Shown one piece after another: positions 1 to 64,000 of a DNA stretch of 64,000 nucleotides (positions are counted from its first letter, which is position 1; each line of letters starts with the position of its first letter). The notes beneath the pieces are model-generated. The model worked only from the letters and a program-made list of their open reading frames with translations. It was not told the origin of the DNA and searched no databases. This DNA is from Caldicellulosiruptoraceae bacterium PP1. Lineage in GTDB: Bacteria; Bacillota; Thermoanaerobacteria; Caldicellulosiruptorales; Caldicellulosiruptoraceae. The DNA is taken from NCBI GenBank assembly GCA_041320695.1, contig JBGGOQ010000002.1, positions 21,618 through 85,617 of the forward strand, written 5' to 3'. The position numbers and the translations under genes were made by a program.

Positions 1-114
1 AGAGGCAAAAGAAATCCAACTATCAAAACAATTTTTATTATGAGTAAAAATCTAAATGTTAAACCAAGCCAATTTATAAAAGATATTGAAGAATTGGTTT
101 CTGATTTATATTAA
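1..114 (+). CDS. 3' end of a gene that starts upstream of the window (product unknown)
   Basis: Frame 1 is open from the window edge to TAA at 112-114 (...RGKRNPTIKTIFIMSKNLNVKPSQFIKDIEELVSDLY*). It is absent from the ORF track because no start lies in the window. No recognisable family. Confidence 0.25.
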   Translation, partial: RGKRNPTIKTIFIMSKNLNVKPSQFIKDIEELVSDLY

Positions 115-246
115 TTATTTTTTACTCAAAAATTTCAATGAGAAATATAACATGATATTCTTTATCTTTTAACTGTTACATACTTACAAAAGATTAAATT
201 GATAATATATTATTTATTAATAAGATAATAAGTATAACACTTGAAA

Positions 247-296
247 AAACAAACCCTCAAAAATAACCTTTTTGTTACTTCGAGGGTTTGTTTTGA
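247..296. terminator. bidirectional intrinsic terminator hairpin
   Basis: 12-bp perfect inverted repeat AAACAAACCCTC / GAGGGTTTGTTT with flanking T/A runs, between convergent coding regions. Confidence 0.45.
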
Positions 297-309
297 AACT
301 ACTCATATC

Positions 310-437
310 TCAACCTATTTCACGAGTTCTTTCTGTTATAGAAACAAGTATTATATTCATTATACTTATTCCACCAACAATTAGTAAGATTGCTGCGATA
401 GCTATTATATATTTCCATATTTTTAGTAATTGGAATA
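310..437 (-). pseudogene. remnant of an FtsX/MacB-type ABC permease gene (C-terminal fragment)
   Basis: Minus-strand translation ...[39 protein letters not shown] parallels ...[34 protein letters not shown]... of the intact permease at 600-1826. Nucleotide similarity of ~310-410 to ~865-965 is visible by eye. The copy stops at TGA (310-312) and lacks the rest of the FtsX motif. Confidence 0.5.
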
Positions 438-539
438 ATTAGTATAAATATGATAATACATGGCAAATAAATAAAGAATTTATCAAAAATTTATAAAAAA
501 AATTTCAAAAAAATAAATACTTTAAATTCTGTATAATTA

Positions 540-598
540 GCCAACGGGGACGGTTCTGGTTGGCTCGTTTCGTACCAGTGAGAACCGTCCCCGTTGGC
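540..598. terminator. GC-rich 18-bp perfect hairpin 2 nt downstream of the permease stop codon (terminator-like or structured element)
   Basis: GCCAACGGGGACGGTTCT (540-557) and AGAACCGTCCCCGTTGGC (581-598) are perfect reverse complements with a 23-nt loop. It is the only strongly GC-rich stretch in this AT-rich region. No U-run follows immediately on the minus strand. Confidence 0.35.
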
Positions 599-599
599 A

Positions 600-1826
600 T
601 TATTCATACCTCAACGCTTGGATAGGATCCAATTTTGATGCCTTATTTGCGGGGTACATTCCGAAAAATATACCAACTGCAGATGAAAAGACGAAAGCAA
701 TTAATACTGTCGAAAGTGAGATAACAGGAGTTATATTTAGTCTTGGACCGATAATACTTGCAAGTAATACACCCAATCCCATTCCAATTATTCCACCAAT
801 TAATGATATAATCAATGATTCAATTAAGAATTGAACTAAAATGTCTTTTCTTCTTGCCCCAAGAGCTTTTCTTATTCCTATTTCACGAGTTCTCTCTGTA
901 ACAGAAACAAGCATAATATTCATAACACCAATACCACCTACAATAAGTGATATAGCAGCTATTGAACTCATTATTGCAGTAAATATTCCAAGTATTTTAT
1001 TAAACTGTTCCATCCAATTTATAAAACCTTCTGTTTTGTATTTATCACTACTTAAATTATGATGCATTAAACCAATAATCCTTTTAGAACTGGCTTGAGC
1101 AAAATCAAGTTGCTCTGTCTTATAAACCAAAACTCTTATCTGGTTTATATAAAACCTTTCTCCAAAAATCTTTTGAGCAAGAGTAATTGGCATTATTACT
1201 GTCACAATAGATTGCCCACCTGTCAGCATACTTAATGACTGCATTCCTTCGCCATCAAAGACACCAATTATAGTAGCACTTTGCATAGATGAAATAGTAC
1301 CAATATTTATAGTTTTGCCGACACAATCAGTATATCCAAAAAGCTTCTTTGCAGATTGGCTATCAATTAAAGCAACATTCCTGTTATAAATTATATCTTT
1401 TTGATTTAGAAATCTTCCATACAAAATAGATATATTTGAAATTGAACTTAAATCTGCATTTCCAGAGATGATAAAAGCTCTTCTTGTAATTTTTTCAGTT
1501 TTTACAATGCCAGTAGTTTGAAATATTGGAGTTGCAGCCTTTATCTTATCTATTCTATCTTTTAAGTGTTCAGCATCTTTTATTGTAAAATAATCATTTT
1601 GAGAAATTTGAATATCATTCTTAAGCCTTATATCAAATATATTTACACCTATTTTCTCAAACTCACCAAGTATAGCTTTTTGCCCTCCCTGTCCTAATGA
1701 CATAATTGTTATAACAGAAGAAATACCAATTATTATACCTAACATTGTTAGAAAAGCTCTCAACTTATTTGAAAATATGCTTTTTATAGATATCTTAAAT
1801 ATTTCAGCAAAAAACATATAAATCAC
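600..1826 (-). CDS. ABC transporter permease, FtsX/MacB family
   Basis: 408 aa with an N-terminal TM, a large extracytoplasmic domain and C-terminal FtsX TM helices. Conserved motif ...[22 protein letters not shown]... Confidence 0.85.
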   Translation of the reverse strand: MIYMFFAEIFKISIKSIFSNKLRAFLTMLGIIIGISSVITIMSLGQGGQKAILGEFEKIGVNIFDIRLKNDIQISQNDYFTIKDAEHLKDRIDKIKAATPIFQTTGIVKTEKITRRAFIISGNADLSSISNISILYGRFLNQKDIIYNRNVALIDSQSAKKLFGYTDCVGKTINIGTISSMQSATIIGVFDGEGMQSLSMLTGGQSIVTVIMPITLAQKIFGERFYINQIRVLVYKTEQLDFAQASSKRIIGLMHHNLSSDKYKTEGFINWMEQFNKILGIFTAIMSSIAAISLIVGGIGVMNIMLVSVTERTREIGIRKALGARRKDILVQFLIESLIISLIGGIIGMGLGVLLASIIGPRLNITPVISLSTVLIAFVFSSAVGIFFGMYPANKASKLDPIQALRYE

Positions 1827-2519
1827 CTACAAAATAATTCTATCGTTTACTAAATAGTCATCAACTATATTACCATCTTTAATCTTAATAATCCTTTTTG
1901 CATGCTTTGCAATATCATTTTCATGAGTTACCATAACTATTGTAGTACCTTTATTATTTAAGTTTTGAAAAATTTTCATTATTTCTAAACTTGATAAAGT
2001 ATCAAGATTACCTGTTGGTTCGTCAGCTAATAGGAAAGAGGGATTCATCACAATAGCACGAGCAATTGCAATTCTTTGTTGTTGTCCTCCAGAAAGTTCA
2101 TTAGGTTTATGATTTATCCTATCTTCAAGTCCAACACTTTTTAGTGCTTCTTGAACTCTAACTTTTCTAATTGTTGGTTTTATCTTTGCATAAATCATAG
2201 GAACCTCAACATTTTCATATGCATTAAGTTTTTTTAAAAGATTAAATGATTGAAATATAAAGCCAATTTCACTGTTCCTTATTTTTGCTAACTCCTCATC
2301 ATTCATTTCAGACACAATCTTATTGTTCAATTTATAAACACCTGAAGAAGGTTTGTCCAAGCACCCAATAATGTTCATAAGTGTTGATTTACCAGATCCT
2401 GAGGGTCCCATAATTGCAACATATTCACCCTTATTTATTGAAAGTGAAACATTTTTTAGTGCTTCAAACTCTATTTTTCCATTATTATATACCTTCCTTA
2501 TATTTTCTAATATAATCAT
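1827..2519 (-). CDS. ABC transporter ATP-binding protein (MacB/LolD type)
   Basis: Walker [13 protein letters not shown] signature [14 protein letters not shown], Walker [12 protein letters not shown]. Start overlaps the upstream adaptor gene by 4 nt. Confidence 0.9.
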
Positions 2520-3661
2520 TTTGTTTCTTCACGTCCTTTTATTTTGACCTTTGTTCCTTCTTGGACAGTTGCAGGCGGATTTAATATAACAATATCTTGT
2601 GAATTTAGTCCAAATATAACTTCAGTTTCAATGTCAGAAGATAACCCTGTTTTTATTTTTTTTAGATGAGCTGTATTATTTTCATCAACAATATACACCA
2701 TTTCGTTACCATACTTATCAGTAATAATAGCTTCTGATGGAATTTTGAGTATATTTTCTTTCTTGCCTATTTCGATATTAACATCAACGCTGTAATTAGG
2801 CTTTAAAATATTTTTATCAATTATATCAACATTTATCTTGACAAATGTATCTACACCAGATTGTGTTATACTCTTTGTGGCAGAGGGGTTTATATAACTT
2901 ACTATTCCTTTATATGCCTTATCAAGAAACTTTATTGTTGCTTTTTGGCCAACTTTTATACTTTGTGCATCATACTGATTTGCGTTAATCACTACTTGTA
3001 ACTTATTCAGATTTTCTGTAACAACAACAGGTAACTGCATAGAAGTAAAATTATTTTCTTTAGCATTTATCTGCGTTACAGCTCCATATCCAGTAGCATA
3101 TATATATTTTGGCTGTTTTGAAATATTATCTTTGATACTTTTAACATTTAAATAAGCTATTTCAACCTGTTTTTCTTGCAATTTTATTTGATCATCAATA
3201 CTTGCTGCATTTTGTGATGATTGCAGGCCACTAATTTGATTTCCATATTGAATTTGATTTGACAATGAAGTTTGATTTTTTAATTTTTCCTTTGTCTTTT
3301 TTAGAATATCTAATTGAAGTTTTGCTATCTCATATTGTTTTTGAGCTATTTCAAGTTGAGTTGTATAGTCTTGAACTTCAAACTCAATTAATTTATCGCC
3401 TTTTGCAACAATATCACCTATATTAACATATATTTTTTTTACTTTGTTCGAGGAATAAGGATAATACTCATATTTTTCCTTTGACTCAACATCACCAGTT
3501 GTGGAAAAATTAGCAACAATATTTCCTATTAAAGCTTTGGATGTTATTACTTCAATACCATTATCAGATTTTTTAAAATAGGATAGTAAATAGAAAGTTA
3601 TTACAGTAACAAAAATTACCATGATACCAATAATCAGTAATTTTCGCTTCAAAATAATCAC
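2516..3661 (-). CDS. efflux transporter periplasmic adaptor subunit (HlyD/MacA family)
   Basis: 381 aa with an N-terminal TM anchor, a long coiled-coil region (QLEIAQKQYEIAKLQLDILKK...) and a beta-barrel C-terminus. First gene of a 3-gene minus-strand operon with the ABC ATPase and permease. Confidence 0.8.
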   Translation of the reverse strand: MIILKRKLLIIGIMVIFVTVITFYLLSYFKKSDNGIEVITSKALIGNIVANFSTTGDVESKEKYEYYPYSSNKVKKIYVNIGDIVAKGDKLIEFEVQDYTTQLEIAQKQYEIAKLQLDILKKTKEKLKNQTSLSNQIQYGNQISGLQSSQNAASIDDQIKLQEKQVEIAYLNVKSIKDNISKQPKYIYATGYGAVTQINAKENNFTSMQLPVVVTENLNKLQVVINANQYDAQSIKVGQKATIKFLDKAYKGIVSYINPSATKSITQSGVDTFVKINVDIIDKNILKPNYSVDVNIEIGKKENILKIPSEAIITDKYGNEMVYIVDENNTAHLKKIKTGLSSDIETEVIFGLNSQDIVILNPPATVQEGTKVKIKGREETK

Positions 3662-3793
3662 CTCTTTTAAAAGTTTCTTAGGTTATTCAGTCAAATTTTT
3701 AATATCACTATATTGTAATCTCTAATTATTGTCAAATTTATTTTTATTGAGAGCCATTGGCTCTAATTTTCAAAAAATATGCTCTCATATTTT

Positions 3794-3801
3794 TGTATAA
3801 T
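3794..3801 (+). promoter_or_regulatory. extended -10 promoter element TGTATAAT upstream of the response-regulator gene
   Basis: TGnTATAAT match 45 nt upstream of the TTG start at 3847. A 7/1/7 palindrome AGAGCCAtTGGCTCT sits at 3750-3764 in the same divergent intergenic region. Confidence 0.3.
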
Positions 3802-3846
3802 AAAAGTATATAATTATATCTACCCTTTAGAATAGGAGGAGAAGAA

Positions 3847-5421
3847 TTGACACTTAATCTGTTAATTGTTGAAGATGAGGACCTAACAAGAGATTGTTTG
3901 CTTAATTATATTCCATGGAAAGAGATAGGTATTTCTGAAATAAAAACAGCCAAAAACGGTGAACATGCCCTTGAAGTTATAGAAGAGTATAAACCTGATA
4001 TTCTACTATCTGATGTAAGAATGCCTAAAATGGATGGTATAGAGCTGTCAAAAAGAGTAAAAAATATTTATCCTGAATGCAAGATAGTTTTTATAAGCGG
4101 ATATGCTGATAAAGAATATCTTCTTTCCGCAATCCAGCTAAATGCACTTAACTATATTGAGAAACCAATCAATATTGATGAAATTACTGAAACAATGAAA
4201 AAAGTAGTAGAAATTTGTATTAACCAAATGAAAAGAGAACAGATAACAAATAAGATTTTTGAAATGTTTAATGAAAATCTATGGTTGATACATAAAACAG
4301 TCATTTTTGAATTACTAAAACCAGATGTTGATATTAATACACTGGATAAATATGGTTTTGATTTAAATAAAAAATATATTCCAATAGTTGCTTTTCTAAG
4401 TTCAGATGATAATGGAAACAATGAAGTACTAATAAAAAACAATGAAGAGCTAATAGAAAAGATTATTGATAATAAGATAATTATGCCGTTTGATTTTTAT
4501 GTTGCGTTTAGTGAATATAATCAGTTAATTTTTGTTATAAATTATTATATTAACCCTGAAATTGTCTTGGATATCTTAAAACAAAATCTTAAAGAGTCTT
4601 ATAAAAATATTGATATTACTGTTGGGATAGGGAAAACAATTAATGATATAACAAAGTCAGGTGAAATAATAAAAGAACTTATTTTGTTCTTAAAAGTTAA
4701 ACAATTTTATAATGGAAAGAATAAAACATATTATTTTGAAGACATCAGCCAAAACCATAAAATTGAAGATGTAGATAATAGAATTCATGATTTTGAAGAA
4801 CTATTAAAAAATAACCAATTTGAACAAGCAAAAAAAATAGTAAATGATCTTAGCATATTATGTAATGAGAGAAAATACAAAGACATTGAAAAGGTAAAAG
4901 GAATATACTTGGAGTTTTTATTTAAAATCTATGAAGTAGGTAGAGAAAGAGGTCTAACAATTAAGCTTGAGAAAAAAGAAAGAAGCCATACTTGGAAAGT
5001 TATTGATAGAATACCTACACTATCTGAATTAGATCAATATATTTGCTTAACAATAGATGAGATATTTAATATCTTTAAGAATAGAGGGAAGTTGGATAAA
5101 AAGGTATATCAAATAATTTCATATATAAATGATAATTTTTCAGATAAAGAGTTATCAATTATGAAGATAGCAAATTATTTCTATTTTAGTCCTAACTATC
5201 TTTGCAATATTTTCAAAAAGGCAACAGGAAAAACAATAAACGACTACATAACTGAGGTTAGAATTGAAAAGGCAAAAGCTTTTTTAAAAGATAGATCAAT
5301 AAAATTATACGAAGTGGCTGAAATGGTAGGGTTTGGAGATCCAAACTACTTTTCAAGTATTTTTAAAAAGAAGGTAGGAGTTACTCCATCTGTGTTTAAG
5401 GAGAGATTTTATTATGATTAA
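3847..5421 (+). CDS. two-component response regulator with receiver domain and AraC-type HTH (YesN-like)
   Basis: N-terminal CheY-like receiver (LLIVEDEDL...D56...K) and C-terminal AraC HTH (…YFSSIFKKKVGVTPSVFKE). RBS AGGAGGAG lies 5 nt upstream of TTG. Confidence 0.85.
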   Translation: MTLNLLIVEDEDLTRDCLLNYIPWKEIGISEIKTAKNGEHALEVIEEYKPDILLSDVRMPKMDGIELSKRVKNIYPECKIVFISGYADKEYLLSAIQLNALNYIEKPINIDEITETMKKVVEICINQMKREQITNKIFEMFNENLWLIHKTVIFELLKPDVDINTLDKYGFDLNKKYIPIVAFLSSDDNGNNEVLIKNNEELIEKIIDNKIIMPFDFYVAFSEYNQLIFVINYYINPEIVLDILKQNLKESYKNIDITVGIGKTINDITKSGEIIKELILFLKVKQFYNGKNKTYYFEDISQNHKIEDVDNRIHDFEELLKNNQFEQAKKIVNDLSILCNERKYKDIEKVKGIYLEFLFKIYEVGRERGLTIKLEKKERSHTWKVIDRIPTLSELDQYICLTIDEIFNIFKNRGKLDKKVYQIISYINDNFSDKELSIMKIANYFYFSPNYLCNIFKKATGKTINDYITEVRIEKAKAFLKDRSIKLYEVAEMVGFGDPNYFSSIFKKKVGVTPSVFKERFYYD

Positions 5422-7198
5422 AAGGATTTTAGCTTTCATAAATAATTTGAGTATTAAATATAAGTTATTCATGGTTTTTATGACTATAATTTTCATTTCG
5501 TTTGGTATATTTTCTGTTCTTAATTATTTTATAGTAGGAAGAGATGTTGAAAAGCAAGCCATTTATTCTTCAAACAATATGTTAAATCAAACAGCATCTT
5601 CTTTAGAAAACAAGTTAACATCAGTTAGGAATGCTATGAATATTTTTGCTATAGATGAAACTTTGCAAAAACTTATAACAAAAACAACTGAGTTTTACCA
5701 AAACGATATAGGAAATTGGCTTATAGATGAAAGAGATATTGTAAGGATTTCATATGCAGCTTGCAGAAATTTTGGTATTGATAATATTACAATATACATG
5801 GCATCAGGACTTCCAACAATATACGAAAATGATACACTTCTTCTGTTCAAAAGAATAGAGCAAAGGCCTTGGTATAATGATATGATCAAAAATAACCAGA
5901 TATATAAGTGGATGAAGTTAAAGGATATTGATCCAGATTCTACAAAGAACTACTTTTCGTTTATTAGACTTATTTCAGATACCAAGGATATCACAAAAAA
6001 TATAGCAGCAATAAGGGCAGATATCGCAGAAGATAGTATTATTAGCATATTAGATATGGCAAGATTTACAAAATCAACTGTATCATTTATTGCCGATAGT
6101 CAAAACAAAGTGATATCTACATCTTCAAACAAGGATGACTTTTCTGCAATTAATTTAAAAGATATTATATCAAAAATAAATACTCAAAGGCTATCTTTTT
6201 TTGAAACAGAAAATAATAACAATAAATATCTAATTGGCAATAAGGAGATTGAAGGGACTGATTGGAGGCTTGTTATGGTAATTCCATATAATCAAATACA
6301 TGAGCTCAACATAAAAACCTTAAAACAGGTTATTGCAATAATATTAATTATTACTCCGTTTACATTGATAATTACGTTATTTGCAGTAACCTCAAACACT
6401 AATAGAATTAAAAAACTCATTTACAGTATGAATAAGGTTACAAAAAAAGGAGATTTTGATATAAATATAAAGTCTGATAGTAACGATGAAATAGGTCAAT
6501 TAATTGAAGCTTTTGATTTTATGATACAAAAGATAAAAGACCTTCTTAAAGAACAATATCTTTTAGGAAAAGAGATTAAAAATTTAGAATTAAAGGCACT
6601 TCAAGCCCAAATAAATCCTCATTTTTTATATAATACATTAGATCTTATAAATTGGATGGCTATCAAAAGTGGCAATAAAGATATTTCAAATATAATATCT
6701 TTACTTTCTAAATTTTATAAATTAAGTTTAAGTAAGGGTGAAGATATTGTTACTGTAAAAAATGAGATTGACCATGTAGTCACTTATGTTACAATTCAAA
6801 ATTATAGATTTAATAACTGTATAAAATTGGAGGTTAATGTTCCTGAAAATATTTACAGAGTAAATATACCAAAGCTTACGCTACAACCATTAATTGAGAA
6901 TTCAATAATTCATGGCATTTTAGAGAAAAATAATCAAAGCGGACTGATATCAATTGTTGCAGAAGAAAAACAAGATGAGGTTATTATATATGTAAAAGAT
7001 AATGGGGTTGGTATACCTATTGATAGGCTTAATGAAATTGAAAATAACAGAGTAATTCAAAAAGAAGGGCACGGTTATGGGGTTAAAAACATTAATCAAA
7101 GATTAAAACTATATTTTGGAGATAATTATGGTCTTTTTTATGAAAGTAAAGAAAATGTTGGAACTACTGTTAAGATAGTCATTCCTAAGTATTTTTAA
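5414..7198 (+). CDS. sensor histidine kinase, YesM-like (two TM, HAMP, His_kinase, HATPase)
   Basis: 594 aa with 2 TM flanking an extracytoplasmic domain, a HAMP region and an internal His-kinase motif (INPHFLYNTL). HATPase_c G-boxes DNGVGI...GHGYG. Overlaps the regulator gene by 8 nt. Confidence 0.85.
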   Translation: MIKRILAFINNLSIKYKLFMVFMTIIFISFGIFSVLNYFIVGRDVEKQAIYSSNNMLNQTASSLENKLTSVRNAMNIFAIDETLQKLITKTTEFYQNDIGNWLIDERDIVRISYAACRNFGIDNITIYMASGLPTIYENDTLLLFKRIEQRPWYNDMIKNNQIYKWMKLKDIDPDSTKNYFSFIRLISDTKDITKNIAAIRADIAEDSIISILDMARFTKSTVSFIADSQNKVISTSSNKDDFSAINLKDIISKINTQRLSFFETENNNNKYLIGNKEIEGTDWRLVMVIPYNQIHELNIKTLKQVIAIILIITPFTLIITLFAVTSNTNRIKKLIYSMNKVTKKGDFDINIKSDSNDEIGQLIEAFDFMIQKIKDLLKEQYLLGKEIKNLELKALQAQINPHFLYNTLDLINWMAIKSGNKDISNIISLLSKFYKLSLSKGEDIVTVKNEIDHVVTYVTIQNYRFNNCIKLEVNVPENIYRVNIPKLTLQPLIENSIIHGILEKNNQSGLISIVAEEKQDEVIIYVKDNGVGIPIDRLNEIENNRVIQKEGHGYGVKNINQRLKLYFGDNYGLFYESKENVGTTVKIVIPKYF

Positions 7199-7322
7199 AA
7201 GATTAAGATTTTAAAGAATATATTAATTTTATCATATATGCATGAATTATTATTAAACATATAATTTTGATTGTAAGAAATATATAAAAAGTTTGTCTAT
7301 AAACAACAAAGGAGTGACAGTA

Positions 7323-8249
7323 TTGAGCTTAAAAAAAGAAAGCTTTTTTAATGAGCTTAAAAAAAATAAAGTTTTATATTTGATGTTTCTGCCCATTATT
7401 CTCTATTATATACTTTTTGCTTATATACCAATGGGTGGAATTATTGTTGCTTTTAAAGATTACAATTATCAAGATGGTATACTATTTAGCCCATGGAATG
7501 GGTTTAAAAACTTTGAGTACTTCTTTACTTCAGGTAAAGCTTGGCTTGTTACAAAAAACACAATATTCTACAATTTAATATTTTTAGGTTCATATACAAT
7601 TTTTTCGGTAGCATGTGCAATAATGCTTGCTGAAATGGCTGGCAAGTTTTTCAAAAAATTTGCACAATCGGTTATGTTCCTACCTTATTTTATTTCTTGG
7701 GTTGTTGTTGCTGCCTTAATATATAACTTTTTTAACTATGATTATGGTTTTGTTAATACATTAATAAAGAGTTTTGGAGGACAGCCAATAGATATATACA
7801 CTAACCCAACATATTGGTATTTCATACTACCTATACTTTATGTTTGGAAATGGGTGGGATATGGAACTGTTTTATACCTTGCAGCAATAATGGGAATAGA
7901 TGAAGAATGCTATGAAGCAGCAATAATTGATGGGGCAAACATTTTCCAAAGAATATTTCATATTACAATACCTATGTTAAAACCAACAATGATTATATTA
8001 ATCTTACTTGCTTTAGGAAGAATACTTCGTGGTGAATTCGACATGTTTTATCAGGTTGTTGGTAATAATCCATTACTACTTGATTATACAGATATCATAG
8101 ATACATTAGTATTTAGGAGTCTTATGCAAATTCAAGATATAGGGATGTCCTCTGCTGCTGGAGCATATCAATCTCTCCTATGTTTTGCAATTATTATGTT
8201 AGTTAACTGGCTTGTTAGACGATATGATAAAGATTATGCATTATTCTAA
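7323..8249 (+). CDS. carbohydrate ABC transporter permease (LplB/YtcP-like)
   Basis: Six TM segments and an EAA-like loop (…AAIIDGANIFQRIFHITIPMLKP). ORF track starts at 7293, but the TTG at 7323 sits 8 nt after AAAGGAG and is the likelier start. Confidence 0.8.
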   Translation: MSLKKESFFNELKKNKVLYLMFLPIILYYILFAYIPMGGIIVAFKDYNYQDGILFSPWNGFKNFEYFFTSGKAWLVTKNTIFYNLIFLGSYTIFSVACAIMLAEMAGKFFKKFAQSVMFLPYFISWVVVAALIYNFFNYDYGFVNTLIKSFGGQPIDIYTNPTYWYFILPILYVWKWVGYGTVLYLAAIMGIDEECYEAAIIDGANIFQRIFHITIPMLKPTMIILILLALGRILRGEFDMFYQVVGNNPLLLDYTDIIDTLVFRSLMQIQDIGMSSAAGAYQSLLCFAIIMLVNWLVRRYDKDYALF

Positions 8250-8271
8250 AAGAATCTGAGGTGACATAAAT

Positions 8272-9150
8272 TTGAAAAAAGGTAATGATTATATCATTTT
8301 TAATGTAATAGCATATACTTTTATATCTTTATTAGCACTTTTTACACTGCTACCTTTTGTGATAATGATAATGAGTTCCTTTGCATCTGAGCATTATATA
8401 ATAAATCATGGTTATACACTTTTCCCAAAAGAGTTTTCGCTAAATGCATACCAAACTATTTTTCAAAATCCACAAAGGATATTTAGAGCATACGGTGTAA
8501 CCTTATTTGTTACAATTATTGGAACATCTATTTCATTGTTTTTATCATCAATGGCTGCTTATGTTATGTATCGAAAAGATGTAAAGTATAGAAATGGCCT
8601 TGCATTCTTTCTATATTTTACAACCTTATTCAATGGAGGACTTGCACCATATTACTTAATTTTAACAAACTATTATCATCTTAAAGATTCAATACTTGTA
8701 TTAATACTTGTTCCAATGTTTAGTGTATTTAACATACTTATTTTAAGAAACTTTATTAAAGGCTCAATTCCAGAATCGTTAGTAGAATCAGCTAAGATTG
8801 ATGGGGCTGGTGATTTTAGGATATTTATAAGAATTATTTTACCTCTATCAAAACCAGCACTTGCTTCGATAGGACTTTTCACAGCACTAAATTATTGGAA
8901 TGACTGGTGGACGCCTATGATGTTTATTGAAAAACAAAATCTATTTCCTCTACAATATACACTTTATCTAATTCTTTCAAGTGTAAATATTGCTGCTAAT
9001 ATTTTAAGCCACGTAACCAGGTTTGATATGCCAAAAGAAACTATAAAGCTTGCAATGACTGTTGTTGCAACAGGGCCAATAATTCTTTTGTATCCATTTG
9101 TTCAAAGATACTTTGTAAAGGGGATAACATTAGGAGCAGTAAAAGGTTAA
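8272..9150 (+). CDS. carbohydrate ABC transporter permease (LplC-like)
   Basis: 292 aa, 6 TM. EAA motif ESAKIDGAGDFRIFIRIILPLSKPAL. Confidence 0.85.
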   Translation: MKKGNDYIIFNVIAYTFISLLALFTLLPFVIMIMSSFASEHYIINHGYTLFPKEFSLNAYQTIFQNPQRIFRAYGVTLFVTIIGTSISLFLSSMAAYVMYRKDVKYRNGLAFFLYFTTLFNGGLAPYYLILTNYYHLKDSILVLILVPMFSVFNILILRNFIKGSIPESLVESAKIDGAGDFRIFIRIILPLSKPALASIGLFTALNYWNDWWTPMMFIEKQNLFPLQYTLYLILSSVNIAANILSHVTRFDMPKETIKLAMTVVATGPIILLYPFVQRYFVKGITLGAVKG

Positions 9151-9213
9151 AAGAGGTTTTTACAGGAGAATTTTCTCCTGAAATATATAAAACAAAAAGG
9201 GGAGGCTAAATTA

Positions 9214-10773
9214 ATGAAGAAGGTTAAAGCTATATCACTAATCTTAACTGTTTGTTTTGTAATAAGTATTTTAGGTTCTTCGGTATTTGCATCATCTAAA
9301 AAAGTGGCACCTGGTTTTGATGCAAGCATCGATATTTCAAAGCCAGTAAAGCTAACAGGATATCTTTTGGGTGATGCTCCAGCAGGAATGCCAGAAGTAA
9401 TGAAAAAACTTAATGAAAAACTTAAAAAAGACATTAACGCAACAATGGAGATTAACTACATAGGTTGGGGAGACCTAAACTATAAGTATCCATTAGTTCT
9501 TGCTTCTGGGGAAAATGTTGACTGGATATATACAGCAAACTGGGCATTTTATGCTCAAGAAGCTATAAAAGGTGGATTTAAGGCACTTACAACTGATATG
9601 CTTAAGAAGTATATGCCAAGACATTATAAAGTTATGCCGCAAGCAGGATGGAAACAAGCATTAATAAAAGGTAAAGTATATATGATACCAACAGCAACAC
9701 CAGATAGAAAAAGCAGTTGTTTGATTATAAGAGAAGACTTAAGACAAAAATATGGGGTACCAGAAATAAAAAGATACACAGATATTGAACCATATTTAGC
9801 AGCAATCAAGAAGAATGAACCCACAATGACTCCAATGAATTTAGATAGTCAATATGATACAGGCAATGCTTATTGGTATCTAATTTATGAATCAGGTGAA
9901 TACCTGCAAGATGCTGCGAGAGTAACATCTGGAGGGACAGGTCTTTATACAAGCATTTATGCAACAAAACCAGAAGTTTACTATATAATGGACAACAAAG
10001 TATTCCCAAGATTTAAGAAAGCAGCACAGACAATAAAATCATGGTATGACAAAGGTTATATTAACAAAAACGCATTTGCAAATAAGGTAAGAAGTAAGGA
10101 CTCATTTGATCAAGGCAAATCAGCTGTTGGATTTGGTAATACTCAAGATATTCAATCCAACTTAGCAAATGCTAAAGCAAAAGGATGGAAGGTAAAAGTA
10201 ATACCTGTTGTTGACGCAAAAGGGCATTATCCTGCAGATCCATATCTAAATAATGGTGTTGCACTTGTTGCAAAAACAAAGAATGCTGAAAGAGCACTTA
10301 TGGCATTAGACTTAATTATGGAAGAAAAATCATACAATTATTTAGTATACTTCGGAATAGAAGGAAAGAACTATATAGTTAAAAATGGTAAAATTGATCT
10401 ACCTGCAGGTGTTACAGCAGATAAAAATACTTATCCACCAGATGCGGCTGGATTCTGGTTTACTAATAAAGATCAACATCTACCACTTGCATCATGGGAT
10501 AGTGATTATATAGCATTAAGAGAAAAGGTTAAAAAATCATTATATAATGATATGTTAGCAGCATTTTCACTTGACCAAACCAATATCAAAACAGAGATTG
10601 CTAACTTAAATCAAGTAATTGTACAATATATGACACCAATTCAAATAGGTATTGTAAAAGATGTTGATTCTGCATTTGCTACACTGGATAAAAAACTAAA
10701 GGCAGCAGGTGTTGAAAAGGTAAAGAAAGAAGTTTTAAAACAAATTGGACAGTATATGGATTCAATAAAATAA
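9214..10773 (+). CDS. extracellular solute-binding lipoprotein of a sugar ABC importer (LplA-like)
   Basis: 519 aa with a signal peptide (MKKVKAISLILTVCFVISILGSSVFASSKK). Its size and position after two permeases are typical of Lpl-type binding proteins. Confidence 0.8.
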   Translation: MKKVKAISLILTVCFVISILGSSVFASSKKVAPGFDASIDISKPVKLTGYLLGDAPAGMPEVMKKLNEKLKKDINATMEINYIGWGDLNYKYPLVLASGENVDWIYTANWAFYAQEAIKGGFKALTTDMLKKYMPRHYKVMPQAGWKQALIKGKVYMIPTATPDRKSSCLIIREDLRQKYGVPEIKRYTDIEPYLAAIKKNEPTMTPMNLDSQYDTGNAYWYLIYESGEYLQDAARVTSGGTGLYTSIYATKPEVYYIMDNKVFPRFKKAAQTIKSWYDKGYINKNAFANKVRSKDSFDQGKSAVGFGNTQDIQSNLANAKAKGWKVKVIPVVDAKGHYPADPYLNNGVALVAKTKNAERALMALDLIMEEKSYNYLVYFGIEGKNYIVKNGKIDLPAGVTADKNTYPPDAAGFWFTNKDQHLPLASWDSDYIALREKVKKSLYNDMLAAFSLDQTNIKTEIANLNQVIVQYMTPIQIGIVKDVDSAFATLDKKLKAAGVEKVKKEVLKQIGQYMDSIK

Positions 10774-10801
10774 GAAGATATCAATCAAATTAAAAAAGAA
10801 G

Positions 10802-10840
10802 AAGGACTTATAAGTAAATAAACTTATAGGTCCTTTTTTC
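10802..10840. terminator. bidirectional terminator hairpin between convergent genes
   Basis: AAGGACTTATAAG ... CTTATAGGTCCTT followed by TTTTTTC. Confidence 0.45.
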
Positions 10841-11271
10841 TATCCTAACGCTACCAATATAGTTCCAACTGCAATAAGAAAAACACCAATTGATCCTATT
10901 AGGCTTAACTTTTCACCTAAAAATATTACTGATAAAATAACAGCTAAAACAACACTCAATTTATCAACTGGGGCAACTTGCGATACCTTTCCATATTTTA
11001 AAGCAACAAAATAAAAAAGCCAAGACATTGCACCTGCTACACCACTCAAAATAATAAAACTCATGGTTTTTTTATTTTGTATAATTAATGGAATTTGATT
11101 TAATTTTCCTTGAAAAATAATAACTAATACTAAAAATATTGCCATAATAATAGCTCTAATTGCAGTAGCAGTATTAGCATCTATGCCTTTTAAGCCTATT
11201 TTGCCAAAGATAGATACTAATGCTGCTGAGGCTGCCGACAACAACGCAAAAACAAGCCACAGATAATTCAT
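10840..11271 (-). CDS. small EamA/DMT-superfamily membrane protein (4 TM)
   Basis: 143 aa, four hydrophobic helices, EamA-like half-transporter architecture. Confidence 0.55.
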   Translation of the reverse strand: MNYLWLVFALLSAASAALVSIFGKIGLKGIDANTATAIRAIIMAIFLVLVIIFQGKLNQIPLIIQNKKTMSFIILSGVAGAMSWLFYFVALKYGKVSQVAPVDKLSVVLAVILSVIFLGEKLSLIGSIGVFLIAVGTILVALG

Positions 11272-11332
11272 TTACAAATCCTCCAAAAACAACACATGTT
11301 ATTTATTTAATAATATTTTAAACCAAAATATA

Positions 11333-11361
11333 TTGTAATTAAAAAAATTTTTTAATATAAT
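11333..11361 (+). promoter_or_regulatory. sigma-A type promoter TTGTAA-17-TATAAT
   Basis: -35 at 11333-11338, 17-nt spacer, -10 at 11356-11361, about 125 nt upstream of the LacI-family gene. Confidence 0.4.
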
Positions 11362-11362
11362 A

Positions 11363-11398
11363 GTATAGAAAACAATTTCATGTTATCGTTTTCTATAC
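11363..11398. promoter_or_regulatory. candidate operator: 11-bp perfect inverted repeat GTATAGAAAAC-N14-GTTTTCTATAC
   Basis: Arms at 11363-11373 and 11388-11398, immediately downstream of the -10 box and overlapping the predicted transcription start. Confidence 0.4.
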
Positions 11399-11487
11399 TG
11401 AAAAAATATATTTTATAAAATAAATTAATACAATAAATTTATAAAATAAATTAACTAAATATTTAACAAAATCAAAGAGGTGTAAGA

Positions 11488-12516
11488 ATGGCAACAATTA
11501 AAGATGTAGCAAAACATGCAGGTGTATCTGTCACAACTGTTTCGAGAGTAATTAATAATTCTGCACCAGTTAATCAAGAAACAAAGCAAAGGGTATTAAA
11601 GGCTATTGAAGAATTAAACTTTTCACCAAGTATTATAGCTCAGGGATTAAGAACAAAAAGGTCAAAAACAATTGGGTTTTTAATGCCTGACTATTTAAAC
11701 CCATTTTATCATGAACTTTTAAAGTATCTTGAAGATGAAGCGAGAAAAGAAGGATATCATATATTACTTTCATCGACTGGTGATGACTATTCTTATGAGA
11801 TTAACTATATTAATGATTTAATAAATAGAAATATTGATGGAATTATTATATGTTCATACAGCGGTTCAGAGAATACAATAGATTATCTTCTTAATCTTTC
11901 TAAGAAAATGCCAGTAGTTTTTTTGGATAATATAAATGTTAGATCTTCAGTAAATGCAGTTTTCACAGATGGGTATAAAGGCATAAAGGAGGTTACTCAA
12001 CATCTTATAAAACTTGGGCATAGAAAAATTGCTTTTATAAAAGGACTTTCAAAATATAAGGTAGCAAACGACAGATTTTTAGGATTTATGGATGCATTAA
12101 AAGAAAATGAAATTCCTATTCTTAATGATTATATATTCGAAGGTGATTATAATATAAAAAGTGGCTATGAAGCTGCTCAATATTTCTTATCATTAAATAA
12201 CATTCCAACAGCAATTGTTTCTTCAACCGATCTTATGGCAATAGGTGCAATAAATTATATAAAATCAAAAGGGCTTGAAATTCCACAGGATATAGCTATT
12301 GCCGGTTTTGATGATATCTATTTAAGTAAAATAGTAAGCCCACCTCTAACTACATATAAGCAACCTATAAAGCAAATTGCAAAACAAACTATTAGTCTTT
12401 TTATTCACAAGCTCAACCACCCAAGATCAAAAAATAAACAAATAAAATTAGAGGGGCAGTTATTAATTCGATACTCAACAGATATTAATGCATCAAAAAT
12501 TGAGCTAATAGAGTAA
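11488..12516 (+). CDS. LacI-family transcriptional regulator
   Basis: N-terminal HTH (MATIKDVAKHAGVSVTTVSRVINN) and a periplasmic-binding-protein-like sugar-binding domain. RBS AGAGGTG. Confidence 0.85.
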   Translation: MATIKDVAKHAGVSVTTVSRVINNSAPVNQETKQRVLKAIEELNFSPSIIAQGLRTKRSKTIGFLMPDYLNPFYHELLKYLEDEARKEGYHILLSSTGDDYSYEINYINDLINRNIDGIIICSYSGSENTIDYLLNLSKKMPVVFLDNINVRSSVNAVFTDGYKGIKEVTQHLIKLGHRKIAFIKGLSKYKVANDRFLGFMDALKENEIPILNDYIFEGDYNIKSGYEAAQYFLSLNNIPTAIVSSTDLMAIGAINYIKSKGLEIPQDIAIAGFDDIYLSKIVSPPLTTYKQPIKQIAKQTISLFIHKLNHPRSKNKQIKLEGQLLIRYSTDINASKIELIE

Positions 12517-12548
12517 TTACAAAATATATTATTGAAAGAGGTGTTTTC

Positions 12549-14036
12549 ATGGGAAGTGTAAATTTTCTAGCATTTGATTTGGGTGCTAGTAGTGGAAGGG
12601 GTATGATAGGCAAATACGATGGAAGTAAGATACAGCTTGAAGAGATTCATCGATTTGAAAACCAACCTGTAAGTATTTTAGGAAGTATATATTGGGATGT
12701 TTTAAGGCTCTTTCATGAAATTAAACAAGGAATTCTAATTGTCAAAAATAGCTTTAGCCAAGAAATTAAATCGCTTGGTATTGACACTTGGGGGGTAGAC
12801 TTTGGATTATTAGATAATAATGGTAACCTGCTTATGAATCCATATCATTATAGAGATAGAAGAACTGAAGGAATGCTTGAAAAAGCAACAGAGTATGTAA
12901 GCCTTGATAAGATTTATAACAATACAGGCATTCAAATAATGAGAATAAATACCATATTTCAGTTACTTTCTATGAAAGAATATCACAATCATATCTTAGA
13001 AAAATGCTCCACATTATTGATGATGCCTGATTTATTAAACTATTTTTTAACAGGTATAAAATCAACAGAATACACCATTGCCTCAACAACAGAATTATTC
13101 AGTATGAAAGAAGGGAAATGGGCAGAAAATTTGATTGAGAAATTTAAATTACCTATTAACATTTTCATCAATACAGTTATGCCAGGTACTGTATTAGGTA
13201 ATATATCTAAAAGTGTCTCTGAAGAGTTTGGACAATATATTAATTTTCCTGTTGTTTCTGTTGCATCTCATGATACTGCTTCTGCTATTGCAGCAATACC
13301 AGTAATTGATGAAAAAGATTATGCATATATAAGTTCAGGTACATGGTCATTAATGGGTGTAGAAATTGAAAAGCCTATTATAAATCAAAAAACATTTAAT
13401 AAAAACTTTACTAACGAAGGTGGTGTTAACAATACAATAAGATTTCTTAAGAATATTATGGGGCTTTGGCTGATACAGGAATGTAAAAGGCAGTGGGAGA
13501 GAGAAGGAGAAAAAATAAGCTATTCTGATTTTGACATGCTTGCTTCAAGTGCAACGCCTTTAAAGGCCTTCATAAATGTAGATTATTCTAATTTTGAAAC
13601 ACCTGGTAACATGCCAAAAAGAATTATTGAATATGTAAAAAATACTAATCAACCATTATTGGAAACTAAAGGTGAGATTATAAGATGTATAAAAGAAAGC
13701 CTTGCTTTTAAATATAGAAGTACAATAGAAGATATTGAAGAAATATTAGGCAAAAAATTAAATGTAGTACATATAATAGGTGGTGGTATTAAGGATAAAA
13801 TGTTATGTCAATTTACTGCAAATGCTACTAAGAAAACAGTTATTGCAGGCCCTGTTGAGGCAACATCACTTGGAAATATATTGCTACAAGCAATAGCACT
13901 AAAAGAAATAAAAGATATAAATGAGGCGAGGCAGGTTGTGAAAGACTCAATAGAATTAGAAATCTATACACCTAAAGATACTGAAGATTGGGACTGTGCC
14001 TATGAAAAATACCAAAAAGTAATTAACTTAAAGTGA
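12549..14036 (+). CDS. rhaB: rhamnulokinase (FGGY sugar kinase family)
   Basis: 495 aa. N-terminal FGGY motif [16 protein letters not shown] and EEIHRF resemble RhaB. Sits immediately upstream of rhaA. Confidence 0.7.
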
Positions 14037-14046
14037 GGGAGAAAAA

Positions 14047-15315
14047 ATGGGAAAAGAAAAAAATGTTATTGAAAACTACAAATACGCAAAAGAGGCATAT
14101 TCAAAATGGGGCATTGATACAGATAAAGTGATTGAAAAGCTAAAAGATATTTCAATATCAATTCAATGCTGGCAAGGCGATGATGTAACAGGTTTTGAGA
14201 ATATTGGTGTAAATCTAAGTGGTGGCATACAGGTTACAGGTAATTATATAGGAAAAGCCAGAAATCCACAAGAATTAAGACAAGACCTTGATAAAGCTCT
14301 TTCTCTAATCCCTGGAAAGCACAAAGTAAACCTACATGCAATATATCTTGAATCAGATGGCGAAAAAGTTGATAGAAATGAAATAAAACCTGAACATTTT
14401 AAAAATTGGGTAAGTTGGGCTAAGGGAAAAGGTATTGGGCTTGATTTCAACCCTACATTTTTTTCACATCCAAAAAGTAGAGATGGTTTGACGCTAAGCC
14501 ATCCAAAAAAAGAGATAAGGGACTTTTGGATTGAACATGGAAAGGCTTGTAGGAGAATAGGTGAATACTTTGGTAAAGAATTAAATAAAACATGTATAAC
14601 AAATATATGGATACCAGATGGATACAAAGATACTCCAATTGACAGATTATCACCGAGAGAAAGATTAAAAGAGGCATTAGATGAAATACTAAAAGAGGAA
14701 ATATCAAAAGAATACAATATTGACTCGGTTGAAAGTAAACTTTTTGGAATTGGATCAGAAAGCTATGTGGTAGGTTCGCATGAATTTTACATGGGTTATG
14801 CAATTAAAAACAATGTAATGCTTACACTTGATAGTGGACATTTTCATCCAACAGAATCAATAGCAGACAAGATATCATCTATTCTATGCTATATTGATAA
14901 AATCCTTTTGCATGTAAGTAGACCTGTAAGATGGGATAGCGACCATGTTGTTATATTTGATGATGAACTAAATGCCATTATGAGCCAAGTAGTAAGAGGG
15001 AATTTTGAGGATAGAGTATATATTGCACTTGATTATTTTGATGCAAGCATTAATAGAATTGCTGCTTGGGTAATTGGAGCAAGAAACACATTAAAAGCCT
15101 TACTAAGAGCATTATTAGAGCCAACAGAGCTACTAAAACAATATGAATTAGATGGTGATTTTACGTCAAGACTTGCACTATTAGAGGAATTTAAAACATA
15201 TCCATTTTCAGCAGTATGGGACTATTACTGTTTAGAACAAGATGTTCCAATACAAGAAAAGTGGCTTGAAGAGGTCAAAAAATATGAGCAAGATGTTCTA
15301 TCTAAAAGAGTATAA
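14047..15315 (+). CDS. rhaA: L-rhamnose isomerase
   Basis: 422 aa. N-terminal ...[39 protein letters not shown] closely matches the RhaA signature. Metal-binding residues in a TIM-barrel region. Confidence 0.85.
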
Positions 15316-15364
15316 TAAATGTATATAAATGTTAAAAATCTGATAGAAAGGGTGTAAAATTTAC

Positions 15365-16033
15365 ATGAAGTATATAGAACTAAGAGAGCAAATTTGTGAT
15401 ATTGGTAAAAGAATATACAACAAAGGCTTTGTTGCTGCAAATGATGGTAATATTTCCATAAGAATATCTGAAAATGAGGTTTTGTCTACCCCAACAGGTG
15501 TTAGCAAGGGATTTATGAAACCTGAGATGTTGATTATTACAGATATGCAAGGCAATTTAATTGAAGGTGAACTAAAACCAACATCAGAATTAAAAATGCA
15601 TTTGCAGGTATACAGAGAAAGAGAAGATGTAAACTCAGTAGTTCATGCACATCCACCCTATGCAACAACATTTGCTGTATTAGGTAAACCACTTACAAAG
15701 CCTATAATGCCTGAGGCAATTTTATTCCTTGGCTATGTTCCTGTTGTAGAATATGGAACACCTTCAACAAAAGAGATACCAGAAAAACTTTCAAAGTATC
15801 TTCATGAATTTGATGCTTTTTTGCTTGAAAACCATGGGGCTTTGACAGTAGGAGAAAACTTAGAAAAGGCATATTTTAAAATGGAATCAATGGAGTTTTA
15901 TGCACAAGTTCTTTATCTTTCTGAAAGTATTGGTAAGCCTCAAGAGATTTCCCAAGAGAATATAGACAAGTTAATTGAATTAAGAAAAAGCTTTAACATA
16001 AAAGGTAAATATCCTGGAATTTATAAGAAATAA
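15365..16033 (+). CDS. class II aldolase/adducin-family protein, probably rhamnulose-1-phosphate aldolase
   Basis: 222 aa. Zinc-binding His motif region (VVHAHPPYATTFAV). Gene context with rhaB and rhaA supports the assignment. Confidence 0.6.
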   Translation: MKYIELREQICDIGKRIYNKGFVAANDGNISIRISENEVLSTPTGVSKGFMKPEMLIITDMQGNLIEGELKPTSELKMHLQVYREREDVNSVVHAHPPYATTFAVLGKPLTKPIMPEAILFLGYVPVVEYGTPSTKEIPEKLSKYLHEFDAFLLENHGALTVGENLEKAYFKMESMEFYAQVLYLSESIGKPQEISQENIDKLIELRKSFNIKGKYPGIYKK

Positions 16034-16048
16034 AATGGGGTGAGAGAT

Positions 16049-18703
16049 ATGAGTATAAAAGTATGTAATTTAAAATGTGAATATAAAAAGAACCCTATTG
16101 GTATTGATACAAAAAATCCAAGGTTTTTCTGGCAAATTGAATCAGATAAACTAAATTGCTTACAAACTGCTTATCATATTATTGTATCAAGAGATATGAA
16201 CTTTAATGATATTGTTTGGGACTCATCTAAAGTATACTCAGATGAGTCAATACATGTCGAATATAAAGGCAAAGAATTACAACCAAGAACAAGATACTAT
16301 TATAAAGTAAAGGTATGGGATAATAACCAAAACCAATCAGAATGGAGCAATATAAGTTTTTTTGAAACAGGGCTTTTAGATAACAGTGCATGGATTGCTG
16401 AATGGATTACAGTAGATGAAAGCCATATAAATGTAGAATCATGTCCATACTTTAGAAAGGAATTTAAAACATCTAAGAAAGTCAGAAATGCAAGGGTTTA
16501 TATAACTTCATGCGGATTATATGAACTTTATCTAAATGGTAAAAGGTGTGGTGATTATTATTTTACTCCAGGATGGACAAGTTACAAGAAAAGGGTGCAA
16601 TATCAGACATATGATGTAACTGAGCTTATAAATGAGGAAAATGCAATAGGAGTTATTTTAGGGCCAGGCTGGTACAAAGGTAATATTGGTTTTGGTGGGC
16701 AAAGGAATTTTTATGGAGATAGATTAGCACTACTCTTTCAAATGCATATTGAATATCAAGATGGCACAGAAGATATAATTACCTCTGATAATACATGGAA
16801 GTATTCATTTGGTCCTATTCTACTTTCAGAAATATACCATGGTGAAAGGTATGATGCAAATCTTGAACTTATAGGTTGGGATAAAGTACATTATAATGAT
16901 AGTACATGGGAATGTGCTAAGTTGTATAATTATCCTAAAAATCATATTATTGCACATGAAGGTGCTTTTGTTAGAAAGATTGAAGAGATAAAACCTGTTG
17001 AGTTTATTATAACTCCGAAAGGAGAAAGAGTTATTGATTTTGGTCAGAACATGGTTGGATGGGTTAGATTTAAAGCTACTGGTAATAAAGGGGATAAGGT
17101 TATTATTAAACATGCTGAGGTTTTAGACAAAGAAGGTAATTTTTACACCACTAATTTACGAAGTGCAAAACAAACCATAGAATATATTCTAAAAGGAGAA
17201 GATTATGAAGTATTTGAACCTCATTTTACTTTCCAAGGATTTAGATACATATTGTTAGAAGAATATCCAGGAGAAATTAATTTAGAAAACTTTACAGGAA
17301 TAGTTCTACATTCAGATATGGAGGAAACAGGGTATTTTGAATGTTCTAATGACTATATAAATAAACTTCAACATAATATAAAATGGGGCCAGAAAGGTAA
17401 CTTTTTAGATGTCCCAACTGATTGTCCACAGAGGGATGAAAGGCTTGGATGGGCAGGTGACTGCCAAGTATTTATTAATACTGCATGCTTTAATATGAAT
17501 ACTGCTTCATTCTTTACTAAGTGGCTTCATGATTTAAAAGCTGATCAACTTGCAAATGGTGGGATTCCGTATGTTATTCCTAATGTGCTCGAAGAAAGGG
17601 CACATTCTTCTGCAGCATGGGGAGATGCGGCAACAATTTGTCCTTGGACAATATATCTTTATTATGGAGATAAAAGACTACTTGAAGAACAATATGAAAG
17701 TATGAAAGCTTGGGTTGAATATATAAGAAATCAAGGCGATAATGAATACCTATGGAATACAGGTTTTCATTATGGAGATTGGTTAGGGCTTGATGCAAAG
17801 GAAGGGAGCTATATAGGAGCTACTCCAAAAGATTATATAGCAACAGCTTTTTATGCTTATTCTACTAAGATAGTTAGAGATGCTGCATTAATATTAGGGA
17901 AGGTAAATGAGGTCAGGGAATATAATAAACTGTTAAACAATATAGTAAATGAATTTAACAAAGAATTTGTTACACCAAATGGAAGACTTGCAGCTCCAAC
18001 GCAAACAGCCCATGTTCTTGCCCTTATGTTTGATTTAGTTGATGATAAGATAAAACCAAGGATTGCTAAAACATTAAATGATATGATTGTCGAAAATGAT
18101 TACCACTTGACTACCGGATTTGTTGGGACACCATATATTTGCCACGTACTTAGCGAATATGGATATCATGAAACAGCAGTTAAACTTCTATTGCAAGAAA
18201 GTTACCCATCATGGCTTTATCCAATTACAAAAGGAGCTACAACAATTTGGGAACATTGGGATGGAATAAAACCAGATGGTTCATTCTGGAGTGCAGATAT
18301 GAACTCCTTTAATCATTATGCTTATGGATCTATTGGTGACTGGATGTATAAGGTTTTAGCTGGAATTAATTATGATGATATAAAACCGGCATTTAAGCAT
18401 ATTAAAATTAATCCTAAAAACAGCTTTAAGTATTTTTCGTATATAAAATCTTCTTACAAATCTCTATATGGAATAGTTAAAGTAAATTGGGAAGTCTTAG
18501 ACCACAGTATAAAATTTTTCATTGAAATACCGGCAAATACATCTGCAGAAGTATTTTTACCTTTAGCTAAAATAGATACTTTATACAATGAGGAAAAAAT
18601 ACTTTTAAAAGATTTCTTTGGCAGTGAAATCTTCCAAGAAAATAATGGTGTAAGATTTAATATTGGGTCAGGTAAGTATTATTTTGAATACACTATAGAT
18701 TAA
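16049..18703 (+). CDS. alpha-L-rhamnosidase, glycoside hydrolase family 78
   Basis: About 884 aa. N-terminal ...KNPIGIDTKNPRFFWQ and central motifs (DCPQRDERLGWAGD, six-hairpin domain) are typical of GH78. ORF track offers a GTG at 16040, but the ATG at 16049 is better placed after GGGGTGAG. Confidence 0.8.
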   Translation: MSIKVCNLKCEYKKNPIGIDTKNPRFFWQIESDKLNCLQTAYHIIVSRDMNFNDIVWDSSKVYSDESIHVEYKGKELQPRTRYYYKVKVWDNNQNQSEWSNISFFETGLLDNSAWIAEWITVDESHINVESCPYFRKEFKTSKKVRNARVYITSCGLYELYLNGKRCGDYYFTPGWTSYKKRVQYQTYDVTELINEENAIGVILGPGWYKGNIGFGGQRNFYGDRLALLFQMHIEYQDGTEDIITSDNTWKYSFGPILLSEIYHGERYDANLELIGWDKVHYNDSTWECAKLYNYPKNHIIAHEGAFVRKIEEIKPVEFIITPKGERVIDFGQNMVGWVRFKATGNKGDKVIIKHAEVLDKEGNFYTTNLRSAKQTIEYILKGEDYEVFEPHFTFQGFRYILLEEYPGEINLENFTGIVLHSDMEETGYFECSNDYINKLQHNIKWGQKGNFLDVPTDCPQRDERLGWAGDCQVFINTACFNMNTASFFTKWLHDLKADQLANGGIPYVIPNVLEERAHSSAAWGDAATICPWTIYLYYGDKRLLEEQYESMKAWVEYIRNQGDNEYLWNTGFHYGDWLGLDAKEGSYIGATPKDYIATAFYAYSTKIVRDAALILGKVNEVREYNKLLNNIVNEFNKEFVTPNGRLAAPTQTAHVLALMFDLVDDKIKPRIAKTLNDMIVENDYHLTTGFVGTPYICHVLSEYGYHETAVKLLLQESYPSWLYPITKGATTIWEHWDGIKPDGSFWSADMNSFNHYAYGSIGDWMYKVLAGINYDDIKPAFKHIKINPKNSFKYFSYIKSSYKSLYGIVKVNWEVLDHSIKFFIEIPANTSAEVFLPLAKIDTLYNEEKILLKDFFGSEIFQENNGVRFNIGSGKYYFEYTID

Positions 18704-18712
18704 AAAATATGC

Positions 18713-18778
18713 CTCTTTATTCATTTGATAATGCACAAAAATTGTGCTAAAATATCAATAATAAAGAGGCTATTTTTG
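18713..18778 (+). terminator. nested-hairpin terminator or attenuator between the GH78 and GH5 genes
   Basis: 11-bp stem GCCTCTTTATT/AATAAAGAGGC encloses an inner hairpin GCACAaaaatTGTGC and is followed by TATTTTTG. Confidence 0.4.
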
Positions 18779-18802
18779 TAAAATAAAAAAGGAGGTAATG
18801 TT

Positions 18803-19837
18803 ATGGGTATAATGGAGATTTATCAAGCTGGTGTTAATTTGGGTGGTTGGATTTCACAGTATAGCAAGTTAGAACATGAACATTTTAAAAGCTTTATTAC
18901 AAAAAAAGATATTGAGCAAATTGCATCATGGGGAATGGACCATGTAAGGATACCATTTGATTATCCTGTTGTTGAAGATGATGAAAAACCTTATGAATAT
19001 AAAGAAGAAGGCTTTTTGTATATTGATAACTGTATTAGTTGGTGCAAAGAATATGGGCTTAATATTGTTCTTGATATGCACAAAGCTCCTGGATATAGTT
19101 TTGGAACTTTAGAAAGCAATACTTTATTTTCAGATGAAAGAATGCAAGATAGGTTTATTAAGCTATGGCAATTTATTGCTAAAAGGTATATAAATGAAAG
19201 AGATAATGTTATTTTTGAGTTATTAAATGAGGTAGTTGATTCTAATAGTGATAGGTGGAATAAATTAGCACAAAAGACTGTTGAGGCTATAAGAGAGATT
19301 GACAAAGATAGATATATTATTATTGGTGGAAATAATTATAACTCTGTATACGAGCTTAAAAATATCAATATATTAGATGATGACAAAATAATATATAACT
19401 TCCACTTCTATGAGCCATTTTTGTTTACACACCAAAAGGCTAGTTGGACAGAAATGACAAGACTTCTTAATCAAGAGCAACATTATCCAGGTAGATATGT
19501 TGGTATAAAAGAGTTTGCTGAAAAATATCCAAAATATGCTCATCTAAAAGAAATTGAGAATCAGATTATGGATATAAACCTACTTAAAAAACATCTTGAA
19601 CCGGCTGTTGAATTTATGAAAAGTACAAACAAACCTTTATACTGTGGTGAATATGGAGCAATTGACCATGCACCTTTACAAAGTAGAATAAATTGGCATA
19701 AAGATATTGTAGAGCTACTAAAAGAACTTAAAATAGGTAGGGCTTGTTGGTCATATAAATCAATGAATTTTGCATTGGTTGATAAAGACAGCAAAGTTGT
19801 TTCAGAAGAGTTAATCAAAATTGTAAGTAATAAATAA
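18803..19837 (+). CDS. glycoside hydrolase family 5 protein (cellulase family A-like), cytoplasmic
   Basis: 344 aa with no signal peptide. GH5-like acid/base region (IIFELLNEV) and nucleophile region (LYCGEYGA). RBS AGGAGG lies 7 nt upstream of ATG. Confidence 0.65.
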   Translation: MGIMEIYQAGVNLGGWISQYSKLEHEHFKSFITKKDIEQIASWGMDHVRIPFDYPVVEDDEKPYEYKEEGFLYIDNCISWCKEYGLNIVLDMHKAPGYSFGTLESNTLFSDERMQDRFIKLWQFIAKRYINERDNVIFELLNEVVDSNSDRWNKLAQKTVEAIREIDKDRYIIIGGNNYNSVYELKNINILDDDKIIYNFHFYEPFLFTHQKASWTEMTRLLNQEQHYPGRYVGIKEFAEKYPKYAHLKEIENQIMDINLLKKHLEPAVEFMKSTNKPLYCGEYGAIDHAPLQSRINWHKDIVELLKELKIGRACWSYKSMNFALVDKDSKVVSEELIKIVSNK

Positions 19838-19847
19838 TAATGATTTT

Positions 19848-19896
19848 AAAGACGATTTTGTTACTTTTTGTAGCTTAATCGTCTTTTCTTTTTTAT
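19848..19896 (+). terminator. intrinsic terminator
   Basis: AAAGACGATT ... AATCGTCTTT followed by TCTTTTTTAT. Confidence 0.55.
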
Positions 19897-20009
19897 AACA
19901 AATTAATACAAAAAAAGAGTATTAATTGGTTAACATAAAGTTTAAAATGGGTATAAATATTTAAAAAGGCTTTTTATAAATTATAAATAATTGGGAGGGG
20001 TCTTTTTTT

Positions 20010-20366
20010 ATGAAAAGAATTTTAATTGTTGATGATGCAGCATTTATTAGAGCATCATTGAGGCAACTTTTAGAGAAAAATGGTTTTGAAGTAGTCGGAG
20101 AGGCAAATGATGGTAATACTGGGGTATTAAAGTATTTTGAATTAAAACCTGATATTGTTCTTATGGATATAACAATGCCAAATATGAATGGTATTGATGC
20201 CATAAAAGAAATAAAAAAAGGTGACTCAAAAGCTAAGATAATTGTTGTTTCAGCAATGGGACAAGAATCGTTTGTGAAAGATGCAATATTGAGTGGAGCA
20301 ATAAATTTTATAGTAAAGCCTTATAAAGAAGAACATTTAATTATGGCATTGAATAAAATCAATTAG
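20010..20366 (+). CDS. cheY: chemotaxis response regulator CheY
   Basis: 118 aa single receiver domain with DD...D54 (LMDITMPNMNG)...K. Confidence 0.9.
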   Translation: MKRILIVDDAAFIRASLRQLLEKNGFEVVGEANDGNTGVLKYFELKPDIVLMDITMPNMNGIDAIKEIKKGDSKAKIIVVSAMGQESFVKDAILSGAINFIVKPYKEEHLIMALNKIN

Positions 20367-20398
20367 ATGTCTATAAATGTTTAAAAGGGGGACAGAGT

Positions 20399-22315
20399 AT
20401 GACTTTTGGTATTTCTGACCCAATGTTTGAACTTTTTATTTCAGAAACAAATGAGCTTCTTACAGAGCTTGAACTTATATTAATATCAAATGAAGATAAA
20501 AGACAATTTAGCAAAGATGATATAGATAATATTTTTAGAATAATGCATACAATAAAAGGCTCTTCAGCCATGATGTCAATTAAAAGTATTTCAGAGACTG
20601 CACATCTTTTAGAGAGTTTATTTTCTTTACTAAGAGAAAGTAATTGTATTGACTATGATTGTTCGGAAATTTCAGATATTGTTCTTGAAGCAATTGATTA
20701 CTTTAGAGCAGAGATAATCTCTATTCAGCAATGTAATGAACAAAAATTAAATCAATCATTAATAGAAAAAATTAACAATTCCTTTGAAAAATTAAAAAGC
20801 ACCCCAAGAGAAAGCTCGGATAAAACAGGTATAAAAAAAGATAATGCCGATGATGAAAACTGTCTTACATATAGGGCTATTATTTATTTTGTAGATGATT
20901 GTGGCATGGAAAATATTAGAGCCTTTACTTTACTCAATAATATAAAGGATTTATTTAACATAAAATTATATAAACCATCAGATATTTTAGAAAATAACAA
21001 TACTGCTGCAGAAATAAAGAAAAATGGATTTGAACTTATTTTTACAACAAATAAAAATGAGAAAGAAATTTATGATATTATTAATAGCAATTTATTTATA
21101 AAAAACATAAATATTCAAATAATGCAAGAAAAAAGTCAAAAATATTACTCTTATAATTCATTTAAACAAAACTTTATAAGTGTAAGTGTACACAAGCTTG
21201 ATAAACTTTTGGATTTAGTTGGTGAGCTTGTAACAACAGAAGCAATGGTTATACAAAATGAAGATGTTCAAAGACTTGATAATAGAAATTTTCAAAAAGC
21301 AATAAATCAATTAAAAAAGATAACCAATGAGCTGCAAGATACTGTCATGTCTATTAGAATGGTTTCACTATCATATATTTTTCAACAAATGCAAAGAATT
21401 GTTAGAGATATGAGTAGAAAATTAAATAAAAAAGTAACTTTAGAAATTATTGGAGAAGAAACTGAAGTTGATAAAAATGTTATAGAAAATATATCAGATC
21501 CATTGATACACCTTATTAGAAATGCAGTTGATCATGGTATAGAAACGCCAGATCAAAGAATACAAAAAGGAAAAAATGAAACAGGTAAAATTACTTTAGA
21601 AGCCAAAACTATAGGTAACAATGTTTATATATTTGTGAAAGATGACGGAAGGGGGTTAGATAAAGAAAAAATTTTAAAAAAGGCTATATCGTTAGGTTTA
21701 ATAAAAGACCAAAAGCAAGAGCTTACCGAAAAAGAAATTTATTCTTTTATATTCAAACCTGGTTTTACAACCAAAGATGAGGTAAGTGAGTTTTCTGGAC
21801 GTGGAGTTGGTATGGATATTGTTTTGAAAGATTTAGAAAAGATTAATGGTTCAATTACCATAGAAAGCGAAAAGGATAAAGGAACAACATTCATTTTAAA
21901 GATACCTCTTACTTTAGCGATACTTAACTGTATGGCGGTAAATGTAGGTAATACAACATTTACAATACCTACCTCTTTTGTTGTTGAATGCTTTAGGCTA
22001 ACAAAAGATAATTTGATAATTGACCCAGATGGAAATGAGTTTGTTTACATAAGAGGAAATGTTTATCCGCTTGTTAGAATAAATAAGCTTTTTTCTATAA
22101 CTAATGCTGTTGAAGAAATTGACCAAGGTATAGTGATTATGGTTCAAAATGATGATAAAAACATTGCGATTTTTGTTGATAGATTAATTGGTGAACAACA
22201 AATAGTAGTAAAACCACTACCTAAATACTTGCACAATGTAAATAGACTTATGGGACTAAGTATTCTTGGAGATGGAACTGTAAGTTTAATTCTTGATATA
22301 TCAAAACTTATATAA
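20399..22315 (+). CDS. cheA: chemotaxis histidine kinase CheA
   Basis: Hpt domain (MHTIKGSSAMM), dimerisation domain, HATPase_c (DDGRGLD...GRGVGMD) and a C-terminal CheW-like domain. Confidence 0.9.
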   Translation: MTFGISDPMFELFISETNELLTELELILISNEDKRQFSKDDIDNIFRIMHTIKGSSAMMSIKSISETAHLLESLFSLLRESNCIDYDCSEISDIVLEAIDYFRAEIISIQQCNEQKLNQSLIEKINNSFEKLKSTPRESSDKTGIKKDNADDENCLTYRAIIYFVDDCGMENIRAFTLLNNIKDLFNIKLYKPSDILENNNTAAEIKKNGFELIFTTNKNEKEIYDIINSNLFIKNINIQIMQEKSQKYYSYNSFKQNFISVSVHKLDKLLDLVGELVTTEAMVIQNEDVQRLDNRNFQKAINQLKKITNELQDTVMSIRMVSLSYIFQQMQRIVRDMSRKLNKKVTLEIIGEETEVDKNVIENISDPLIHLIRNAVDHGIETPDQRIQKGKNETGKITLEAKTIGNNVYIFVKDDGRGLDKEKILKKAISLGLIKDQKQELTEKEIYSFIFKPGFTTKDEVSEFSGRGVGMDIVLKDLEKINGSITIESEKDKGTTFILKIPLTLAILNCMAVNVGNTTFTIPTSFVVECFRLTKDNLIIDPDGNEFVYIRGNVYPLVRINKLFSITNAVEEIDQGIVIMVQNDDKNIAIFVDRLIGEQQIVVKPLPKYLHNVNRLMGLSILGDGTVSLILDISKLI

Positions 22316-22329
22316 ATCGGGGTGATTAT

Positions 22330-22827
22330 ATGTTTGATATGAATGAAGGCAACATAGAAAATATTGAAGATACCCAAAAAGATAAGTACCTGACTTTTTG
22401 TCTTGATAATGAAACATTTGGAATTGAGATAAGATTTGTATCAGAAATTATTAGCCTTCAGCCAATTACACCAATACCTGATGTTTCTTTGTATATAAAA
22501 GGTGTTATAAACTTGCGAGGCAAGATTATACCTGTTATTGATGTTCGTTTGAGATTTAACAAACAAGCAATTGAATATAATGATAGAACATGTATTATTG
22601 TTATTAATATTAAAGATATCTTTGTAGGCCTTATTGTTGATACTGTGTCTGAGGTATTAACTATACCACCACAGGATATAATTCAACCACATCAATATGG
22701 AAATTTAGCACATAGCAAATTTATTAAGTTTATTGGTAAAGTAGGCGATAATGTAAAGCTAATAGTCGATTGCGAAAAATTAGTAAATAATGAACTGGAG
22801 GAGATGCAAAATGAAGTGGTTCAATAA
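22330..22827 (+). CDS. cheW: chemotaxis coupling protein CheW
   Basis: 165 aa single CheW domain (…[19 protein letters not shown]…). Confidence 0.9.
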
Positions 22828-24778
22828 TCTGAAAGTAGCAGTTAGACTTTTTATTACATTTGCCGTATTAAATTTATTTATAGTAATTATAGGGATTGTA
22901 ACAATAAGTACAATTTTTAATATTGATAATAAACACGCATTAAATTATAAAGAATATGGTATATCTACTGGTTATATAAATAATGCTGCATACAATTTTG
23001 TTAGAATAAGAGTAAAATTAAGAGATTTGGTATTATTAGAAGATTTAAATTCCGTAAATACTATTATTTCTGATATAAATTTATATAATGAAGAAATGAA
23101 TAAAAATTTAAATCTATTTAAAAATACAATTGCTAAAGGTTCTGACGATGAGCAACAATTTGAGAGCTTAATTCAACAAATTGAACAATATAATCAAGTG
23201 AAAGATGAAATAATTAATGCCATTACAATTAACAAAGATTTTAAAAAAGCAAAAACAATTATGTATGACAACAGAGTAAAAACTATTGCCTCTGAAACAG
23301 ACAAAAAGTTTGAAAACTTAGCAAATAACAAAATACAAACAGGCAATAAAATAATAAAAGAAATATCCAAACAAATAAAAAATCAAACTATTGGTTTTGT
23401 TATTGCAATTTTAGTTATTGTCATTTTATCAATAATAATTTGTATACTTATTGCAGGTGGCTTATCAAAACCACTAACAAAATTAGTTGAAGTAGCAAAT
23501 AAGATATCAAAAGGAGAAACAAATATCAATATTGATGTTAACACCAAAGATGAAATAGGTGTACTGTCAAATGCTTTCAAGAATATGGCTGAAACAATTA
23601 ATAGATTAATTAATGAATTATCTAAACTTACTCAAGCTACCGAAGATGGTAATTTATCAAAGCGAGTTGATGCAAATCTATTTGAAGGAAGCTTTAAGGA
23701 TATAATCAATGGAATAAATAATACATTAGATACTGTTATTGAACCAATTAAAGAGGTTTCATTTGTATTGGGAGAATTAGCAAACGGAAATCTCGACAAA
23801 AAAATATCTGGGAACTATAAAGGCGATTTGTCAATATTAAAAGATGCCACAAATAATATGGTAGACTCTTTGAAGTTATATATTTCCGAAATATCTAATG
23901 TTCTTGATAGTATTGCTGATAAAAACCTTAATGTTAGTATTAATATTAAATTTAAAGGAGAATTTATTAAAATAGAACAATCACTTACGCTTATTATCAA
24001 TGCATTAAATGAAATTATAAATGAAATAAATAATTCAACTAATATAGTGAATCTTGGTGCAACGCAAGTTGCAGCAACTAGTCAGTCTTTAGCAAATGGA
24101 GCTACTGAACAAGCTGCTTCAATTGAAGAAATAAGTGCATCACTTGAGGAAATATCAAAAGGAACAAATAATACAGCCCAAAGAGCAAAGGAAGCAAATC
24201 ATCTTGCTAAAATTGCCAATGAAAATGCGCAAAAAGGTTCAAACCATATGAAAGATATGATAAATGCAATGTATGAAATAAATAATTCATCAAATGATAT
24301 TTCAAAAATAATTAAGGTTATAGATGAAATTGCATTCCAGACAAATATATTAGCTTTAAATGCTGCAGTAGAGGCAGCAAGGGCTGGGCAATATGGTAAA
24401 GGCTTTGCTGTTGTAGCTGAAGAAGTAAGAAACTTAGCACAACGTAGCTCTAATGCAGCAAAAGAAACTACAACCTTAATTGAAAATTCAATAGGTAAAG
24501 TGAAAGAGGGAACAAGAATTGCTGAAGAAACATCAAAAGCTTTAGGAGATATTGTTGAATCAGTAAATAAAGTGGCTGACATAATGGGACAAATTGATAT
24601 GGCTTCACAACAGCAAGCTGCAGCAATAACTCAAATTAATCAAGCTATACAACAAGTAGCACAAGTAACACAATCCAATTCGGCAGCAGCACAAGAAGCA
24701 GCAGCTTCAAGCGAAGAACTTCAAAGTCAAGCAGAAGTTCTTTCAAATATTGTTTCTTCATTTAAAGTAAAGAAATAA
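22811..24778 (+). CDS. methyl-accepting chemotaxis protein (2 TM, HAMP, MA domain)
   Basis: Signalling domain with [37 protein letters not shown] helices near aa 10-35 and 190-215, then HAMP. The ATG at 22811 after CTGGAGGAG is preferred over the ORF-track start at 22790. Confidence 0.9.
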
Positions 24779-24790
24779 ATATATGAAAGT

Positions 24791-24830
24791 GAGGACGAAA
24801 GTTATAAATAATTCGTCCTCATTTTTTTTA
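24791..24830 (+). terminator. intrinsic terminator
   Basis: GAGGACGAA ... TTCGTCCTC followed by ATTTTTTTT. Confidence 0.6.
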
Positions 24831-25254
24831 GCTAAAATAAAGTGTAATTTTAAAATTGATATTGAATTCATAAATTTAAAATGCAATAAAGATAAACTAC
24901 TTTTAATTTTAAATTAGTTGATTGGTATTATCAATTTTTATCAAGATTTATAGAATGATTTTCTAAATAGATTTTTTGTTGGTTTGAAGGAGTTCCTTTA
25001 GCTAATATTATCTCTTTTGCTGAAGATGGCAAATAAATGTCGCTACTTAAATCAACTTTAATACCCTTATAAAATGCAACAAAAATTCTAACAGAATCTG
25101 TTCCTATTTCAACACCATTTGTATTAGAATATAAATCTTTTAAATCCTTACATTTAAAGCTACTTACTACTGATTATGTAAAAGAATTGCTGCCTTTCAT
25201 ATATATTTCTTTAAGAAAGGCAGCCCATAATAAACTAATTAAACATTCTTAAAA

Positions 25255-25794
25255 CTAATTAGAAAAACCTCTCATACCATAACCTTGCCCAGCACCACGA
25301 CCTTGAGCAGCACCTCTACCATTACCCATTCCTCTACCTTGGTTTTGTCCACCACCATTGCCAAATATGCCATATCCATTTTGTGGCCTATTTGTATAAC
25401 CTTGACCGTTACAGTTATCAATTCTTGATTTCATCTGAGCTTTTATTGCGTCTGCTTGTTCTTTTGTGATAACACCATCTTTAACTTTTTGGTCAACGTA
25501 AGCTGACTTTTCTTGGTATACAGTATCTTTAAATTTATCAGCTGTAACACCTTTCGATAGAGCTATTTCGTAAAATGTTTTTCCTTGTGCTTTTAAATCT
25601 AAAACCTCGTCTGTTTTAAGCCCGGTAAGTTTTGAAACAACTGATGCCATAAACTGTGCCCCATAACCTCTTGCTAAGTTTAGTCTTGTTGTGGTGGTAG
25701 AAGTAGTGTTGTTATTTGTGCTGGTTGCTGCAAAAACAGCTAAGTTTGCCACTAATACTAAAGTGGTAATTAATAATGCGATTTTTCTTTTCAT
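25255..25794 (-). CDS. secreted hypothetical protein with a Gly/Arg/Gln-rich C-terminal tail
   Basis: Signal peptide MKRKIALLITTLVLVANLAVFA, a Thr-rich linker and a low-complexity GNGRGAAQGRGAGQGYG tail. The ATG at 25794 follows GGAGGG by 7 nt, whereas the ORF-track start at 25809 lies inside that RBS. Confidence 0.5.
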   Translation of the reverse strand: MKRKIALLITTLVLVANLAVFAATSTNNNTTSTTTTRLNLARGYGAQFMASVVSKLTGLKTDEVLDLKAQGKTFYEIALSKGVTADKFKDTVYQEKSAYVDQKVKDGVITKEQADAIKAQMKSRIDNCNGQGYTNRPQNGYGIFGNGGGQNQGRGMGNGRGAAQGRGAGQGYGMRGFSN

Positions 25795-25913
25795 TTTTAA
25801 ACCCTCCAAAATTTAATTTGTTTTATGAGTTAAGTATATATTGGCTTTGTGATAGTTGTTTGTGAAATTTGTGTAGTTTTTGTGAAGTTAAAAAATTGAA
25901 TTATAATCTGATA

Positions 25914-25960
25914 AAAAAAGGCACACACATAATATCATTAAATTATGGTGTGCCTTTTTT
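25914..25960. terminator. bidirectional terminator hairpin downstream of the Fic-family gene
   Basis: AAAAAAAGGCACACACAT ... ATGGTGTGCCTTTTTT. Confidence 0.5.
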
Positions 25961-25975
25961 AAAACTAATTTTTCA

Positions 25976-26782
25976 TTATTCATTTTTAATTCTATTTTCT
26001 GAAATCTCATTAGCAATTTTTATAATCTCAATATATCTTTTGAGTTCTTCCTCAAGATATTGACTAACAAGTGATATCATATCGGTTGGATCTTTATCTT
26101 TTTGATGGTAACTTATAAAACATTCATAGTAACGTTTACGATCACTATATTTAATATTGATAGGCGGAAAACCTTCTTTCATTAATTCAAGGTTTAATAA
26201 TAGTCGTCCAGTTCTGCCATTACCATCAATAAAAGGATGTATAGATTCAAATTCTAAATGAAACAATGCTACACGTTCCACAACATGCAAAGATGACATT
26301 TGATGATATCTTGATATAAGTTGCTCCATTAATGAAGGTATAAGATAGGGTTGTGGTGGTGTGTAATCAGAACCCATGATTGTTACAGGAACACGACGGT
26401 AGAAACCTCTATCCTCTCTCCTATCCATTAAGACCAAGCTATGAATTTCTTTTATTATTTTTTCAGATAAAGTAACTTTCTTTTTTACTAATTCTTCTAC
26501 ATAAAGCCATGCTTCTTTATGGCCTATAGCTTCTAAATGGTCTTTAAGAGGTTTTTTATCAATTGTAATACCTTCCTTTATTACAAGAGCGGTTTCTTGA
26601 AGTGTTAATGTATTGCCTTCTATTGCGTTTGAATTATAAGTAAAATTAATTAAAAATTCCTCTCTTAATCTTAGTAATTCAGTTTCAGTAAGTGGTCTGT
26701 ATGAATTTAACTCTTTGAAAAGTTCATCGATTTTTTTAAAAGTAGCTATTTTAGCTCCCTCATTTCTATTTTCATCTAAGAT
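25976..26782 (-). CDS. Fic-family protein with canonical HPFx[DE]GNGRxxR motif, start codon unresolved (possible pseudogene)
   Basis: Fic motif HPFIDGNGRTGRLL. An N-terminal S-x-x-x-E-G inhibitory-helix motif (SNAIEGNTL) lies in an in-frame extension upstream of the ORF-track start (TTG at 26437). The open frame runs to a TAA at 26783-26785 with no ATG, GTG or TTG in its first ~115 codons. Confidence 0.6.
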   Translation of the reverse strand: MLDENRNEGAKIATFKKIDELFKELNSYRPLTETELLRLREEFLINFTYNSNAIEGNTLTLQETALVIKEGITIDKKPLKDHLEAIGHKEAWLYVEELVKKKVTLSEKIIKEIHSLVLMDRREDRGFYRRVPVTIMGSDYTPPQPYLIPSLMEQLISRYHQMSSLHVVERVALFHLEFESIHPFIDGNGRTGRLLLNLELMKEGFPPINIKYSDRKRYYECFISYHQKDKDPTDMISLVSQYLEEELKRYIEIIKIANEISENRIKNE

Positions 26783-26902
26783 TTATTATAATGTATTAAT
26801 ACTGTAATTTCTATTATCTCATAGAGTAATTAATATTGTAATCTTAATATAAACTATTGGATAATTATTACTAATATATTTTTAAAGAAAGGTATAATTA
26901 AA

Positions 26903-26931
26903 TTGACAAACTGCAATTATTGATATAATAT
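26903..26931 (+). promoter_or_regulatory. sigma-A promoter of the amylase gene (TTGACA ... TGATATAAT extended -10)
   Basis: -35 TTGACA at 26903-26908 and extended -10 TGATATAAT at 26921-26929 (15-nt spacer to TATAAT, or 17 nt to TAATAT). The block is duplicated at 33162-33190. Confidence 0.5.
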
Positions 26932-26966
26932 TAATGCAAACGATAGCATTAAAAGGGGAGGATTTG

Positions 26967-28508
26967 ATGAAAAGATATATTAAGCTTACTTTAATCATTA
27001 TTTTATCAGCTTTATTCTTGAACTTATCAACAAACATAGTTTCAATTGCCCAACAACAAGAAAGACAAAAACAAGATGGCATGATTTTTTATGAAATTTT
27101 TGTAAGGTCATTTTACGACAGTAATGGTGATGGTATTGGGGATATCAATGGACTATCTGAAAAACTTTCTTATATAAAATCATTAGGTGTAAATGGAATA
27201 TGGCTTATGCCAATATTCGAATCTCCAAGCTATCATGGATATGATGTTACAGATTACTATAAAATAAATCACGAATATGGAACAAACCAAGATTTTGTTA
27301 ATTTCTTAAATAAGGCTCATAAGATGGGTATAAAAGTTATTATTGATTTAGTAATAAATCATACAAGTAGTCAGCATCCTTGGTTTGTAGATGCTTCAAC
27401 AAATGTAAAAAGTAAATACAGAAACTATTATATATGGGCAGATAAAAATACAAATTTAAGTGAGCCTTCTCCTTTTGGGACTAAGCAATGGTATCAAAAG
27501 GGTGATAGTTATTATAATGCAATATTTTGGTCTGAGATGCCTGACTTAAATTTTGACAACAAAGATGTAAGAAATGAAATGAAAAAAATAGCAAAGTTTT
27601 GGTTGGATAAAGGAGTAGATGGATTTAGATTTGATGCTGCAATGCATATGTATCCACCAAGTAGAGAAAAGGATAATTTATCATGGTGGCAAGAATATAC
27701 AGACTATTGTAGAAGTATAAAGAAAGACATATATCTTATAGGTGAGGTATGGGATAATTCTGAAAGAATAGCATCTTACATGAAGGTATTTGATTCTTGC
27801 TTTAACTTTACTTTAGCAAGCGATATTGTTGACGGTGTCAATTATGAATCTTCTTATAGTTTGCAAGAAAATTTACCACAGATTTATGAGTTTTATAAAA
27901 AATCAAACAAAAATTTTGTTGATGCTCCTTTTTTGACAAATCATGATATGAACAGAGTTTTTACTGTAATTAATAATAAAGATAAAATGAAATTAGCAGC
28001 AGCTTTATTATTAACTCTACCAGGCAATCCTTTTATCTATTATGGTGAAGAAATTGGTATGAAAGGTCAAAAACCAGATGAGTTTATACGAGAGCCATTT
28101 AAATGGTTTGATGTTACAGGTAAAGGACAGACTGCTTGGGAAATCAATCTTTATAACACAGGAATTTATACTGTTTCTGTTGAAAAACAAGAAAAGGATA
28201 AAAATTCACTACTTAATTTTTATAAAGATATGATAAGTTTTAGAAAAAGTAATTTACCTATTTTAAAAGGAGACTTTAAACTAATAAAAACATCTGAGAA
28301 TTTATTTGCTTTTGTAAGGACATATAATGATAAAAATATGCTAATGATATTTAACTTTACTGATAAGAACATATCACAAAGTTTAACATTACCAAAAGAA
28401 ATAAATATTAAAGGGTCATTATCAAAAGGGCAAGGATATATTTCATGGACTAAAGATAAGAAATTAAGTTTTAAATTAAAGCCATATTCATTTATGGTTG
28501 TAAAGTAA
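26967..28508 (+). CDS. secreted alpha-amylase-family glycoside hydrolase (GH13)
   Basis: Signal peptide MKRYIKLTLIIILSALFLNL. GH13 regions I DLVINH, II GFRFDAAMH, III GEVWD, IV FLTNHD. The ATG at 26967 follows GGGGAGG. Confidence 0.85.
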   Translation: MKRYIKLTLIIILSALFLNLSTNIVSIAQQQERQKQDGMIFYEIFVRSFYDSNGDGIGDINGLSEKLSYIKSLGVNGIWLMPIFESPSYHGYDVTDYYKINHEYGTNQDFVNFLNKAHKMGIKVIIDLVINHTSSQHPWFVDASTNVKSKYRNYYIWADKNTNLSEPSPFGTKQWYQKGDSYYNAIFWSEMPDLNFDNKDVRNEMKKIAKFWLDKGVDGFRFDAAMHMYPPSREKDNLSWWQEYTDYCRSIKKDIYLIGEVWDNSERIASYMKVFDSCFNFTLASDIVDGVNYESSYSLQENLPQIYEFYKKSNKNFVDAPFLTNHDMNRVFTVINNKDKMKLAAALLLTLPGNPFIYYGEEIGMKGQKPDEFIREPFKWFDVTGKGQTAWEINLYNTGIYTVSVEKQEKDKNSLLNFYKDMISFRKSNLPILKGDFKLIKTSENLFAFVRTYNDKNMLMIFNFTDKNISQSLTLPKEINIKGSLSKGQGYISWTKDKKLSFKLKPYSFMVVK

Positions 28509-28782
28509 ATAGTTTAAATTATACAAGAGGCTGCCATATTTTCTTTTTGGACAGCCTCTAAATTTTTATGCAAGTCGGCAAGAACACTCGTGACTTTAGT
28601 CATAAGATGAATTGCTGACATAATCTTTAAGAATAGTGATAAGCAAATTATTGGTATAAAATGGTTTTGTGATAGATAAATAAAGAATTTGTATAATTTA
28701 TATGAAAATTAAAAATTTGAATGATATATAGTTTAGGATTAAAATTAAATTAATAATATCTATTTTGCAGGAGGAAACTTCT

Positions 28783-29436
28783 TTGAAAATATTGTTAGTT
28801 GAAGATGAAGAAAAAATCAGAAAGGTAATCAAATTATATCTTGAAAAAGAAGGATTTATTGTAGAAGAAGCAACTGATGGAATTGAGGCAATTGAAAAAT
28901 TTAAACCTTCAACCTTCTCAGTTGTTATCCTTGATGTTATGCTACCTCAAAAAGATGGTTGGAGTGTTTTAAGAGAAATAAGAAAAAAAGATGATACTCC
29001 TGTTATTATGTTAACAGCTCGTGGGGAAGAAGATGATAAGATATTTGGATTTGATTTAGGGGCTGACGATTATGTTGTAAAACCTGCAAGCCCTAAAGAG
29101 ATTGTTGCAAGAGTAAAGGCCATTTTAAAAAGAACAAAAAAAGATAAACAAAGTGAATTATTGTTTATTGATAAAGCTGCTCGAGAAGTTTATGTAAAAG
29201 GCAACAGGATAAATCTAACACAGAAAGAATATGAGCTTTTACTTTATCTTTATGAAAGACAAAATACTGCTTTATCACGAGAACAAATTCTTGATGCTGT
29301 ATGGGGTTATGACTATTTTGGTGACCTTAGAACTGTTGATACACATATAAAAAACCTAAGGGAGAAGTTAGGGGAAATACGTGAATATATTGAAACAGTT
29401 AGAGGGTATGGATATAGATTTGAGGTGAAAAAATGA
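28783..29436 (+). CDS. OmpR-family two-component response regulator
   Basis: Receiver domain (MKILLVEDEE...D...K) and a winged-helix trans_reg_C domain (…RTVDTHIKNLREKL). The TTG at 28783 lies 8 nt after GCAGGAGG. The ORF-track start at 28765 overlaps that RBS. Confidence 0.85.
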   Translation: MKILLVEDEEKIRKVIKLYLEKEGFIVEEATDGIEAIEKFKPSTFSVVILDVMLPQKDGWSVLREIRKKDDTPVIMLTARGEEDDKIFGFDLGADDYVVKPASPKEIVARVKAILKRTKKDKQSELLFIDKAAREVYVKGNRINLTQKEYELLLYLYERQNTALSREQILDAVWGYDYFGDLRTVDTHIKNLREKLGEIREYIETVRGYGYRFEVKK

Positions 29437-30785
29437 AGAAAATTAGCTTTAAGCTATTAATATATACAATGATTCTATTATTCTTACTTATGGCATTTAG
29501 TTTATTATTACAAGGTAATATTATTACAAATGCTTTTAAATCCAATCAAAAAGATAAAATGATTCAATATGCAAAAAATATAACAGATAAAATAAAGAAT
29601 AATAGCGATTATCTATCCGAAGCACAAAATATTTCAAACATGATAGATGGTAGGGTATCAATATATGATTCAAACCAGAATTTGATAGCATCTTATGGTA
29701 GATTCATGTTTGGAAGGACAAGGAATATTGAAAATCAAATAATCTCAGATGTACTATCAGGGAAAACTATGTACCAGACAGATCAAAAAACATTTCAAGG
29801 AAGCACCATTGTTACTTTAGGGGTACCAATAATTAATAATAAAATACAAGGAGCTATATTTATTCATGTTCCTATACGCGATGTACAGAAGGATGTTCAA
29901 AATGTGAAAAACCAGATATTTATACTTTTCATCTTAGCATTACTTATTTCTATTATTGGTGCATATATATTAAGCAGTTTATTTACAAAACCAATACTTA
30001 AGATTAATAATGCTGCAAAAGCTATATCAAATGGGAACTATAATGTAAAAATTCATATAAAAAATAAAGACGAGATTGGAGAGCTTGCTAAAACTATTAA
30101 TCAGATGGCTCAAGACCTTTTAACAACAGATAAATTAAAAAAGGATTTCATTGCTAATATAACACATGAATTAAGAACCCCATTAAGTATAATAAAAAGT
30201 TATGCAGAGGCAATTAATGATGGTATGTTAGATGAACAAGGTATTAAAGAATATTCTTATTCAATTATTGAGGAATCTGAACATCTAAACAGACTGGTAA
30301 ATGAGATATTAGAACTTTCAAAGCTTCAATCAGGTGTTGTTCAAATAAAAGAACAGGATATTGAATTAAAAACACTTTTTTCTGAAATTATCAAAGATTT
30401 TAGCAAAATAAAAGGTAGTAGAGAAATTTTTTTAGAATCTGAAGATGTCAAATTAAAAGGAGATAAAGAGCTACTAAAAAGAGCATTTAGCAATATTATA
30501 ATAAATGCAATTAACCATACAACTGATTCTGGAAAAATTAACATCAAAATTTATAAAGAAGATGGTAAAATTAAGGTATCAATAAAAGATGATGGGGAAG
30601 GTATTGATCCTAAAGATTTACCATATATTTTTGAAAGATTTTATAGAGCAAATAATAAGAAGGGTATTGGTGGACTGGGACTACCAATAGCCCAAGAGAT
30701 AATAAAGATGCATAATGGGAATATTAATGTAATTAGTCAATTAGGGAAAGGGACTGAGCTTATAATTAACTTTTTTCATAAATAA
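29433..30785 (+). CDS. sensor histidine kinase (2 TM, HAMP, HisKA, HATPase_c)
   Basis: H-box ITHELRTPLS, N/G boxes (…NAINHT…, DDGEGID…GGLGLPIAQ). Overlaps the regulator gene by 4 nt. Confidence 0.85.
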   Translation: MKKISFKLLIYTMILLFLLMAFSLLLQGNIITNAFKSNQKDKMIQYAKNITDKIKNNSDYLSEAQNISNMIDGRVSIYDSNQNLIASYGRFMFGRTRNIENQIISDVLSGKTMYQTDQKTFQGSTIVTLGVPIINNKIQGAIFIHVPIRDVQKDVQNVKNQIFILFILALLISIIGAYILSSLFTKPILKINNAAKAISNGNYNVKIHIKNKDEIGELAKTINQMAQDLLTTDKLKKDFIANITHELRTPLSIIKSYAEAINDGMLDEQGIKEYSYSIIEESEHLNRLVNEILELSKLQSGVVQIKEQDIELKTLFSEIIKDFSKIKGSREIFLESEDVKLKGDKELLKRAFSNIIINAINHTTDSGKINIKIYKEDGKIKVSIKDDGEGIDPKDLPYIFERFYRANNKKGIGGLGLPIAQEIIKMHNGNINVISQLGKGTELIINFFHK

Positions 30786-30992
30786 TAATATGAATAATTA
30801 ACACAAAAAATTTTAATTTTATTTTAAATGATTATTCTTATAATAAACAAAACAAGAACTAAAAATAACTGCAAAAAAGCCTTATTATGTATATAAACTT
30901 TGTTTTTTTGATTAATATGTTACAGGGATACACCTTTTTGAAAAGAAATTTCAACTACAAAGGTGTATCCCAAATATTTTGTAAGGAGATTT

Positions 30993-33008
30993 CTATTGGT
31001 TATCCTGTTCTTCGATGATACCACTTTTTGCTTCTTCATTTTCTACTTTAACATCTTTTTGAAGCATAATTGAATTTAAAATATCTCTTTTTATCTTCTC
31101 AATATTTTCATCTGTTTCTTTATTTTCTTTAAATTCAATTCCAAGTTTTTCGCTTAACAATAGTGTAATCAACATATTGAAAGCATTTAAACCTTGAATA
31201 TCCTCTTTTCCCATTGTAACAACTGTTTTTGGAACAATATCAACGCCAGTTTTTTCTAAAGCCAACATAAACTTATTTAAGACATCCTGCAAAACTTGAT
31301 ATTGTGGTCCGCCATAAGCTTTTACTTGTTCTTCTACTGCAATAGCACGACCAATACCAATTCGAGCTTCTTTTTCTGCCTCTGCTTCTGCTAAAGCCTT
31401 AATCTTTTGAGCTTCTTGTATTGATTGTTGATAATCAGCTTTACCACGGTTTGTTTGAATTTGAATGTTTATTTCAGACTCTGTAAGGTATTTTTGTTGA
31501 GCTGCTTTTGCTTCTGCTTCACGCAGTTCTTTTTCTTTTTCGGCTGCTTTTTGCTGACGTGAGTAGGTTTCCACTTGTTCTAAGGCTATTTGCCTATCTC
31601 TTAGCTGCTCTAATATAGTATCTATTTTATTGTCATTTGGTGAAGAGGCAGGAGTTCCAATTAAAACCTCTTCAAGTTCAAGGTTGTAATGGAAAAACCT
31701 ATCTTTCATTTCTTGTGATGCTATTTTTTGTATTTCATCACGTTGTTGAATAAGCTCAATTAATGTTTTCTTTTGCCCAATATTTTTGAAATAAGCTGAA
31801 ACCATGGGGTCAAGAGTTTGTTCAACCAGCATCTTTAAATCACCAAAACGCTGAATAACTAAAGGAGCTTTTTTGTAATCTATATGAAGAACAACTGAAA
31901 GAGGTAAAGAAGGTTCAAAAGCATCTTTTGTAATAAGTCCTACTTCTTTTAGATTTTCGTCATATTTATGTGTACCTGTTTGGTTGCTAATCCATTTTAA
32001 AATAATGTTAGTAGTTGGTACTTTAACGATTTTTCCAGCGTAAGTATTAAAAGCGTATTTACCAGGCATAAGTGGATCTTTCCAGACACCTCTAAAGCCG
32101 CTTTCTACAAGTTCACCATGTTTGTAATCATCACCTGACGTGTCTTGCCCTTTTGGTCCTACATAAGATACAACAACACCAACAAATCCTACTTCAATAA
32201 CAGTTTTATCAATAAGCTCAACTGTAGCAAACAACCTATTTATAAAATAAGTGCCTTCAACTAAAACTTGAAGCTGTCTTCCTCGAAAGCCTCCAGCTTT
32301 CAAAAACTTCTCTGGGTCTTGGAAGTTGTTGTGATAATTTTCTAAATCAGATGAATCATTACCAACAGTTGGTGCTATTATATCATTACTTGGAAGTGAA
32401 GGACCATCATGAACAGTAACAATACCTACTTTATCTTCCGTAATAATGATTGGCCTAAAAGCATTTCGGGCTTTTAGGATTTGAGCCATATTTTCAATGG
32501 TTTCTCTTTCCTCTTTTGAACCCATCGGAAGAAAGTAAGTTTTATCCTCTGTAAAAACAATGAATTGTGCTAGGTTAAAAGCATACGTACCTTCACGAAG
32601 AATTGCTCTTTGTGGACCTTTTTGTCCACCATTTTCTAAGAAAGATCTGACATCCTGGAAGTTATTGCACTCAGGGATAATTTTACCTAGAGTTTGAGTT
32701 GCTTCAAGAGGTTTTCCGTCTCTTGAAAATACATAACCAATTTGACCTTGAGGAATTGTAACAAGCGGAACAATGTGAACTTTATACATAATTGGTGTTA
32801 AAAAGTGAATACCACCTCTTAAAACATTAGGCTGAAAACCTGCCTCTCCATGTAATGCAATTATTTGTTCATTGAGTGAGCCTTTAAAAGACCATTTTTT
32901 TTCAACTATACCTACTTTGTCATTTGGAATAATTCTAAAACCTATTAATTTTATGAGCAGATAAAAAGCTAATATAAAAAGAACTAATAAAATCAAAATT
33001 TCAACCAA
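30993..33008 (-). CDS. SPFH/band-7 (flotillin-like) membrane protein with an extended coiled-coil C-terminus
   Basis: 671 aa with an N-terminal TM, an SPFH-like domain and an Ala/Glu/Lys-rich coiled coil (AEAKAAQQKYL...ALAEAEAEKEARIG). Confidence 0.65.
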   Translation of the reverse strand: MVEILILLVLFILAFYLLIKLIGFRIIPNDKVGIVEKKWSFKGSLNEQIIALHGEAGFQPNVLRGGIHFLTPIMYKVHIVPLVTIPQGQIGYVFSRDGKPLEATQTLGKIIPECNNFQDVRSFLENGGQKGPQRAILREGTYAFNLAQFIVFTEDKTYFLPMGSKEERETIENMAQILKARNAFRPIIITEDKVGIVTVHDGPSLPSNDIIAPTVGNDSSDLENYHNNFQDPEKFLKAGGFRGRQLQVLVEGTYFINRLFATVELIDKTVIEVGFVGVVVSYVGPKGQDTSGDDYKHGELVESGFRGVWKDPLMPGKYAFNTYAGKIVKVPTTNIILKWISNQTGTHKYDENLKEVGLITKDAFEPSLPLSVVLHIDYKKAPLVIQRFGDLKMLVEQTLDPMVSAYFKNIGQKKTLIELIQQRDEIQKIASQEMKDRFFHYNLELEEVLIGTPASSPNDNKIDTILEQLRDRQIALEQVETYSRQQKAAEKEKELREAEAKAAQQKYLTESEINIQIQTNRGKADYQQSIQEAQKIKALAEAEAEKEARIGIGRAIAVEEQVKAYGGPQYQVLQDVLNKFMLALEKTGVDIVPKTVVTMGKEDIQGLNAFNMLITLLLSEKLGIEFKENKETDENIEKIKRDILNSIMLQKDVKVENEEAKSGIIEEQDNQ

Positions 33009-33156
33009 TATACCATTCCCCTTTCTCCTTAATATAGTTATTTATACAATAAAATATATATGTATATTTATAATAGCAATAATACAAATTAATATCAATA
33101 AAATAGTGTAATACATATAGAAGAATTTATAAAAGACCTTTTGAGAAGGTAGGCAA

Positions 33157-33474
33157 TTCAATTGACGAATTGTTATTATTGATATAATATTAATGCAAAC
33201 AAGCTATTGAAAAATCAATTTACCTATTTTAAAAGGAGATTTTAAATTAACAAAAACCTCAGAGGATTTACTTGCTTTTGTAAGGACATATAATGATAAA
33301 AATATGCTTATGATATTTAACTTTACTGATAAAAACATATTACAAAGTTTAACATTACCAAAGGAAATAAATATTAAGGGGTCATTATCAAAAGAGCGAG
33401 GATATATTTCATGGACTAAAGATATGAAACTGAGCATTAAGTTGAAGTCATATTCATTTGAGGTTGTAAAATAA
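33157..33474 (+). pseudogene. internally deleted paralog of the GH13 amylase gene (promoter fused to the last ~84 codons)
   Basis: 33157-33200 match the amylase promoter and leader (26898-26941, TTGACg...TGATATAAT...TTAATGCAAAC). 33222-33474 match the amylase 3' end (28255-28508) at about 90% identity. The copy encodes LPILKGDFKLTKTSEDLLAFVRTYNDKNMLMIFNFTDKN...SFEVVK*. Confidence 0.6.
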
Positions 33475-33519
33475 ACACTAATCTATAATTGTATTTTTAA
33501 ATTAATAAAAATTATCAAG

Positions 33520-33558
33520 AAAAAAAGCAACAAATTATGTATTTTGTTGCTTTTTTAT
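33520..33558. terminator. terminator-like hairpin that overlaps the left inverted repeat
   Basis: AAAAAAAGCAACAAA ttatgtat TTTGTTGCTTTTTT. Confidence 0.45.
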
Positions 33559-33565
33559 TTTTCGA
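33529..33565. repeat. left copy of a 37-bp perfect inverted repeat (AACAAATTATGTATTTTGTTGCTTTTTTATTTTTCGA)
   Basis: Identical 37 nt occur in inverted orientation at 34422-34458. The match runs 10 nt beyond the hairpin on one side only, so it is not just a self-complementary terminator. Confidence 0.6.
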
Positions 33566-33735
33566 CAAATAATAACACATATATACCACATTTTTCATCA
33601 TTTTTCAACATATTTTTTAATTTATAAATTAATGCCCTTTTTTATAAAAAGATAATCAAAATTGCTAATATTAATTTTTGAAATAAAAATAACCTATAAC
33701 ATAAATTCTAAAATTTATTATTTATGTTCGTATGC

Positions 33736-34305
33736 TTAAAATTGTACTAGAGAATAAATTTCATCCTTTTGGTCTTGATTTACTCCAATATATCTTAAAG
33801 TTATACTCTGAGAGCTATGATTAAAAGTATCCATTATTAAACCTATGTTATATTTAGATATTTTATATGTCCAATACCCCCATGTTTTTCTCAAACTATG
33901 AGTACCAAAATTTTCTATACCAACAATTTGTGAGGCTTCCTTCATAACTTTATAAGCTTGTATGCGACCAATGTGACCACCTTTTTGACTAAAAAATAAA
34001 TAACTATCATAAGTTAAATTTTGTTTTTCTATGTATGTTTTTATAGCATCACGAAGAACATTATTAAGCTTTATTTTCTTTTCTTTTTTCGTCTTTTTTT
34101 CTTTAACTATAAGATAATTATAAAACTCTCCTTTTTCATTTAGTATATCAGAAACTTTTAGTGGTAAGATATCACTTATTCTTAATCCAGTATTAAGCCC
34201 AAATTTTAAAAGCAAAGCATATTTAGGATCTTTTTCATTTAAATAATTGTACATCTGCTTTATTTTACTTTTGTCTCTTATTGGCTCAACTGTCACTTTA
34301 ACCAT
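33736..34305 (-). CDS. small tyrosine-type site-specific recombinase (FimB/FimE/RecV-sized, catalytic domain only)
   Basis: 189 aa. Catalytic tetrad candidates R (GLRISD), K, H-x-x-R (HSLRKT) and the Tyr nucleophile (LRYIG). The in-frame GTG at 34296, about 9 nt after AGGAG, may be the true start. The ATG at 34305 abuts that SD. Confidence 0.75.
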   Translation of the reverse strand: MVKVTVEPIRDKSKIKQMYNYLNEKDPKYALLLKFGLNTGLRISDILPLKVSDILNEKGEFYNYLIVKEKKTKKEKKIKLNNVLRDAIKTYIEKQNLTYDSYLFFSQKGGHIGRIQAYKVMKEASQIVGIENFGTHSLRKTWGYWTYKISKYNIGLIMDTFNHSSQSITLRYIGVNQDQKDEIYSLVQF

Positions 34306-34372
34306 CTCCTAAATGCAATGTTACATTCAAATATTATATAAAAGGATTTATGATATTACAACAAACAATGAT

Positions 34373-34401
34373 TTGAAGAAATAATTTAGTATTCCTATAA
34401 A
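34373..34401 (+). promoter_or_regulatory. candidate outward-facing promoter TTGAAG-17-TATAAA inside the IR-bounded segment
   Basis: -35 at 34373-34378, 17-nt spacer, -10 at 34396-34401, oriented towards the right IR, the riboswitch and the che operon. Sequence pattern only. Confidence 0.25.
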
Positions 34402-34421
34402 TATAGAACAAATAAGGCATT

Positions 34422-34458
34422 TCGAAAAATAAAAAAGCAACAAAATACATAATTTGTT
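34422..34458. repeat. right copy (inverted) of the 37-bp repeat
   Basis: TCGAAAAATAAAAAAGCAACAAAATACATAATTTGTT is the reverse complement of 33529-33565. Confidence 0.6.
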
Positions 34459-34562
34459 TCATTTCTTATATTGATAAAAAATATTATTTCGCATAGTTTT
34501 ATTAAAACAAAGATAATTAACCTTGTTATGCCATACCAAAATAATAACAACACTTTATATGT

Positions 34563-34685
34563 CGAAAAAGGCAAACCTATCGAAAGATAGGGACGCAAAG
34601 CTATGGGTCTAAGGGATTTATATTGGTATATTAAGAGTTATTTTTAAACTTAATTTACCTATGATTGCCAGGCTGCCGAAACATA
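34563..34685 (+). ncRNA. c-di-GMP-I (GEMM) riboswitch aptamer
   Basis: GGCAAACC UAUC GAAA GAUAGG GACGCAAAGC UAUGGGUCUAAGG ... CCAGGCUGCCGAAA matches the GEMM P1/P2 core known from the Vc2 riboswitch (GGCAAACC...CGAAAG...GGGACGCAAAGCC...GGCCUAAACC). It includes a 6-bp GAAA-tetraloop helix. Confidence 0.65.
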
Positions 34686-34736
34686 TGCAATACTAGACAA
34701 ATAATAAATAGTTTTGTATATGTTTTTACATATTAA

Positions 34737-34770
34737 TAGGCACAATGGCAGTTATTGTGCCTATTTTATT
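34737..34770 (+). terminator. riboswitch expression-platform terminator
   Basis: TAGGCACAAT ggcagtt ATTGTGCCTA followed by TTTTATT, about 20 nt before the RBS GGAGG and the ATG at 34792. Confidence 0.6.
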
Positions 34771-34791
34771 AAAATTATGGAGGAATGATTT

Positions 34792-36687
34792 ATGGAGAAA
34801 AAGTTAATTGAACCCAAAAAAATATCAAGTAGACCAAGCAGTACAACAAAGAATGTAGACAATAAGATTAAAAGCAAAACATTGGTAAGGCAGCAACAGC
34901 TATCCGAAAGGTTAGCAGCTGCAGCAGCACAACTTATGGCAGGAATTGAAGAATCTACGGCTGCTGTTGAACAGCTAAATAAAAGTGCAGAACAATTAGC
35001 AGCATCAGCAGAGGAATCATCTGCAGCAGTTGAGGAATCAAAAGCAGCAACAGAAGAAATTAAAAAATCATCAGCTGTTGCTTTAAGAAATTCAGTTGCA
35101 TTAAATGATAGGGCTAAAAACCTAAGTGTTGCTGTAAACGAAACCTCAAAAAGAATTCAAGAGTTAATTGAGGATATTAAGTTATCAGCTAAGAAGAAGC
35201 AAGTTTTAGCGAATATGGTTCATGAACTTGATGCATATTCTAATGAAATAGCCAATATTGTTTCAAATGTTGCAAAGATTGCTGACCAAATAAATTTGCT
35301 TGCATTAAATGCTGCTATTGAAGCTGCAAGAGCTGGTGAACACGGTAGAGGTTTTGCTGTTGTTGCTGACGAGGTAAGAAATCTTGCTGAAGTTGCAGAA
35401 AAATTAGCAAATAATGTAAAGTATATTGTTGAACAAGTAAACAATGGTATAAAAAATGTTGTTGATAAGATTCAACAATCAGTAAAATATGAAGATGAAC
35501 AAGCAAATATTGGTGATGATATATTAAATAATCTAATTAGAAATACACAATCGTTTGAAATTGTTTTAGAAAGGACATCAGATATACATTTAACTTCACA
35601 AAAAACATCTGATGCAATGAATGAATTTTTAAAACTTGTGGAAAATATAGCAACTGCTTCAGAACAAATTGCATCATCAGCAGTCGAAATAAGTAAATCA
35701 ACTGCAGAACAAGTTACAGCTTATAATGAAGCTAATAGTAGAACAAATGAACTTAATGAATTGGCTGAAGACCTCAGAAACTCAACAGATGCTGAAAAAG
35801 ATGCAAGTAAAATTGCTTTATTAGCTGATGAACTTTCTTCTGCTATTGAAGAGATATCCTCATCGTTAGATCAGATTCATGAAGCTTTAAGACAAATTGA
35901 AACAGCTTCAAAAATTGAATCAGAACATGCAGAAGAAGGGCGTGAGGAGATTAGCAAGATAGTCAATGATTCTCAAAAGCAAAGACAAATAGTAAACGAG
36001 TTAGACCAGGTGATAAATAAATTCTCAATTGATTTAAATGAAATTACTAATACAAGCTTTAAATTGATTGAGAATATAACTGAAACACTGCAAATAAACC
36101 ACGAGATAATTAACTTAATGAAAGATATTGAAAAAAATTCACGAAATTTAGAAAAAATTATTGAATCAATAGCATCAGTAACCGTCCAAACAAATATGTT
36201 AGCAGTGAATGGTTCTATTGAAGCAGCAAGAGCTGGAGAATTTGGGAGAGGGTTTTCTGTAGTTGCAACAGATATAAGAACTTTAGCGGGTGAATCTACA
36301 GAAAATGCAGATAATATGAAAGATATTGTAAGAAACGTTCAAAACCAAATAACAAAAATAATAACAGATATCGACAATGCTGTAAATACAACTACATTAT
36401 CAATTGAAAAATCAAAAAAGGATATCTACCAAATGAAAGATACTCTAAAATTAGTTGATGAAATGAAAAAGGCTTCAGATGAGATTAACGTTGAAATTGA
36501 GCAGGTTTTAACAGCAATTGAACAACTTCAGAAAGGCTTTGAAAATATTAGTTCTGCTGCCCAAGAAAATCTATCAGCAGTTACAGAAGCAACTAATGCA
36601 GCTTTAGAACAAAAACGTGGAGCAGATGATTTAATTGCAGCAGTGCAAGATATTTCAAGCTTAGCAGAAGAGATTGAAACAATGTAA
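34792..36687 (+). CDS. soluble (no TM) methyl-accepting chemotaxis-like protein with two MA signalling domains
   Basis: Two copies of the conserved MCP signalling core: [32 protein letters not shown] (about aa 170-200) and [34 protein letters not shown] (about aa 465-500). No hydrophobic segment. Confidence 0.85.
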
Positions 36688-36695
36688 GAAGGGAC

Positions 36696-38123
36696 TTGGT
36701 AGATATGAACAAAGATAAAGATAAGAACAATATGATAGTTAGCTTCAAATTAGGGCAACAGACAATAGGTATATCTATAAATAATGTTAAGGAAATAATT
36801 AGAGTTCCAGAGATTACGCCAGTTCCTTTAACAGTTTCTTACTTTGCTGGACTAATTAATTTACGTGGAGACATTATTCCTGTTATTGACCTAAAAGAAA
36901 AATATAAAATTGATTCCATTGGAGCAACTGAGGATAGAAGAATTATAGTTATAGAAGAAAATATGAAAAAATTTGGTATTATTGTTGATAAAGTTCTTGA
37001 TATTACCGAATATGATGAAGAAGATATTGATAAGAAAAAAATAGGAAGTTACGAAGAAATTGAGGCAATAATTAAACAAGAGTCAAAGCATAGAATTGTA
37101 GTTCTTATTGATATTGCAAAGGTTGTTTCTGAGAATATTATTTTATTTAATTATTCAAACAAAAAAGAGTCAAAAACACAGCATTCAAAAGAGCTGAAAA
37201 ATAATATATCTGAATCTGAAAGCCGATTTATACTTTTTGAAATATGTGAGCAAAATTATGCATTAGAAATAGAAAAAATAAAAGAAATAATGCGATATAC
37301 TGAACTGTCAGAGATACCAGATAATGAAAACAATATTGATGGCGTTATAAATCTTAGAGGTGAGGTAATACCAATTATAAATTTATCTAAAATAATCGGA
37401 TTACAAAATATACCAATAACTGATGCAACAAGAATAATTATTTTGATGGAGAGCGATTATAAAGTTGGATTCATTGTTGATAAAGTAAATGCTGTTCTAT
37501 CAGTAGCTAAAAGTGATATTAAAGAGCCTAGTTTTTTAATAAGCAGTAAAGAAATTATTAAAAATATAATTAATGCTAAAGATTGCTTAGCTATGGTTTT
37601 GAACACAAGCAAGATTTTATCGGGATTCGAGGAAAAAATTAGAAGTGATTATAACACAGGAGATGAATTTATTGGTATGGATTCAAAAAATGATGAAATG
37701 CAAGTAGTAATATTTGAGACTGATAATCAACTTATGGCTTTAAACATTACTGATGTTAAAGAAATAAATAAAGTTCCAAACATTGTTCCACTACCACAAG
37801 AAAGAGAATATATTAAAGGGATTGCTAACCTAAGAGGCGAAATTATTCCAATTTTTGATCTTGATAAATTATTCTATCAAACACAAACAACAATTAATGA
37901 TTCGTCAAGAATAATAATAGTTGAAATAGGAAATAAAAAATATGGAATAATAGCAAAAAAAGTTCTTAGCGTTTCAAGTTTTGGAGATAAAGATATAATT
38001 GAACTGGACAATGAAGAAAACCAAATAAATGTTGATATTGAAAAAAGATATATAAAGTCAGTTCTTAAAAAAGATGAACAGGTTGTTATTGTATTAAATA
38101 CATCTTCGATAATTCATCAATAA
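36696..38123 (+). CDS. triple-CheW-domain coupling protein
   Basis: Three CheW-like repeats end in GLINLRGDIIPVIDL, GVINLRGEVIPIINL and GIANLRGEIIPIFDL. Confidence 0.85.
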   Translation: MVDMNKDKDKNNMIVSFKLGQQTIGISINNVKEIIRVPEITPVPLTVSYFAGLINLRGDIIPVIDLKEKYKIDSIGATEDRRIIVIEENMKKFGIIVDKVLDITEYDEEDIDKKKIGSYEEIEAIIKQESKHRIVVLIDIAKVVSENIILFNYSNKKESKTQHSKELKNNISESESRFILFEICEQNYALEIEKIKEIMRYTELSEIPDNENNIDGVINLRGEVIPIINLSKIIGLQNIPITDATRIIILMESDYKVGFIVDKVNAVLSVAKSDIKEPSFLISSKEIIKNIINAKDCLAMVLNTSKILSGFEEKIRSDYNTGDEFIGMDSKNDEMQVVIFETDNQLMALNITDVKEINKVPNIVPLPQEREYIKGIANLRGEIIPIFDLDKLFYQTQTTINDSSRIIIVEIGNKKYGIIAKKVLSVSSFGDKDIIELDNEENQINVDIEKRYIKSVLKKDEQVVIVLNTSSIIHQ

Positions 38124-38138
38124 GGTGGTAACTTAATA

Positions 38139-39191
38139 ATGATAAATGTTTTAGTAGTAGATGATTCAGCTTTTATGAGAAAAAAAATCAAGGAAATGAT
38201 TGAAAGTGACAGGCAACTAAAAGTTATTGATACAGCAAGAGATGGAATTGAAGCAATTGAAAAAGCTGAAAAATTAAAACCAGATGTAATTACATTAGAT
38301 GTTAATATGCCTAATATGGATGGACTTAAAGCATTAGAAATAATAGTAAATAAAAGAATAGCACCAGTTATTATGTTATCATCATTAACCTATGATGGAG
38401 CTAAAACCACCTTTGAAGCTCTCGATTTAGGAGCATATGATTTTGTTGCAAAGCCTAGTGGAACAATTTCTTTGGATATTGAAAAGGTAAAAGATGAATT
38501 AATTGAAAAAATAAAACTTGCTTATAATGCTGATGAAAATAAAAAATATTTAGTTAGAAAAGATAGAACAAATATTAAAAAAATTGCTGGGGTCATTAAG
38601 CATGATGCATTTAAAGCTGTTGCAATAGGAATATCTACTGGTGGGCCTAAAACAATTATGGATGTCATTCCATATTTACCACGAAATTTAAATGCTGCAA
38701 TATTTCTGGTTCAACATATGCCACCTAATTTTACTACACAATATGCAAATAGGCTAAATGATTCATCTGATATTACTGTTGTTGAGGCAAGTGCAGGTAT
38801 GACTGTTGAAAAAGGAGTATGTTATGTAGGGAAAGGTGGATATCACCTGACCCTACATAAGTCTATTGATGAAAAAATTAGAATTAGACTTACACAAAGT
38901 CCTAAACATCAGTTTATGCCCTCGGTAAGCGTTATGATGAATTCTGTATTAAATATTTTTGGTGCTAATACCATAGGTGTTTTGATGACTGGCATGGGAG
39001 ATGATGGTGCTGATATGATGGTAAAAACAAAAGAAATAGGTGGAGTTACAATCGCTGAATCTCAAGAAACAGCAGTTGTTTTTGGAATGCCAAAAGAAGC
39101 AATTAAAAGAGGTGGAGCAGATTTTATAATACCATCTTATGAGATAGCTGAAAAAATAATAGAATTAGTAGGATTGTTTGAGGAGGAGTAA
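38139..39191 (+). CDS. cheB: chemotaxis methylesterase CheB (receiver + CheB_methylest)
   Basis: N-terminal receiver (VLVVDDSAFMRK...D) and a C-terminal methylesterase with catalytic Ser-His-Asp region (GISTGGP...HMPPNFT...GMGDDGA). Confidence 0.9.
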   Translation: MINVLVVDDSAFMRKKIKEMIESDRQLKVIDTARDGIEAIEKAEKLKPDVITLDVNMPNMDGLKALEIIVNKRIAPVIMLSSLTYDGAKTTFEALDLGAYDFVAKPSGTISLDIEKVKDELIEKIKLAYNADENKKYLVRKDRTNIKKIAGVIKHDAFKAVAIGISTGGPKTIMDVIPYLPRNLNAAIFLVQHMPPNFTTQYANRLNDSSDITVVEASAGMTVEKGVCYVGKGGYHLTLHKSIDEKIRIRLTQSPKHQFMPSVSVMMNSVLNIFGANTIGVLMTGMGDDGADMMVKTKEIGGVTIAESQETAVVFGMPKEAIKRGGADFIIPSYEIAEKIIELVGLFEEE

Positions 39192-39193
39192 GA

Positions 39194-39553
39194 ATGAAAG
39201 TAATGATTGTAGATGATTCACCTATGATTCATAAATTATTAAAAAAAGAAATAGAGAAAAATGGACACCAAGTTGTTTTTATAGCTTCAAATGGTAAAGA
39301 AGCTGTAGAAAATTACATGAACGTTAAGCCTGATATAGTATTTATGGATCTAACAATGCCAGTTATGGAGGGTGACCAGGCATATAAAGAAATAAATAAA
39401 ATTGATAGTAACTGTAAATTTGTTTTTTTAACTGCTCTGGGTGATAATAAAGAATTATTTGAGAATGATAAAAATATCATAAGGATCATAAAAAAACCAT
39501 TTAAACCAGATGAAATAAAAGAAATACTTATGGTGGTAGGTGCTATGTCATGA
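39194..39553 (+). CDS. CheY-like single-domain response regulator
   Basis: 119 aa receiver (KVMIVDDSPMIH...DLTMPVMEG...K). Confidence 0.9.
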   Translation: MKVMIVDDSPMIHKLLKKEIEKNGHQVVFIASNGKEAVENYMNVKPDIVFMDLTMPVMEGDQAYKEINKIDSNCKFVFLTALGDNKELFENDKNIIRIIKKPFKPDEIKEILMVVGAMS

Positions 39554-40026
39554 CTGATTTAATAAATATGCAAATATCAGAAAGCTGCGATAAAGTTGTT
39601 TTGGATGTTTTTACGCAGATGACAGATATTGAACCAGAAAGAGTAAATTATCGAGAAAATAATCTCAATGAAATAGAATATGATGGCATAATCTCAATAG
39701 TAAGTTTTACTGGAGAAAAAAGAGGAAGAATTATTCTTGGTATTCAAAAGATATTAGCTGATTATATCACTTTACAGGTATATGGGAAATCTAATCCAAC
39801 AAATGATGAAGTCCTTGAGGTGATATCAGAACTAAATAACATAGTATCAGGAAATATAGCATCAGAATACAAAAAAATATCTGGGATAATAATGAAGGTT
39901 ACACCCCCATCTATTTTTTTCGGGAAGAGAATTATTGTTTCAACAGCACAAATTACAAATAGCAGGTATGATTATTTAACTTTATATGGCTCCTTTTTTC
40001 TTAATGTAGGATTTGAAAGGGGATAA
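39550..40026 (+). CDS. CheC/CheX/FliY-family phosphatase-like protein
   Basis: 158 aa with an E-x-x-N motif (SELNNIVSGN) as in CheC/CheX CheY-P phosphatases. Overlaps cheY by 4 nt. Confidence 0.6.
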   Translation: MTDLINMQISESCDKVVLDVFTQMTDIEPERVNYRENNLNEIEYDGIISIVSFTGEKRGRIILGIQKILADYITLQVYGKSNPTNDEVLEVISELNNIVSGNIASEYKKISGIIMKVTPPSIFFGKRIIVSTAQITNSRYDYLTLYGSFFLNVGFERG

Positions 40027-40032
40027 AAGCAG

Positions 40033-40494
40033 ATGGCTGAAGAAATATTTAACTCTTTTGATAAGGCATTAAAAAATATATTAGGGCAATTTAACATGTT
40101 ATATGTAAATATAAATAGCTCATGTGATTTACAAAATATAGAAAGTAAAACACCAATAAATATAATATTAGGGCTATTAGGAGATTTAAGGGGTAGTGTT
40201 ATTATTGGTATGGATAATAAATTGGGCAATAAATTAGTAGAAAATATTAGTGACGGTTTTATGAATGATATAAACTCAGAGATGGCAAGAAGTGCTTTAT
40301 CAGAACTTGGAAATATGATAACTGCATATGCAAGCACAAATCTATTTTCATATGGATATAAAACAGATATCACTACTCCTACATTGGTTGTAGGAGAAGA
40401 CTTGACTGCAATTGTATGTAGAACTCAATCCAAAATGATGACTTATGTAACTGAACATGGAAATGTTCAAATGGTTATTGGGTTATGGCAATAA
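40033..40494 (+). CDS. CheC-like protein (second CheC/CheX-family member)
   Basis: 153 aa with an E-x-x-N motif (LSELGNMITAYAS). Confidence 0.6.
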   Translation: MAEEIFNSFDKALKNILGQFNMLYVNINSSCDLQNIESKTPINIILGLLGDLRGSVIIGMDNKLGNKLVENISDGFMNDINSEMARSALSELGNMITAYASTNLFSYGYKTDITTPTLVVGEDLTAIVCRTQSKMMTYVTEHGNVQMVIGLWQ

Positions 40495-40510
40495 GGAGCA
40501 TTATTTATAT

Positions 40511-41335
40511 ATGAAAAAAGAATTAGAAAGTATTTATTATAGAGAGATTAGAAGAATTATTGAAAATGAGTGTGGGATATATTTGTCCGAAGACAAAGAT
40601 AATCATGTCAAGATGAGATTAAACAAAAGGATGAATGAACTGTCAATACCGGATATTTACCATTATTTTAATTATTTAAAACAAGATAAGAAAGAAATTC
40701 AAAAACTTATTAATGAAATAACAGTAAACGAAACTTATTTTTTTAGAGAATTCGATCAGCTTAAAGTTTTTGGTGAAATATGTTTATTAGAGATAGCACA
40801 AGAAAAGAACCAAAATACAAGAAAAATAAGGATTTGGTCTGCAGGGTGTTCTACTGGAGAAGAACCATATTCATTGGCTATTATTGCAAAAGAGATTCTT
40901 GGAGATGAATTTGAAGTTGAAATCTTAGCTAGTGATATTGATCAAAATGTGTTGAATAAAGCAAAAATGGGTATATATGACAAAAGGTCAGTAAGGTATC
41001 TTCCAGATGAATATTTAAACAAATATTTTATTAAAGTAGAAGAAGGCTACAAAATTAACAATGAAATCAAAAAAATGGTAAAATTCTTTCATCATAACTT
41101 GATTAAATATGATGAATATAGTCTATTTAATAATGTGGATTTTATTTTTTGTCGAAATGTATTGATTTATTTTTCAGATGAGAATAAAGCTAAAGTTGTT
41201 CAAGGATTTTATAATGTTCTAAATAATGGAGGATATATTTTTCTTGGACATTCTGAGTCTGTAGGTAGATTATCTAATTTATTCAAGTTGGAAAGAAAAG
41301 ATGGATATATAGTCTATAGGAAACCTCATATATGA
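40511..41335 (+). CDS. cheR: chemotaxis protein methyltransferase CheR
   Basis: SAM-dependent methyltransferase motifs (IWSAGCSTGEEPYSLA...DIDQNVL...FCRNVLIYF). The ATG at 40511 follows AAGGAG. The ORF track extends to 40457 and overlaps the previous gene. Confidence 0.85.
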   Translation: MKKELESIYYREIRRIIENECGIYLSEDKDNHVKMRLNKRMNELSIPDIYHYFNYLKQDKKEIQKLINEITVNETYFFREFDQLKVFGEICLLEIAQEKNQNTRKIRIWSAGCSTGEEPYSLAIIAKEILGDEFEVEILASDIDQNVLNKAKMGIYDKRSVRYLPDEYLNKYFIKVEEGYKINNEIKKMVKFFHHNLIKYDEYSLFNNVDFIFCRNVLIYFSDENKAKVVQGFYNVLNNGGYIFLGHSESVGRLSNLFKLERKDGYIVYRKPHI

Positions 41336-41351
41336 ATGAGAGGTGTTATAA

Positions 41352-43166
41352 TTGAAAATAACTGTTTTAAAGACTGAATTTGATATTTTGGTTGATTTTA
41401 TTAATGAATCTAAAGAACATTTGGAGAATATCGACTCACTCATATTAAAAATAGAAGAAACACTTAATATTGATGACATTAATGAATTGTTTAGAAAAAT
41501 TCATACAATAAAAGGTTTATCTGGTTTTTTAGAAGGACTTGTTGATGTTACTGTCTTATGTCAAATTGTAGAAGAGGTTTTGGATAAATTAAGGAAAAAC
41601 AATATAAAAGTATCATCTGAGATAATAGAATATTTGCTTAAAAATGTAGATATTATCAAAAAGGTAATGTATAAATTAGAGGAAGGTCTTAATAAAGGTG
41701 AAGATATCAATTTTGAGATTGACTTTGATTTATCGTGGTCTTCAAGTCAGAAAGATATGTTAATTAAATCAAATTTATCTGAGAATGAAATTTCAGAAAA
41801 TAGCTTAGACAATAATACTAAGATTGAGAATGAATTAGATAAAAATCAAGAAGAGAATAGAAACTTAAATGTTGATGATGAATATAATAAAAACAATACT
41901 TCAAACAATGATAAATCAGAAAATAAAATTGAGTCAATTGATAATAACAGTACAATAAAAAATGAATATATTAATGAGGACATAAAAATCAGTTATCAAA
42001 AAATAGACAAATTATTAGGGTTAATAGGTGAAATTGTTTCTACCAAAAACTCTTTTTCATATTTACTAAAGGAAATAGAGATAAATAAAAACAATGAGGC
42101 TGTAAAAAAACTTTCAAACCAAATAAAATTTATACATCGTACAGCAGATGAGATTCATGCTGAAATTATGAATATGAGAATGATACCATTAAGCGGTATC
42201 TTAAAAAAATATAATAGAATTGTTCGTGATTTGGCACAAAAAATGGGTAAAAAAGTTGCTCTTAATATAGATTGCGGTGATGTAGTAATTGATAGAAATA
42301 TTGTTGAAAGATTAAATGACCCATTAATACATTTAATACGAAATAGTATAGACCATGGGATTGAAAAGCCAAAAGATAGGAAAAAATATGGGAAAGATGA
42401 AAAGGGAAATATTATAATAAAAGCAAATAATAGAGGAAGATATATTGAAATAAGTATATCAGATGATGGAAAAGGAATAGATACAAAAAAGATATTAAAG
42501 AAGGCAATAGAAAAAGGAATAGTAAGCAAGGAACAGGCTAAATCAATGAATGATAATGATATTATTAATTTAATTTTTTATCCTGGAATGTCAACAGCTG
42601 AAGTAGTAACAGATATATCTGGTCGTGGTGTGGGGATGGATGTTGTAAAATCAACCATAGAAAGGTTAAAAGGTGAAATAGAAGTAAATTCTGAAAAGAA
42701 CATAGGAACTGAATTTAAATTAAAAATACCTTTATCTGCTGCATTAACACAAGGTGTTTTAGTTTCATTTGAGGGAATAAATTATATTATACCTATGGAC
42801 TATGTGGAAGAAACTATAAAGATAAATAAAGACAAAATTGAGTATCTGATTGATAGAGCAGCAGTTAATATTAGAGGCGAGGTAATACCAATAGTTCCAC
42901 TATCCTATGCCCTTTATTATAAAGATAAGTTACCAATTAATTATATTGATGAAATAATGGGTAATGAATCTTTATTACCTATTTTAATTGTTAAAATAAG
43001 AAATGAAAAAGTAGGTATTGCAGTTAATTCACTAATTAGAAATGAAGAATTTGTATTAAAACCATTACCAACTGCTATAGCAAACAACAAAATAGCTTTG
43101 GGAGCCAATATTGATGTTGAAGGTAATGTAGTAATAGTATTAAACCCTGAATATTTTAATTTATAA
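41352..43166 (+). CDS. cheA: chemotaxis histidine kinase CheA (second copy), with an Asn/Asp-rich low-complexity linker
   Basis: Hpt (IHTIKGLSGFL), HATPase_c (DDGKGID...GRGVGMD) and a C-terminal CheW-like domain. TTG start 6 nt after GAGAGGTG. Confidence 0.9.
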   Translation: MKITVLKTEFDILVDFINESKEHLENIDSLILKIEETLNIDDINELFRKIHTIKGLSGFLEGLVDVTVLCQIVEEVLDKLRKNNIKVSSEIIEYLLKNVDIIKKVMYKLEEGLNKGEDINFEIDFDLSWSSSQKDMLIKSNLSENEISENSLDNNTKIENELDKNQEENRNLNVDDEYNKNNTSNNDKSENKIESIDNNSTIKNEYINEDIKISYQKIDKLLGLIGEIVSTKNSFSYLLKEIEINKNNEAVKKLSNQIKFIHRTADEIHAEIMNMRMIPLSGILKKYNRIVRDLAQKMGKKVALNIDCGDVVIDRNIVERLNDPLIHLIRNSIDHGIEKPKDRKKYGKDEKGNIIIKANNRGRYIEISISDDGKGIDTKKILKKAIEKGIVSKEQAKSMNDNDIINLIFYPGMSTAEVVTDISGRGVGMDVVKSTIERLKGEIEVNSEKNIGTEFKLKIPLSAALTQGVLVSFEGINYIIPMDYVEETIKINKDKIEYLIDRAAVNIRGEVIPIVPLSYALYYKDKLPINYIDEIMGNESLLPILIVKIRNEKVGIAVNSLIRNEEFVLKPLPTAIANNKIALGANIDVEGNVVIVLNPEYFNL

Positions 43167-43217
43167 ATAATTGAGAATATATTATATTAATTTTTTGATA
43201 TTAAATTTTAGAAAGTT

Positions 43218-45068
43218 ATGAAGGTTGATATTTATATGGATAATATTTTTGAAAAGTTAAGAAGTAAAAATATTATTGATAAGAATTTTCTGTATTTTGT
43301 AATACCTATATTAATTATAATTGCCATATTTTCTGTATTAATTGTTTCAAATATCTTCTTCAAACAGGTTGAACTTCAAAGGAAGGCTGAATTAAAACAG
43401 AAGGTTGAAATTGCTTATAATACAATTTTGCCAATAATAACAATGAAGAGAGAAAACAAGATTTCTAAAGAAGAAGCAATAAAAAGGATTACAGATATTG
43501 TAAGAAATATGACTTTTAATGATGAATTTTCAAAAAACTATATATTTATGAGCTCATATGATGGAACATATTTGGTACAGCCTTTTGAACCAGAAAAAGA
43601 AGGAACAAATCAATGGAATTATGTAGATATAAAAGGTAAATATATAATAAGAGAGCTTGTTAAAGCAGCAAAAAAGTATCCGCAAGGTTCTTATGTTTCA
43701 TATTATTCATATTTACCGCATTCAAAAGAATATCAACCAAAGTTATCATATGTAAAAGGTATTCCAGAGATTGAAGCATATATTGGAACAGGTATGTATA
43801 CCCAAACAACTTTTAAGAATTTGTATACCCTATTAAATATTCAGCGTCTTATTTTGATATTATCATTTTTGTTTGTTATTATGTTTATACTTATTTATAC
43901 ACAAAACCTAAATAAAAACTATCTTTTATTAAAGAACGAAATAATAAGAAGAAAACAATTAGAAGAGGAGTTAATAAAAGAAAAAAATGATTTAATAAAT
44001 TATCAAAAACAATTAGATTATATAGCCATTCATGATTTATTAACTGGTTTATATAATTATAATTATTTTACTTCTTTAATTTCTTCTTTTCCACAAAATG
44101 AAAGTTTACCATTAAGTATTATTATGTTTGATGTTAATGGTCTTAAATTAATAAATGATACTATGGGACACACCTATGGAGATAAGTTATTAGTGTCGTT
44201 TGCAAAAATATTACTATCTTCAAAAAGAAAAAATGATATAGCAATAAGAATTGGCGGAGATGAGTTTTTATTAATTTTACCTAATACTAATCATAAAAAA
44301 GCAGAGGAAATAACAGATACAATTAAAAGGAATATTGAAAAATATAACAATAATCTTAAAGAAAAACTCCTTGTTTTAAGTGTAGCAACTGGATTTGCTA
44401 CATTAGAAAATAATAATCAAAATTTGTTTGAGATTTATAAACAAGCTGATGACAATATGTATAAGGATAAGCTACTTAATAAATTAAGCTCAAAAAATCA
44501 GATAATTAGTGTTTTGTTAGCTGCTTTGGGAGAAAAAGATAATGTAACCAAAGGACACACTGATAGGGTTAAAAAAATGTGTGAATTAATGGCCCAAAAA
44601 TTAGATTTAGATGATACTCAAAAAAATAATTTAATTTTACTTTCTGAGATGCATGACATTGGTAAAGTGGCAATACCTGATTCAATATTAAACAAAAAGG
44701 AGCCATTAACAAAAAGAGAATGGGAAATCATAAAAAGTCATTCAGAAAAAGGTTATAGAATTGCTTTGGCTTCTCCAGAGTTAGGATCTATAGCTGAACT
44801 AATTTTAAAACATCATGAAAAATGGGATGGGACAGGCTATCCTCTTGGAATAAAAGGGGAAGAGATACCAATTGAGTGTAGAATATTAGCTTTAGCAGAT
44901 GCGTACGATGCTATGACAAATCTACGGCCATATAATAAGGTTAAAACTCATGAAGAGGCTATTAGAGAAATAAAATATTGTTCAGGTACACAATTTGATC
45001 CTAAAATAGCTGAAATATTTATTGAATTATTTGAACCTTATCATAGTAATTCGACCAGATTGAATTGA
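43218..45068 (+). CDS. membrane sensor diguanylate cyclase/phosphodiesterase (periplasmic Cache-like domain + GGDEF + HD-GYP)
   Basis: 2 TM (about aa 25-46 and 205-226) flank an extracytoplasmic domain. GGDEF motif IRIGGDEFLL. HD-GYP domain HDIGKVAIP ... HHEKWDGTGYPLG. Confidence 0.85.
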   Translation: MKVDIYMDNIFEKLRSKNIIDKNFLYFVIPILIIIAIFSVLIVSNIFFKQVELQRKAELKQKVEIAYNTILPIITMKRENKISKEEAIKRITDIVRNMTFNDEFSKNYIFMSSYDGTYLVQPFEPEKEGTNQWNYVDIKGKYIIRELVKAAKKYPQGSYVSYYSYLPHSKEYQPKLSYVKGIPEIEAYIGTGMYTQTTFKNLYTLLNIQRLILILSFLFVIMFILIYTQNLNKNYLLLKNEIIRRKQLEEELIKEKNDLINYQKQLDYIAIHDLLTGLYNYNYFTSLISSFPQNESLPLSIIMFDVNGLKLINDTMGHTYGDKLLVSFAKILLSSKRKNDIAIRIGGDEFLLILPNTNHKKAEEITDTIKRNIEKYNNNLKEKLLVLSVATGFATLENNNQNLFEIYKQADDNMYKDKLLNKLSSKNQIISVLLAALGEKDNVTKGHTDRVKKMCELMAQKLDLDDTQKNNLILLSEMHDIGKVAIPDSILNKKEPLTKREWEIIKSHSEKGYRIALASPELGSIAELILKHHEKWDGTGYPLGIKGEEIPIECRILALADAYDAMTNLRPYNKVKTHEEAIREIKYCSGTQFDPKIAEIFIELFEPYHSNSTRLN

Positions 45069-45149
45069 AGCACAACAAGCCAATAAGTAGCTGAGATTTA
45101 AAAATGTATAAGTGATTTGAGATATAAATAAGATATATCCTTCAATTTT

Positions 45150-45245
45150 AATATTAAAAATTGAAAAAGGCAAACTCGTCGAAAGACTGAGACGCAAAGC
45201 CACAGGCCTAAGGTATATATATGCTATGATGGCTGGATTGTCAAT
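45150..45245 (+). ncRNA. second c-di-GMP-I (GEMM) riboswitch aptamer
   Basis: GAAAAAGGCAAACUCGUCGAAAGACUGAGACGCAAAGCCACAGGCCUAAGG ... GGCUGG. About 75% identical to the aptamer at 34563 over the conserved core. Confidence 0.55.
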
Positions 45246-45329
45246 TGATATTTATAGATAAGGGCTAATAAAGAAGATTTAGGTAAAAAACAACCTCTAT
45301 ACTAAGTCTTACTTATAATAAGTTTAAAA

Positions 45330-45362
45330 CGGGCAACTCACATATTGCCTGTTTTTTTTATT
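45330..45362 (+). terminator. expression-platform terminator of riboswitch 2
   Basis: CGGGCAA ctcacata TTGCCTG followed by TTTTTTTTATT, 20 nt before the RBS GGGGGAAAA and the ATG at 45382. Confidence 0.6.
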
Positions 45363-45381
45363 AATACATGGGGGAAAATTC

Positions 45382-45561
45382 ATGAGGTTAGCACTATTAA
45401 ATGATAAAGTTATTGGTAAAAAATTAGGAATGCCTATTTTTTCATCAGAAGGAATAATAATTTTAAGCCAAGGAACTGTTTTAACTGAAAGAATTATCGA
45501 AAGATTGAGACAAATAGGTGTGGGAACAGTATATATAGATAATGAAACTTTGAAGAAGTGA
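45382..45561 (+). CDS. 59-aa ORF resembling the N-terminal regulatory domain found at the start of HD-GYP phosphodiesterases (orphan or truncated)
   Basis: MRLALLNDKVIGKKLGMPIFSSEGIIILSQGTVLTERIIERLRQIGVGTVYIDNETLKK*. The pattern (hydrophobic-G-x-x-L-x-x-D-I, G-x-L-L, G-T-x-L-T-x-x-I, L-x-x-x-G-I-x-x-V-Y-I) is typical of HD-GYP N-terminal domains. It ends in TGATGATAA, is below the ORF-track size cutoff, and has an RBS. Confidence 0.4.
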   Translation: MRLALLNDKVIGKKLGMPIFSSEGIIILSQGTVLTERIIERLRQIGVGTVYIDNETLKK

Positions 45562-45897
45562 TGATAAAGGAAATTTTGAATTCTTCATTTCGATTAAGGA
45601 CAATTAAGACTTTGCAGCAGTTATTTGAAAAGATCAAAAAGAAAAAAGAACTTGAATCTTTTTGATGCACATAATTATCGTTGACATTCTTAAAATGATT
45701 TATATTAGCTAAAACAATGCTTAAAGACTGCATTAGAGATATAGAATTGTATTATATTGCATTCACTGTAACAACTAAGAAAGTATTAAAAAATTAAATA
45801 AAGATAATTTATTATATCTATATTTATAAGTTTTCTGCTATAATAAATAATAGCAATATTTACATAATTTATTATTATTGTATTGGAGTCTGATAGC

Positions 45898-48800
45898 ATG
45901 AGTTTAAGATTTATTTATGGAAGAGCTGGATGTGGTAAGACACATTTTTGCCTTAATTCAATAAAAGATGATATAGATAATTTAGAACAAAGGCTTCATA
46001 TATTATTAGTACCTGAACAGTTTACATTGCAAGCAGAAAGAGAACTTATATCTGTTTTGAAAAATAAAGGAATAATTAAAACAGAGGTTTTAAGTTTTAG
46101 AAGGCTTACATATAGAATTTTAAATAATGTTGGTAGGGCTAATTTAAAAAATTTAGATTCTGCATCAAAAAATATAATAATATACGATATATTAAAAAAC
46201 CTAAAGGATAAATTAAATATTTTCTCTAATATTGCTTCAAAACAAGGATTTGTTGAAGAGGTTTCAGAACTAATTTCTGAGTTTAAGAGGAGCAACATCT
46301 CCTTAGATATATTAATGGATATCTTGGAAAAAGTTAAAGATGATAAAACATTATACAATAAACTTAATGATTTTTATTTAATATATAATGAGTACCAAAA
46401 AGAGATTAATAATAAATATCATGATTCAGAGGATATAATTACTTTAGCATTATCAAAGCTTGATGATTTATCCATTTATAATGAAGCTGAGATTTGGATA
46501 GACGGATTTTCATATTTTACACCTCAAGAATATAGAATAATTGAACAACTTCTTAAAAAAGCAAAAAGGGTAAATATTACTCTTTGCATTGATAGCTTAG
46601 AAGAAAATCCAACAACAAATTTTGATATCTTTCAAGGGACAAGAAAGATATATAAAAAAATAACTAAAATAGCACAGGGAAATAATATAGAGATTGAAGA
46701 TGCAGTAAATTTAAATAGTGAAGTGTTATATAGATTTAAAGATAGTCCTGAAATTGCCCACCTTGAAAAAAACCTTTACTCATATCCTTATGAAATATAT
46801 GAAAAAACAACAACAGATATCACCTTATTTACATCTAAAAATATGTATGCTGAAGTGGAAGATACTGCTCGAGAAATAATAAGCCTTGTAAGAGACAAAG
46901 AATATAGATTTAAGGACATTGCTATAATTACAGGAAATTTATCAGAATACCAAGCACTTATTGAAAATACATTTGGCAAATACAATATACCATATTTTAT
47001 TGACAGAAGGATTGATATAATAACACATCCAATAGTACGGCTAATTATGTCTGTCTTAGATATTTTTATTGAAAACTGGTCATATGAATCAGTTTTTGGA
47101 TATCTTAAAACTGGTCTTACAGGAATTTCTCAAGCAAGAATTGACATTTTAGAAAACTATGTTCTTGAGCACGGTATAAGAGGAAACCTGTGGACAAGTA
47201 ATAAAGAATGGGATATGACAGCAAGCTTTGATTTTGACGATATAGAAGAAACGCAAGGTGATGTTAGTGATGAAGGCAAGCAACCAAATAAGAGTAAATT
47301 CCTTGAACATATAAATAAAATAAAAAATGATGTTTCATCTCCTTTATTAAGGCTTATGGATAATCTAAATAATAGCAAAAATATGGCTGATTTTATTAAA
47401 AGTATCTATGATTTCTTATGTGATATTAAATTGCCAAAAAGAATCAAAAACTATGTTAGACTTTTTGAAAAGAACAATAATATTGAATTAGCAAACCAGT
47501 TTGTTCAGGTATGGAATATTGTTGTAAATGTATTTGACCAAATTGTAGAGATATTAGGTGATGATAAGTATACTATTAAAGAATGTTCAGATATTTTAGA
47601 ATTGTGTTTTAAGGAATATAACATAGGTGCAATTCCAGCATTTAATGACCAAGTTTTGATTGGAACATTTGAAAGGTCAAAAAGCCATGAAGTTAAAGCA
47701 CTGTTTATATTAGGTGCTAATGATGGTGCAATACCTTCAACCAGCACAAATAAAGATTTGTTGATAGAAAAGGATAGAAGAAAGCTTTCTGAAATTGGAT
47801 ATGATCTTATTAACAACACAAAGATAAACTCAATAGAAGAACAGTTTTTAATTTATAAGACTTTTACTACTGCAAATAAAATCATAAGGATAAGCTTTCC
47901 CATAGCAGACTTAGAAGGGAATACCTTAAGGCCATCTACTATATTATCAAGAATTAAAAGCTGTTTTAAAAATATAAGTGAGAAAAGTGATATTGTACCT
48001 ATTATTGACAAGCAAAAAGAGATAGAACTAATTTCGACAGCTATTCCTACTTTTAGTAATATGGTTTTATCATTAAGAGGTTTTATTGATGACAAAGAAA
48101 TTAGCTCTTTATGGTACGATGTATACAAATGGTTTTATTCTAAAGAAGAATGGCATAATAAATGCCAAAGGATAATAGAAATGTTTAAATATAAGAATAT
48201 AATACCACCGATTAGTACAGAAAAGATGCATAAATTGTTAATTAATAGAGGAAACAAAGATAATAGAATTGTTTTTAGTATATCAAAATTAGAAAGTTAT
48301 TCTGCATGTCCTTTTGCATTTTTTGTCCAATATATTTTAAAAGCTAAAGAGCGAAAGATATTTAATTTAAATCCGATAGATATAGGTAATTTTGCTCATA
48401 AAGTAATTGAAACAGTATCAATAGATATTTATAAAAATGAAAATAATAAATGGAACAACATTGATATGGAAAAGAGTAAAGAAAAAGTTAATATAGCTAT
48501 AAATAAACTTCTTAGTCAAATGGAAAGATCTTCTATACTAAATTCAACAATGTATAGAACATATATTAATAGATTTACAAAGGTTTTAGAAAGGTCTGTA
48601 TATACAATAGCAAAACAGATTAGTGCAGGAGAATTTCTTCCAGATGAATTTGAGGTAGTTTTTGATGAAAAAGGGAAATATCATCAAATTGAAATTGAGA
48701 TAGAAAAAGACAAAAAAGTCTATCTAACAGGCAGAATTGACAGAATTGATATATTTAAAGAAAATAATAAAATTCATTTTAGAATTATAGATTATAAAAC

Positions 48801-49413
48801 AGGGAAAAAATCTTTCAGTTTACTCGAACTATATTATGGACTACAAATACAGCTTATAACTTATCTAATTGCAATATGGGATAGATTCTCAAAGAATAAA
48901 AATATTATAATAAATCCAGCAGGTATGTTTTATTTTACAATCAATGACCCAATTATTAGATTAGATAAAATGGAGCCTATTGAAGAAATTGAAAAAGAAA
49001 AGCAAAAAGAATTGAAATTAAATGGTTTGATGATAGATGATATTAAGATTTTAAAAGCTATGGACTGCGAGCTTGAGGAAAATAAATATTCTTTTGTTAT
49101 TCCGGTAAGCATTAAAAAAGATAATACATTTACAAAAAATTCAAGTGTTATTAGCATTGAAGATTTCAAAAAACTCAAAATATATATAAGCAACCTTATA
49201 AAAAGCTTATGCAATAATATTTTACAAGGTAATGTAAATATAATGCCTTATAAATACAAAAGTAATACACCTTGTGAATATTGCAAATTTTCGTCTGTAT
49301 GCCAGTTTGATAATAGTAGTGGCAACTCATATAGAAACCTTACTAATAAAAAAGATGATGAGTTATGGCAAATTATAAGAGGAAGTGAAGAAAATGAGCA
49401 AATGGACCAATGA
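45898..49413 (+). CDS. addB: ATP-dependent helicase/deoxyribonuclease subunit B (AddB/RexB)
   Basis: N-terminal Walker A GRAGCGKT and a C-terminal nuclease domain with Fe-S cluster cysteines (CPFAFF...PCEYCKFSSVC). About 1171 aa from the ATG at 45898 (MSLRFIYG). The ORF track begins 15 nt earlier at a TTG. Confidence 0.85.
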   Translation: MSLRFIYGRAGCGKTHFCLNSIKDDIDNLEQRLHILLVPEQFTLQAERELISVLKNKGIIKTEVLSFRRLTYRILNNVGRANLKNLDSASKNIIIYDILKNLKDKLNIFSNIASKQGFVEEVSELISEFKRSNISLDILMDILEKVKDDKTLYNKLNDFYLIYNEYQKEINNKYHDSEDIITLALSKLDDLSIYNEAEIWIDGFSYFTPQEYRIIEQLLKKAKRVNITLCIDSLEENPTTNFDIFQGTRKIYKKITKIAQGNNIEIEDAVNLNSEVLYRFKDSPEIAHLEKNLYSYPYEIYEKTTTDITLFTSKNMYAEVEDTAREIISLVRDKEYRFKDIAIITGNLSEYQALIENTFGKYNIPYFIDRRIDIITHPIVRLIMSVLDIFIENWSYESVFGYLKTGLTGISQARIDILENYVLEHGIRGNLWTSNKEWDMTASFDFDDIEETQGDVSDEGKQPNKSKFLEHINKIKNDVSSPLLRLMDNLNNSKNMADFIKSIYDFLCDIKLPKRIKNYVRLFEKNNNIELANQFVQVWNIVVNVFDQIVEILGDDKYTIKECSDILELCFKEYNIGAIPAFNDQVLIGTFERSKSHEVKALFILGANDGAIPSTSTNKDLLIEKDRRKLSEIGYDLINNTKINSIEEQFLIYKTFTTANKIIRISFPIADLEGNTLRPSTILSRIKSCFKNISEKSDIVPIIDKQKEIELISTAIPTFSNMVLSLRGFIDDKEISSLWYDVYKWFYSKEEWHNKCQRIIEMFKYKNIIPPISTEKMHKLLINRGNKDNRIVFSISKLESYSACPFAFFVQYILKAKERKIFNLNPIDIGNFAHKVIETVSIDIYKNENNKWNNIDMEKSKEKVNIAINKLLSQMERSSILNSTMYRTYINRFTKVLERSVYTIAKQISAGEFLPDEFEVVFDEKGKYHQIEIEIEKDKKVYLTGRIDRIDIFKENNKIHFRIIDYKTGKKSFSLLELYYGLQIQLITYLIAIWDRFSKNKNIIINPAGMFYFTINDPIIRLDKMEPIEEIEKEKQKELKLNGLMIDDIKILKAMDCELEENKYSFVIPVSIKKDNTFTKNSSVISIEDFKKLKIYISNLIKSLCNNILQGNVNIMPYKYKSNTPCEYCKFSSVCQFDNSSGNSYRNLTNKKDDELWQIIRGSEENEQMDQ

Positions 49414-52400
49414 ACAGTTAGAAGCAATTAATGAAAAAGATTGCAACATATTGGTATCTGCAGCAGCAGGCTCTGGCAAGACATCAGTTTTGGTTGAAAG
49501 GGTAATTCAAAGAATAACCAATGTCAATGATCCAATTGATATAGATAGAATTTTAATAATGACATTTACAAATGCAGCAGCATCTGAAATGAAGGAAAGG
49601 ATTTTAAAGGTTCTTACAGAAAAAATAGAAGAAAACCCACAATCAGATTTTCTTCAAAGGCAGATAAGTCTAATTGAGAAAGCTTATATATCTACCATTC
49701 ATTCATTTTGCCTTGATGTTATTAGAAATAACTATCACGTATTGAATATTGACCCTACTTTTAGGGTAATGGACGAAATGGAAAGCAAACTTATGAAATT
49801 AGAGGTACTAAAAGAATTATTTGAAGACCTATATGAAAAGCAGGATAAAGATTTTATCAAATTATTGGACTGGTTTAATATTTATAAAAATGATAAAAGA
49901 CTTCAGGATATTATTCTTTCAATACACACATTTATTCAGAGTTTTCCATACCCTGATGAATGGTTTGAAAGAAAATTAGAAGAACTGAAAAGATATCAAG
50001 ATAGTAATTACTTTGAGGAAGATTATTTGCCAATTATCATTAATAAATTAAAAGATGAAATAGAGGATATTTTAAAATTAGAAGATATTGCATTAAGTAT
50101 CATTAATCAAAACTTAGAACTTAAAAAATATAAAGAAACATTTGAAACTGATTATAACAGTATATTAAATTTATTCAGTTTATTAAATAGCAGTTGCAAT
50201 TGGAATGAGATACACAATAGTTTTCAAACAATAAATTTTGGGAGGTTACCAATTATCAGAAATATAGAAGATACTAAAATGCAGGATAAGGTAAAAGAGA
50301 TAAGAGATGATATTAAAAAACGAATTGGTAAATTGAAGGATAAATTTTTCAAATTTAATTTGCAGGATATTCAAGACCAATTTAAAGAACTATTTCCTGT
50401 ATTGAATAGCTTAAAAAACCTTGTTTTTATGTTTTCTGAAAGATTTGATAAAAAGAAAAACATGAGGTCTTTAATAGACTTTAACGATATAGAGCATTTG
50501 TGTTTAAGAATATTATCAGAAAAGATAGGTAATGAAATAGTCCCTTCTGACATAGCAAAAAGATACAAAGAGCAGTTTGAAGAAATAATGGTTGATGAAT
50601 ATCAGGATAGCAATATAGTTCAGGATATGATAGTTAATTTAATATCAAGATGTGATTCAGATAAACCAAATGTTTTTATGGTAGGGGATGTAAAACAAAG
50701 CATTTACAGATTTAGACAGGCAAGTCCAGAACTTTTTTTGGAGAAATACAAAAGCTATTCAACACAAAAAGGCGAAAAGACAAGAAAGATTTTGCTTTAT
50801 AAGAATTTTAGAAGCAGAAAAGAGATAATAAATGCTGTAAATTTTATATTTTCTCAGATTATGTCAGAGTCGGCAGGCGAAATTAATTATGATGATAATG
50901 AAGCACTTATTTTAGGTGCAAATTATCCTGAAATAGACAATAATAACATTTTATATGGTGGGAGTGTAGAGCTATTCTTAATTGATGATAATGCATTAAG
51001 CAATAATATAGAAGAGAGTCAAGACAGCAACAGTAAAGATGAAGAGTCTAACTTACCAGATGAAACAGAATTGGAAGAGTCAATTGACAATATACAGTGT
51101 GAAGCAAGGCTTGTTGCAGAACAGATAAAAAGGCTTGTAAGTCAAGATATTAATGGTAAATATTATCATATATTTGATAAAGATAAAAATGAATATAGAA
51201 GGGTAGAGTATAAAGACATTGTTATATTGCTTAGAACAACAGCTAATTGGGCAGATGTATTTGTAGATGAACTGACACAGAGAGGTATACCAGTTTTTGC
51301 AGATACAGGGGCAGGTTTTTTTAAAACGGTTGAAGTGCAGGTTATGATATCACTTTTACAGATAATTGATAATCCTCTTCAGGATATCCCTTTGCTATCT
51401 GTTTTAAGATCACCTATAGCTTCTTTTACAGCAGATGAGCTTGCAGAATTAAGGATATTATATCCTCAAGAACCACTTTATTATGCATTAGCTAAATTAG
51501 CAAAAGAAGGGCAATCGCAATTATCTCAGAAAGCGTCAAAGTTTCTTCTGAATTTAAAAAGATGGAGAGAACTTGCAAAATATACACCAACTGATAAATT
51601 ACTTGACATACTATTTAGCCAAACAGGGTATTTTGACATGGCAGGTGCTATGCCAAATGGCCAGCAAAGGCAGGCAAATTTAAAAATGCTTTATGAGAAG
51701 GCAAAGCAGTTTGAAAAAACAAGCTATAAAGGGCTATTCAACTTTATAACTTTTATTGGTGAGATAATAAGTAAAAAAGGCGATACTGGAAGTGCTAAAA
51801 TACTGAGTCCTAATGATAATGTTGTTAGAATAATGAGCATACATAAAAGTAAAGGACTTGAATTTCCAGTTGTAATTCTTGCAGGTTGTGGAAAGAATTT
51901 TAATTTATCTGATTTGAATAATAGTGTTTTATTGCATAAAGAACTTGGTATAGCTACTGATATTGTAGATACTAATTTGGGAGTTAAAATGGACTCATTT
52001 TATAAGCAAATGATAAAAGAACAATTAAGGAAAGAAAATATTTCAGAAGAATTAAGGCTTCTTTATGTTGCACTTACAAGAGCTCGTGAAAAACTTATTA
52101 TTGTTGGATTAGCTAAAAATCTTTCAAAGTGTTTTGAAAACTGGATAAAAAAAGCCTCAACAAATGAGGACAAAATAAAAGACTATGAGGTGTTAACAAG
52201 TAAAAATTATCTCGATTTAATTGTTCCATGCCTTATTAGGCACAAAGGCCTAATTGACTTTAGAGAAAAACTTATTGAGGACTTTTCTGGTAAACTCATT
52301 GATGATTCTTCTATTTGGGATATAAGAGTTTGTAAAAAAGAAGATTTTTTAAAGCAAAAAGAAAAAGATGAAAAAAATAATATTGATGAGCTATTAAGAA

Positions 52401-53137
52401 ACTTAGAAGAAAAAAATAATACATCAGAGTGTTCTTCAGAGGTAACAAGAAGATTAAACTGGGAATATCCTTATATCAAAGTAACAGAAATACCATCTAA
52501 GATATCTGTAACAGAACTAAAGAGGCAGTTTGAGGTAAAATCATCAGATGAAGTATATTATTATGGAACTTCAACATTATTAGAAAAGCCAAAGTTTTTG
52601 GAAAACAAAAAGGTTTCAAGTGCTGAGATAGGGTCTTTGTATCACTTAATAATGCAGCATTTAGATTTTTCAATTGATGATGCAAGTGCTCAAATAAACA
52701 ATTTGCTCTTAAAACAGATTATTACACAAGAACAGGCTAATTTAATTGATATAGAAAAGATTAATTCATTCATGAAAACATCAATATATGAAAGGATGAA
52801 GTCAGCAAAAAACATTTACAGAGAAATACCATTTAATATTGATATACCATGTGCAGATATTTTCAGTAATTTAAAAGAAGATATATATAAAAACGAAACA
52901 ATACTTGTTCAGGGTGTAATTGATTGCTACTTTGAAGAAGATGACGGGATAATATTAATAGATTATAAAACAGATAAAGTTTCAATGGGAAATTTAGGAG
53001 ATAGCATAGAAAAAATAAAAGAAAAATACAAACTTCAGATTGAATACTATTCAAAAGCTTTAGAAAGGCTGACGCAAAAGAAAATAAAAGAAAAATACAT
53101 CTATCTTTTCAGCTGTGATAAGTTAATAGAGTTTTGA
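49394..53137 (+). CDS. addA: ATP-dependent helicase/nuclease subunit A (AddA, UvrD-like helicase + RecB nuclease)
   Basis: MSKWTNEQLEAI...AAAGSGKT (UvrD motif I), helicase motifs, and a C-terminal RecB-family nuclease (…GVIDCYFEEDDGIILIDYKTD). Start overlaps the addB 3' end. Confidence 0.9.
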   Translation: MSKWTNEQLEAINEKDCNILVSAAAGSGKTSVLVERVIQRITNVNDPIDIDRILIMTFTNAAASEMKERILKVLTEKIEENPQSDFLQRQISLIEKAYISTIHSFCLDVIRNNYHVLNIDPTFRVMDEMESKLMKLEVLKELFEDLYEKQDKDFIKLLDWFNIYKNDKRLQDIILSIHTFIQSFPYPDEWFERKLEELKRYQDSNYFEEDYLPIIINKLKDEIEDILKLEDIALSIINQNLELKKYKETFETDYNSILNLFSLLNSSCNWNEIHNSFQTINFGRLPIIRNIEDTKMQDKVKEIRDDIKKRIGKLKDKFFKFNLQDIQDQFKELFPVLNSLKNLVFMFSERFDKKKNMRSLIDFNDIEHLCLRILSEKIGNEIVPSDIAKRYKEQFEEIMVDEYQDSNIVQDMIVNLISRCDSDKPNVFMVGDVKQSIYRFRQASPELFLEKYKSYSTQKGEKTRKILLYKNFRSRKEIINAVNFIFSQIMSESAGEINYDDNEALILGANYPEIDNNNILYGGSVELFLIDDNALSNNIEESQDSNSKDEESNLPDETELEESIDNIQCEARLVAEQIKRLVSQDINGKYYHIFDKDKNEYRRVEYKDIVILLRTTANWADVFVDELTQRGIPVFADTGAGFFKTVEVQVMISLLQIIDNPLQDIPLLSVLRSPIASFTADELAELRILYPQEPLYYALAKLAKEGQSQLSQKASKFLLNLKRWRELAKYTPTDKLLDILFSQTGYFDMAGAMPNGQQRQANLKMLYEKAKQFEKTSYKGLFNFITFIGEIISKKGDTGSAKILSPNDNVVRIMSIHKSKGLEFPVVILAGCGKNFNLSDLNNSVLLHKELGIATDIVDTNLGVKMDSFYKQMIKEQLRKENISEELRLLYVALTRAREKLIIVGLAKNLSKCFENWIKKASTNEDKIKDYEVLTSKNYLDLIVPCLIRHKGLIDFREKLIEDFSGKLIDDSSIWDIRVCKKEDFLKQKEKDEKNNIDELLRNLEEKNNTSECSSEVTRRLNWEYPYIKVTEIPSKISVTELKRQFEVKSSDEVYYYGTSTLLEKPKFLENKKVSSAEIGSLYHLIMQHLDFSIDDASAQINNLLLKQIITQEQANLIDIEKINSFMKTSIYERMKSAKNIYREIPFNIDIPCADIFSNLKEDIYKNETILVQGVIDCYFEEDDGIILIDYKTDKVSMGNLGDSIEKIKEKYKLQIEYYSKALERLTQKKIKEKYIYLFSCDKLIEF

Positions 53138-53144
53138 AGAAAAT

Positions 53145-53175
53145 AAGGCTATCCAAGGAGATGGCCTTATTTTTA
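53145..53175 (+). terminator. intrinsic terminator after addA
   Basis: AAGGCTATCC ... GGAGATGGCCTT followed by ATTTTTAGG (one mismatch in the stem). Confidence 0.4.
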
Positions 53176-53634
53176 GGTTCAATAATAAATGTTGGGGTGG
53201 TAATTCCAACATTTATTTTTTGAAATAAAAAAATGCACTTTATTCAAATGCCTACTTTAATAAAAACTTTGATAAAGTATAATTAAAAAACTTATAAGGA
53301 GGCATCTGATAAAGTACATAACAACAAATTATCCAAGTATAATATTATCAATGATTTGCTTAATTTGAAAGATGTTTTAGTAAAAAAAGTTACTAACAAC
53401 AATGATGTTGTTGTAATATTTTTAAACCAACTGCTTTGTTGGTCTATTTTATCATGCTTATCTTTTTATTTTATATTTATTAAATTATTCAAATTTAAAA
53501 ATACCTTTTAAAATAAGTAAAGGTAGGCATTTGATTAATTTACCTACCCCAACTATTGACATAGAGCCTTAATTCTTATACATTTTGAAATACTTGTTCA
53601 CTGTAATGTTAGGGTGAGCCATTCATATTTTATC

Positions 53635-55581
53635 ATTTACATCCCTTATAGGTAGGCTAAGAACAAAAGAAATCTTGACCTTGAATGGACAGAAGTAAAA
53701 TAGTTTCAATCCCTTATAGGTAGGCTAAAAACGGTGCATGGTTAGCCAAGAACAAAATCCAAAATAGATGTTTCAATCCCTTATAGGTAGGCTAAAAACC
53801 AGGTCATATCCTTCATATTTTTCAAGGAATTCTAAGTTTCAATCCCTTATAGGTAGGCTAAAAACGCTGGAAAAAGCAGATGTAAACATGGTAGGAAGAT
53901 GTTTCAATCCCTTATAGGTAGGCTAAAAACTTAAGTTTTCTAAAGTACAACGTGGCACTTCTTTAGTTTCAATCCCTTATAGGTAGGCTAAAAACCTTAA
54001 AAGAATTAGTCGAGGCAATTCGGGAAAGCGTGTTTCAATCCCTTATAGGTAGGCTAAAAACTGACTAACAATAGTTTTATTAGAAAGAATGCCAACGTTT
54101 CAATCCCTTATAGGTAGGCTAAAAACTTTTTTATTTCTTGCCATTCATACACTTTATCAGCGTTTCAATCCCTTATAGGTAGGCTAAAAACTCAGACAAA
54201 TTTAAAGGTAATTATAATCAAATGGCAGTTTCAATCCCTTATAAGTAGGCTAAAAACCAGTCCAAAAGTTGCAGCCTGTATCAAAAAAGAATGTTTCAAT
54301 CCCTTATAGGTAGGCTAAAAACTATAACACTTGGAGTTATTTTGTGTTTACTAATATTTGTTTCAATCCCTTATAGGTAGGCTAAAAACCTTATGAAGAA
54401 GACTCAACAGTATCAACAGAACAGATGTTTCAATCCCTTATAGGTAGGCTAAAAACTCTGTCTTTTATATTATTTTGTAGCATGTATTCAAGTTTCAATC
54501 CCTTATAGGTAGGCTAAAAACAGTCATAATCATTAGTAACTTTAAAAACTGGTATAAGTTTCAATCCCTTATAGGTAGGCTAAAAACCCAGCAGGCTTTG
54601 ATTGCCTGCTGCAGGAATGCAGGGTTTCAATCCCTTATAGGTAGGCTAAAAACTGATGAAAAATAAATTTTTACTTGTCTGTTATTAGGGTTTCAATCCC
54701 TTATAGGTAGGCTAAAAACGTGGCACCAGAACAAACTTTTTATTCATCAGTTAATGTTTCAATCCCTTATAGGTAGGCTAAAAACGCTAAAAAAGGACCT
54801 GATAGTGTGGAGTATGGAATGTTTCAATCCCTTATAGGTAGGCTAAAAACGATTGTCAGGTCTGCCACTGTCTTGCTGGCAAGGTAGTTTCAATCCCTTA
54901 TAGGTAGGCTAAAAACTTGGCAGATGATATATAGCAACCCAACTGATCCAGGTTTCAATCCCTTATAGGTAGGCTAAAAACCTTGTTTGATACATTTGCA
55001 TGATGGACCACCGACGAGTGTTTCAATCCCTTATAGGTAGGCTAAAAACTGACAGAGAAACAAGGACAAGAAGCATTTTAGATATGTTTCAATCCCTTAT
55101 AGGTAGGCTAAAAACCGTTTCCCTCATTCTCTTTTCCAACGTCATCACCTCCGTTTCAATCCCTTATAGGTAGGCTAAAAACCTAAAGTTGTCGAGGAAA
55201 TAAGACAAATGATATCGGCGTTTCAATCCCTTATAGGTAGGCTAAAAACGAGCAACAAAATATTGACTATTCAGTAATTGATATTGCGTTTCAATCCCTT
55301 ATAGGTAGGCTAAAAACTTCAGCCCAAAAAGTTAAGGAAACTGAACAACAGGTGTTTCAATCCCTTATAGGTAGGCTAAAAACGCCACCAGACAGCGAAA
55401 TAGAGCGTTTACAACGTTAGTTTCAATCCCTTATAGGTAGGCTAAAAACATGGTTTTCCGGTCATTGGTGTTATCAATTATGATTGTTTCAATCCCTTAT
55501 AGGTAGGCTAAAAACAATCAACTGAAAATATTATAAGTTTCAGGAAGCGGAGTTTCAATCCCTTATAGGTAGGCTAAAAAC
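53635..55581 (-). CRISPR. CRISPR array with 30 repeats (29 perfect or near-perfect plus 1 degenerate terminal repeat) and 29 spacers of 35-38 nt
   Basis: The 30-nt repeat GTTTCAATCCCTTATAGGTAGGCTAAAAAC on the plus strand is GTTTTTAGCCTACCTATAAGGGATTGAAAC on the minus strand, ending in the ATTGAAAC 5'-handle motif. Repeats were located individually (first at 53703, last at 55552). The degenerate repeat ATTTACATCCCTTATAGGTAGGCTAAGAAC at 53635-53664 marks the trailer end. An AT-rich leader follows 55581. The repeat at 54228 carries a G-to-A variant. Confidence 0.95.
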
Positions 55582-55692
55582 ACGTAGAGAGCTTGAAAAT
55601 ACTATAGCATATATATACACAATGCATTTTGTAAAAAACCTGTAACAATTAAATTTTACCACTTATTAAAGTATTGTCAAGTATTTGAAGAT

Positions 55693-55759
55693 AAAAAAAT
55701 TTTCCCGTCGACCTCCAGGGGTTTTTACACTATCTTAGGTCGACGGGATATTTTTTACT
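55693..55759. terminator. bidirectional hairpin between the ROK gene 3' end and the CRISPR leader
   Basis: CCCGTCGACC (55704-55713) and GGTCGACGGG (55738-55747) are perfect 10-bp arms with a 24-nt loop, flanked by A7 and T6 runs. Confidence 0.4.
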
Positions 55760-55856
55760 ACCATTTTAATAAAAATAAATAAACTAATAAATATTTATAA
55801 ATAAAATTAACTCATGGTAAGCTAAATATTTATGAAAGCGGGTAAATTGACTAAAA

Positions 55857-57068
55857 CTATAAAGCATTAATTGAATATTCATAGCCCATAAACCTATTTA
55901 TTGAATGTATTGCTGCTCCAATTGCAGAACTAAATTTACCTAACTCTGTTACTTTTATTTCACATGAGGCTCTATTACTTTTTAGTGCCTTTTTTTCGAC
56001 AATGTCATTTACCTTTGAAAGCAATATATCTTTAAAAAGAATTATATCTCCCCCAAGAATAATCATTCTTGGATTAATCAAATTGATTACACTTGAAATA
56101 CCAATTGCAGTGTACTTTGATGCAGATTGCAAAACTCTTAAACAAAGTTCATCTCCATCATTAGCACAGTTAACAATATTCTCTAAACTTATCTCATTTA
56201 TATCAAATCTTTCAAATAGAATACTACTTTCGCCTTGTTTCATATACATTATCATTCTTTTTATAATACTCGGTGTTGAAACCATTGTCTCAAGACAACC
56301 GAAGTTACCACACCCACATAAAGGACCATCTTCTTTTACTGTAATATGACCAAGCTCACCCGCATTTCCACTTGTTCCTTTATATAACTGACTGTTTATA
56401 TATATGCCCGAACCAACGCCGCTTTTTATATTTATAGCCATAAAATTATTGATATTCTTTGCAAGGCCAACATGCTTTTCTGCTATTGCAGAAAGCCTTG
56501 ATTCGTTTTCGATGGCTATTGTATTTCTAAATATACTGAAAAGAGATTCTTTAATATCAACTTCATTCCAATTTAAGTTGGGTGCAAGTTCAATTTTCTC
56601 ATCTTTGCTAATTAAACCGGGAATTGATATACCAATTCCTTTTATCATATCTTTTGATAAGTTAAAATTGTTAACAAAATTATTATAAATCTCAATAACA
56701 TGTTCTATAAATTCAAAAGGACTGAAGGCTGGGGTATTAATCTCAAAGGAGGATAAAACCTTCATATCAAAACTTAATAATACTGTTCTTATAATACCTA
56801 CATCAATATCAATACCAATAAAATAGCCATAATCAGGATTTAAAGTAACAAGCTGCGAAGGTCTTCCGCCTGTTGATTCAGCAACCCCAGCGTTTAAAAT
56901 AAGACCTTCATTGAGCATAGAACTTGTTATCTCTGAGATTGTAGTAGGAGTAAGCTTGGTAATATTCTTTATTTCAGCCTTTGAAATAACTCCTGCATTT
57001 CTAATTGTGTCAAAAACCTGAAACCTATTTAGCCTTTTCAAAAACTTACTGTTACCAGGTAGTTTCAT
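55857..57068 (-). CDS. ROK-family transcriptional regulator (XylR-like; N-terminal HTH + sugar-kinase-like domain)
   Basis: N-terminal wHTH region and a ROK domain with a Zn-binding cysteine cluster (CGCGNFGCLE). Confidence 0.85.
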   Translation of the reverse strand: MKLPGNSKFLKRLNRFQVFDTIRNAGVISKAEIKNITKLTPTTISEITSSMLNEGLILNAGVAESTGGRPSQLVTLNPDYGYFIGIDIDVGIIRTVLLSFDMKVLSSFEINTPAFSPFEFIEHVIEIYNNFVNNFNLSKDMIKGIGISIPGLISKDEKIELAPNLNWNEVDIKESLFSIFRNTIAIENESRLSAIAEKHVGLAKNINNFMAINIKSGVGSGIYINSQLYKGTSGNAGELGHITVKEDGPLCGCGNFGCLETMVSTPSIIKRMIMYMKQGESSILFERFDINEISLENIVNCANDGDELCLRVLQSASKYTAIGISSVINLINPRMIILGGDIILFKDILLSKVNDIVEKKALKSNRASCEIKVTELGKFSSAIGAAIHSINRFMGYEYSINAL

Positions 57069-57085
57069 AAAAAACCCTACTTTGC

Positions 57086-58402
57086 CTATTCAAACATATA
57101 TTGATTTAATATAGCTTCGAGTAATTCTTGCTTGCCAGACTTGTTTGTGATTTTTCCAAGATTTAAAGCATATTCTTCAAGCTTTTTGAAATCTGCTTTT
57201 CCAGAAACAATATCTAAACCAATGCCTTCTTTATAGCTTGCATATCTTTCTTCAATAAATTTATCAAGAACGCCATCTTTTACTAATTTATGAGCAATCT
57301 TAAAGCCTTTCGCGAATGCATCCATACCAGCTATATGAGCTATAAATAGGTCTTCAACTTCAAAAGAACCTCTTCTTACCTTAGCATCAAAGTTAAGGCC
57401 ACCCTTATCAAATCCACCTGCTTTTATAACCTCATACATAGCAAGAGTGGTCATCTTAATATCTGTTGGGAATTGGTCTGTATCCCATCCAAGCATTGGA
57501 TCCCCCATGTTAGCATCAATTGAACCAAATAGACCATTTATTCTTGCAAATCTTAATTCATGTTGAAAATCATGATAAGCTAAAGTTGCGTGGTTTGCCT
57601 CTATATTCAATTTGAAATACTTATCAAGACCATATTTCTTTAGGAATGCTAAAACATTAGCACCATCAAAATCATATTGATGCTTTGTTGGTTCCTTTGG
57701 TTTTGGTTCTATTAAAAATTGTCCGTCAAATCCAATTTCTTTTGCATAGTCAACAGCCATTTGAAGGAATCTTGCAAGGTTATCAAGCTCAAGTTCCATA
57801 TTAGTATTTAAAAGTGTTTCGTATCCTTCTCTTCCGCCCCAGAATACATAGTTTTCACCGTCAAGCTCTTTGGTTACTTCCATAGCCTTTTTAACCTGTG
57901 CTGCAGCATAAGCAAAGACATCTGCATTGCATGAAGTTGCAGCACCATGAACATATCTTGGGTTGGAGAAAAGATTTGCAGTACCCCACAAAAGCTTTGT
58001 ATTGCTTGTTTTTAGATATTCTTTCATTAATGAAACAATTTCGTCAAGGTTTTTATTGCTTTCTCTTAAATTACTTCCTTCTGGTGCAATGTCTCTATCA
58101 TGGAAGCAGAAGAAAGGTACATCTAATTTTTCAAAGAATTCAAAAGCTGCTTCAAGTTTTGCCTTTGCTAAATCCATAGGGTCAGAAATGCTATCCCATG
58201 GTCTTAACATTGTGCCAACACCAAATGGGTCGCTTCCTGTTCCCATAAATGTATGCCAATAAGCAATCGCAAAACGCATATGTTCTTTCATTGTTTTGCC
58301 ATCAATAACTTCATCGGGATTATAGTACTTAAATGCTAATGGGTTTGTTGATTTTGGTCCTTCATATTTGATTTTTGGAATATCTTTAAAATATTTACTC
58401 AT
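57086..58402 (-). CDS. xylA: xylose isomerase
   Basis: [29 protein letters not shown]...FCFHDRD...WGGREG are classic XylA signatures. The start at 58402 (MSKYF) follows GGAGG. The ORF track extends 5 codons further. Confidence 0.9.
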
Positions 58403-58486
58403 TAATAAAACCTCCATACTTTTTAATATGAAATTAAAAATATCAACAAAAATAATCCATAATTAACGTATACAACAATTAATTTT

Positions 58487-58521
58487 TATATACTTTTTAA
58501 TATTAAATTAAAAAGTATATA
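58487..58521. promoter_or_regulatory. 15-bp perfect inverted repeat TATATACTTTTTAAT-N5-ATTAAAAAGTATATA (candidate operator)
   Basis: Arms at 58487-58501 and 58507-58521 in the divergent intergenic region between xylA and the GH35-like gene. Confidence 0.4.
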
Positions 58522-58652
58522 CATATACAATATACCTTTTTATTTATCCTGTCAAGATACAGTTATTTATTTTATAAAATTATATTGAAAATATACAAAT
58601 AAAATGATAGGATAAGATTACTAAAACGTTTTATCAAGGAGAAGATGATAAA

Positions 58653-61052
58653 ATGATTGAAATGAAAGATGGTAAATTTATTATTGATGGTGAACCAAAG
58701 ATTGTTATTGCAGGTGAGATTCACTATTATCGTCTTAAAAAAGATGAATGGGAGGATAGGATTGTAAAATTAAAAAACGCTGGTTTAAATGCAGTTGCCT
58801 CATACATACCGTGGCTTTGTCATCAATATAAAGAAGATCAACTTGACTTGGAGGGAAAAACCAGACCAGAGCTAAATCTTGCTGAATTTATTGATCTTTG
58901 TAAAAAACATGATCTTTATTTCTTTGCAAGGCCAGGGCCTTTTATTATGGCTGAGATGAAAAACGAAGGTATTCCTTACTGGGTTTATGAAAAATACCCT
59001 GAAATTATTCCGAAAACATGGGATGGCAAAAAAACTTCATCAAAAATGATTGATTATCTATCGCCTAATTTTCTTATTGAAACAGCAAAATGGTATAAAT
59101 CATTATCAGAAATATTAAAACCAAGGCTTTACACAAATGGTGGGAATATTATTGCAATTCAATTAGATAATGAAGTAGGAATGTTGCAGTGGGTTAGCAA
59201 TAATCCTATATTTACTGATAATTCAGTACAAAGATTTATAACTTGGCTTAAATCAAAATATAGTTCGGATGAATTAAGTGAGAGATATCCATTTGATATC
59301 GATAATATTGATCTATGCAAAAAGTATTTCATATCACCTCAAGAAAGCTTTGTATTATCATTTATAAACGACTTTGGTTATTTTATGAGAGACTGTTACA
59401 CAGAATACATTTACAGACTCAAATCAATTTTTGAATCTTTTAATATAAAAAATATTCCTTTTGTTGTAAATATTCATGGAACAAGTAATGGTGGTTGCTA
59501 TACCTTCCCAATAGGCATCAGTCAGCTTTACAAAACTTATTGTTCTTCTAAAGATATATTTGCGGGGACTGATATTTACATAGGTGATTTATCAATAAAC
59601 AAGTATCACCAACTTTATATAATTAATTCCATGATGGAGTCTGTCAATAACAATGAACAAATATTATCTTCTGTTGAATTTGAATGTGGAAGCGGAGATT
59701 ATAACGACTCATATTCTTCAAGATATAGCCCTGCCTCAGCAGATTTAAAAGCCAGATTATGTATTTCACAAGGTTTTAAACTATTTAATTACTACCTATT
59801 TTCTGGAGGATATAATTATAGATTAAATCCAGAGCCATACGACGGAAATGGTAGAATTGCCTTTACAGGTGAAAGGCATGGATTTGCTGCACCTATAAAT
59901 CCTGAAGGTAAACTAAGTTATTCTTATTATAGAACCTCAGAATCGGTAAAAACAATACTTTCACTTCAAAAGCTAATATCAGAGGCTCAGCAAGTAAAAG
60001 ATGATATTTATTTAGGATTTATTCCCGATTATTATATGACAGAACATTATTACCCTAATAGTTCAAAGAATATAGAGTTTAAAAACAGTTTAGAAAGAGG
60101 AAGAACATTAGCTTGGGATGGCATATTAAAGGCTTCCCTTATGTTAGGATACAATTTTGGAACAGTTAACATACAAGATGACGAAATAATAAAAGAAAAA
60201 TGTAAATTATTAATTGTTCCTTCTGCAAAGTATATGGCAAAGAAAATACAAGAAAAGCTTAAAGCATTTGTATTAAACAAAGGAAGGTTATTCCTTTATG
60301 GCGAAATACCAATGTTTGATATGGAAGGAAACAGATGCACAATATTGGCTGATTTATTAGAAGTGTATAATATACAGCAATTAGATGATAATAATGATTA
60401 TTTCTTATCTGTTTACCCAGAAAGTTGGGCTTCAAATTTGTATGAATCAAGAACCTTTTTTGTTGAGTGCTATGATATTAATAATGCAGATGTATTTCTA
60501 AGAGAATATGAAACTAAAAAGGCATGTGGTTTTTCAAAAAATGTTGGCAATGGAGAAGTTTATGCAATAACAACAGGTTATATATGTAACTTGGATTTCT
60601 ATAAGATGTTTTTTGAAAGGATAAATGTTTTACCAAAGTACTCTCATAATTGTGAATATTATGGTGTTTATATAACTCCACTAAAAAACCAAAATAATGG
60701 CATATTTTTGAGTGTAATTAATGTTGACAGGTTTAATAAAAGATTTAATCTATTTGAAAACGGTAAAGTAATGTTTGATGGGCATACATTTGACTTAGAA
60801 TCTGAAAGAGGTATTTTCTTACCTATCAATATTGATTTACAGTTTTGTAGAATAGTATATTCAACAGCGGAAATTATTGGATTTAGAGATAACCAAATAA
60901 TCTTTAGAATAGGACAACGCAATGAAAAAATACTTCTAAAAACAGATAGAGAAGTTGAATTAAGTTCAGAATATAAGTTAGAAAAGACTGAAGAAGGTTA
61001 TTTAATAACAACTCAAATTGATAAAGGAGAATTGGTTATTAATCTTAAATAA
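58653..61052 (+). CDS. glycoside hydrolase family 35-like beta-galactosidase (cytoplasmic)
   Basis: N-terminal TIM-barrel region IAGEIHYYRLKKDEWEDRIVKLKNAGLNAVASYIPWLCHQ resembles the GH35 signature (…G.IHY.R.....W.D.L.K.K..GLN...TYV.WN.HE). 799 aa. RBS AAGGAGAAG. Confidence 0.55.
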   Translation: MIEMKDGKFIIDGEPKIVIAGEIHYYRLKKDEWEDRIVKLKNAGLNAVASYIPWLCHQYKEDQLDLEGKTRPELNLAEFIDLCKKHDLYFFARPGPFIMAEMKNEGIPYWVYEKYPEIIPKTWDGKKTSSKMIDYLSPNFLIETAKWYKSLSEILKPRLYTNGGNIIAIQLDNEVGMLQWVSNNPIFTDNSVQRFITWLKSKYSSDELSERYPFDIDNIDLCKKYFISPQESFVLSFINDFGYFMRDCYTEYIYRLKSIFESFNIKNIPFVVNIHGTSNGGCYTFPIGISQLYKTYCSSKDIFAGTDIYIGDLSINKYHQLYIINSMMESVNNNEQILSSVEFECGSGDYNDSYSSRYSPASADLKARLCISQGFKLFNYYLFSGGYNYRLNPEPYDGNGRIAFTGERHGFAAPINPEGKLSYSYYRTSESVKTILSLQKLISEAQQVKDDIYLGFIPDYYMTEHYYPNSSKNIEFKNSLERGRTLAWDGILKASLMLGYNFGTVNIQDDEIIKEKCKLLIVPSAKYMAKKIQEKLKAFVLNKGRLFLYGEIPMFDMEGNRCTILADLLEVYNIQQLDDNNDYFLSVYPESWASNLYESRTFFVECYDINNADVFLREYETKKACGFSKNVGNGEVYAITTGYICNLDFYKMFFERINVLPKYSHNCEYYGVYITPLKNQNNGIFLSVINVDRFNKRFNLFENGKVMFDGHTFDLESERGIFLPINIDLQFCRIVYSTAEIIGFRDNQIIFRIGQRNEKILLKTDREVELSSEYKLEKTEEGYLITTQIDKGELVINLK

Positions 61053-61180
61053 TATAACAGAGGGGTTGTCCAAAAAGATAATTGGATAACCCCTTTATTA
61101 AAATATTTAGTCTTTACTATTTGAGTTTTTCTATCAATTACGAAATAAAAATTAAATAATTTTTTTGAAAACTTTTATTA

Positions 61181-62401
61181 TTAATTATCATTTATTTTTC
61201 GTAACCCTGCTAACTCAATACCTTTTTTAACATATTTATTTTTCATAAAAATATCCCATATAAGGCCAGATAAATAATTTTCTATCATAATAATTGTTAT
61301 ACCTTTATCGATACCAATTACATCTGTAGCATACCATTCATTGTCATTTTCAAGATTAAATGAATCTTTAAAGCCATATATACCCCATAACTTAGGGAAA
61401 TTATTATAGAAGTTTTCTAAAGCCGAAATTGACTCATCAGGTGTGAAAACAATAGAACCAGCACTACCACAAGGTGGAACTGTTCCATCATTACCTAAAT
61501 GGATTTCTTCTGAATCCTTAGGAGGTGCTCCATAAGAACCACTGTAGCCGTTTGGACCATCACATGCTGTAAGTCCCCACGAATTTGGACCAAATGTTTT
61601 GAATTTATCCTGATAGTCTATACAGTATTGCCTATTTGAAAGAGTCGCATATTTTGAATTTTCCCACCAATTGACATTCTGATTGTCAACCATATTTCGG
61701 AGATCAAACCAAGCGAAAGAGAACTGATATACAAAAAGCGAACCACCGGGTGAATGGTATATTTCAGGCAAACCATTGTATGATTTTTTGTTCCTTCTAA
61801 ATGTATAAAACATACTTGGATCCACAGGATATGTAGGTGATGCAAAGCCCAAAAAATACATCATAAACTGCTCAGCACACATATCCCAATAACCTTCAAA
61901 GCCTCTTTCTGGTGAGTATCCCATATAAAAATAATTTTTATTAGGATCAGTATACCATTTCCAATTTGTTCTTGCATAAAGAGTTTCAGCTTTTTCTTTT
62001 ATTTCCCCTCCAAAATACTCTCCTGCTGCAATAGCACCGCATAATAATATTGCTGTATCAATTACAGATATTTCACATTTTCCAATTCTCTTGCCAGTAT
62101 TCATGTCTACAAAATGATAATAAAATCCATTTATATTTTCTAAATTATTTAATACGGTATCTAAAGTTTTTGCTGTTCTTTTATATGCAGATTGATAATC
62201 AACATACCCTCTCTCAACACCTATAATATAAGCTGTTAAACTAAAACCAACTGATGCAATGCTAGCTATATTTTGGTGTGTTGGGTATCTGTCTTTTATC
62301 AAACCATATCCTAGGTTGTTTTCATTGGAATTTGCCTCATTCCAGAAAAAATCAAAACTCTTTTTAAGTTCTAACTCTAATAGTTTATTACCCAATAACA
62401 T
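61181..62401 (-). CDS. hypothetical protein, possibly an (alpha/alpha)6-barrel glycoside hydrolase (glucoamylase-like / GH144-like?)
   Basis: 406 aa, cytoplasmic, rich in aromatic residues (…FDFFWNEANSNENNLGYGLIKDRYP…). The family call is a weak impression from memory with no motif proof. Confidence 0.4.
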   Translation of the reverse strand: MLLGNKLLELELKKSFDFFWNEANSNENNLGYGLIKDRYPTHQNIASIASVGFSLTAYIIGVERGYVDYQSAYKRTAKTLDTVLNNLENINGFYYHFVDMNTGKRIGKCEISVIDTAILLCGAIAAGEYFGGEIKEKAETLYARTNWKWYTDPNKNYFYMGYSPERGFEGYWDMCAEQFMMYFLGFASPTYPVDPSMFYTFRRNKKSYNGLPEIYHSPGGSLFVYQFSFAWFDLRNMVDNQNVNWWENSKYATLSNRQYCIDYQDKFKTFGPNSWGLTACDGPNGYSGSYGAPPKDSEEIHLGNDGTVPPCGSAGSIVFTPDESISALENFYNNFPKLWGIYGFKDSFNLENDNEWYATDVIGIDKGITIIMIENYLSGLIWDIFMKNKYVKKGIELAGLRKINDN

Positions 62402-62629
62402 GAAATAACCTCCTCAAGAAAAACTCATAATTAAAAATTTAAGCATAATAATTATTTTTTACTTAGTAAAACAATTTATTATAGAAAGTATACAATATAT
62501 AAAATTAATTTTCAACAAAAATAAATAAAATCGACAAAACAATAATTGCTAAAGCAACAAAAAATTCAATTGTGCAAAATTAACAAAAATATTATATTTT
62601 TATTATTAGTTTTTATAGTTGAAAATGAA

Positions 62630-62677
62630 TACTAAAATGTTTTACTATAAATATTGTAATACTAAAATGTTTTAGTA
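62630..62677. promoter_or_regulatory. two copies of an 18-bp palindromic motif TACTAAAATGTTTTA(G/C)TA spaced 30 bp apart (candidate operator pair)
   Basis: Copy 1 at 62630-62647 (one arm mismatch) and copy 2 at 62660-62677 (perfect arms TACTAAAA/TTTTAGTA), 57-104 bp upstream of the GH94 start. Confidence 0.4.
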
Positions 62678-62733
62678 AATGAAAATTATTAAACATAATT
62701 AACAACTATGATTTTGAAAGGAATGGAAATAGA

Positions 62734-64000
62734 TGTATGACTTTTTAAAAAATAAATATGGTTATTATGATACTGATACACATGAATATGTAATAACAGA
62801 AAAGAATACACCTAAACCATGGATTAATATTATCAGCAACCCTAACTATGGGATATTAATTTCCCAACGTGGTGGTGGCTATTCTTGGTATTTAAATTCG
62901 GTTATTAACAGAATAACAAGATGGCGAATTGACCATTCTGAAGATAATTTAGGAAAGTATTTCTTTATTAGAGAAAAAAACAAGGAATGCATTATTCCTC
63001 TCTTAGGCGGTCCTCATCAGTTTGAATATGACAGATACCAATGCAGACATGGCTTAGGTTATTCAAAATTTTCAATAGAATCACAAGAAACCCATATTGA
63101 TACAACTGTTTTTGTTCCAGTAAATGATTCATGTGAAATATATCTAATTAATATACATAATAATTCTAACCAGTCTAAAGACTATTACTTCTATTCTTAT
63201 ATGGAATGGGCATTAGGAAAATATCCGTATGTAAATCCAGAGTTTGAAAAATTATTTAGCATTGTTGAATATAATAATGAAATCAATGCAGTAATTGCCA
63301 AGAAGCATTTATGGGACCAAAGAAATAAAAAAGGACAGTATATGAATAGGACTTGGGATTTTGTTGCTGGAATAGCTTCTAATATTAAACCGCTTTATTT
63401 TGAATGCGAGAAAGAAAGATTTATAGGTAGATATAGAAACATTACAAATGCAGAGGGTTTATTAAAAGAAAAACTTGAAAATAGTCAAGGTATAAATATA
63501 GATCCTATTACTGCAATGCAATTTGAACTTAATTTAGCACCAAATGAAGGTATTGAACTTGTTTTTGTTATTGGCGTTAAAGAAAATCAAGAAGATCTTG
63601 TAGAATACTTTGAAAAGTATAGAGATATTAATACTTCTAAAGCTGAACTTGAAAAAGTAAAACACTTTTGGCATGAATATCTTTCAAAAGAAGAACTTTT
63701 AACACCAGACCCTTCATTAAATATATTAGCAAACAAATGGCTTAAGTACCAAGCAATATCATGCAGATTATGGGGTAAATCAGCATATTATCAAGACGGT
63801 GGTGCTTTTGGTTATAGAGATCAATTACAAGATAGCCAAGTATATCTTGGATTTGATCCACAAAGCACCAAGAAACAGATTTTACTTCATGCTGGACATC
63901 AATATAAATCTGGTATTGTAAAACATTGGTGGCATCCATTTTCTGAGGATGGTCCTGATTCTCACCATTCTGATGATTTGTTATGGTTAGTATTTGTCAC
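62734..64000 (+). CDS. GH94 glycoside phosphorylase (cellobiose/cellodextrin/beta-1,2-oligoglucan phosphorylase family), 5' partial, runs off the window
   Basis: MYDFLKNKYGYYDTDTHEYVITEKNTPKPWINIISNPNYGILISQRGGGYSWYLNSVINRITRWR... parallels the cellobiose phosphorylase N-terminus (…EYVIT...TP.PW.NYL...S..GGGYSF...RITR.R). No stop before position 64000, so it is absent from the ORF track. Confidence 0.7.

Follow-up and report, generated by a model that had tools for sequence, protein, structure and literature searches.

The DNA studied here, a stretch of 64,000 nt from Caldicellulosiruptoraceae bacterium PP1 (hereafter the window), carries a small tyrosine recombinase gene between inverted repeats, followed by a c-di-GMP riboswitch and a chemosensory (che) operon. 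Phase variation by promoter inversion is classical, and to our knowledge mechanistic work on it in Clostridia comes almost only from C. difficile. We asked whether the repeats bound an invertible promoter switch that carries its own recombinase, as an original prediction from the sequence had proposed, and in which state the operon would then stand.

Inverted repeats and a minimal tyrosine recombinase

The 37-mer AACAAATTATGTATTTTGTTGCTTTTTTATTTTTCGA occurs at 33529-33565 and recurs as its exact reverse complement at 34422-34458. A search of the window that allowed up to three mismatches gave no copies beyond these two, and none of 100 shuffled sequences gave any. The perfect 37-bp inverted repeat is thus genuine, with none expected by chance, and it extends to 46 nt at 93% identity. 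The earlier remark that the identity runs beyond the hairpin on the inner side only was also correct, as the outer arms are unlike (AAGCAACA on the left versus ATGAAACA on the right). Each arm of the repeat forms a lox-like site, ATGYAACA-N12-TGTTRCAT. The core of the left site (33525-33552) reads AAGCAACA-aattatgtattt-TGTTGCTT, with a strictly conserved crossover block at 33536-33543 (tatgtatt), and that of the right site (34435-34462, plus-strand reading) is AAGCAACA-aaatacataatt-TGTTTCAT, with the crossover block at 34444-34451. Read as minus-strand RNA, the left site folds into a 14-bp hairpin followed by U7 (-13.9 kcal/mol) and appeared terminator-like in a terminator scan. At the right site the outer arm is degenerate as a hairpin, and the RNA fold reaches -2.6 kcal/mol without a U run.

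The recombinase, encoded on the minus strand, is the sole intact gene between the arms. It matched PF00589 with 88.5 bits (gathering threshold 27.1; E 5.8e-25) over residues 12-176 of 186, and the catalytic residues R39, K71/K74, H133-x-x-R136, H160 and Y169 are all present, each at least 98% conserved in 121 sequences. The enzyme class and catalytic residues first assigned to it stand. As for its length, first given as 189 aa, the start homologous to the family is the GTG at 34296, which gives 186 aa, and the ATG at 34305 (189 aa) directly abuts an AGGAG ribosome-binding site. The arms had also been said to bracket only the recombinase and about 120 bp upstream of it, which omitted the 170-183 bp between the stop codon and the left repeat. 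The window recombinase is 99% identical to a Caldicellulosiruptoraceae bacterium PP1 protein and 72-81% identical to the other proteins listed, and exact-protein look-ups with the window recombinase and the PP1 protein returned no match. Scores against the NCBIfam models of FimB/FimE-type invertases (NF007371, 29.3 bits; NF007370, 26.3 bits) lay far under the cut-offs of 222 and 221, indicating that the enzyme is not a member of that family. Similarly, the XerC/XerD/XerA/XerS models gave 34-64 bits against cut-offs of 220-335 and were matched in the C-terminal half of the profiles only; membership there also needs a two-domain protein of about 300 aa. The match to the structural relatives in the PDB, XerA-like 4a8e and XerH 5jjv, was likewise confined to the catalytic domain.

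On the right, the riboswitch that had been placed at 34563 was confirmed 93 nt beyond the right site, with 71.9 bits against RF03167 (gathering score 59; E 4.6e-15). A constitutive promoter could lie in these 93 nt, which are fixed DNA. A hairpin after the aptamer is probably the terminator of the riboswitch expression platform. Domain searches also confirmed the nine-gene chemosensory operon, in the order MCP, three-domain CheW, CheB, CheY, CheX, CheC/X, CheR, CheA and Cache-GGDEF-HD (GYP-type). On the left, the decayed amylase copy proved to be a C-terminal remnant at 33241-33474. The features are collected in Table 1.

Table 1. Features of the cassette and its surroundings, in positions of the window
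Feature	Position	Strand	Description	Basis
Left recombination site	33520..33565	none	3' side of recombinase	Repeat and motif searches
Left junction as present			...TTTTTCGA / CAAATAATAACAC
Left junction predicted after inversion			...TTTTTCGA / AATGCCTTATTTGTTC
P_out, predicted outward promoter	33569..33608	minus		Family alignment and promoter scoring
Hairpin after recombinase	33698..33728	minus	AT-rich hairpin then T-rich tract, directly after recombinase stop	Inverted repeat I18
Tyrosine recombinase	33736..34296	minus	186 aa, catalytic domain only	Pfam PF00589
P_rec, recombinase's own predicted promoter	34333..34361	minus	TTGTAA-17-TATAAT	Consensus match and family conservation
Right recombination site	34422..34467	none	5' side of recombinase	Repeat and motif searches
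Riboswitch aptamer	34561..34681	plus	c-di-GMP-I class (clan CL00126)	RF03167
Hairpin after aptamer	34735..34777	plus	AATAGGCACAAT/ATTGTGCCTATT then TTTATT	Inverted repeat I24 (12 nt, 100%), fold
Controlled operon	34792..45068	plus		Gene calls and domain searches

Related cassettes and their orientations

Among 67 cassettes from other Bacillota genomes, 64 have the same design around a 65-80% identical tyrosine recombinase of 186 aa. In an independent metagenome set, 14 of 16 loci had paired sites, with the middle 8 nt identical between partners in 14/14, so that the two sets together show the paired-site architecture in 78 of 83 cassettes. A metagenome scan with the 24-nt site core GMAACAAATTATGTATTTTGTTGC gave no match. 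About 138 bp separate the end of the 5'-side site from the start codon, and 50-180 bp lie between the stop codon and the 3'-side site. Family sites were located by their arms alone, and the spacer was not used in the search. The middle 6 nt of partner sites were identical in all 64 cassettes (64/64) and the 8-nt block was 97-100% identical. Between different cassettes, about 3.3 of the 6 central positions match, and 47 distinct central 12-mers were counted. The middle 8 nt are at most 6/8 self-complementary. A central block that is constant within a cassette and variable between cassettes is what is expected of a crossover spacer, and the sites have the make-up of lox/FRT-type core sites, in which a 6-8-bp spacer, asymmetric and shared by both partner sites, separates two inverted arms.

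At orthologous loci whose flanks are syntenic, the cassette was found in either orientation, and the breakpoints fall inside the sites. Such inverted pairs are L054 versus L051 (>3 kb of synteny on each flank), L033 versus L034 and L030, and L061 versus L009; in each pair the flanks align on one strand and the cassette of about 865 bp on the other. These results show that the cassette family does invert. The family thus has two marks of an inverton, inverted repeats that are recombinase sites (as seen from the repeats, the family sites and the covariation of the spacers) and, at family level, both orientations; a third mark, a promoter within the segment that faces out to a gene in one of the orientations, is predicted from sequence. 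The paired, covarying sites and the three inverted locus pairs bear out the proposal of an invertible element with its own recombinase upstream of a riboswitch and a che operon. One 862-bp contig of a k=141 assembly (L079) holds nothing but the cassette, and its two ends coincide with the limits of identity of the two sites; three other short contigs (P0017, P0027 and P0076) have ends near the sites, not exactly at them. No within-species flip was seen in eight independent assemblies of the locus resembling that of R. cellobioparum or in five assemblies of the P0030 locus. The window copy presumably still inverts.

The neighbours of the cassettes are largely of one kind. In 57 of 64 cases the 5' side holds an HD-GYP, MCP, CheA, CheW, CheY or EAL gene that points away from the cassette. 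Where the locus is flipped, signalling gene and riboswitch are found on the 3' side instead, immediately behind the predicted outward promoter P_out. A c-di-GMP-I riboswitch is often present between site and gene, and Rfam confirmed this arrangement at 11 other loci. In some loci the target gene starts 17-50 nt past a site: L040, L048, L049 and L057 have a ribosome-binding site and ATG 17 nt after it, and in L017 the riboswitch starts 25 nt after it. Given that the ribosome-binding site or riboswitch of the target abuts the site in these loci, the target there would need the cassette for its transcription.

Promoters of the cassette and the state of the locus

All promoter and terminator calls given here are consensus or folding-energy predictions. 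At the 3' end of the cassette, the outward promoter P_out scored at least 8 in 52 of 64 cassettes (median 12.2, TTGACA-17-TATAAT class), and its -10 element mostly ends 15-36 nt from the 3'-side site. Among the controls, the same score was reached by 9/64 on the antisense strand, 5/64 after shuffling and 8/64 reading outward from the 5' end. Nine more cassettes carry a sigma-H-like motif, RNAGGAWWW-N11-RNNGAAT (consensus from PMC8510167), which is confined to that strand and region. No sigma-D promoters (TAAA-N13-17-CCGATAT) were found at either cassette end, matches being no more frequent than in shuffles. Footprinting in three subgroups showed conservation of the P_rec and P_out segments, and the weakest conservation in the stretch beside the 5'-side site.

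The window copy of P_out is directed leftward, across the left site. It can be read as TTGAAA (-35, 33608-33603), a 17-nt spacer and TATATA (-10, 33585-33580) preceded by TGG, or, in an overlapping reading, as ATGAAA-18-TATTAT (33598-33569) with a TG; a targeted alignment placed it in register with the TTGAAT-17-TATATT of L009, L066 and L029. The scores of the two readings are modest (7.1 and 5.6), without a clear lead over TTGAAG-17-TATAAA (5.2) or a candidate in the fixed flank at 34471-34499 (5.6). Because the local match is modest, the ON/OFF call for the window rests on homology. The region from the recombinase stop to the left site measures 183 nt versus about 85 nt in relatives. From these sequence comparisons, P_out is predicted to be active in PP1.

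The recombinase has its own predicted promoter, P_rec, with 10/12 consensus matches and a score of 8.9, and both its position and sequence are conserved family-wide. As P_rec lies within the invertible segment, it travels with the recombinase gene. The hairpin directly after the recombinase stop (-6.8 kcal/mol) may act as a weak terminator and keep recombinase transcription apart from P_out. Recombinase half-sites around the -10 of P_rec were considered as an operator and rejected, as they are paired in only 6/64 cassettes, and such an operator remains an idea; a single ATGTAACA half-site near this -10 recurs in one subfamily only.

Based on the above results, we consider it probable that the segment at about 33536-34451 is an autonomous invertible cassette, with a recombinase under its own promoter and an outward P_out, and that the window holds it in the OFF orientation. 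In the proposed mechanism, the cassette would consist of a minimal tyrosine recombinase with P_rec and of P_out firing outward at the 3' end, bounded by two inverted lox-like sites, each with an asymmetric spacer of about 8 nt between arms of 8-11 nt. The recombinase would pair both sites and exchange strands in the identical spacer, and the cassette would flip. In the present orientation, P_out would read into the left site, where its transcript would end at the strong hairpin and U7, leaving the riboswitch and the che operon without a cassette-borne promoter. In the inverted orientation, P_out would read rightward across the right junction, where the hairpin is weak, so the two ends would differ as terminators. 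In this ON state, transcription would run from P_out through the c-di-GMP riboswitch into the operon from MCP through CheA to the GGDEF-HD gene, and would be further gated by c-di-GMP. As P_out points away from the che operon and into a strong hairpin terminator, the window locus is probably OFF. About 90% of the assemblies carry the orientation assigned as OFF, as the window does. A promoter of an unrecognised type could make this orientation the ON state; an OFF majority is plausible and unproven.

The original prediction placed the outward promoter at the other end of the cassette (TTGAAG-17-TATAAA, 34373-34401), which would make the present orientation ON and inversion OFF. We regard this version as unlikely. 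The motif exists and faces the riboswitch, its score is not far under those of the two P_out readings, and it would explain the majority orientation if ON is the usual state. However, it lies in the least conserved part of the cassette, a stretch that varies even among close relatives with identical targets and sites, and the outward scores of the 5' end match those of shuffled sequence across 64 cassettes. There is also no sigma-D-like motif there, and the proposed motif has an A at the invariant last position of the -10 and does not pass the promoter-scan filter. Family-wide, an outward sigma-A promoter at the 5' end was likewise rejected (scores of 5.6 versus 4.9 in shuffled sequence). Given that the conserved P_out lies at the opposite end and faces the amylase remnant, the ON and OFF assignments are probably the reverse of those first proposed.

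The cassette might also invert next to a fixed che promoter, located at 34468-34560 or supplied by read-through, in which case orientation would act as a modulator only; C. difficile cwpV and flg are precedents for such control by convergent transcription, antisense RNA or an orientation-dependent terminator. The weak candidates TTGATA-17-TAGTTT and TTCGCA-18-GATAAT in the 93 nt before the riboswitch would suit such a promoter. In 43/59 family loci the 3'-side gene has the same direction as the target, and in the HD-GYP subgroup the outer flank is conserved and holds a possible extended -10 that reads into the cassette. However, the fixed-flank candidates score at background level, the conserved, near-consensus outward promoter at the 3' end is left unexplained, and the idea fails at those loci where the ribosome-binding site or riboswitch of the target abuts the site. 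A fixed promoter with this modest role for inversion is thus rather improbable.

The chance is slight that the repeats delimit a small mobile element, or are relics of transposon or plasmid resolution sites, and that the recombinase serves mobility or resolution with no regulatory role. In its favour, the annotated proteins most similar to the recombinase are 'site-specific integrases' of plasmids and phages (44-48% identity), a 62% identical relative adjoins a Tn3-family transposase with one similar site upstream of the gene, and the cassettes of L096 and L097 are 99.8% identical in unrelated flanks, with the identity stopping at the sites. In-place inversion, however, is what the orthologous loci show, and two complete inverted sites lead to inversion, not excision. 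The steady association with chemotaxis and c-di-GMP genes and the conserved outward promoter also speak against it, and no transposase was found next to the window cassette; with two inverted sites and no adjoining transposase, the locus does not qualify as a Tn3 or plasmid resolution module. That the repeat is a duplicated bidirectional terminator hairpin beside an unrelated recombinase remnant deserves hardly any credence. The left arm did score as an intrinsic terminator, but the right arm is a poor hairpin and the comparative data contradict the idea, with paired sites and covarying spacers around a homologue in 78/83 cassettes.

A proposed family of portable switches and its relation to known systems

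The cassettes form a large group of such switches in Clostridia, for which our literature search found no publication with a prior description. With the balance about even, we propose that the window is one copy of widespread, so far undescribed portable phase-variation modules in Clostridia, insulated by their spacers and AND-gated. In this proposal, the modules would have a Hin-like layout run by a minimal tyrosine recombinase, with an autonomous promoter for the recombinase gene and an outward promoter of the sigma-A or sigma-H type. The spacer differs between modules of one genome, which would keep several switches independent. If true, the modules would stand specifically before genes of chemotaxis and c-di-GMP turnover, often with a c-di-GMP riboswitch placed in line, and stochastic inversion combined with the second-messenger level would place an AND gate on chemosensory and c-di-GMP heterogeneity. 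For PP1 this predicts that only a subpopulation expresses a whole alternative chemosensory pathway, the last member of which is a GGDEF-HD enzyme, and that it does so only at a permissive c-di-GMP level. The grammar of the family (site consensus, pairwise covarying spacer, recombinase promoter and outward promoter) would allow phase-variable chemotaxis and c-di-GMP genes, and their ON orientation, to be predicted from sequence. The family is found in many anaerobes that are uncultured or of industrial relevance, among them thermophilic cellulolytic lineages as in the window. Its recombinase/site pairs, which come from Gram-positive anaerobes, are compact (about 0.9 kb), self-contained and apparently orthogonal, and are candidate genetic tools.

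The Hin-controlled H segment of Salmonella is an element of about 1 kb, hixL-hin-P_fljB-hixR, with the recombinase inside and an outward promoter that drives the adjacent operon. The hin gene lies inside the inverted DNA (PMC2784873, PMC5903667). The layout is alike, with a recombinase gene and a downstream outward promoter between short inverted sites, and one orientation that drives the operon. However, Hin belongs to the serine recombinases, depends on Fis and an enhancer, and has flagellin as its target, whereas the window cassette has a 186-aa tyrosine recombinase with lox-like sites and chemosensory and c-di-GMP genes as its target; the window enzyme is thus no serine invertase of the Hin/Gin/Cin kind.

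The flg, cmrRST, pdcB and cwpV switches of C. difficile invert in dependence on RecV (PMC5386303, PMC6837544, PMC9286219). These too are clostridial inversions by a tyrosine recombinase; they govern motility and c-di-GMP functions, and a single leader combines inversion with a c-di-GMP riboswitch. RecV switches are short, gene-free segments of 150-300 bp, have repeats of about 21 bp without a shared consensus and are flipped in trans by a distant recombinase (PMC5386303), whereas in the window the recombinase lies inside an element of about 0.9 kb, the sites have a clear consensus and the riboswitch lies downstream. Of the likeness to flg and cmr that had been drawn for this locus, the logic of inversion plus riboswitch therefore holds, and the anatomy does not. 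FimB and FimE, which act on E. coli fimS, are also tyrosine recombinases of about 200 aa without a full N-terminal domain that invert a promoter segment, but they are encoded outside fimS, and the window recombinase inside its own segment. Cre/loxP and FLP/FRT share the inverted arms, the asymmetric spacer of about 8 bp on which both partners must agree, and the rule that inverted sites give inversion; the arms of the window sites are shorter (8-11 nt conserved), and the window enzyme lacks a core-binding domain.

In a survey of read-based inversion signatures, Sekulovic et al. (2018) reported that most invertible sites of Clostridia neighbour genes for chemotaxis and signalling (PMC5903667). 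Their examples include an A. propionicum MCP, a D. dehalogenans HD phosphodiesterase and C. thermocellum che loci, with the locus tags Clo1313_0405, Clo1313_2959, CPRO_12170 and Desde_3170 in the supplement, as well as an 844-bp invertible segment of Providencia stuartii that encloses its recombinase (PMC5903667). That survey describes no family, site consensus or promoter. Inverton group 139 with invertase group 35, also from Clostridia, comprises invertons of about 230 bp with a recombinase described as nearby (PMC11892184), so its anatomy differs from that of the cassettes. Finally, the small tyrosine recombinases of Firmicutes plasmids, phages and Tn3 elements are the nearest annotated relatives (44-62% identity) and of similar size. 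They stand with a single site in a resolution or integration context, whereas members of the cassette clade combine a pair of inverted sites with an outward promoter and lie on the chromosome among signalling genes.

Paired sites of the recombinase cassette

The original prediction placed a perfect 37-nt inverted repeat around a tyrosine recombinase gene, and we confirmed this arrangement (expected by chance, 0); at 93% identity the repeat is 46 nt long. On the 5' side of the gene, the right repeat arm ends 125 bp from the start codon at its inner edge, or 138 bp when measured to the 28-nt site core, and the corresponding distance downstream of the gene is 170-183 bp. The GTG start is homologous to that of the relatives and gives a 186-aa recombinase, while an alternative ATG at 34305 stands directly against an AGGAG ribosome-binding site. 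In the databases, the closest match is a protein of Caldicellulosiruptoraceae bacterium PP1 that is likewise annotated as 186 aa. Conservation is unusually high: each of the best 120 database clusters, spread over many Clostridia families, had 72-81% identity and a length near 186 aa.

Features in and around the cassette (window positions; P_out, predicted outward promoter; P_rec, recombinase's own promoter)
Feature	Position	Strand	Remark
Amylase C-terminal remnant	33241-33474		left of cassette
Left repeat arm	33529-33565		3' side
P_out, reading 1	33608-33580	minus	TTGAAA-17-TATATA with TGG extension
P_out, reading 2, overlapping	33598-33569	minus	ATGAAA-18-TATTAT
Tyrosine recombinase gene	GTG start 34296	minus	intact, sole gene between arms; PF00589, E 5.8e-25
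P_rec	34361-34333	minus	consensus match, conserved in family
Right repeat arm	34422-34458		5' side
c-di-GMP-I class aptamer	34561-34681	plus	downstream of cassette
Nine-gene operon			MCP, triple CheW, CheB, CheY, CheX, CheC/X, CheR, CheA, Cache-GGDEF-HD
CRISPR array	53703-55581	plus	29 repeats (RF01315, CRISPR-DR2)

We took 70 genome loci encoding homologues (L-numbers) and searched each flank with two arms 12 nt apart, using the arms alone and leaving out the central nucleotides. ATG[C/T]AACA-N12-TGTT[G/A]CAT was found on both sides in 64 of 67 cassettes, with the 5'-side site ending about 138 bp ahead of the start codon and the 3'-side site starting 50-180 bp past the stop. The site centre lacks symmetry, and one site carries it as the reverse complement of the other, indicating that the pair is inverted. 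Its middle 6 nt were identical between partners in 64/64 cassettes (97-100% for the 8-nt block), whereas different cassettes agreed at about 3.3 of these positions and had 47 distinct central 12-mers. In an independent metagenome set, both sites were present in 14/16 loci and the middle 8 nt were identical in 14/14. By these comparisons the centre behaves as a tyrosine-recombinase crossover spacer. The spacers of loxP and FRT need only match between the two partners, and the cassette spacers are similarly constant within a pair and variable between cassettes. Genomes with several cassettes carry different spacers (L005/L050/L059, L007/L013, L020/L032, L025/L046, L039/L043), which would prevent recombination between switches.

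Two further motifs recur within the cassettes. GTCGAA/TCGA lies 8-20 nt inside the sites of the window (33558-33566 and 34421-34429) and, next to the 3'-side site, in the inner flanks of L009, L029, L044, L047, L066, L021, L024 and others; it is kept even where the outward promoter is of sigma-A type without a sigma-H -35, and may represent an accessory binding site or a leftover -10. One subfamily has a lone half-site, ATGTAACA, inside P_rec or immediately behind it: at about 34319-34326 in the window, and 55-59 or 77-78 nt ahead of the start codon in L009, L011, L029, L032, L038, L040, L048, L049, L050, L057, L061 and L066. This half-site hints at recombinase autoregulation; pairs of half-sites occurred in only 6/64 cassettes.

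Inversion and possible relocation of cassettes

Since all loci were kept with a plus-strand recombinase gene, opposite states predict a cassette aligned plus-to-plus and both flanks plus-to-minus. Such alignments of orthologous loci were found in three independent subfamilies: L054 versus L051 (both flanks syntenic over about 3 kb), L033 versus L034 and L030, and L061 versus L009. The breakpoints fell inside the sites in every comparison. On this comparative evidence, the cassette family inverts. Moreover, an 862-bp contig from one metagenome (L079; k=141 assembly) holds nothing but the cassette and breaks off at both ends exactly where identity between the sites is lost, as expected if the reads held both junction types. 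Many other database contigs that encode family members span just 0.75-1.1 kb, roughly the size of a cassette (L085, L086, L089-L094), which fits assembly breaks at the sites; they end less cleanly, and only L079 ends exactly at both. For the window's own organism, exact-protein look-ups and a metagenome scan with a 24-nt site core turned up neither reads nor another assembly. Taken together, the proposal of an invertible switch was supported and extends to a large family with paired sites and inverted orthologues, and we consider it very probable that the window element is an invertible recombinase cassette.

Cassettes were also seen in multiple copies. In one metagenome, L096 (2835-3695) and L097 (2804-3664) are 99.8% identical up to the outer edges of their sites and have unrelated flanks, suggesting that cassettes may be duplicated, mobile or exchanged among loci. 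Paired cassettes a few kb apart occur in L018 (2349-2906 and 5859-6416; tandem, identical sites, an MCP gene after each) and L008 (5001-5558 and 6800-7357; opposite strands, different spacers, a riboswitch each). The L008 contig (JBLNDG010000006.1), labelled as a Caulobacteraceae MAG, has cassette neighbours typical of Clostridia and is probably a binning error.

Targets, outward promoter and predicted switch state

The c-di-GMP riboswitch, the chemosensory operon and the decayed amylase copy were all verified beside the cassette. The best-scoring model for the aptamer was the c-di-GMP-I-GGC variant, RF03167, rather than canonical RF01051, and the aptamer has a ~40-nt insertion in its second stem; it retains ACGCAAAGC, which is shared by a canonical c-di-GMP-I aptamer of the window at 45159. 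The region 45159-45561, just past the che operon, holds that second riboswitch (RF01051, 66.5 bits) followed by a 59-aa ORF (45382-45561), by eye like the N-terminus of cassette-adjacent HD-GYP proteins, which may be a truncated gene. Across the family, the 5'-side gene reads away from the recombinase in 59/64 cassettes, and the first or second gene on that side encodes HD-GYP, MCP, CheA, CheW, CheY-like or EAL proteins in 57/64; the window operon, ending in a GGDEF-HD protein, fits this pattern. The 3'-side gene reads toward the cassette in 43/59. A c-di-GMP-I riboswitch stands between the target and the site at 11 more loci (12 Rfam matches). L054 and L061, which are flipped, have riboswitch and signalling genes on the 3' side, and the metagenome set split 11 to 2 between sides.

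Near the 3'-side site, the fixed flank of an HD-GYP subgroup (L002, L004, L005, L008, L028, L030, L031, L034, L037, L043, L052, L065) shows conservation over about 110 nt (...TTTTGGTAAACTAAACCAT|site) despite differing neighbour genes, with a TGnTAAACT extended -10-like motif reading into the cassette and a terminator-like hairpin plus T run ahead of it. In the window, TTGATA-17-TATTAT with a TG extension (33070-33098, minus) lies ~60 nt upstream of an SPFH/Band-7 gene (30993-33008), which probably has its own, cassette-independent promoter.

The original prediction put an outward promoter, TTGAAG-17-TATAAA, at 34373-34401 and took the present orientation as ON. This candidate was not supported at family level: it lies where cassette conservation is lowest, and outward matches from the 5' end of 64 cassettes are scattered and score like shuffled sequence. 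The well-conserved promoter there, TTGnnn-17-TATAAT, points inward and is the recombinase's own. At the opposite end, 52/64 cassettes have a near-consensus TTGACA-17-TATAAT-type promoter past the recombinase stop, reading outward through the 3'-side site (median score 12.2; -10 mostly ending 15-36 nt from the site). In nine of the remaining cassettes, the sigma-H consensus RNAGGAWWW-N11-RNNGAAT (PMC8510167) is present, restricted to this strand and region; a sigma-D-like motif was found at neither end.

The 3' inner region of the window is in register with L009, L066 and L029. Its predicted P_out scores only 5.6-7.1, a modest local match, and the assignment draws on homology. In the present orientation, P_out would read leftward, away from the riboswitch, and its transcript would meet the left site, a terminator-like hairpin (predicted fold, 14 bp then U7, -13.9 kcal/mol). 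After inversion, it would read through the right junction, where the outer arm is degenerate (predicted hairpin, -2.6 kcal/mol, no U run), into the riboswitch and then the operon. We therefore read the window, whose orientation is shared by ~90% of assemblies, as OFF, and the promoter and ON/OFF assignment are probably the reverse of those first proposed. A weak rival is a che promoter within the fixed 93-nt stretch that precedes the riboswitch and holds weak candidates; in many loci the target ribosome-binding site or riboswitch starts 17-50 nt beyond the site, so the promoter must come from the cassette side. The full P_out mechanism, including the OFF assignment, appears fairly likely to us.

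Comparison with known systems

The recombinase is a small tyrosine recombinase, as the proposed FimB/FimE/RecV size class implied, but it falls below the curated cut-offs for FimB/FimE and Xer membership. Among annotated proteins, the closest relatives (44-48% identity) are small 'site-specific integrases' from plasmids and phages of Firmicutes. A 62% relative adjoins a transposase of the Tn3 family and has a lone site resembling those of the cassettes, which suggests that the clade may descend from resolution recombinases. Our limited literature search, no proof of novelty, found no description of the cassette family. Inversions seen in reads next to signalling and chemotaxis genes of several Clostridia, and an 844-bp recombinase-containing switch in Providencia, have been reported (Sekulovic et al. 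2018, PMC5903667). Like the Salmonella H segment, the cassette holds a recombinase and an outward promoter within ~1 kb between short inverted sites, although the Salmonella enzyme is a serine recombinase. The proposed likeness to the C. difficile flg and cmr switches holds in logic, since these and pdcB combine inversion with a c-di-GMP riboswitch, but not in anatomy: the C. difficile elements are short, gene-free and flipped in trans by RecV.

Follow-up and report, generated by a model that had tools for sequence, protein, structure and literature searches.

Closest described systems

Class I riboswitches for c-di-GMP are well known, as is the fact that they are associated with genes for motility and chemoreceptors. 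They can act as either ON or OFF switches and the direction of switching cannot be extrapolated between species (PMC6366702). In Clostridioides difficile all seven functional members of the class are termination OFF switches, and Cd1 (Cdi-1-3), which lies before the flgB flagellar operon of this member of the Clostridia, responds to c-di-GMP by termination (PMC6366702). A second well-described element, Bc1, lies before mcpE in the Bacillus cereus group. It possesses an aptamer with a GAAA tetraloop and receptor and a long expression platform with two successive hairpins, each followed by a U-run; c-di-GMP unfolds the first terminator (T1), the second (T2) persists and masks the effect, and no response to c-di-GMP is seen in vivo (PMC11218506). 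In Sporosarcina and Halalkalibacter, too, matches to the Rfam family RF01051 were found upstream of the MCP gene matches.

The chemosensory systems relevant here are those of class F9, the signatures of which are a receptor with two tandem signalling domains and no sensory domain (DosM) together with a triple CheW (PMC9321776). Full F9 clusters occur in ∼2% of surveyed species and form purely cytoplasmic, double-layered arrays (PMC9321776, PMC7534058). Cluster I/F9 of Vibrio cholerae (DosM, VC1403; triple CheW, VC1402; with CheA, CheY, CheB, and CheR) is reported to form such a two-layered cytoplasmic array under low oxygen or carbon starvation (PMC9321776, PMC7534058); the function of F9 systems is still described as “elusive” in reviews (PMC9321776, PMC7534058), and that on V. 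cholerae makes no mention of a link between c-di-GMP and F9 (PMC7534058).

The locus described here is from Caldicellulosiruptoraceae bacterium PP1. Set beside Cd1, the predicted PP1 riboswitch is of the same aptamer class and likewise occupies the leader of a long, behaviour-related operon with an intrinsic terminator, and the direction established for Cd1 is the one predicted for PP1. The targets differ, however, being flagellar genes in the case of Cd1 and a cytoplasmic chemosensory cluster of class F9 in PP1, where the operon also carries a GGDEF-HD-GYP gene and the P3 helix of the aptamer a 44-nt distal extension. With Bc1 the PP1 element shares the tetraloop/receptor aptamer, an MCP gene as the first gene and the platform of two successive hairpins with U-runs, but what follows Bc1 is one ordinary MCP gene rather than a complete che operon, and the second hairpin of PP1 has a specific antiterminator partner inside the aptamer. 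The PP1 cluster has the same signature architecture as V. cholerae F9, from which it differs in possessing two CheX/CheC-type phosphatases and the appended Cache-GGDEF-HD-GYP gene; whereas low oxygen or carbon starvation are the conditions reported for V. cholerae, F9 expression in PP1 is predicted to be under the direct control of c-di-GMP through an RNA. What is new is the target, an F9 chemosensory operon that is complete and has a c-di-GMP enzyme appended to it. A literature search found no publication on strain PP1.

Identification and family assignment of the aptamer

When the window (the whole stretch of DNA that was analysed, 64,000 nt) was scanned with all 4227 Rfam families using cmscan, a single match was obtained at 34561-34681 on the + strand, which extended over the full length of the model and, at 71.9 bits, exceeded the gathering score of 59 (E = 4.6e-15). 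It was obtained again when the sub-range 34500-34800 was scanned (E = 2.2e-17), and is far above chance level. An earlier note on this DNA had claimed a c-di-GMP-I (GEMM) aptamer with the core GGCAAACC-UAUC-GAAA-GAUAGG-GACGCAAAGC-UAUGGGUCUAAGG...CCAGGCUGCCGAAA, followed by a terminator with a 10-bp stem and a U-run (34737-34770) ahead of the ribosome binding site of an MCP gene. The core is present at 34570-34681, the match belongs to the c-di-GMP-I clan (CL00126), and the terminator and ribosome binding site were both found (Table 1). The same note had looked to RF01051 for confirmation; here a clan match above its gathering score was indeed obtained, but the top-scoring model was RF03167 (c-di-GMP-I-GGC) rather than RF01051.

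To place the ligand-binding nucleotides, the numbering of Vc2 was transferred via the published spacings of 27 nt between G20 and A47 and 3 nt between C44 and A47 (Vc2, Vc1, and Bc1). The published contact equivalences are G20, A47, and C92 in Vc2, G12 and A39 with C36 in Vc1, and G11 and A38 in Bc1; the A47 equivalent intercalates between the two guanines of the ligand. In PP1 the corresponding positions are occupied by G34570, A34597, and C34676, in addition to the interhelical C34594, and the distance from G34570 to A34597 is again 27 nt. In an alignment of the PP1 aptamer with four canonical c-di-GMP-I aptamers every core position is conserved, and the PP1 aptamer is expected to bind c-di-GMP.

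The rank of RF03167 raises the alternative that the PP1 RNA is a true c-di-GMP-I-GGC variant, sensing something other than c-di-GMP or sensing c-di-GMP differently. This seems highly improbable. The RF03167 consensus reads GACGCGAAG where RF01051 has GACGCAAAG, and it is the latter that is found in PP1, with A34597 in place of the G that distinguishes RF03167. The position at which the two models differ appears to be the Vc2 A47 equivalent, in which case “GGC” would denote G20, G47, and C92, and the canonical nucleotides G34570, A34597, and C34676 would keep the PP1 RNA out of the variant class. The flanks that hold P1 contribute 15.8 of the 71.9 bits of RF03167, leaving 56.1 bits when they are removed, and the simple, length-tolerant P3 loop of this model may be a further reason for its higher score. 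Besides RF03167, one more family of the clan reached or exceeded its own gathering score in 34500-34800. Such cross-matches within the clan look routine among ordinary RF01051 loci, as scans that gave five RF01051 matches elsewhere also contained four further same-clan matches. The assignment of the PP1 leader to the class I (GEMM) c-di-GMP riboswitches, with a terminator in its expression platform, is well supported.

Table 1. Positions within the 64,000-nt window of the predicted riboswitch, its expression platform and the genes of the downstream operon.
Feature	Position	Strand	Description
Candidate sigma-70-type promoter	34517..34545	+	TTAACC-17-AATAAT; 9/12 matches; start would be ∼34552, just 5′ of P1
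Complete aptamer domain including extended P1	34556..34687	+	Rfam match 34561-34681 and alignment to canonical c-di-GMP-I
P1 5′ strand, UAUAUGUCG	34556..34564	+	Pairs with 34677-34687 (CG-aa-ACAUAUG); 9 bp, AA bulge
Vc2 G20 equivalent (ligand contact)	G34570	+	Junction G, unpaired and immediately before the G-C pairs of P2
P2 (P1a) hairpin	34571..34596	+	GAAA tetraloop 34582-34585; 8/8 pairs standard
C44 equivalent	C34594	+	Interhelical C, within P2
Vc2 A47 equivalent	A34597	+	Invariant A in canonical examples; G in RF03167 consensus
P3 (P1b) helix	34599..34674	+	Receptor halves CUAAGG 34609-34614 and CCUAUG 34658-34663; pairs standard
Antiterminator 5′ strand (aptamer 3′ half)	34661..34677	+	34661-34670/34746-34755, 10 bp; 34674-34677/34739-34742, 4 bp
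Vc2 C92 equivalent (Watson-Crick ligand contact)	C34676	+	Unpaired junction C directly 5′ of P1 3′ strand
Hairpin H1	34678..34726	+	13 + 4 bp, A/U-rich, 13-nt loop; 5′ arm overlaps P1 3′ strand
Intrinsic terminator T2	34735..34770	+	Stem of 10-12 bp closing a 7-nt loop; UUUUAUU tail
RBS and first start codon	34779..34794	+	GGAGG 34779-34783, ATG 34792-34794; sequence, gene call
DosM-type MCP	34792..36687	+	Pfam MCPsignal, 2 stretches; no sensory-domain Pfam match
CheW3, three concatenated CheW domains, 475 aa	36696..38123	+	Pfam CheW, 3 stretches, 295.6 bits
cheB, cheY, cheX, second cheX/cheC-like gene, cheR, cheA	38139..43166	+	Pfam; genes overlap or lie ≤16 nt apart
Membrane sensor, sCache_2 + GGDEF + HD-GYP	43218..45068	+	Pfam, motifs; transmembrane segments

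The secondary structure is in keeping with this assignment. The RF03167 model contains two of the P1 pairs (C34563-G34678 and G34564-C34677), and beyond the AA bulge the helix can be extended by a further 7 bp (34556-34562 with 34681-34687), all standard pairs as read from the sequence. The two-hairpin, type 1 architecture, in which a GNRA tetraloop faces its receptor, is present at the sequence level, and docking of the two is predicted. The segment of P3 distal to the receptor is A/U-rich, forms a hairpin of its own and is 44 nt long (34615-34658), which appears unusually long beside the 5-21 nt (mode 8) seen in 72 of 123 metagenomic aptamers sharing a 45-nt core pattern, although the comparison is a rough one since the other 51 gave no match to the 3′ pattern. 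As a whole, the RNA is of an ordinary kind with an unusual target.

The leader and its terminator

The gene upstream of the leader (33736-34305), a truncated integrase fragment, is divergently oriented; the 486-nt intergenic region that follows (34306-34791) must therefore hold the operon's own promoter, and the leader belongs to the downstream operon. The only promoter entered in Table 1 is a weak candidate, since promoter-like matches of this quality are no commoner here than in shuffled sequence. The leader taken whole folds better than all of 200 shuffled versions (200/200; z = -5.99).

The stem of terminator T2 (34737-34746/34754-34763) consists of 10 bp, comprising three G-C, two C-G and five A-U/U-A pairs, and two more A-U pairs would lengthen it to 34735/34765. 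The folding energy calculated for T2 lies between -13.8 and -15.8 kcal/mol at 37°C, and between -5.8 and -6.3 kcal/mol at 70°C. A simple terminator scan did not list T2 on the + strand, a miss that may be an artefact, the stem perhaps having been drawn into the U-run so that too few T remained in the tail window. Translational control was considered as the main mechanism and rejected, there being no CCUCC-like anti-RBS in the leader.

Expression platform and competing structures

Between the aptamer and T2 lies hairpin H1, the 3′ arm of which includes U34723-U34726 of a run of five U residues (34723-34727). Predicted to fold with -15.4 kcal/mol at 37°C, this 17-bp hairpin retains only -2.2 kcal/mol at 70°C and would be barely stable there. 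In folding ensembles, all figures from which are approximate because the energy model fails on the native P3 helix (probability ∼0), H1 has a probability of 0.96 when the leader folds freely, which drops to at most 0.13 once the aptamer is imposed; P1 and H1 exclude one another. We read H1 as a likely competitor of P1 that would also serve as a clamp for an antiterminator; alternatively, it may act as a weak first terminator.

The antiterminator itself is a predicted 14-bp pairing in which the aptamer sequesters, through its 3′ half, the 5′ arm and loop of T2, with the H1 clamp between the two strands; the fold adds a pairing of AGGCA (34569-34573) with UGCCU (34758-34762), and at 70°C and above it is the minimum-energy fold of the full leader. 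The energy of the antiterminator duplex, -21.2 kcal/mol, was attained by 1.45% of dinucleotide-shuffled aptamer halves and 0.25% of other segments of the window, and not once among 2000 random hairpins matched in composition, so that complementarity of this strength between aptamer and T2 is rare by each of the three controls.

The order in which these structures would form was examined in ensembles of nascent transcripts. P1 has a probability of 0.64-0.74 in transcripts ending at 34690-34700, H1 has taken its place by 34727 (probability 0.97), and the antiterminator is dominant in transcripts ending at 34750-34760, its probability from position 34756 onwards being 0.9-0.98 at 37°C and, at 60-70°C, 0.52-0.92 (0.58-0.92 in transcripts that end at 34756 itself). 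With the aptamer enforced, the probability of the antiterminator falls to 0 and that of T2 is at least 0.95. At equilibrium, T2 is present in the full-length leader with a probability of at least 0.9 in both states, aptamer enforced or free, and the antiterminator accounts for no more than 1-5%. Since T2 is folded in both equilibrium states, a model in which c-di-GMP switches the operon OFF rests on co-transcriptional kinetics; the equilibrium ensembles neither support nor refute such a kinetic switch, for which the nascent windows were the more informative.

The equilibrium results also speak for a platform of the Bc1 type, in which H1 and its U-run constitute a first terminator that is relieved by the ligand, so that c-di-GMP promotes read-through at H1, and T2 is a constitutive or separately regulated attenuator; on balance, c-di-GMP would under this scheme turn the operon ON, act weakly or have no effect. 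The precedent of Bc1, with its MCP gene and its masked first terminator (PMC11218506), favours this possibility, as do the location of the H1 3′ arm within the UUUUU run and the observation that H1 is the only element whose probability shifts strongly when the aptamer is enforced. H1 would nevertheless make a poor terminator: its 9-bp basal stem contains only two G-C pairs, its loop is 13 nt, the energy calculated for its core falls from -10.6 kcal/mol at 37°C to -0.2 kcal/mol at 70°C, and four of the five U residues of the run are paired within the hairpin. Furthermore, termination would be expected in both states, and the complementarity between the aptamer and T2 would be left unexplained. 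We consider a Bc1-type platform in PP1 unlikely.

Proposed mechanism of switching

The reading that we favour, with moderate confidence, is that the leader of the F9 operon is a transcriptional OFF switch in which c-di-GMP causes termination; the earlier note had given no direction. The aptamer (34556-34687) would be transcribed first, and c-di-GMP bound at G34570, A34597, and C34676 would lock the P1 and P3 helices, such that H1 is barred from the P1 3′ strand and the aptamer 3′ half is barred from downstream pairing. T2 (34735-34765 and the U-run) would then fold and transcription would halt before the ribosome binding site. When ligand is lacking, P1 would be displaced by H1 (34678-34726) and aptamer nucleotides 34661-34677 would capture 34739-34755 of T2 before its 3′ arm emerges, allowing read-through into dosM-cheW3-cheB-cheY-cheX-cheX/C-cheR-cheA and probably onwards through the Cache-GGDEF-HD-GYP gene. 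This would be the logic of a classical kinetic switch, in line with the seven C. difficile class I switches referred to above. Two further points weigh on the OFF model, namely the weakness that H1 would have at 70°C and the failure to find orthologous leaders for a covariation analysis (see below). Thermophily might have been judged from tRNA genes, but none are present in the 64,000-nt window.

The downstream operon

The first gene downstream of the leader encodes a DosM-type MCP with two conserved hairpin-tip motifs, at residues ∼177-200 and 477-502; it is 100% identical to an MCP of strain PP1, and the next relative is 52% identical. Together with CheW3 and the cluster's own CheA, CheY, CheB, and CheR, it gives the PP1 locus the features of class F9, to which the eight che-type genes of the nine-gene operon are assigned on the basis of their domain content. 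The earlier note had described a complete che-type pathway ending in a c-di-GMP enzyme, a gene content that the Pfam matches bear out and that can now be specified as F9.

The ninth gene begins 51 nt after cheA and no terminator-like site lies between the two; on the + strand from 34770 to 45326 the only such site is a 5-bp one inside cheB. The short gap and the lack of a terminator make it likely that the Cache-GGDEF-HD-GYP gene is co-transcribed with the che genes. The motifs of its product are intact, including an RKND I-site (RxxD), GGDEF, HDIGK and HHEKWDGTGYP. A receiver (Response_reg) domain was not found in this protein with Pfam, which rules out an output of the Wsp kind, in which a receiver-domain (CheY-like) diguanylate cyclase is phosphorylated by CheA; the domain content instead identifies the product of the last gene as a separate membrane sensor with a Cache domain.

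Under the proposed OFF mechanism, high c-di-GMP would turn off the F9 array and an enzyme of c-di-GMP turnover together and so complete a feedback loop; whether the enzyme is on balance a cyclase or a phosphodiesterase would set the sign of this loop. The earlier note had held that control of a che-type pathway ending in a c-di-GMP enzyme would be an unusual regulatory loop. The description is fair in part, but there is precedent in metagenomic loci: an RF01051 match in L165 (364-448; 75.7 bits) precedes an MCP-REC-STAS-CheA-MCP-CheR cluster, and one in L151 (6555-6643; 79.4 bits) directly precedes a GGDEF-HD-GYP gene. Each half of the PP1 arrangement thus exists elsewhere, although neither locus joins the two and both aptamers have a short P3. 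The L165 cluster does not look like F9, neither DosM nor a triple CheW being found among the six ORFs scanned.

Distribution among orthologous loci

The arrangement was compared with 11 orthologous F9 loci (L001-L005, L081, and L083-L087) from Clostridia, Acidobacteriota, and Proteobacteria. Five of these (L001-L005) were those that looked orthologous in a DosM-alignment scan of genome contigs that, being keyed on generic MCP tip peptides, recovered mostly unrelated MCP loci; six exact-protein look-ups yielded a further seven F9 loci (L081-L087), with L082 duplicating L081. A c-di-GMP riboswitch was absent from all 10 of the orthologous loci scanned with Rfam, and in L005 and L082 none was found by the core-motif pattern and blastn alone. 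Similarity to the PP1 leader was not detected by blastn at any of the 11 loci, and where genes had been called (L081-L087, seven loci) no cluster ended in a gene for a c-di-GMP enzyme. By comparison with these loci, both the riboswitch and the GGDEF-HD-GYP gene were added in this genome or its lineage.

An element confined to one genome and flanked by a truncated integrase gene might also be a real aptamer the regulation of which is vestigial, that is, a recently acquired or decaying leader uncoupled from expression, and non-functional c-di-GMP riboswitches are documented both in C. difficile (PMC6366702) and in the case of Bc1 (PMC11218506). No decay is seen in the PP1 leader, however, where all of the core nucleotides, the tetraloop, receptor, P1, terminator, and antiterminator are intact, and we regard vestigial regulation as decidedly unlikely.

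Implications

The presence of a ligand-specific RNA before a complete F9 operon provides direct genomic evidence that, in at least one organism, an F9 system belongs to the c-di-GMP regulon. Formation of an F9 array in PP1 is predicted from the class of the cluster. It is possible, as a tentative extension of the preferred OFF-switch reading, that c-di-GMP directly gates production of this array and that the operon has recruited a Cache-sensor cyclase/phosphodiesterase, giving a feedback circuit between array and c-di-GMP; such a circuit would be bistable if HD-GYP activity dominates. Co-transcription of the GGDEF-HD-GYP sensor would make the PP1 locus one of the less common cases of feedback. 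The arrangement, found in a single genome and absent at the 11 related F9 loci, may be a local and recent invention, and as such may say nothing general about F9 systems. If gating by c-di-GMP is true, however, it would place F9 inside the network that decides between motile and sessile states, and would offer a concrete experimental handle on these systems.

Aptamers associated with the che operon

The GGDEF-HD-GYP gene at the end of the F9 chemosensory (che) operon is followed after 91 nt by a second c-di-GMP-I aptamer. Its ligand-contact triplet, at the positions equivalent to Vc2 G20, A47, and C92, is G-A-U, with U at the C92-equivalent position (GAUUGUCAAU). No terminator was found between the che operon and this aptamer, so that read-through transcripts would enter it. 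Downstream of it come a hairpin resembling a terminator, a 59-aa ORF that gave no Pfam match, and then addB/addA. Further downstream lies a CRISPR array; the flanking genes that were scanned, addB/addA on its upstream side and ROK-family and sugar genes on the other, include no cas gene.

The distal part of P3 in the main riboswitch, upstream of the che operon, is 44 nt long, vs 5–21 nt in metagenomic aptamers with the same core (n = 72). In the aptamer of the Halalkalibacter locus L017, the position equivalent to G20 is occupied by A (AAUAGCAAAC), a change associated with 3′3′-cGAMP-sensing GEMM-Ib riboswitches.

Features of the PP1 window and of related loci
Feature	Position	Strand	Remarks
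Phage-integrase fragment	33736-34305	-	189 aa; divergent, upstream of main riboswitch
Distal P3, main riboswitch	34615-34658	+
Second c-di-GMP-I aptamer	45159-45245	+	RF01051, 66.5 bits
Terminator-like hairpin	45326-45355	+	3′ of second aptamer
59-aa ORF	45382-45561	+
CRISPR array	53703-55581	+	RF01315; 29 repeats, GTTTCAATCCCTTATAGGTAGGCTAAAAAC
L017 (Halalkalibacter alkaliphilus) aptamer	19287-19372	-	RF01051, 79.3 bits
L081 insert	14843-17080
L082 insert	14843-17082

Mobility of F9 clusters

In the F9 operon of the closest relative (L081 and its second copy, L082), ∼2.2 kb is inserted at the cheY/cheX junction, and an SSO2105_N domain is encoded by a 512-aa ORF within the L082 insert; this looks like a mobile-element insertion that splits the operon. 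A UPF0236 family gene (PF06782) is located upstream of the L081 cluster, and an integrase gene lies immediately upstream of that in the orthologous locus L086, as the divergent phage-integrase fragment does in PP1. Such integrase and UPF0236 neighbors are consistent with reports that F9 clusters are horizontally mobile.

Follow-up and report, generated by a model that had tools for sequence, protein, structure and literature searches.

A probable F9-class chemosensory operon with a c-di-GMP-I riboswitch leader and an upstream recombinase cassette in Caldicellulosiruptoraceae bacterium PP1

The window, a stretch of 64,000 nucleotides from Caldicellulosiruptoraceae bacterium PP1, holds a compact plus-strand che cluster and a gene encoding a c-di-GMP enzyme, as judged by ORF coordinates and searches with Pfam and Rfam (Table 1). 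Pfam domain calls on each protein agreed in family with the first-pass annotation, which had listed an MCP with two signalling domains, CheW3, CheB, CheY, two CheC/CheX proteins, CheR, CheA and a Cache-GGDEF-HD-GYP protein, and its ORF coordinates matched; of the several 4-nt overlaps that it had described, only that of cheY and cheX was a true one. The start of cheR is probably the ATG at 40512, ahead of which lies an AAGGAG site. The gap between cheA and the GGDEF-HD-GYP gene measures 51–69 nt; the latter gene may start at 43236, and the gap would then be approximately 69 nt, as follows from the 610-aa product at NCBI. Both signalling hairpin tips were legible in the sequence of the DosM-type MCP (34792–36687), in which Pfam identified neither a sensor nor a transmembrane domain, and neither P2 nor receiver domains were identified by Pfam in CheA (41352–43166). 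CheW3 matched the CheW of Caldicellulosiruptoraceae bacterium PP1 at 100% identity. CheY has kept residues D7, D8, D52, T80 and K102 and carries Ile where E. coli CheY has its aromatic switch residue, Y106. CheX-like protein b could be aligned with Borrelia CheX (3HZH_B) through the S-x3-E-x2-N motif. The pathway is complete and is the second in the window, separate from the canonical cheY-cheA-cheW-MCP cluster at 20010–24778, both as originally annotated; the canonical CheA (20399–22315) contains P2. No flagellar genes were found within the window.

Table 1. Features of the che locus and its flanks, in window coordinates
Feature	Position	Strand	Evidence or remark
Left (recombinase-distal) inverted repeat	33520..33565	.	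Repeat search; core GCAACAAA-TTATGTA-TTTGTTGC
Candidate outward promoter, recombinase-distal cassette end	33569..33605	-	TTGAAA-17-TATATA, or ATGAAA-18-TATTAT with TG
Tyrosine recombinase REC, 189 aa, inside cassette	33736..34305	-	Pfam Phage_integrase, 5.8e-25
Right (che-proximal) inverted repeat	34422..34467	.	Ends 94 nt 5' of riboswitch
c-di-GMP-I aptamer 1, che operon leader	34561..34681	+	Rfam, 71.9 bits against RF03167
Intrinsic terminator, leader 1	34737..34775	+	AATAGGCACAAT-GGCAG..-ATTGTGCCTATTTTATT; hairpin -15.9 kcal/mol
MCP, DosM-type, soluble	34792..36687	+	MCPsignal x2, no other domains (Pfam)
CheW3, three concatenated CheW domains	36696..38123	+	Pfam, three stretches, 4.7e-89
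CheB methylesterase	38139..39191	+	Receiver and CheB (Pfam)
CheY, single-domain	39194..39553	+	Receiver only (Pfam)
CheX-like protein a	39550..40026	+	CheX/CheC (Pfam); E-x2-N motif kept (SELNN)
CheX-like protein b	40033..40494	+	CheX/CheC (Pfam); S-x3-E-x2-N kept (SALSELGN)
CheR methyltransferase	40457..41335	+	Pfam
CheA	41352..43166	+	Hpt, H-kinase_dim, HATPase_c, CheW (Pfam)
Membrane sCache_2-GGDEF-HD-GYP protein	43218..45068	+	sCache_2, GGDEF, HD_5 (Pfam)
c-di-GMP-I aptamer 2	45159..45245	+	Rfam RF01051, 66.5 bits; also model R1
Intrinsic terminator, leader 2	45326..45358	+	Terminator prediction
HD-GYP-type N-terminus remnant (59-aa ORF and 35-aa ORF in another frame)	45382..45665	+	phmmer

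Two-tip soluble MCPs and triple CheW proteins are signature components unique to the F9 class (PMC9321776, PMC7534058), and the triple-CheW architecture (CheW.III) has been tied to F9 (bioRxiv 10.1101/2022.05.07.491037). The F9 label used here is based on these signature proteins, whose presence points to F9 rather than to the Wsp-like (ACF) system that had been proposed. The latter label was dropped, as every tested Wsp-defining feature was absent, namely a receiver-GGDEF protein, a CheA-receiver hybrid and a membrane WspA-type receptor; the earlier remark that the cyclase lacks a receiver domain holds, Pfam identifying only sCache_2, GGDEF and HD_5. The Wsp system of Pseudomonas (ACF class) also links a che-type module genetically with c-di-GMP metabolism, but its membrane receptor, CheA-receiver hybrid and receiver-GGDEF output have no counterparts in the PP1 operon, and it has no riboswitch, DosM or CheW3. 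The MCP2-CheW3-CheB core was found again in 50 distinct loci, and the same gene order in Caldicellulosiruptor bescii and Thermovenabulum. Compared by published descriptions, cluster I of Vibrio cholerae (DosM VC1403, triple CheW VC1402, CheA VC1397) likewise encodes a soluble receptor that lacks a sensor domain and has two signalling domains, as well as three CheW domains in one chain; dedicated CheA, CheY, CheB and CheR belong to the same cluster, which also coexists with a canonical che system and is conditionally expressed. The Firmicute operon differs in having two CheX phosphatases, and Vibrio F9 systems have not been described with a c-di-GMP riboswitch in the leader, a GGDEF-HD-GYP gene at the end or a recombinase cassette upstream. 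Paenibacillus-type F9 loci have a ParA-like gene and a second CheW-domain gene, whereas the PP1 operon has neither. By analogy with V. cholerae cluster I, we infer that the operon products would form a purely cytoplasmic array in which the double-tipped receptor would bridge two CheA/CheW3 baseplates; the signal would pass from CheA to CheY~P and the two CheX phosphatases would reset it.

The c-di-GMP riboswitch previously noticed in the che operon leader was recovered in an Rfam search at the gathering threshold, a lower-scoring match of the same clan being suppressed, and scored 80 bits with a purpose-built c-di-GMP-I model (R1). Its distal hairpin has an insertion of about 40 nt, and it reads ACGCAAAGC where the GGC-variant consensus has G, the same as RF01051 in the Rfam alignment. 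The 5' arm and loop of the downstream terminator can alternatively pair with the aptamer 3' strand (34661–34678) as an antiterminator (-20 kcal/mol), which according to folding energies is the MFE structure until the terminator 3' arm is transcribed. Such a terminator platform predicts an OFF switch and expression of the operon at low c-di-GMP. With c-di-GMP bound, the 3' strand would stay within the aptamer fold, and the 34737–34775 terminator would form; with the ligand absent, the 3' strand would pair with the terminator 5' arm and transcription would proceed. The same riboswitch is found at 6 of 50 triple-CheW loci, and c-di-GMP-I aptamers (82–89 bits) precede the same module in loci L005, L011, L015, L024 and L025, each with a terminator 3' of the aptamer; in the last four, the terminator 5' arm UGGCAAC and GUUGCCA in the aptamer 3' strand are complementary (read by eye). 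Support for c-di-GMP as a regulator of the operon is good. In the Bacillus cereus group, the Bc1 riboswitch upstream of mcpE similarly consists of a c-di-GMP-I aptamer and terminator(s) leading a Firmicute chemoreceptor gene; it precedes a single MCP gene, whereas the PP1 leader precedes a nine-gene unit, and its in vivo response to c-di-GMP is small (PMC11218506).

The predicted OFF polarity of leader 1 is also in keeping with an unlikely, though still serious, alternative, according to which the F9 array provides flagellar motility with an accessory input, CheY~P acting on the motor or the canonical array, the riboswitch placing the operon in a c-di-GMP-repressed motility regulon and the GGDEF-HD-GYP gene being independent. 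In Clostridioides difficile, a c-di-GMP-I OFF riboswitch precedes the flgB flagellar operon, which provides a precedent, and a canonical che cluster is at hand in the window. Moreover, F9 is a flagellar-type class with full flagellar gene sets in 97% of F9 species (PMC9321776), and CheX/CheC phosphatases are auxiliary in several flagellar-class systems (bioRxiv 10.1101/2022.05.07.491037). However, control of swimming has been shown for no F9 system (PMC7534058, PMC9321776), and the lack of P2 in CheA, the lack of flagellar genes in the window and the repeated adjacency of c-di-GMP enzyme genes to F9 clusters argue against a flagellar role.

In the GGDEF-HD-GYP enzyme, the motifs RKND-x5-GGDEF, HD and HHEKWDGTGYP as well as the I-site are all intact. 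No terminator was predicted between cheA and the enzyme gene, or past the enzyme gene up to 45326, and the operon transcript most likely includes the gene as its last one. Promoter-like matches in this AT-rich DNA were no commoner than in shuffles, and the enzyme gene may have a separate promoter. An intact enzyme appended without an intervening terminator, behind a genuine riboswitch in the leader, makes the c-di-GMP feedback loop suggested by the first-pass annotation plausible. Through the co-transcribed enzyme, expression of the operon would act back on the c-di-GMP that its leader riboswitch binds, and the sign of this feedback would depend on the extracellular signal that the Cache domain detects.

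Closing this regulatory loop is the role that we prefer for the appended enzyme, rather than that of a direct phosphorelay output. Turnover of c-di-GMP as the pathway output is possible, albeit rather doubtful; CheY~P, directly or via the CheX-like proteins, would then modulate the enzyme in a manner functionally Wsp-like without being homologous. In separate lineages, c-di-GMP enzymes of four architectures are encoded next to or within F9 clusters (14 of 50 triple-CheW loci), including GGDEF-EAL genes directly upstream of the cluster in C. bescii and 14 nt past cheA in Thermovenabulum, HD-GYP genes between recombinase cassette and MCP (L028, L047) and one CheX-HD_5 fusion following cheA-cheX-cheY (L043), which by the 'Rosetta stone' argument suggests an interaction of CheX with HD-GYP proteins. 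In addition, F9 mutants of V. cholerae show no chemotaxis phenotype (PMC7534058), and the F9 CheY has Ile instead of the aromatic switch residue in both Caldicellulosiruptoraceae loci compared. Nevertheless, the best matches of a 5.8-billion-protein search included this fusion just once, and c-di-GMP enzyme genes were equally frequent in our sample at F9 loci (14/50, 28%) and at other cheW loci (7/28, 25%). The PP1 enzyme itself lacks receiver, CheW and CheX domains, comes with a Cache sensor of its own and finds its closest homologues outside che clusters; the phosphatase motif kept in both CheX proteins is consistent with ordinary signal termination, and no gene for a c-di-GMP enzyme lies near the riboswitch-bearing loci L011, L015, L024 and L025.

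A riboswitch had been placed at each end of the operon. Both aptamers are real according to Rfam, but aptamer 2 does not mark an operon end; judging by the sequence that follows, it leads a truncated, decayed HD-GYP gene outside the che unit and has a terminator of its own (45326–45355, or to 45358). The remnant matched the N-termini of two HD_5 proteins (L055 16149–17210, 1.4e-05; L059 4958–6028, 0.0015; phmmer) and ends early, ahead of addB, with no HD-GYP-like coding left further downstream in tblastn searches.

Upstream of the leader, inverted repeats with 46-nt arms (93% complementary, 856 nt apart) bracket a 0.95-kb cassette encoding REC, whose catalytic residues (R, K, H-x-x-R, H, Y) are conserved (alignment A3). 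The repeat core forms a hairpin followed by a T-run; its non-palindromic spacer and TCGAAAAAT tail are inverted from arm to arm, as expected of a true inverted repeat. Homologous recombinases are flanked by this core, or a related one, at 9 further genome loci, and ten genome loci including the window have a small repeat-flanked tyrosine recombinase just upstream of the F9 module; in close metagenome relatives, 10 of 10 were likewise flanked by the core, 6 being divergent from che operons and 1 from an HD-GYP gene. REC is 73–75% identical to its homologs in L010, L015 and L017, and 47% to that of Paenibacillus (L003). The candidate outward promoter is followed by GTCGAAAAA. At the equivalent site, the closest F9-linked cassettes (L010, L015, L017 and L088) have AGGA-N14-15-RnnGAAT, in agreement with SigH promoters mapped in C. 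difficile (PMC7438776); the AGGA box is absent from the window's cassette, which makes the promoter call weak here. The cassette is likely a phase-variation switch, for which we infer both inversion and promoter position: situated ~95 nt upstream, it would flip the outward promoter toward or away from the operon, resulting in phase-variable expression. Weak sigma-A-like promoters lie outside the cassette at 34488–34545, between the right repeat and aptamer 1, and inversion may thus be neither the sole nor the main control. A flipped cassette was not seen, a single orientation occurring in 16 of 16 informative assemblies; in Clostridia, inversions beside chemotaxis and c-di-GMP genes are backed by reads (Sekulovic et al. 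2018, PMC5903667).

That the cassette is instead an inert mobile-element remnant without regulatory role, the operon being driven solely by a fixed promoter within 34467–34561, is consistent with the sigma-A-like matches, the shared orientation and a recombinase far more conserved than the neighbouring CheW3 (31–33% identity), a hint of horizontal movement, but is improbable in view of the cassette's constant placement and orientation ahead of che operons at 16 loci in different families, the intact catalytic residues and full recombination-site-like repeats, the mostly convergent distal neighbours, which leave the che side as the sole consistent partner, the lack of target-site duplications and further mobile-element genes, and the published read-level inversions beside che genes in Clostridia.

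As a likely phase-variation switch, the cassette resembles self-contained invertase switches such as the Salmonella hin H-segment and the inversion signatures of Sekulovic et al. (2018), in which inverted repeats bracket a recombinase gene and a probable outward promoter beside signalling or chemotaxis genes; Hin, however, is a serine recombinase, and the survey listed loci without describing this cassette family, its F9 link or the riboswitch. The C. difficile flgB leader (Cd1 and the RecV flagellar switch) also combines a terminator-platform c-di-GMP-I riboswitch and a tyrosine-recombinase invertible element in series at one behaviour operon (see also PMC5386303). There, the invertible element lies downstream of the riboswitch in the 5' UTR, the recombinase is encoded elsewhere and flagella are controlled, whereas the candidate PP1 element lies upstream, encodes its own recombinase and precedes a leader controlling a chemosensory array.

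Overall, we regard it as reasonably probable that the locus is a complete F9-class operon, dosM-cheW3-cheB-cheY-cheX-cheX-cheR-cheA, subject to layered expression control. F9 is a poorly understood class with receptor arrays inside the cytoplasm, and the riboswitch, c-di-GMP enzyme gene and probable inversion switch at an F9 operon provide testable clues to its role.

Nine closely packed open reading frames were called on the plus strand, and the Pfam assignments of their products (see table), with which NCBIfam was consistent, bore out both the packed che operon and the individual domain calls of the first-pass annotation; only small details of start sites and overlaps differed. The receptor carries two complete and conserved signalling hairpin tips as read from its sequence; neither a sensor nor a HAMP domain was detected by Pfam, and no hydrophobic transmembrane stretch was evident on reading the sequence. 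All three CheW regions of the triple-CheW protein (CheW3), itself 100% identical to a protein of Caldicellulosiruptoraceae bacterium PP1, could be aligned over 22 homologues, and CheY is the sole stand-alone receiver protein of the operon according to Pfam. Both CheX proteins keep the active-site E-x2-N followed by a proline about 22 residues on (SELNN...TPP and SALSELGN...TTP), and the CheX alignment to 3HZH_B spans this phosphatase motif. The separate canonical che cluster, whose CheA has a P2 domain, is likewise real; the DNA separating it from the packed operon includes a gene for a small protein of the Fic/DOC family.

A receptor of the DosM type together with CheW3 constitutes a domain architecture 'unique to' the F9 class of chemosensory systems, of which the two proteins are the signature components (PMC9321776; PMC7534058; bioRxiv 10.1101/2022.05.07.491037). 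Both are encoded here in a full cluster with its own cheA, cheY, cheB and cheR. The pathway had initially been labelled Wsp-like, that is, an ACF system, but every Wsp-defining feature examined by Pfam and sequence reading is absent. The Wsp output regulator is a receiver-GGDEF fusion of the WspR type, whereas no such fusion occurs in this operon and its GGDEF protein has no receiver domain, as had been noted at first reading and as Pfam confirmed. In Wsp systems, CheA is a hybrid that ends in a receiver at its C-terminus (WspE type) and the receptor is membrane-bound (WspA type), in contrast to the receiver-less CheA and the receptor lacking sensor, HAMP and readable transmembrane segments found here. 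Because the DosM and CheW3 signature is present and the Wsp-defining features are absent, the operon should be filed, on its signature proteins and gene content, as an F9 system and not as Wsp-like or ACF. F9 systems occur in ~2% of surveyed bacteria and form double-layered cytoplasmic arrays; in Vibrio cholerae the array is purely cytoplasmic, with DosM bridging two CheA/CheW3 baseplates (PMC9321776, PMC7534058). Deletion of the F9 cheA in that organism gave no phenotype (PMC7534058), and according to reviews the physiological effect of these systems 'remains to be discovered' (PMC9321776, PMC7534058).

Features of the F9 region in the window and in compared loci; positions are those of the window or, for handles beginning with L, of the respective genome or metagenome locus
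Locus	Feature	Position	Strand	Size	Remarks
Window	Canonical cheY-cheA-cheW-MCP cluster	20010-24778			
Window	Fic/DOC-family protein gene	25976-26437	minus		
Window	SPFH/Band 7 protein gene	30993-33008	minus	671 aa	
Window	Candidate invertible cassette	33520-34467			
Window	Left inverted repeat	33520-33565		46 nt	93% complementary to right repeat
Window	Tyrosine recombinase gene	33736-34305	minus	189 aa	inside the inverted repeats
Window	Right inverted repeat	34422-34467		46 nt	
Window	Aptamer 1 (c-di-GMP-I clan)	34561-34681			
Window	Hairpin and U-tract after aptamer 1	34737-34775			13-bp hairpin
Window	che operon	34792-45068	plus		nine ORFs
Window	DosM-type receptor		plus	631 aa	Pfam MCPsignal x2, no other domain
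Window	CheW3		plus	475 aa	Pfam CheW x3, 4.7e-89
Window	CheB with receiver domain		plus		Pfam
Window	CheY, receiver only		plus	119 aa	Pfam
Window	Two CheX/CheC-family proteins		plus		Pfam
Window	CheR		plus		Pfam
Window	CheA		plus		Pfam Hpt, H-kinase_dim, HATPase_c, CheW; no P2, no Response_reg
Window	c-di-GMP enzyme	43218-45068	plus	616 aa	Pfam sCache_2, GGDEF, HD_5 only
Window	Aptamer 2 (c-di-GMP-I clan)	45159-45245			
Window	Terminator after aptamer 2	45326-45355			
Window	HD-GYP-type remnant	45382-45665			truncated, frame-shifted
Window	addB/addA	45883-53137			
Window	CRISPR array	53703-55581			29 repeats, RF01315
L003	ParA/MinD-like ATPase and second three-CheW gene	17759-20222			Paenibacillus-type F9 locus
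L043	CheX-HD_5 fusion gene	18103-19149			Thermacetogeniaceae genome
L010	SigH-type motif	6289-6378			outward-reading
L015	SigH-type motif	6484-6560			outward-reading
L017	SigH-type motif	6126-6232			outward-reading
L088	SigH-type motif	3002-3083			outward-reading
L064	c-di-GMP-I aptamer before cheW and MCP	6670-6749			uncultured Clostridia genome
L075	c-di-GMP-I aptamer before cheW and MCP	9771-9863			[Anoxybacillus] calidus

Genomes were scanned with CheW3 as the anchor, which gave 76 loci; from these, together with loci fetched earlier and the window, a set of 50 distinct triple-CheW loci was assembled. A DosM-type MCP was detected in the same locus in 45 of these. Bacillota contributed most of the set, and a few genomes are of Deferribacterales, deltaproteobacteria or planctomycetes. 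Gene order was identical to that of the window in Caldicellulosiruptor bescii and one Thermovenabulum genome, while most other Firmicute F9 loci instead contained Hpt proteins, extra receivers, a ParA-like ATPase and a second multi-CheW protein. Paenibacillus-type loci, for instance, have a ParA/MinD-like ATPase gene after cheA, followed by a gene for another triple-CheW protein (567 aa); the window operon has neither gene.

The aptamer upstream of the operon scored 71.9 bits, above the Rfam curated threshold, and 80 bits with our own c-di-GMP-I covariance model, built from other loci and aptamer 2. Its best Rfam score was to the GGC-variant model RF03167, but a variant with an altered ligand was rejected, as the aptamer keeps the canonical A in its ACGC-A-AAGC segment. 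At the variant-defining position, which we take to be the ligand-contacting A47, it reads ACGCAAAGC; the RF03167 consensus, with G, reads ACGCGAAGC in the Rfam alignment. That RF03167 scores higher is due to the outer helix and the insertion and not to the variant nucleotide; on this sequence evidence the element was regarded as a normal c-di-GMP sensor whose distal hairpin carries a long insertion.

Between the aptamer and the RBS and ATG of the first gene lies a hairpin followed by a U-tract, and terminator hairpins follow both aptamers of the region. Folding indicated that the 3' strand of aptamer 1 (34661–34678) is able to pair with the terminator 5' arm and loop at −20 kcal/mol. This antiterminator was the minimum-energy structure until the terminator 3' arm was transcribed, after which the full leader favoured aptamer plus terminator, so that mutually exclusive pairings are predicted. 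Since the aptamer 3' strand is shared between the aptamer and antiterminator folds, ligand binding should promote termination, and the leader is predicted to be an OFF switch. The proposal that a c-di-GMP riboswitch gates the che operon was thus upheld by the Rfam match and the predicted terminator/antiterminator platform.

Five other lineages (L005, L011, L015, L024 and L025) have an aptamer of the same class (82–89 bits) ahead of their F9 module, each followed by a terminator; in all but L005, the terminator 5' arm UGGCAAC is, by reading, complementary to the aptamer 3' strand GUUGCCA. No further riboswitch was found with our model in the remaining triple-CheW loci, which puts the number of riboswitch-controlled F9 operons at 6 among the 50 loci, and none was found by Rfam or our model in the Paenibacillaceae cassette loci described below. 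A literature search yielded nothing relevant on a link of F9 or DosM to c-di-GMP and no paper on riboswitch-controlled F9 operons; there is precedent for a c-di-GMP riboswitch ahead of a single MCP gene, as in Bc1-mcpE (PMC11218506). Aptamers of this class also occurred before ordinary pairs of a single-domain cheW and an MCP gene in L075 and L064, the latter match being weak (29.9 bits, own model only).

A riboswitch had been proposed at each end of the operon. Both aptamers are real, the downstream one scoring 66.5 bits, above the Rfam curated threshold, and 84 bits with our model; on sequence grounds, however, this second aptamer forms the leader of what was once a c-di-GMP phosphodiesterase gene, now decayed, and is not a second gate of the che operon. 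It is followed by its own terminator and by a 59-aa ORF resembling the N-terminus of HD-GYP proteins, after which the frame changes and non-coding DNA extends up to addB; tblastn found no HD-GYP coding sequence beyond the ORF. Here the leader, an apparently intact riboswitch and terminator, has outlived its gene. No terminator was predicted between the GGDEF-HD-GYP gene and aptamer 2, and read-through from the operon into aptamer 2 is therefore possible. Downstream of addB/addA lies a CRISPR array with the repeat GTTTCAATCCCTTATAGGTAGGCTAAAAAC, one degenerate copy being at 54228.

The motifs of the terminal c-di-GMP enzyme are intact (GGDEF, an RxxD I-site five residues before it, HD and HHEKWDGTGYP). 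The gap of 51–69 nt between cheA and the enzyme gene is AT-rich and without a hairpin, and co-transcription with the che operon appears likely. If the gene is co-transcribed, operon expression would change the level of its own repressing ligand: net cyclase activity would give negative feedback and net phosphodiesterase activity positive feedback, and the Cache domain could make the balance signal-dependent. With intact enzyme motifs, no hairpin in the gap and a riboswitch in the leader, the feedback loop suggested by the first-pass annotation stands as a possibility.

That c-di-GMP is an input to operon expression is well supported; that its turnover is the output of the phosphorelay is possible but somewhat unlikely. 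For such an output we counted a GGDEF-EAL gene immediately before the orthologous operon in the genetically tractable C. bescii, another 14 nt past cheA in Thermovenabulum, the CheX-HD_5 fusion gene immediately after cheA-cheX-cheY in L043, the HD-GYP genes between cassette and MCP in L028 and L047, and enzymes abutting several other loci. Counted against it were the phosphatase motif kept in both CheX proteins and the three comparisons that follow. Enrichment of c-di-GMP enzyme genes near F9 modules was rejected, such genes occurring at 14 of 50 F9 loci (28%) vs 7 of 28 non-F9 cheW loci from the same scan (25%); only their tight abutment in F9 loci is suggestive of coupling. A widespread CheX-HD-GYP family that would prove coupling was also dismissed: among the best matches of a very large search, only the L043 protein had both domains, and this fusion within an F9-type cluster is apparently a one-off architecture. 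Nor is the Cache-GGDEF-HD-GYP enzyme a conserved F9 component, its closest homologues (Caloramator, Crassaminicella) lying outside che clusters; the location of its paralogue in PP1 was not found. Loss of the aromatic switch residue in F9 CheY was discarded as evidence against motor binding, as Ile occurs only in two Caldicellulosiruptoraceae and L005, L025 and L043 keep Phe.

Upstream of the leader, 94 nt separate riboswitch 1 from the right inverted repeat of a cassette that encodes its own recombinase. Each repeat resembles a full recombination site, in which an asymmetric 7-nt spacer separates the arms GCAACAAA and TTTGTTGC. Inverted repeats of this kind and the Arg, Lys, His-x-x-Arg, His/Trp and Tyr residues of a tyrosine-recombinase switch are all present, and the catalytic motifs GLRISD, EKKT, GTHSLRKT, HSS and LRYIG were conserved in an alignment of eight full-length homologues. 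Nine other genomes have an equivalent cassette ahead of the F9 module, with related flanking repeats and the recombinase directed away from the che genes. These genomes include Paenibacillus naphthalenovorans, Paenibacillus cisolokensis, Cohnella laeviribosi, Aneurinibacillus terranovensis, Gordoniibacillus kamchatkensis, Lutispora thermophila and several metagenome-assembled genomes. The Lutispora order of cassette, riboswitch and operon is that of the window.

All ten close relatives recovered in a recombinase-anchored metagenome scan were repeat-flanked. Six of them lie divergently to che operons, most of which have the ordinary cheY-cheW-cheA-MCP composition, and one adjoins an HD-GYP gene; more distant relatives were mostly not che-linked and repeat-flanked in only 13 of 63 cases. 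The closest metagenomic relatives of the cassette, with 65–75% identity, diverge from non-F9 che operons in L081, L082, L086, L089 and L090, the cheY-cheW-cheA-MCP type being clear in L081, L086 and L090. The family is therefore associated with che operons in general and not with the F9 class alone; in about 16 loci it lies upstream of a che operon. The recombinase is 73–75% identical to those of L010, L015 and L017 vs 31–33% for the adjacent CheW3, which suggests that the cassette has a history of movement or conservation separate from that of the operon behind it. All 16 cassette-bearing assemblies showed one orientation, none being flipped. A literature search for invertible switches upstream of che operons found only a survey in which inversion sites in Clostridia, supported by read evidence and uncharacterised there, cluster near chemotaxis and c-di-GMP genes (Sekulovic et al. 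2018, PMC5903667).

At the distal end of the nearest F9-linked cassettes (L010, L015, L017 and L088), the outward-reading motif AGGA-N14-GTCGAAT was found, against a background of 0.04 per kb; its two boxes and the distance between them agree with those of SigH promoters mapped in C. difficile (PMC7438776 Table 3). The AGGA box of this motif is absent from the window cassette, within which only generic sigma-A-like matches were seen; weak promoter-like matches lie outside it. At the equivalent distal position, a conserved TATAAT is seen in the cassettes of Paenibacillaceae. In the simplest model, an outward candidate promoter would be parked in the assembled orientation, and inversion would point it into the riboswitch–che unit. 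As a general model, a toggle serving the che operon in one orientation and the opposite neighbour in the other was rejected, genes past the distal repeat being mostly convergent in the other loci. In the window, the gene of an SPFH/Band 7 protein begins 515 nt past the left repeat, co-directional with the outward promoter candidate, an arrangement not conserved in other loci.

In the most likely picture, an OFF riboswitch would confine the operon for an F9 cytoplasmic array to cells low in c-di-GMP, the cassette with its self-encoded invertase would probably phase-vary the operon, and the terminal bifunctional enzyme would close the loop on the riboswitch. The Vibrio model of F9 systems has no such regulatory context, whereas the window and its relatives supply a riboswitch, nearby c-di-GMP enzymes and a probable phase-variation switch, which are experimental handles on when and why F9 arrays are made. 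Chemosensory arrays would thereby join the flagella of C. difficile as a target of a c-di-GMP riboswitch paired with an invertible element. It is possible but unlikely that Firmicute F9 arrays belong to the c-di-GMP network, being made only at low c-di-GMP in a subpopulation set by the invertase (from a SigH-type stationary-phase promoter in relatives), with CheY~P acting on c-di-GMP enzymes and not on the flagellar motor. If true, this would be the first physiological role for the F9 class.

Follow-up and report, generated by a model that had tools for sequence, protein, structure and literature searches.

[quoted passage not shown]

A c-di-GMP riboswitch that precedes an open reading frame (ORF) encoding a mere 59 amino acids raises the question of whether a small protein is under c-di-GMP control or whether the regulated gene has decayed. 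The initial annotation of a 64,000-nucleotide stretch of Caldicellulosiruptoraceae bacterium PP1 (the window) left both readings open for such a locus, which sits between a che operon/GGDEF-HD-GYP gene (upstream stop at 45068) and addB and whose ORF is labelled ‘hypothetical protein ACAG39_04095’ in the GenBank record. The features of the locus are collected in Table 1. We conclude with high confidence that the locus represents the 5′ part of a conserved cassette, a c-di-GMP-I riboswitch plus ~327-aa HD-GYP gene, in a state of decay, and that the riboswitch is damaged too.

Table 1 Features of the locus in window coordinates, with the basis of each assignment.
Feature	Position	Strand	Basis
c-di-GMP-I (GEMM-I) aptamer, degenerate	45159–45245	+	RF01051 covariance-model match
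Leader spacer, aptamer to terminator; own hairpin predicted	45246–45325	+	folding
Intrinsic terminator, expression platform; CGGGCAA/TTGCCTG, loop CTCACATA, 8 U	45326–45359	+	terminator scan
Shine-Dalgarno-like GGGGG, 7 nt before ATG	45370–45374	+	position conserved in L004, L001 and L003
59-aa ORF, codons 1–55 ancestral plus four frameshifted codons, stop	45382–45561	+	ORF list, phmmer, tblastn
Frameshift site, GAAAC against GAAAAC in L004, one A lost from A4 run	45544–45548	+	alignment A2
Out-of-frame remnant, codons 56–92 (NFEEVMIKEILNSSFRLRTIKTLQQLFEKIKKKKELE), to TGA 45663–45665	45546–45665	+	tblastn
Perfect 10-nt inverted repeat (ATCAAAAAGA / TCTTTTTGAT)	45633–45666	+	repeat search
AT-rich stretch, presumably native addB upstream region	45666–45897	+	no homologue match

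The ribosome-binding site and the ORF with the peptide first quoted are present, and the ORF terminates in three consecutive stops (TGA TGA TAA). Pfam and NCBIfam scans of the peptide gave sub-threshold matches only (DUF3391, E 0.052; a NosR-type profile at the C-terminal end, E 0.0056), so that homology had to be sought by an exhaustive phmmer search, which returned 65 hits at E ≤ 1e-3, most of them proteins of ~315–385 aa with Pfam HD/HD_5 that are matched over residues 1–55. The best-described match (P0003) aligns over residues 1–54 with 63% identity (E 4e-13), in line with the earlier proposal that the peptide is an HD-GYP N-terminus, and its family comprises 1,026 members at E ≤ 1e-5 that the source records name HD-GYP proteins. 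Named members include an ‘HD-GYP domain-containing protein’ of Clostridium beijerinckii and of C. cellulovorans. The AlphaFold2 model of the 59-aa product (pLDDT 91.8) resembles an RNA polymerase β′ subdomain (Foldseek TMq 0.6–0.7, best E 8.8e-3, no hits at E ≤ 1e-3), presumably a sandwich-barrel hybrid motif (SBHM); phmmer weakly matches β′ residues 833–877 (E 0.02), and multi-repeat and β′-like proteins occur among the sequence matches of the peptide. Every score of the 59-aa product for the β′ SBHM and for DUF3391 (PF11871), an HD-GYP N-terminal domain, is sub-threshold (14.5 bits for DUF3391 against a gathering cut-off of 27.8); a full-length relative, P0021, is likewise below the DUF3391 threshold (E 0.0047).

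The closest intact relative lies on a JGI metagenome contig (locus L004). A single blastn HSP with 75.7% identity joins window positions 45149–45655 to L004 942–1461 and spans the aptamer, leader, terminator, ribosome-binding site and codons 1–92; identity is 78% over codons 1–55 and ~74% at the amino-acid level over the 92 codons with the frame corrected. The leader, terminator and ribosome-binding site are common to the window copy and L004, and codons 1–92 are homologous to those of the ~327-aa HD-GYP family, but the window copy is frameshifted after codon 55, truncated after codon ~92 and devoid of the HD...HHExxDGxGYP catalytic and C-terminal CYPNG domains. Codons 56–92 are encoded out of frame at 45546–45656 (frame 3), where tblastn aligns P0003 residues 56–92 (48.6% identity) and P0002 residues 56–79 (E 2.9e-8), and where residues 56–85 of the L004 protein match at 66.7% identity; the sequence between the ORF and addB, described at first as non-coding, therefore still carries ancestral codons.

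Homology to intact genes stops at ~45657–45662 (alignment A2), and ~235 codons (~700 bp) are missing, which removes all of the HD-GYP domain together with the C-terminal one. The HD...HHExxDGxGYP signature of an HD-GYP phosphodiesterase is thus absent, with H130, H162, D163, H174, E201, G205 and G207 of the family alignment all missing. Residues 93–327 of the homologues were found neither adjoining the ORF nor as a relocated copy anywhere in the window, and tblastn and blastn searches of 45663–45897, in all frames and at the DNA level, found no leftovers of the HD or C-terminal domains. The initial annotation had pointed to 45562–45880 as a place where remnants of an HD domain might lie; the tail of codons 56–92 is there, but no trace of that domain. 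The sole other match in the window is the unrelated upstream GGDEF-HD-GYP gene (26.6% identity). The best non-self matches of the upstream protein are a same-genome paralogue and Caloramator/Thermobrachium proteins (60–67% identity over about half of the query). The 3′ arm of the 10-nt inverted repeat sits on the deletion breakpoint, and the repeat may be the scar of a rearrangement. Intact 327-aa homologues, the local 1-nt deletion, the 3′ truncation and the conserved out-of-frame codons together mark a pseudogene, a unitary gene remnant, as in the first of the two readings originally offered, a truncated HD-GYP gene. Programmed frameshifting was considered and rejected, since the frame-corrected ORF still ends at about codon 94 without a catalytic domain.

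Alternatively, the missing base could be an artefact of sequencing or assembly at a homopolymer, in which case the real ORF would be 94 aa long (codons 1–92 plus ‘SF’) and still truncated. A single A dropped from a run of A4 is a typical class of such error, and codons 56–92 look as well conserved as codons 1–55, but we consider this unlikely because a run of four is short for an error of this kind; moreover, the corrected frame still ends at 45663–45665, with the HD-GYP and C-terminal parts absent. Since the catalytic part is lacking even after frame correction, the conclusion of a truncated pseudogene is unchanged. That an assembly error is possible at a one-base deletion in a homopolymer counts against decay, as do the excellent ribosome-binding site and the complete, confidently predicted domain.

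Relative to L004, dN/dS is 0.19 for codons 1–55 and 0.27 for codons 56–92, which are no longer translatable (dS 0.54), and this similarity argues that both parts were under the same purifying selection during most of the divergence and that inactivation is recent. The same values bear on the possibility that the ORF is a functional stand-alone SBHM/DUF3391-like protein under a still-working c-di-GMP riboswitch. The ORF is intact and has a strong GGGGG ribosome-binding site, the entire N-terminal domain is present and modelled with high pLDDT, stand-alone proteins with the same domain exist (cluster P0030; 99 aa, five members, one from a 4.6-Mb genome), and the aptamer is still over the Rfam threshold. 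We nevertheless regard this as very unlikely because a 1-nt deletion created the end of the ORF and the 37 codons beyond it are conserved out of frame with similar dN/dS, so that selection can have had no time to act on a new product. Nor does the small regulator that had been suggested have orthologues: the exact 59-aa product matches itself alone among 5.8 billion proteins, a word-indexed protein search with a frame-joined 95-aa query gave the self match only, and the remaining short homologues are for the most part singletons or clearly decayed copies such as L005 and L006. In addition, defects are predicted in both the aptamer and the antiterminator, as set out below, so that most transcription should stop at the terminator before it reaches the ORF. 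We therefore favour the view that the frameshift produced the 59-aa ORF as a by-product, rather than that selection maintains it as a gene, and its peptide probably has no function.

The two decayed copies, both from metagenome ERZ27297473, resemble the window copy in that the N-terminus of the family, here 68% identical to the window peptide, is interrupted. Their lesions differ from those in the window, with a nonsense codon and a later frameshift (the latter read by eye from the sequence) in L005 and an internal deletion fusing residue ~24 to the last ~42 residues in L006; unlike the window copy, they directly follow the end of a cheD-like gene (read by eye) and have no riboswitch.

Decay of the gene leaves the question of the riboswitch, which the initial annotation took to be probably functional in either case. 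Its identity as a c-di-GMP riboswitch is upheld by the RF01051 search, in which the match covers the full model (1–87) and reaches 66.5 bits (gathering score 35; E 7.9e-11), and RF01051 also lies upstream of the gene in seven of the seven loci compared, which encode the five closest family proteins (L001/L002, L003, L004, L091/L092 and L095/L096), at 76–93 bits. A family-alignment scan of genome contigs responded above all to the generic HD motif, and the matches listed were for the most part distant HD-GYP proteins, with no close-clade member among them, and a metagenome scan gave one close locus only (L087), the upstream sequence of which is too short to include the aptamer. In the intact relatives, the aptamer 3′ strand (model ~77–84, including the C92 equivalent) is predicted to pair with the 5′ half of the terminator. 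Without ligand, this antiterminator would form and the gene would be transcribed; with c-di-GMP bound, the aptamer would keep its 3′ strand, the terminator would form and transcription would stop. The comparison shows a clade-specific cassette in which a c-di-GMP-I riboswitch, with OFF logic predicted from these structures, precedes a ~327-aa HD-GYP gene.

The window aptamer shares with the RF01051 prototype, Vibrio cholerae Vc2, a full-length model match, the GGCAAA and GACGCAAAGC junction sequences and the GAAA tetraloop; its score is 31 bits over the Rfam threshold, and a terminator-type expression platform lies downstream. It is degenerate, however, in having four non-canonical helix pairs, in P1b and P2 (model 17:32 C-A, 19:30 C-U, 42:79 C-A and 49:71 C-A), against 0–1 in relatives, and in having U at model position 83 (window 45241), where the seven other aptamers compared all have C. 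Four uncompensated changes, model 83 C>U among them, affect columns invariant in 4/4 relatives compared. In the Vc2 numbering, anchored on G83 as model position 74, position 83 presumably corresponds to C92, and positions 11 (G) and 38 (A), both intact, to G20 and A47, so that the ligand-contact set G20/A47/C92 would be incomplete at its third member. The study that names the anchor, G83 of Vc2, found that riboswitch function in vivo fell 30-fold in a C92U mutant of Vc2 and was partly restored when c-di-GMP was high (bioRxiv 10.1101/617340). Counting against decay, C92 is less conserved than A47 among natural aptamers according to one paper (PMC9049102). A change at model position 73 (A>G) was dropped as unique to this aptamer, since L091 and L095 also have G.

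Predicted folding points in the same direction. The consensus fold of the window aptamer is predicted at +1.7 kcal/mol (strict) or −4.2 kcal/mol (lenient) and its own minimum free energy (MFE) structure, at −16.0 kcal/mol, is a different, register-shifted one, whereas the consensus fold reaches −17.7 (L001), −24.8 (L004) and −22.3 kcal/mol (L091) in relatives, with MFE structures near the consensus; these energies represent secondary structure alone and take no account of tertiary contacts or of the energy gained by binding the ligand. For the consensus P2, the pair probabilities lie at 0.01–0.06 in the window and 0.43–0.93 in relatives, and on this thermodynamic prediction the window aptamer lacks the stable P1b/P2 that gives the three-helix consensus fold. 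C-A mismatches can be tolerated, a caveat on reading the aptamer as decayed. We infer that its response to c-di-GMP has been lost, contrary to the earlier expectation of a working switch.

The U at position 83 also invites the suggestion that the aptamer is a natural specificity variant, in which G20/A47/U92 might prefer an A-containing dinucleotide such as 3′3′-cGAMP; engineered G20A/C92U aptamers do bind c-di-AMP (PMC7288161; PMC9049102). We consider this extremely unlikely because the U is accompanied by the four broken helix pairs and the predicted misfold, the regulated gene is dead, C is kept at this column in all the other aptamers compared and no second example of G20/A47/U92 was found.

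Damage is also predicted in the expression platform. The core stem of the terminator, CGGGCAA (45330–45336) and TTGCCTG (45345–45351), is as first described and extends to 11 pairs (45326–45355), although the T run that follows is 8 long (45352–45359) and not 9; a terminator scan found one such site against 0.0 expected in shuffles, and L004 shares the hairpin and U-run. In the window, the terminator hairpin is predicted at −7.8 kcal/mol and the competing antiterminator duplex at −6.5 kcal/mol, the latter missing from the MFE structure, whereas the duplex reaches −17.1 kcal/mol in L004 and −14.7 kcal/mol in L091 and is in the MFE structure of both. Given the predicted misfold and weak antiterminator, formation of the terminator has probably become constitutive and independent of the aptamer. 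Compensatory changes in the aptamer (47:75, A:U to G:C) and in the antiterminator (C80U with G>A) argue that the leader was under structural selection until fairly recently. The spacer lies inside the HSP to L004, yet it holds the least conserved leader columns in alignment A1.

Compatible with a pseudogene is the interpretation that the leader persists because it has taken on another role, its terminator ending the 10-kb chemotaxis/GGDEF-HD-GYP operon and insulating addBA, or permitting residual c-di-GMP-dependent read-through into addB. We regard this as possible but doubtful. Between the upstream stop and the aptamer there is no terminator-like site; within 45000–46000 that of the riboswitch stands alone, and none separates the ORF from addB, so that any read-through would enter addB. 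However, this support is purely positional, addB has a plausible extended −10 of its own (TGcTATAAT, 45836–45844), and the weakened antiterminator speaks against regulated read-through. The addB upstream region further contains GGAG at 45885–45888 before an ATG at 45898 (read from the sequence), and no other Rfam family or unusual structure was found in 45556–45900 (z = −0.2). A further extension, to which we give very little credence, is that the dead cassette is reused as a whole, the leader terminating and insulating the upstream riboswitch-controlled operon while a residual, perhaps C92U-altered, response gives cyclic-dinucleotide-dependent AddAB read-through with co-expression of the 59-aa SBHM-like protein; if this were true, read-through into these double-strand-break repair genes would depend on a cyclic dinucleotide.

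To return to decay as the preferred explanation, the gene carries two lesions. One A is lost from the A4 run, which shifts the frame after codon 55 and creates the 59-aa ORF, and ~700 bp encoding the HD-GYP catalytic and C-terminal domains are lost as well. With nothing left to regulate, the leader would be drifting, with four aptamer pairs broken by uncompensated substitutions, the mapped C92 replaced by U and the antiterminator weakened, so that the RNA is predicted to misfold and the terminator to be constitutive. The same genome has a well-paired c-di-GMP riboswitch at 34561–34681, which argues that decay is local and does not reflect loss of c-di-GMP signalling.

We thus see at this locus the usual decay of a gene rather than a novel small regulator, and its significance lies mainly in annotation: ACAG39_04095 should be labelled an HD-GYP pseudogene fragment, and the RF01051 match in front of it should not count as an active member of the c-di-GMP regulon. 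An aptamer that scores well over the Rfam threshold and yet is predicted to misfold cautions against reconstructing regulons from covariance-model hits alone. The locus also illustrates cleanly, in a natural setting, how a riboswitch drifts after the loss of its gene, and in the intact relatives, if the enzyme is an active phosphodiesterase, the OFF cassette would give positive feedback on c-di-GMP levels.

Everything that the initial annotation had read between the upstream che operon and addB was recovered by an Rfam scan of the whole window, a terminator scan and the sequence itself, namely an aptamer matching the RF01051 covariance model, a terminator, a ribosome-binding site and an ORF for exactly the quoted 59-aa peptide, save that the U-run is eight rather than nine residues long and that the addB start needed a small correction. 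The terminator is the sole terminator-like site within 45000-46000 (0.0 such sites from dinucleotide shuffles), and a permissive Rfam rescan of the same interval recovered the aptamer again and no further credible RNA family. We interpret the region as, very probably, a frameshifted and truncated HD-GYP pseudogene.

Features of the pseudogene region and its surroundings in the window
Feature	Position	Strand	Details
Second c-di-GMP riboswitch, RF03167 (c-di-GMP-I-GGC)	34561-34681	+	71.9 bits; well paired
Upstream operon (10 kb)	34792-45068		MCP, CheW-like, CheB, CheY, CheR and CheA proteins; sCache-GGDEF-HD-GYP protein
Last gene of operon	43218-45068		sCache-GGDEF-HD-GYP protein
c-di-GMP-I aptamer, RF01051	45159-45245	+	full-length; 66.5 bits (gathering score 35), E 7.9e-11
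Terminator	stem 45326-45355; eight T 45352-45359	+	core CGGGCAA/TTGCCTG
Ribosome-binding site	45370-45374	+	GGGGG
ORF	45382-45561	+	59 aa; then stops TGA TGA TAA
Inverted repeat, perfect, 10 nt	45633-45642 / 45657-45666		ATCAAAAAGA / TCTTTTTGAT
Extended -10 element before addB	45836-45844		TGcTATAAT
addB start	45898		ATG
CRISPR array, RF01315 (CRISPR-DR2)	53703-55581	+	29 repeats of 30 nt, spaced about 66 nt

Domain scans of the peptide gave only sub-threshold matches (Pfam DUF3391 at 14.5 bits, below its cut-off of 27.8; one weak NCBIfam match), and a word-indexed protein search returned only the identical 'hypothetical protein ACAG39_04095 [Caldicellulosiruptoraceae bacterium PP1]'. Exhaustive phmmer against 1.84 billion cluster representatives yielded 65 matches at E<=1e-3, mostly proteins of 315-385 aa aligned over their own residues 1-55, including the 327-aa homologues P0003 (63% identity, E 4e-13) and P0005 (55%). 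These homologues carry Pfam HD/HD_5 domains, and P0003 in turn found 1026 relatives at E<=1e-5 (nearly all 325-330 aa); where the source gives a name, as in Clostridium beijerinckii and C. cellulovorans, it is that of an HD-GYP domain protein. The proposed identity of the peptide as an HD-GYP N-terminal domain therefore holds. The family alignment shows conserved HD and HHExxDGxGYP motifs as well as a conserved CYPNG...QNK.FP.RP domain at the C-terminus; the ORF shares the N-terminal homology but lacks the defining catalytic domain. In C. cellulovorans (L093), two tandem 329-aa HD-domain genes (2501-3490, family member P0149, and 3812-4801, with HD/HD_5 Pfam matches) have no c-di-GMP riboswitch upstream. 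No close relative of PP1 was found in the protein collection, the best non-self matches of the upstream protein being a same-genome paralogue and Caloramator and Thermobrachium proteins.

When homologues were searched by tblastn against 45250-45960, their residues 1-55 fell in the frame of the ORF and residues 56-92 continued in frame 3 at 45546-45656 (P0003, 48.6% identity; homologue P0002, residues 56-79, 54%, E 2.9e-8). The closest intact locus, L004 on a JGI metagenome contig, encodes a 327-aa product from a true GTG start at 1187, and its positions 942-1461 align with window 45149-45655 in a single HSP (75.7% identical) that extends from the aptamer through spacer, terminator and ribosome-binding site to codon 92. 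At base level, L004 GATGAAAACTATGAAGAAGTG aligns with window AATG-AAACTTTGAAGAAGTG; one A is missing from the A4 run at 45544-45548, and this loss gives rise to both the 59-aa ORF and the stops that end it. Identity collapses past about 45657-45662, and the 706 nt that encode residues 93-327 in L004 have neither a counterpart adjoining the ORF nor a relocated copy in the window (tblastn, blastn), where the only other match to the homologues is the HD domain of an unrelated upstream gene (26.6% identity). The inverted repeat straddles this breakpoint, its 3' arm coinciding with the end of homology to intact genes, and may be the scar of a deletion or rearrangement mechanism. The description of the remaining 320 bp before addB as non-coding is inaccurate, since about 110 nt are an out-of-frame gene remnant. 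The terminator scan found no terminator between the ORF and addB, which has a GGAG ribosome-binding site and, judging by position, plausibly its own promoter element in the extended -10 sequence.

Decay had been one of two readings offered initially, the other being a stand-alone small regulator under c-di-GMP control. The ORF does encode a whole N-terminal domain (AlphaFold2 pLDDT 91.8), and a stand-alone 99-aa protein with this domain forms a five-member cluster, which makes a free domain conceivable, but we consider it very unlikely here: other short homologues are singletons or decayed copies, the word-indexed search found no orthologous 59-aa gene, and the terminator upstream of the ORF is predicted to fire. 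Relative to L004, dN/dS is 0.19 in codons 1-55 and 0.27 in codons 56-92 (dS 0.54 in both), and since the latter look as constrained although untranslatable in frame here, the gene stayed intact through most of the divergence from L004, its lesions are recent, and there is no signal of selection on the 59-aa product in its own right. The frameshift and the loss of residues 93-327 favour decay. In Foldseek searches of the PDB, the peptide model had no match at E<=1e-3; it came closest to subdomains of RNA polymerase beta' and of MoeA/gephyrin (TMq 0.6-0.77, lowest E 8.8e-3). This agrees with a weak phmmer match to beta' residues 833-877 and with the occurrence of beta'-like multi-repeat proteins among the sequence matches. 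Two further decayed family copies in metagenome ERZ27297473 (L005 237-888, L006 238-438), both without riboswitch, lie directly 3' of an identical upstream gene end that we read as cheD-like; in L005 codon 79 is followed by an in-frame TAA and, as we read the sequence, further on by a frameshift, and in L006 an internal deletion joins residue ~24 to the final ~42 residues.

Seven loci were retrieved for the five closest family proteins (L001/L002, L003, L004, L091/L092, L095/L096; at least 57% identical to P0003), and in every one an RF01051 aptamer (76-93 bits) precedes the gene. The aptamer is absent from more distant members (among them L090, L089 of C. beijerinckii, L093 of C. cellulovorans and, among the genome-scan matches listed, Bacillales loci), so that the riboswitch-HD-GYP unit is a clade-specific cassette whose front end lies in the window. 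In L004 and L091, the loop and the 5' half of the terminator can pair with the 3' strand of the aptamer (model positions ~77-84), and for transcripts ended at the terminator loop the predicted MFE structure takes this antiterminator at the cost of aptamer helix P2; ligand-bound aptamer would sequester the 3' strand and let the terminator form, so that the intact cassette is probably an OFF switch. No canonical terminator was found in L001, L003 or L095, and predicted folds of L003 pair the ribosome-binding site with a CCUCC stretch. Intact HD-GYP-gene aptamers in L001 (4668-4754; also L002) and L095 (2261-2346; also L096) have A at model position 11, which we take to be G20 of the Vibrio cholerae Vc2 aptamer; A at G20 marks cGAMP-sensing GEMM-Ib riboswitches in Geobacter, and some of these cassettes might sense a different dinucleotide. 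L095 has a further c-di-GMP-I aptamer (5606-5692, minus strand, 89.1 bits) upstream of an MCP gene convergent with the HD-GYP gene, echoing the riboswitch-MCP pairing in the window, and tandem glycine riboswitch aptamers precede a Na+/alanine symporter gene immediately 3' of the HD-GYP gene in L001 (6182-6372) and L003 (6107-6268).

The window aptamer belongs to RF01051 at the sequence level, but its predicted helices are compromised and, on our mapping, the C92 contact of Vc2 is lost. Four pairs are non-canonical against the Rfam consensus (17:32 C-A, 19:30 C-U, 42:79 C-A, 49:71 C-A; none or one in relatives), and four uncompensated changes (positions 32, 49, 79, 83) fall in columns identical in four of four relatives compared. 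Position 83, U here and C in the seven other aptamers listed, is presumably Vc2 C92, as mapped on the Vc2 sequence with the tertiary-contact residue G83 anchored at position 74; C92 is the Watson-Crick partner of one ligand guanine. In Vc2, C92U lowered function 30-fold in vivo with partial rescue at high c-di-GMP (bioRxiv 10.1101/617340). One paper reports lower conservation of C92 than of A47 (PMC9049102), so the U at position 83 would not by itself settle the matter. Predicted thermodynamics argue more strongly for damage. The consensus fold has +1.7 kcal/mol (strict) or -4.2 (lenient, bulged P1b) in the window, against -17.7, -24.8 and -22.3 in L001, L004 and L091; the window's own MFE structure (-16.0) is register-shifted and uses up the G20 and G83 equivalents, whereas those of relatives are essentially consensus; consensus P2 pair probability is 0.01-0.06 against 0.43-0.93 in intact relatives; and the antiterminator duplex, absent from the MFE structure, has -6.5 kcal/mol against -17.1 (L004) and -14.7 (L091). 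Past selection has also left traces: the A:U to G:C change at 47:75 is compensatory, and C80U goes with a G>A in the strand that it faces in the antiterminator. The picture is of a leader predicted to have worked until recently and now drifting. The terminator likely forms constitutively, and the riboswitch probably no longer responds usefully to c-di-GMP; its supposed continued function was not borne out.

C-di-GMP signalling as such is not lost in PP1, because the same genome keeps the well-paired riboswitch that opens the chemotaxis operon. Since no terminator-like site was found between the operon's last gene and the aptamer, the remnant's terminator may, from its position, now end that operon. 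Taken together, the region is a riboswitch-gene cassette inactivated in the recent past, a case of ordinary gene decay that is of interest mainly for annotation, and we caution that covariance-model matches should not be counted as active riboswitches.
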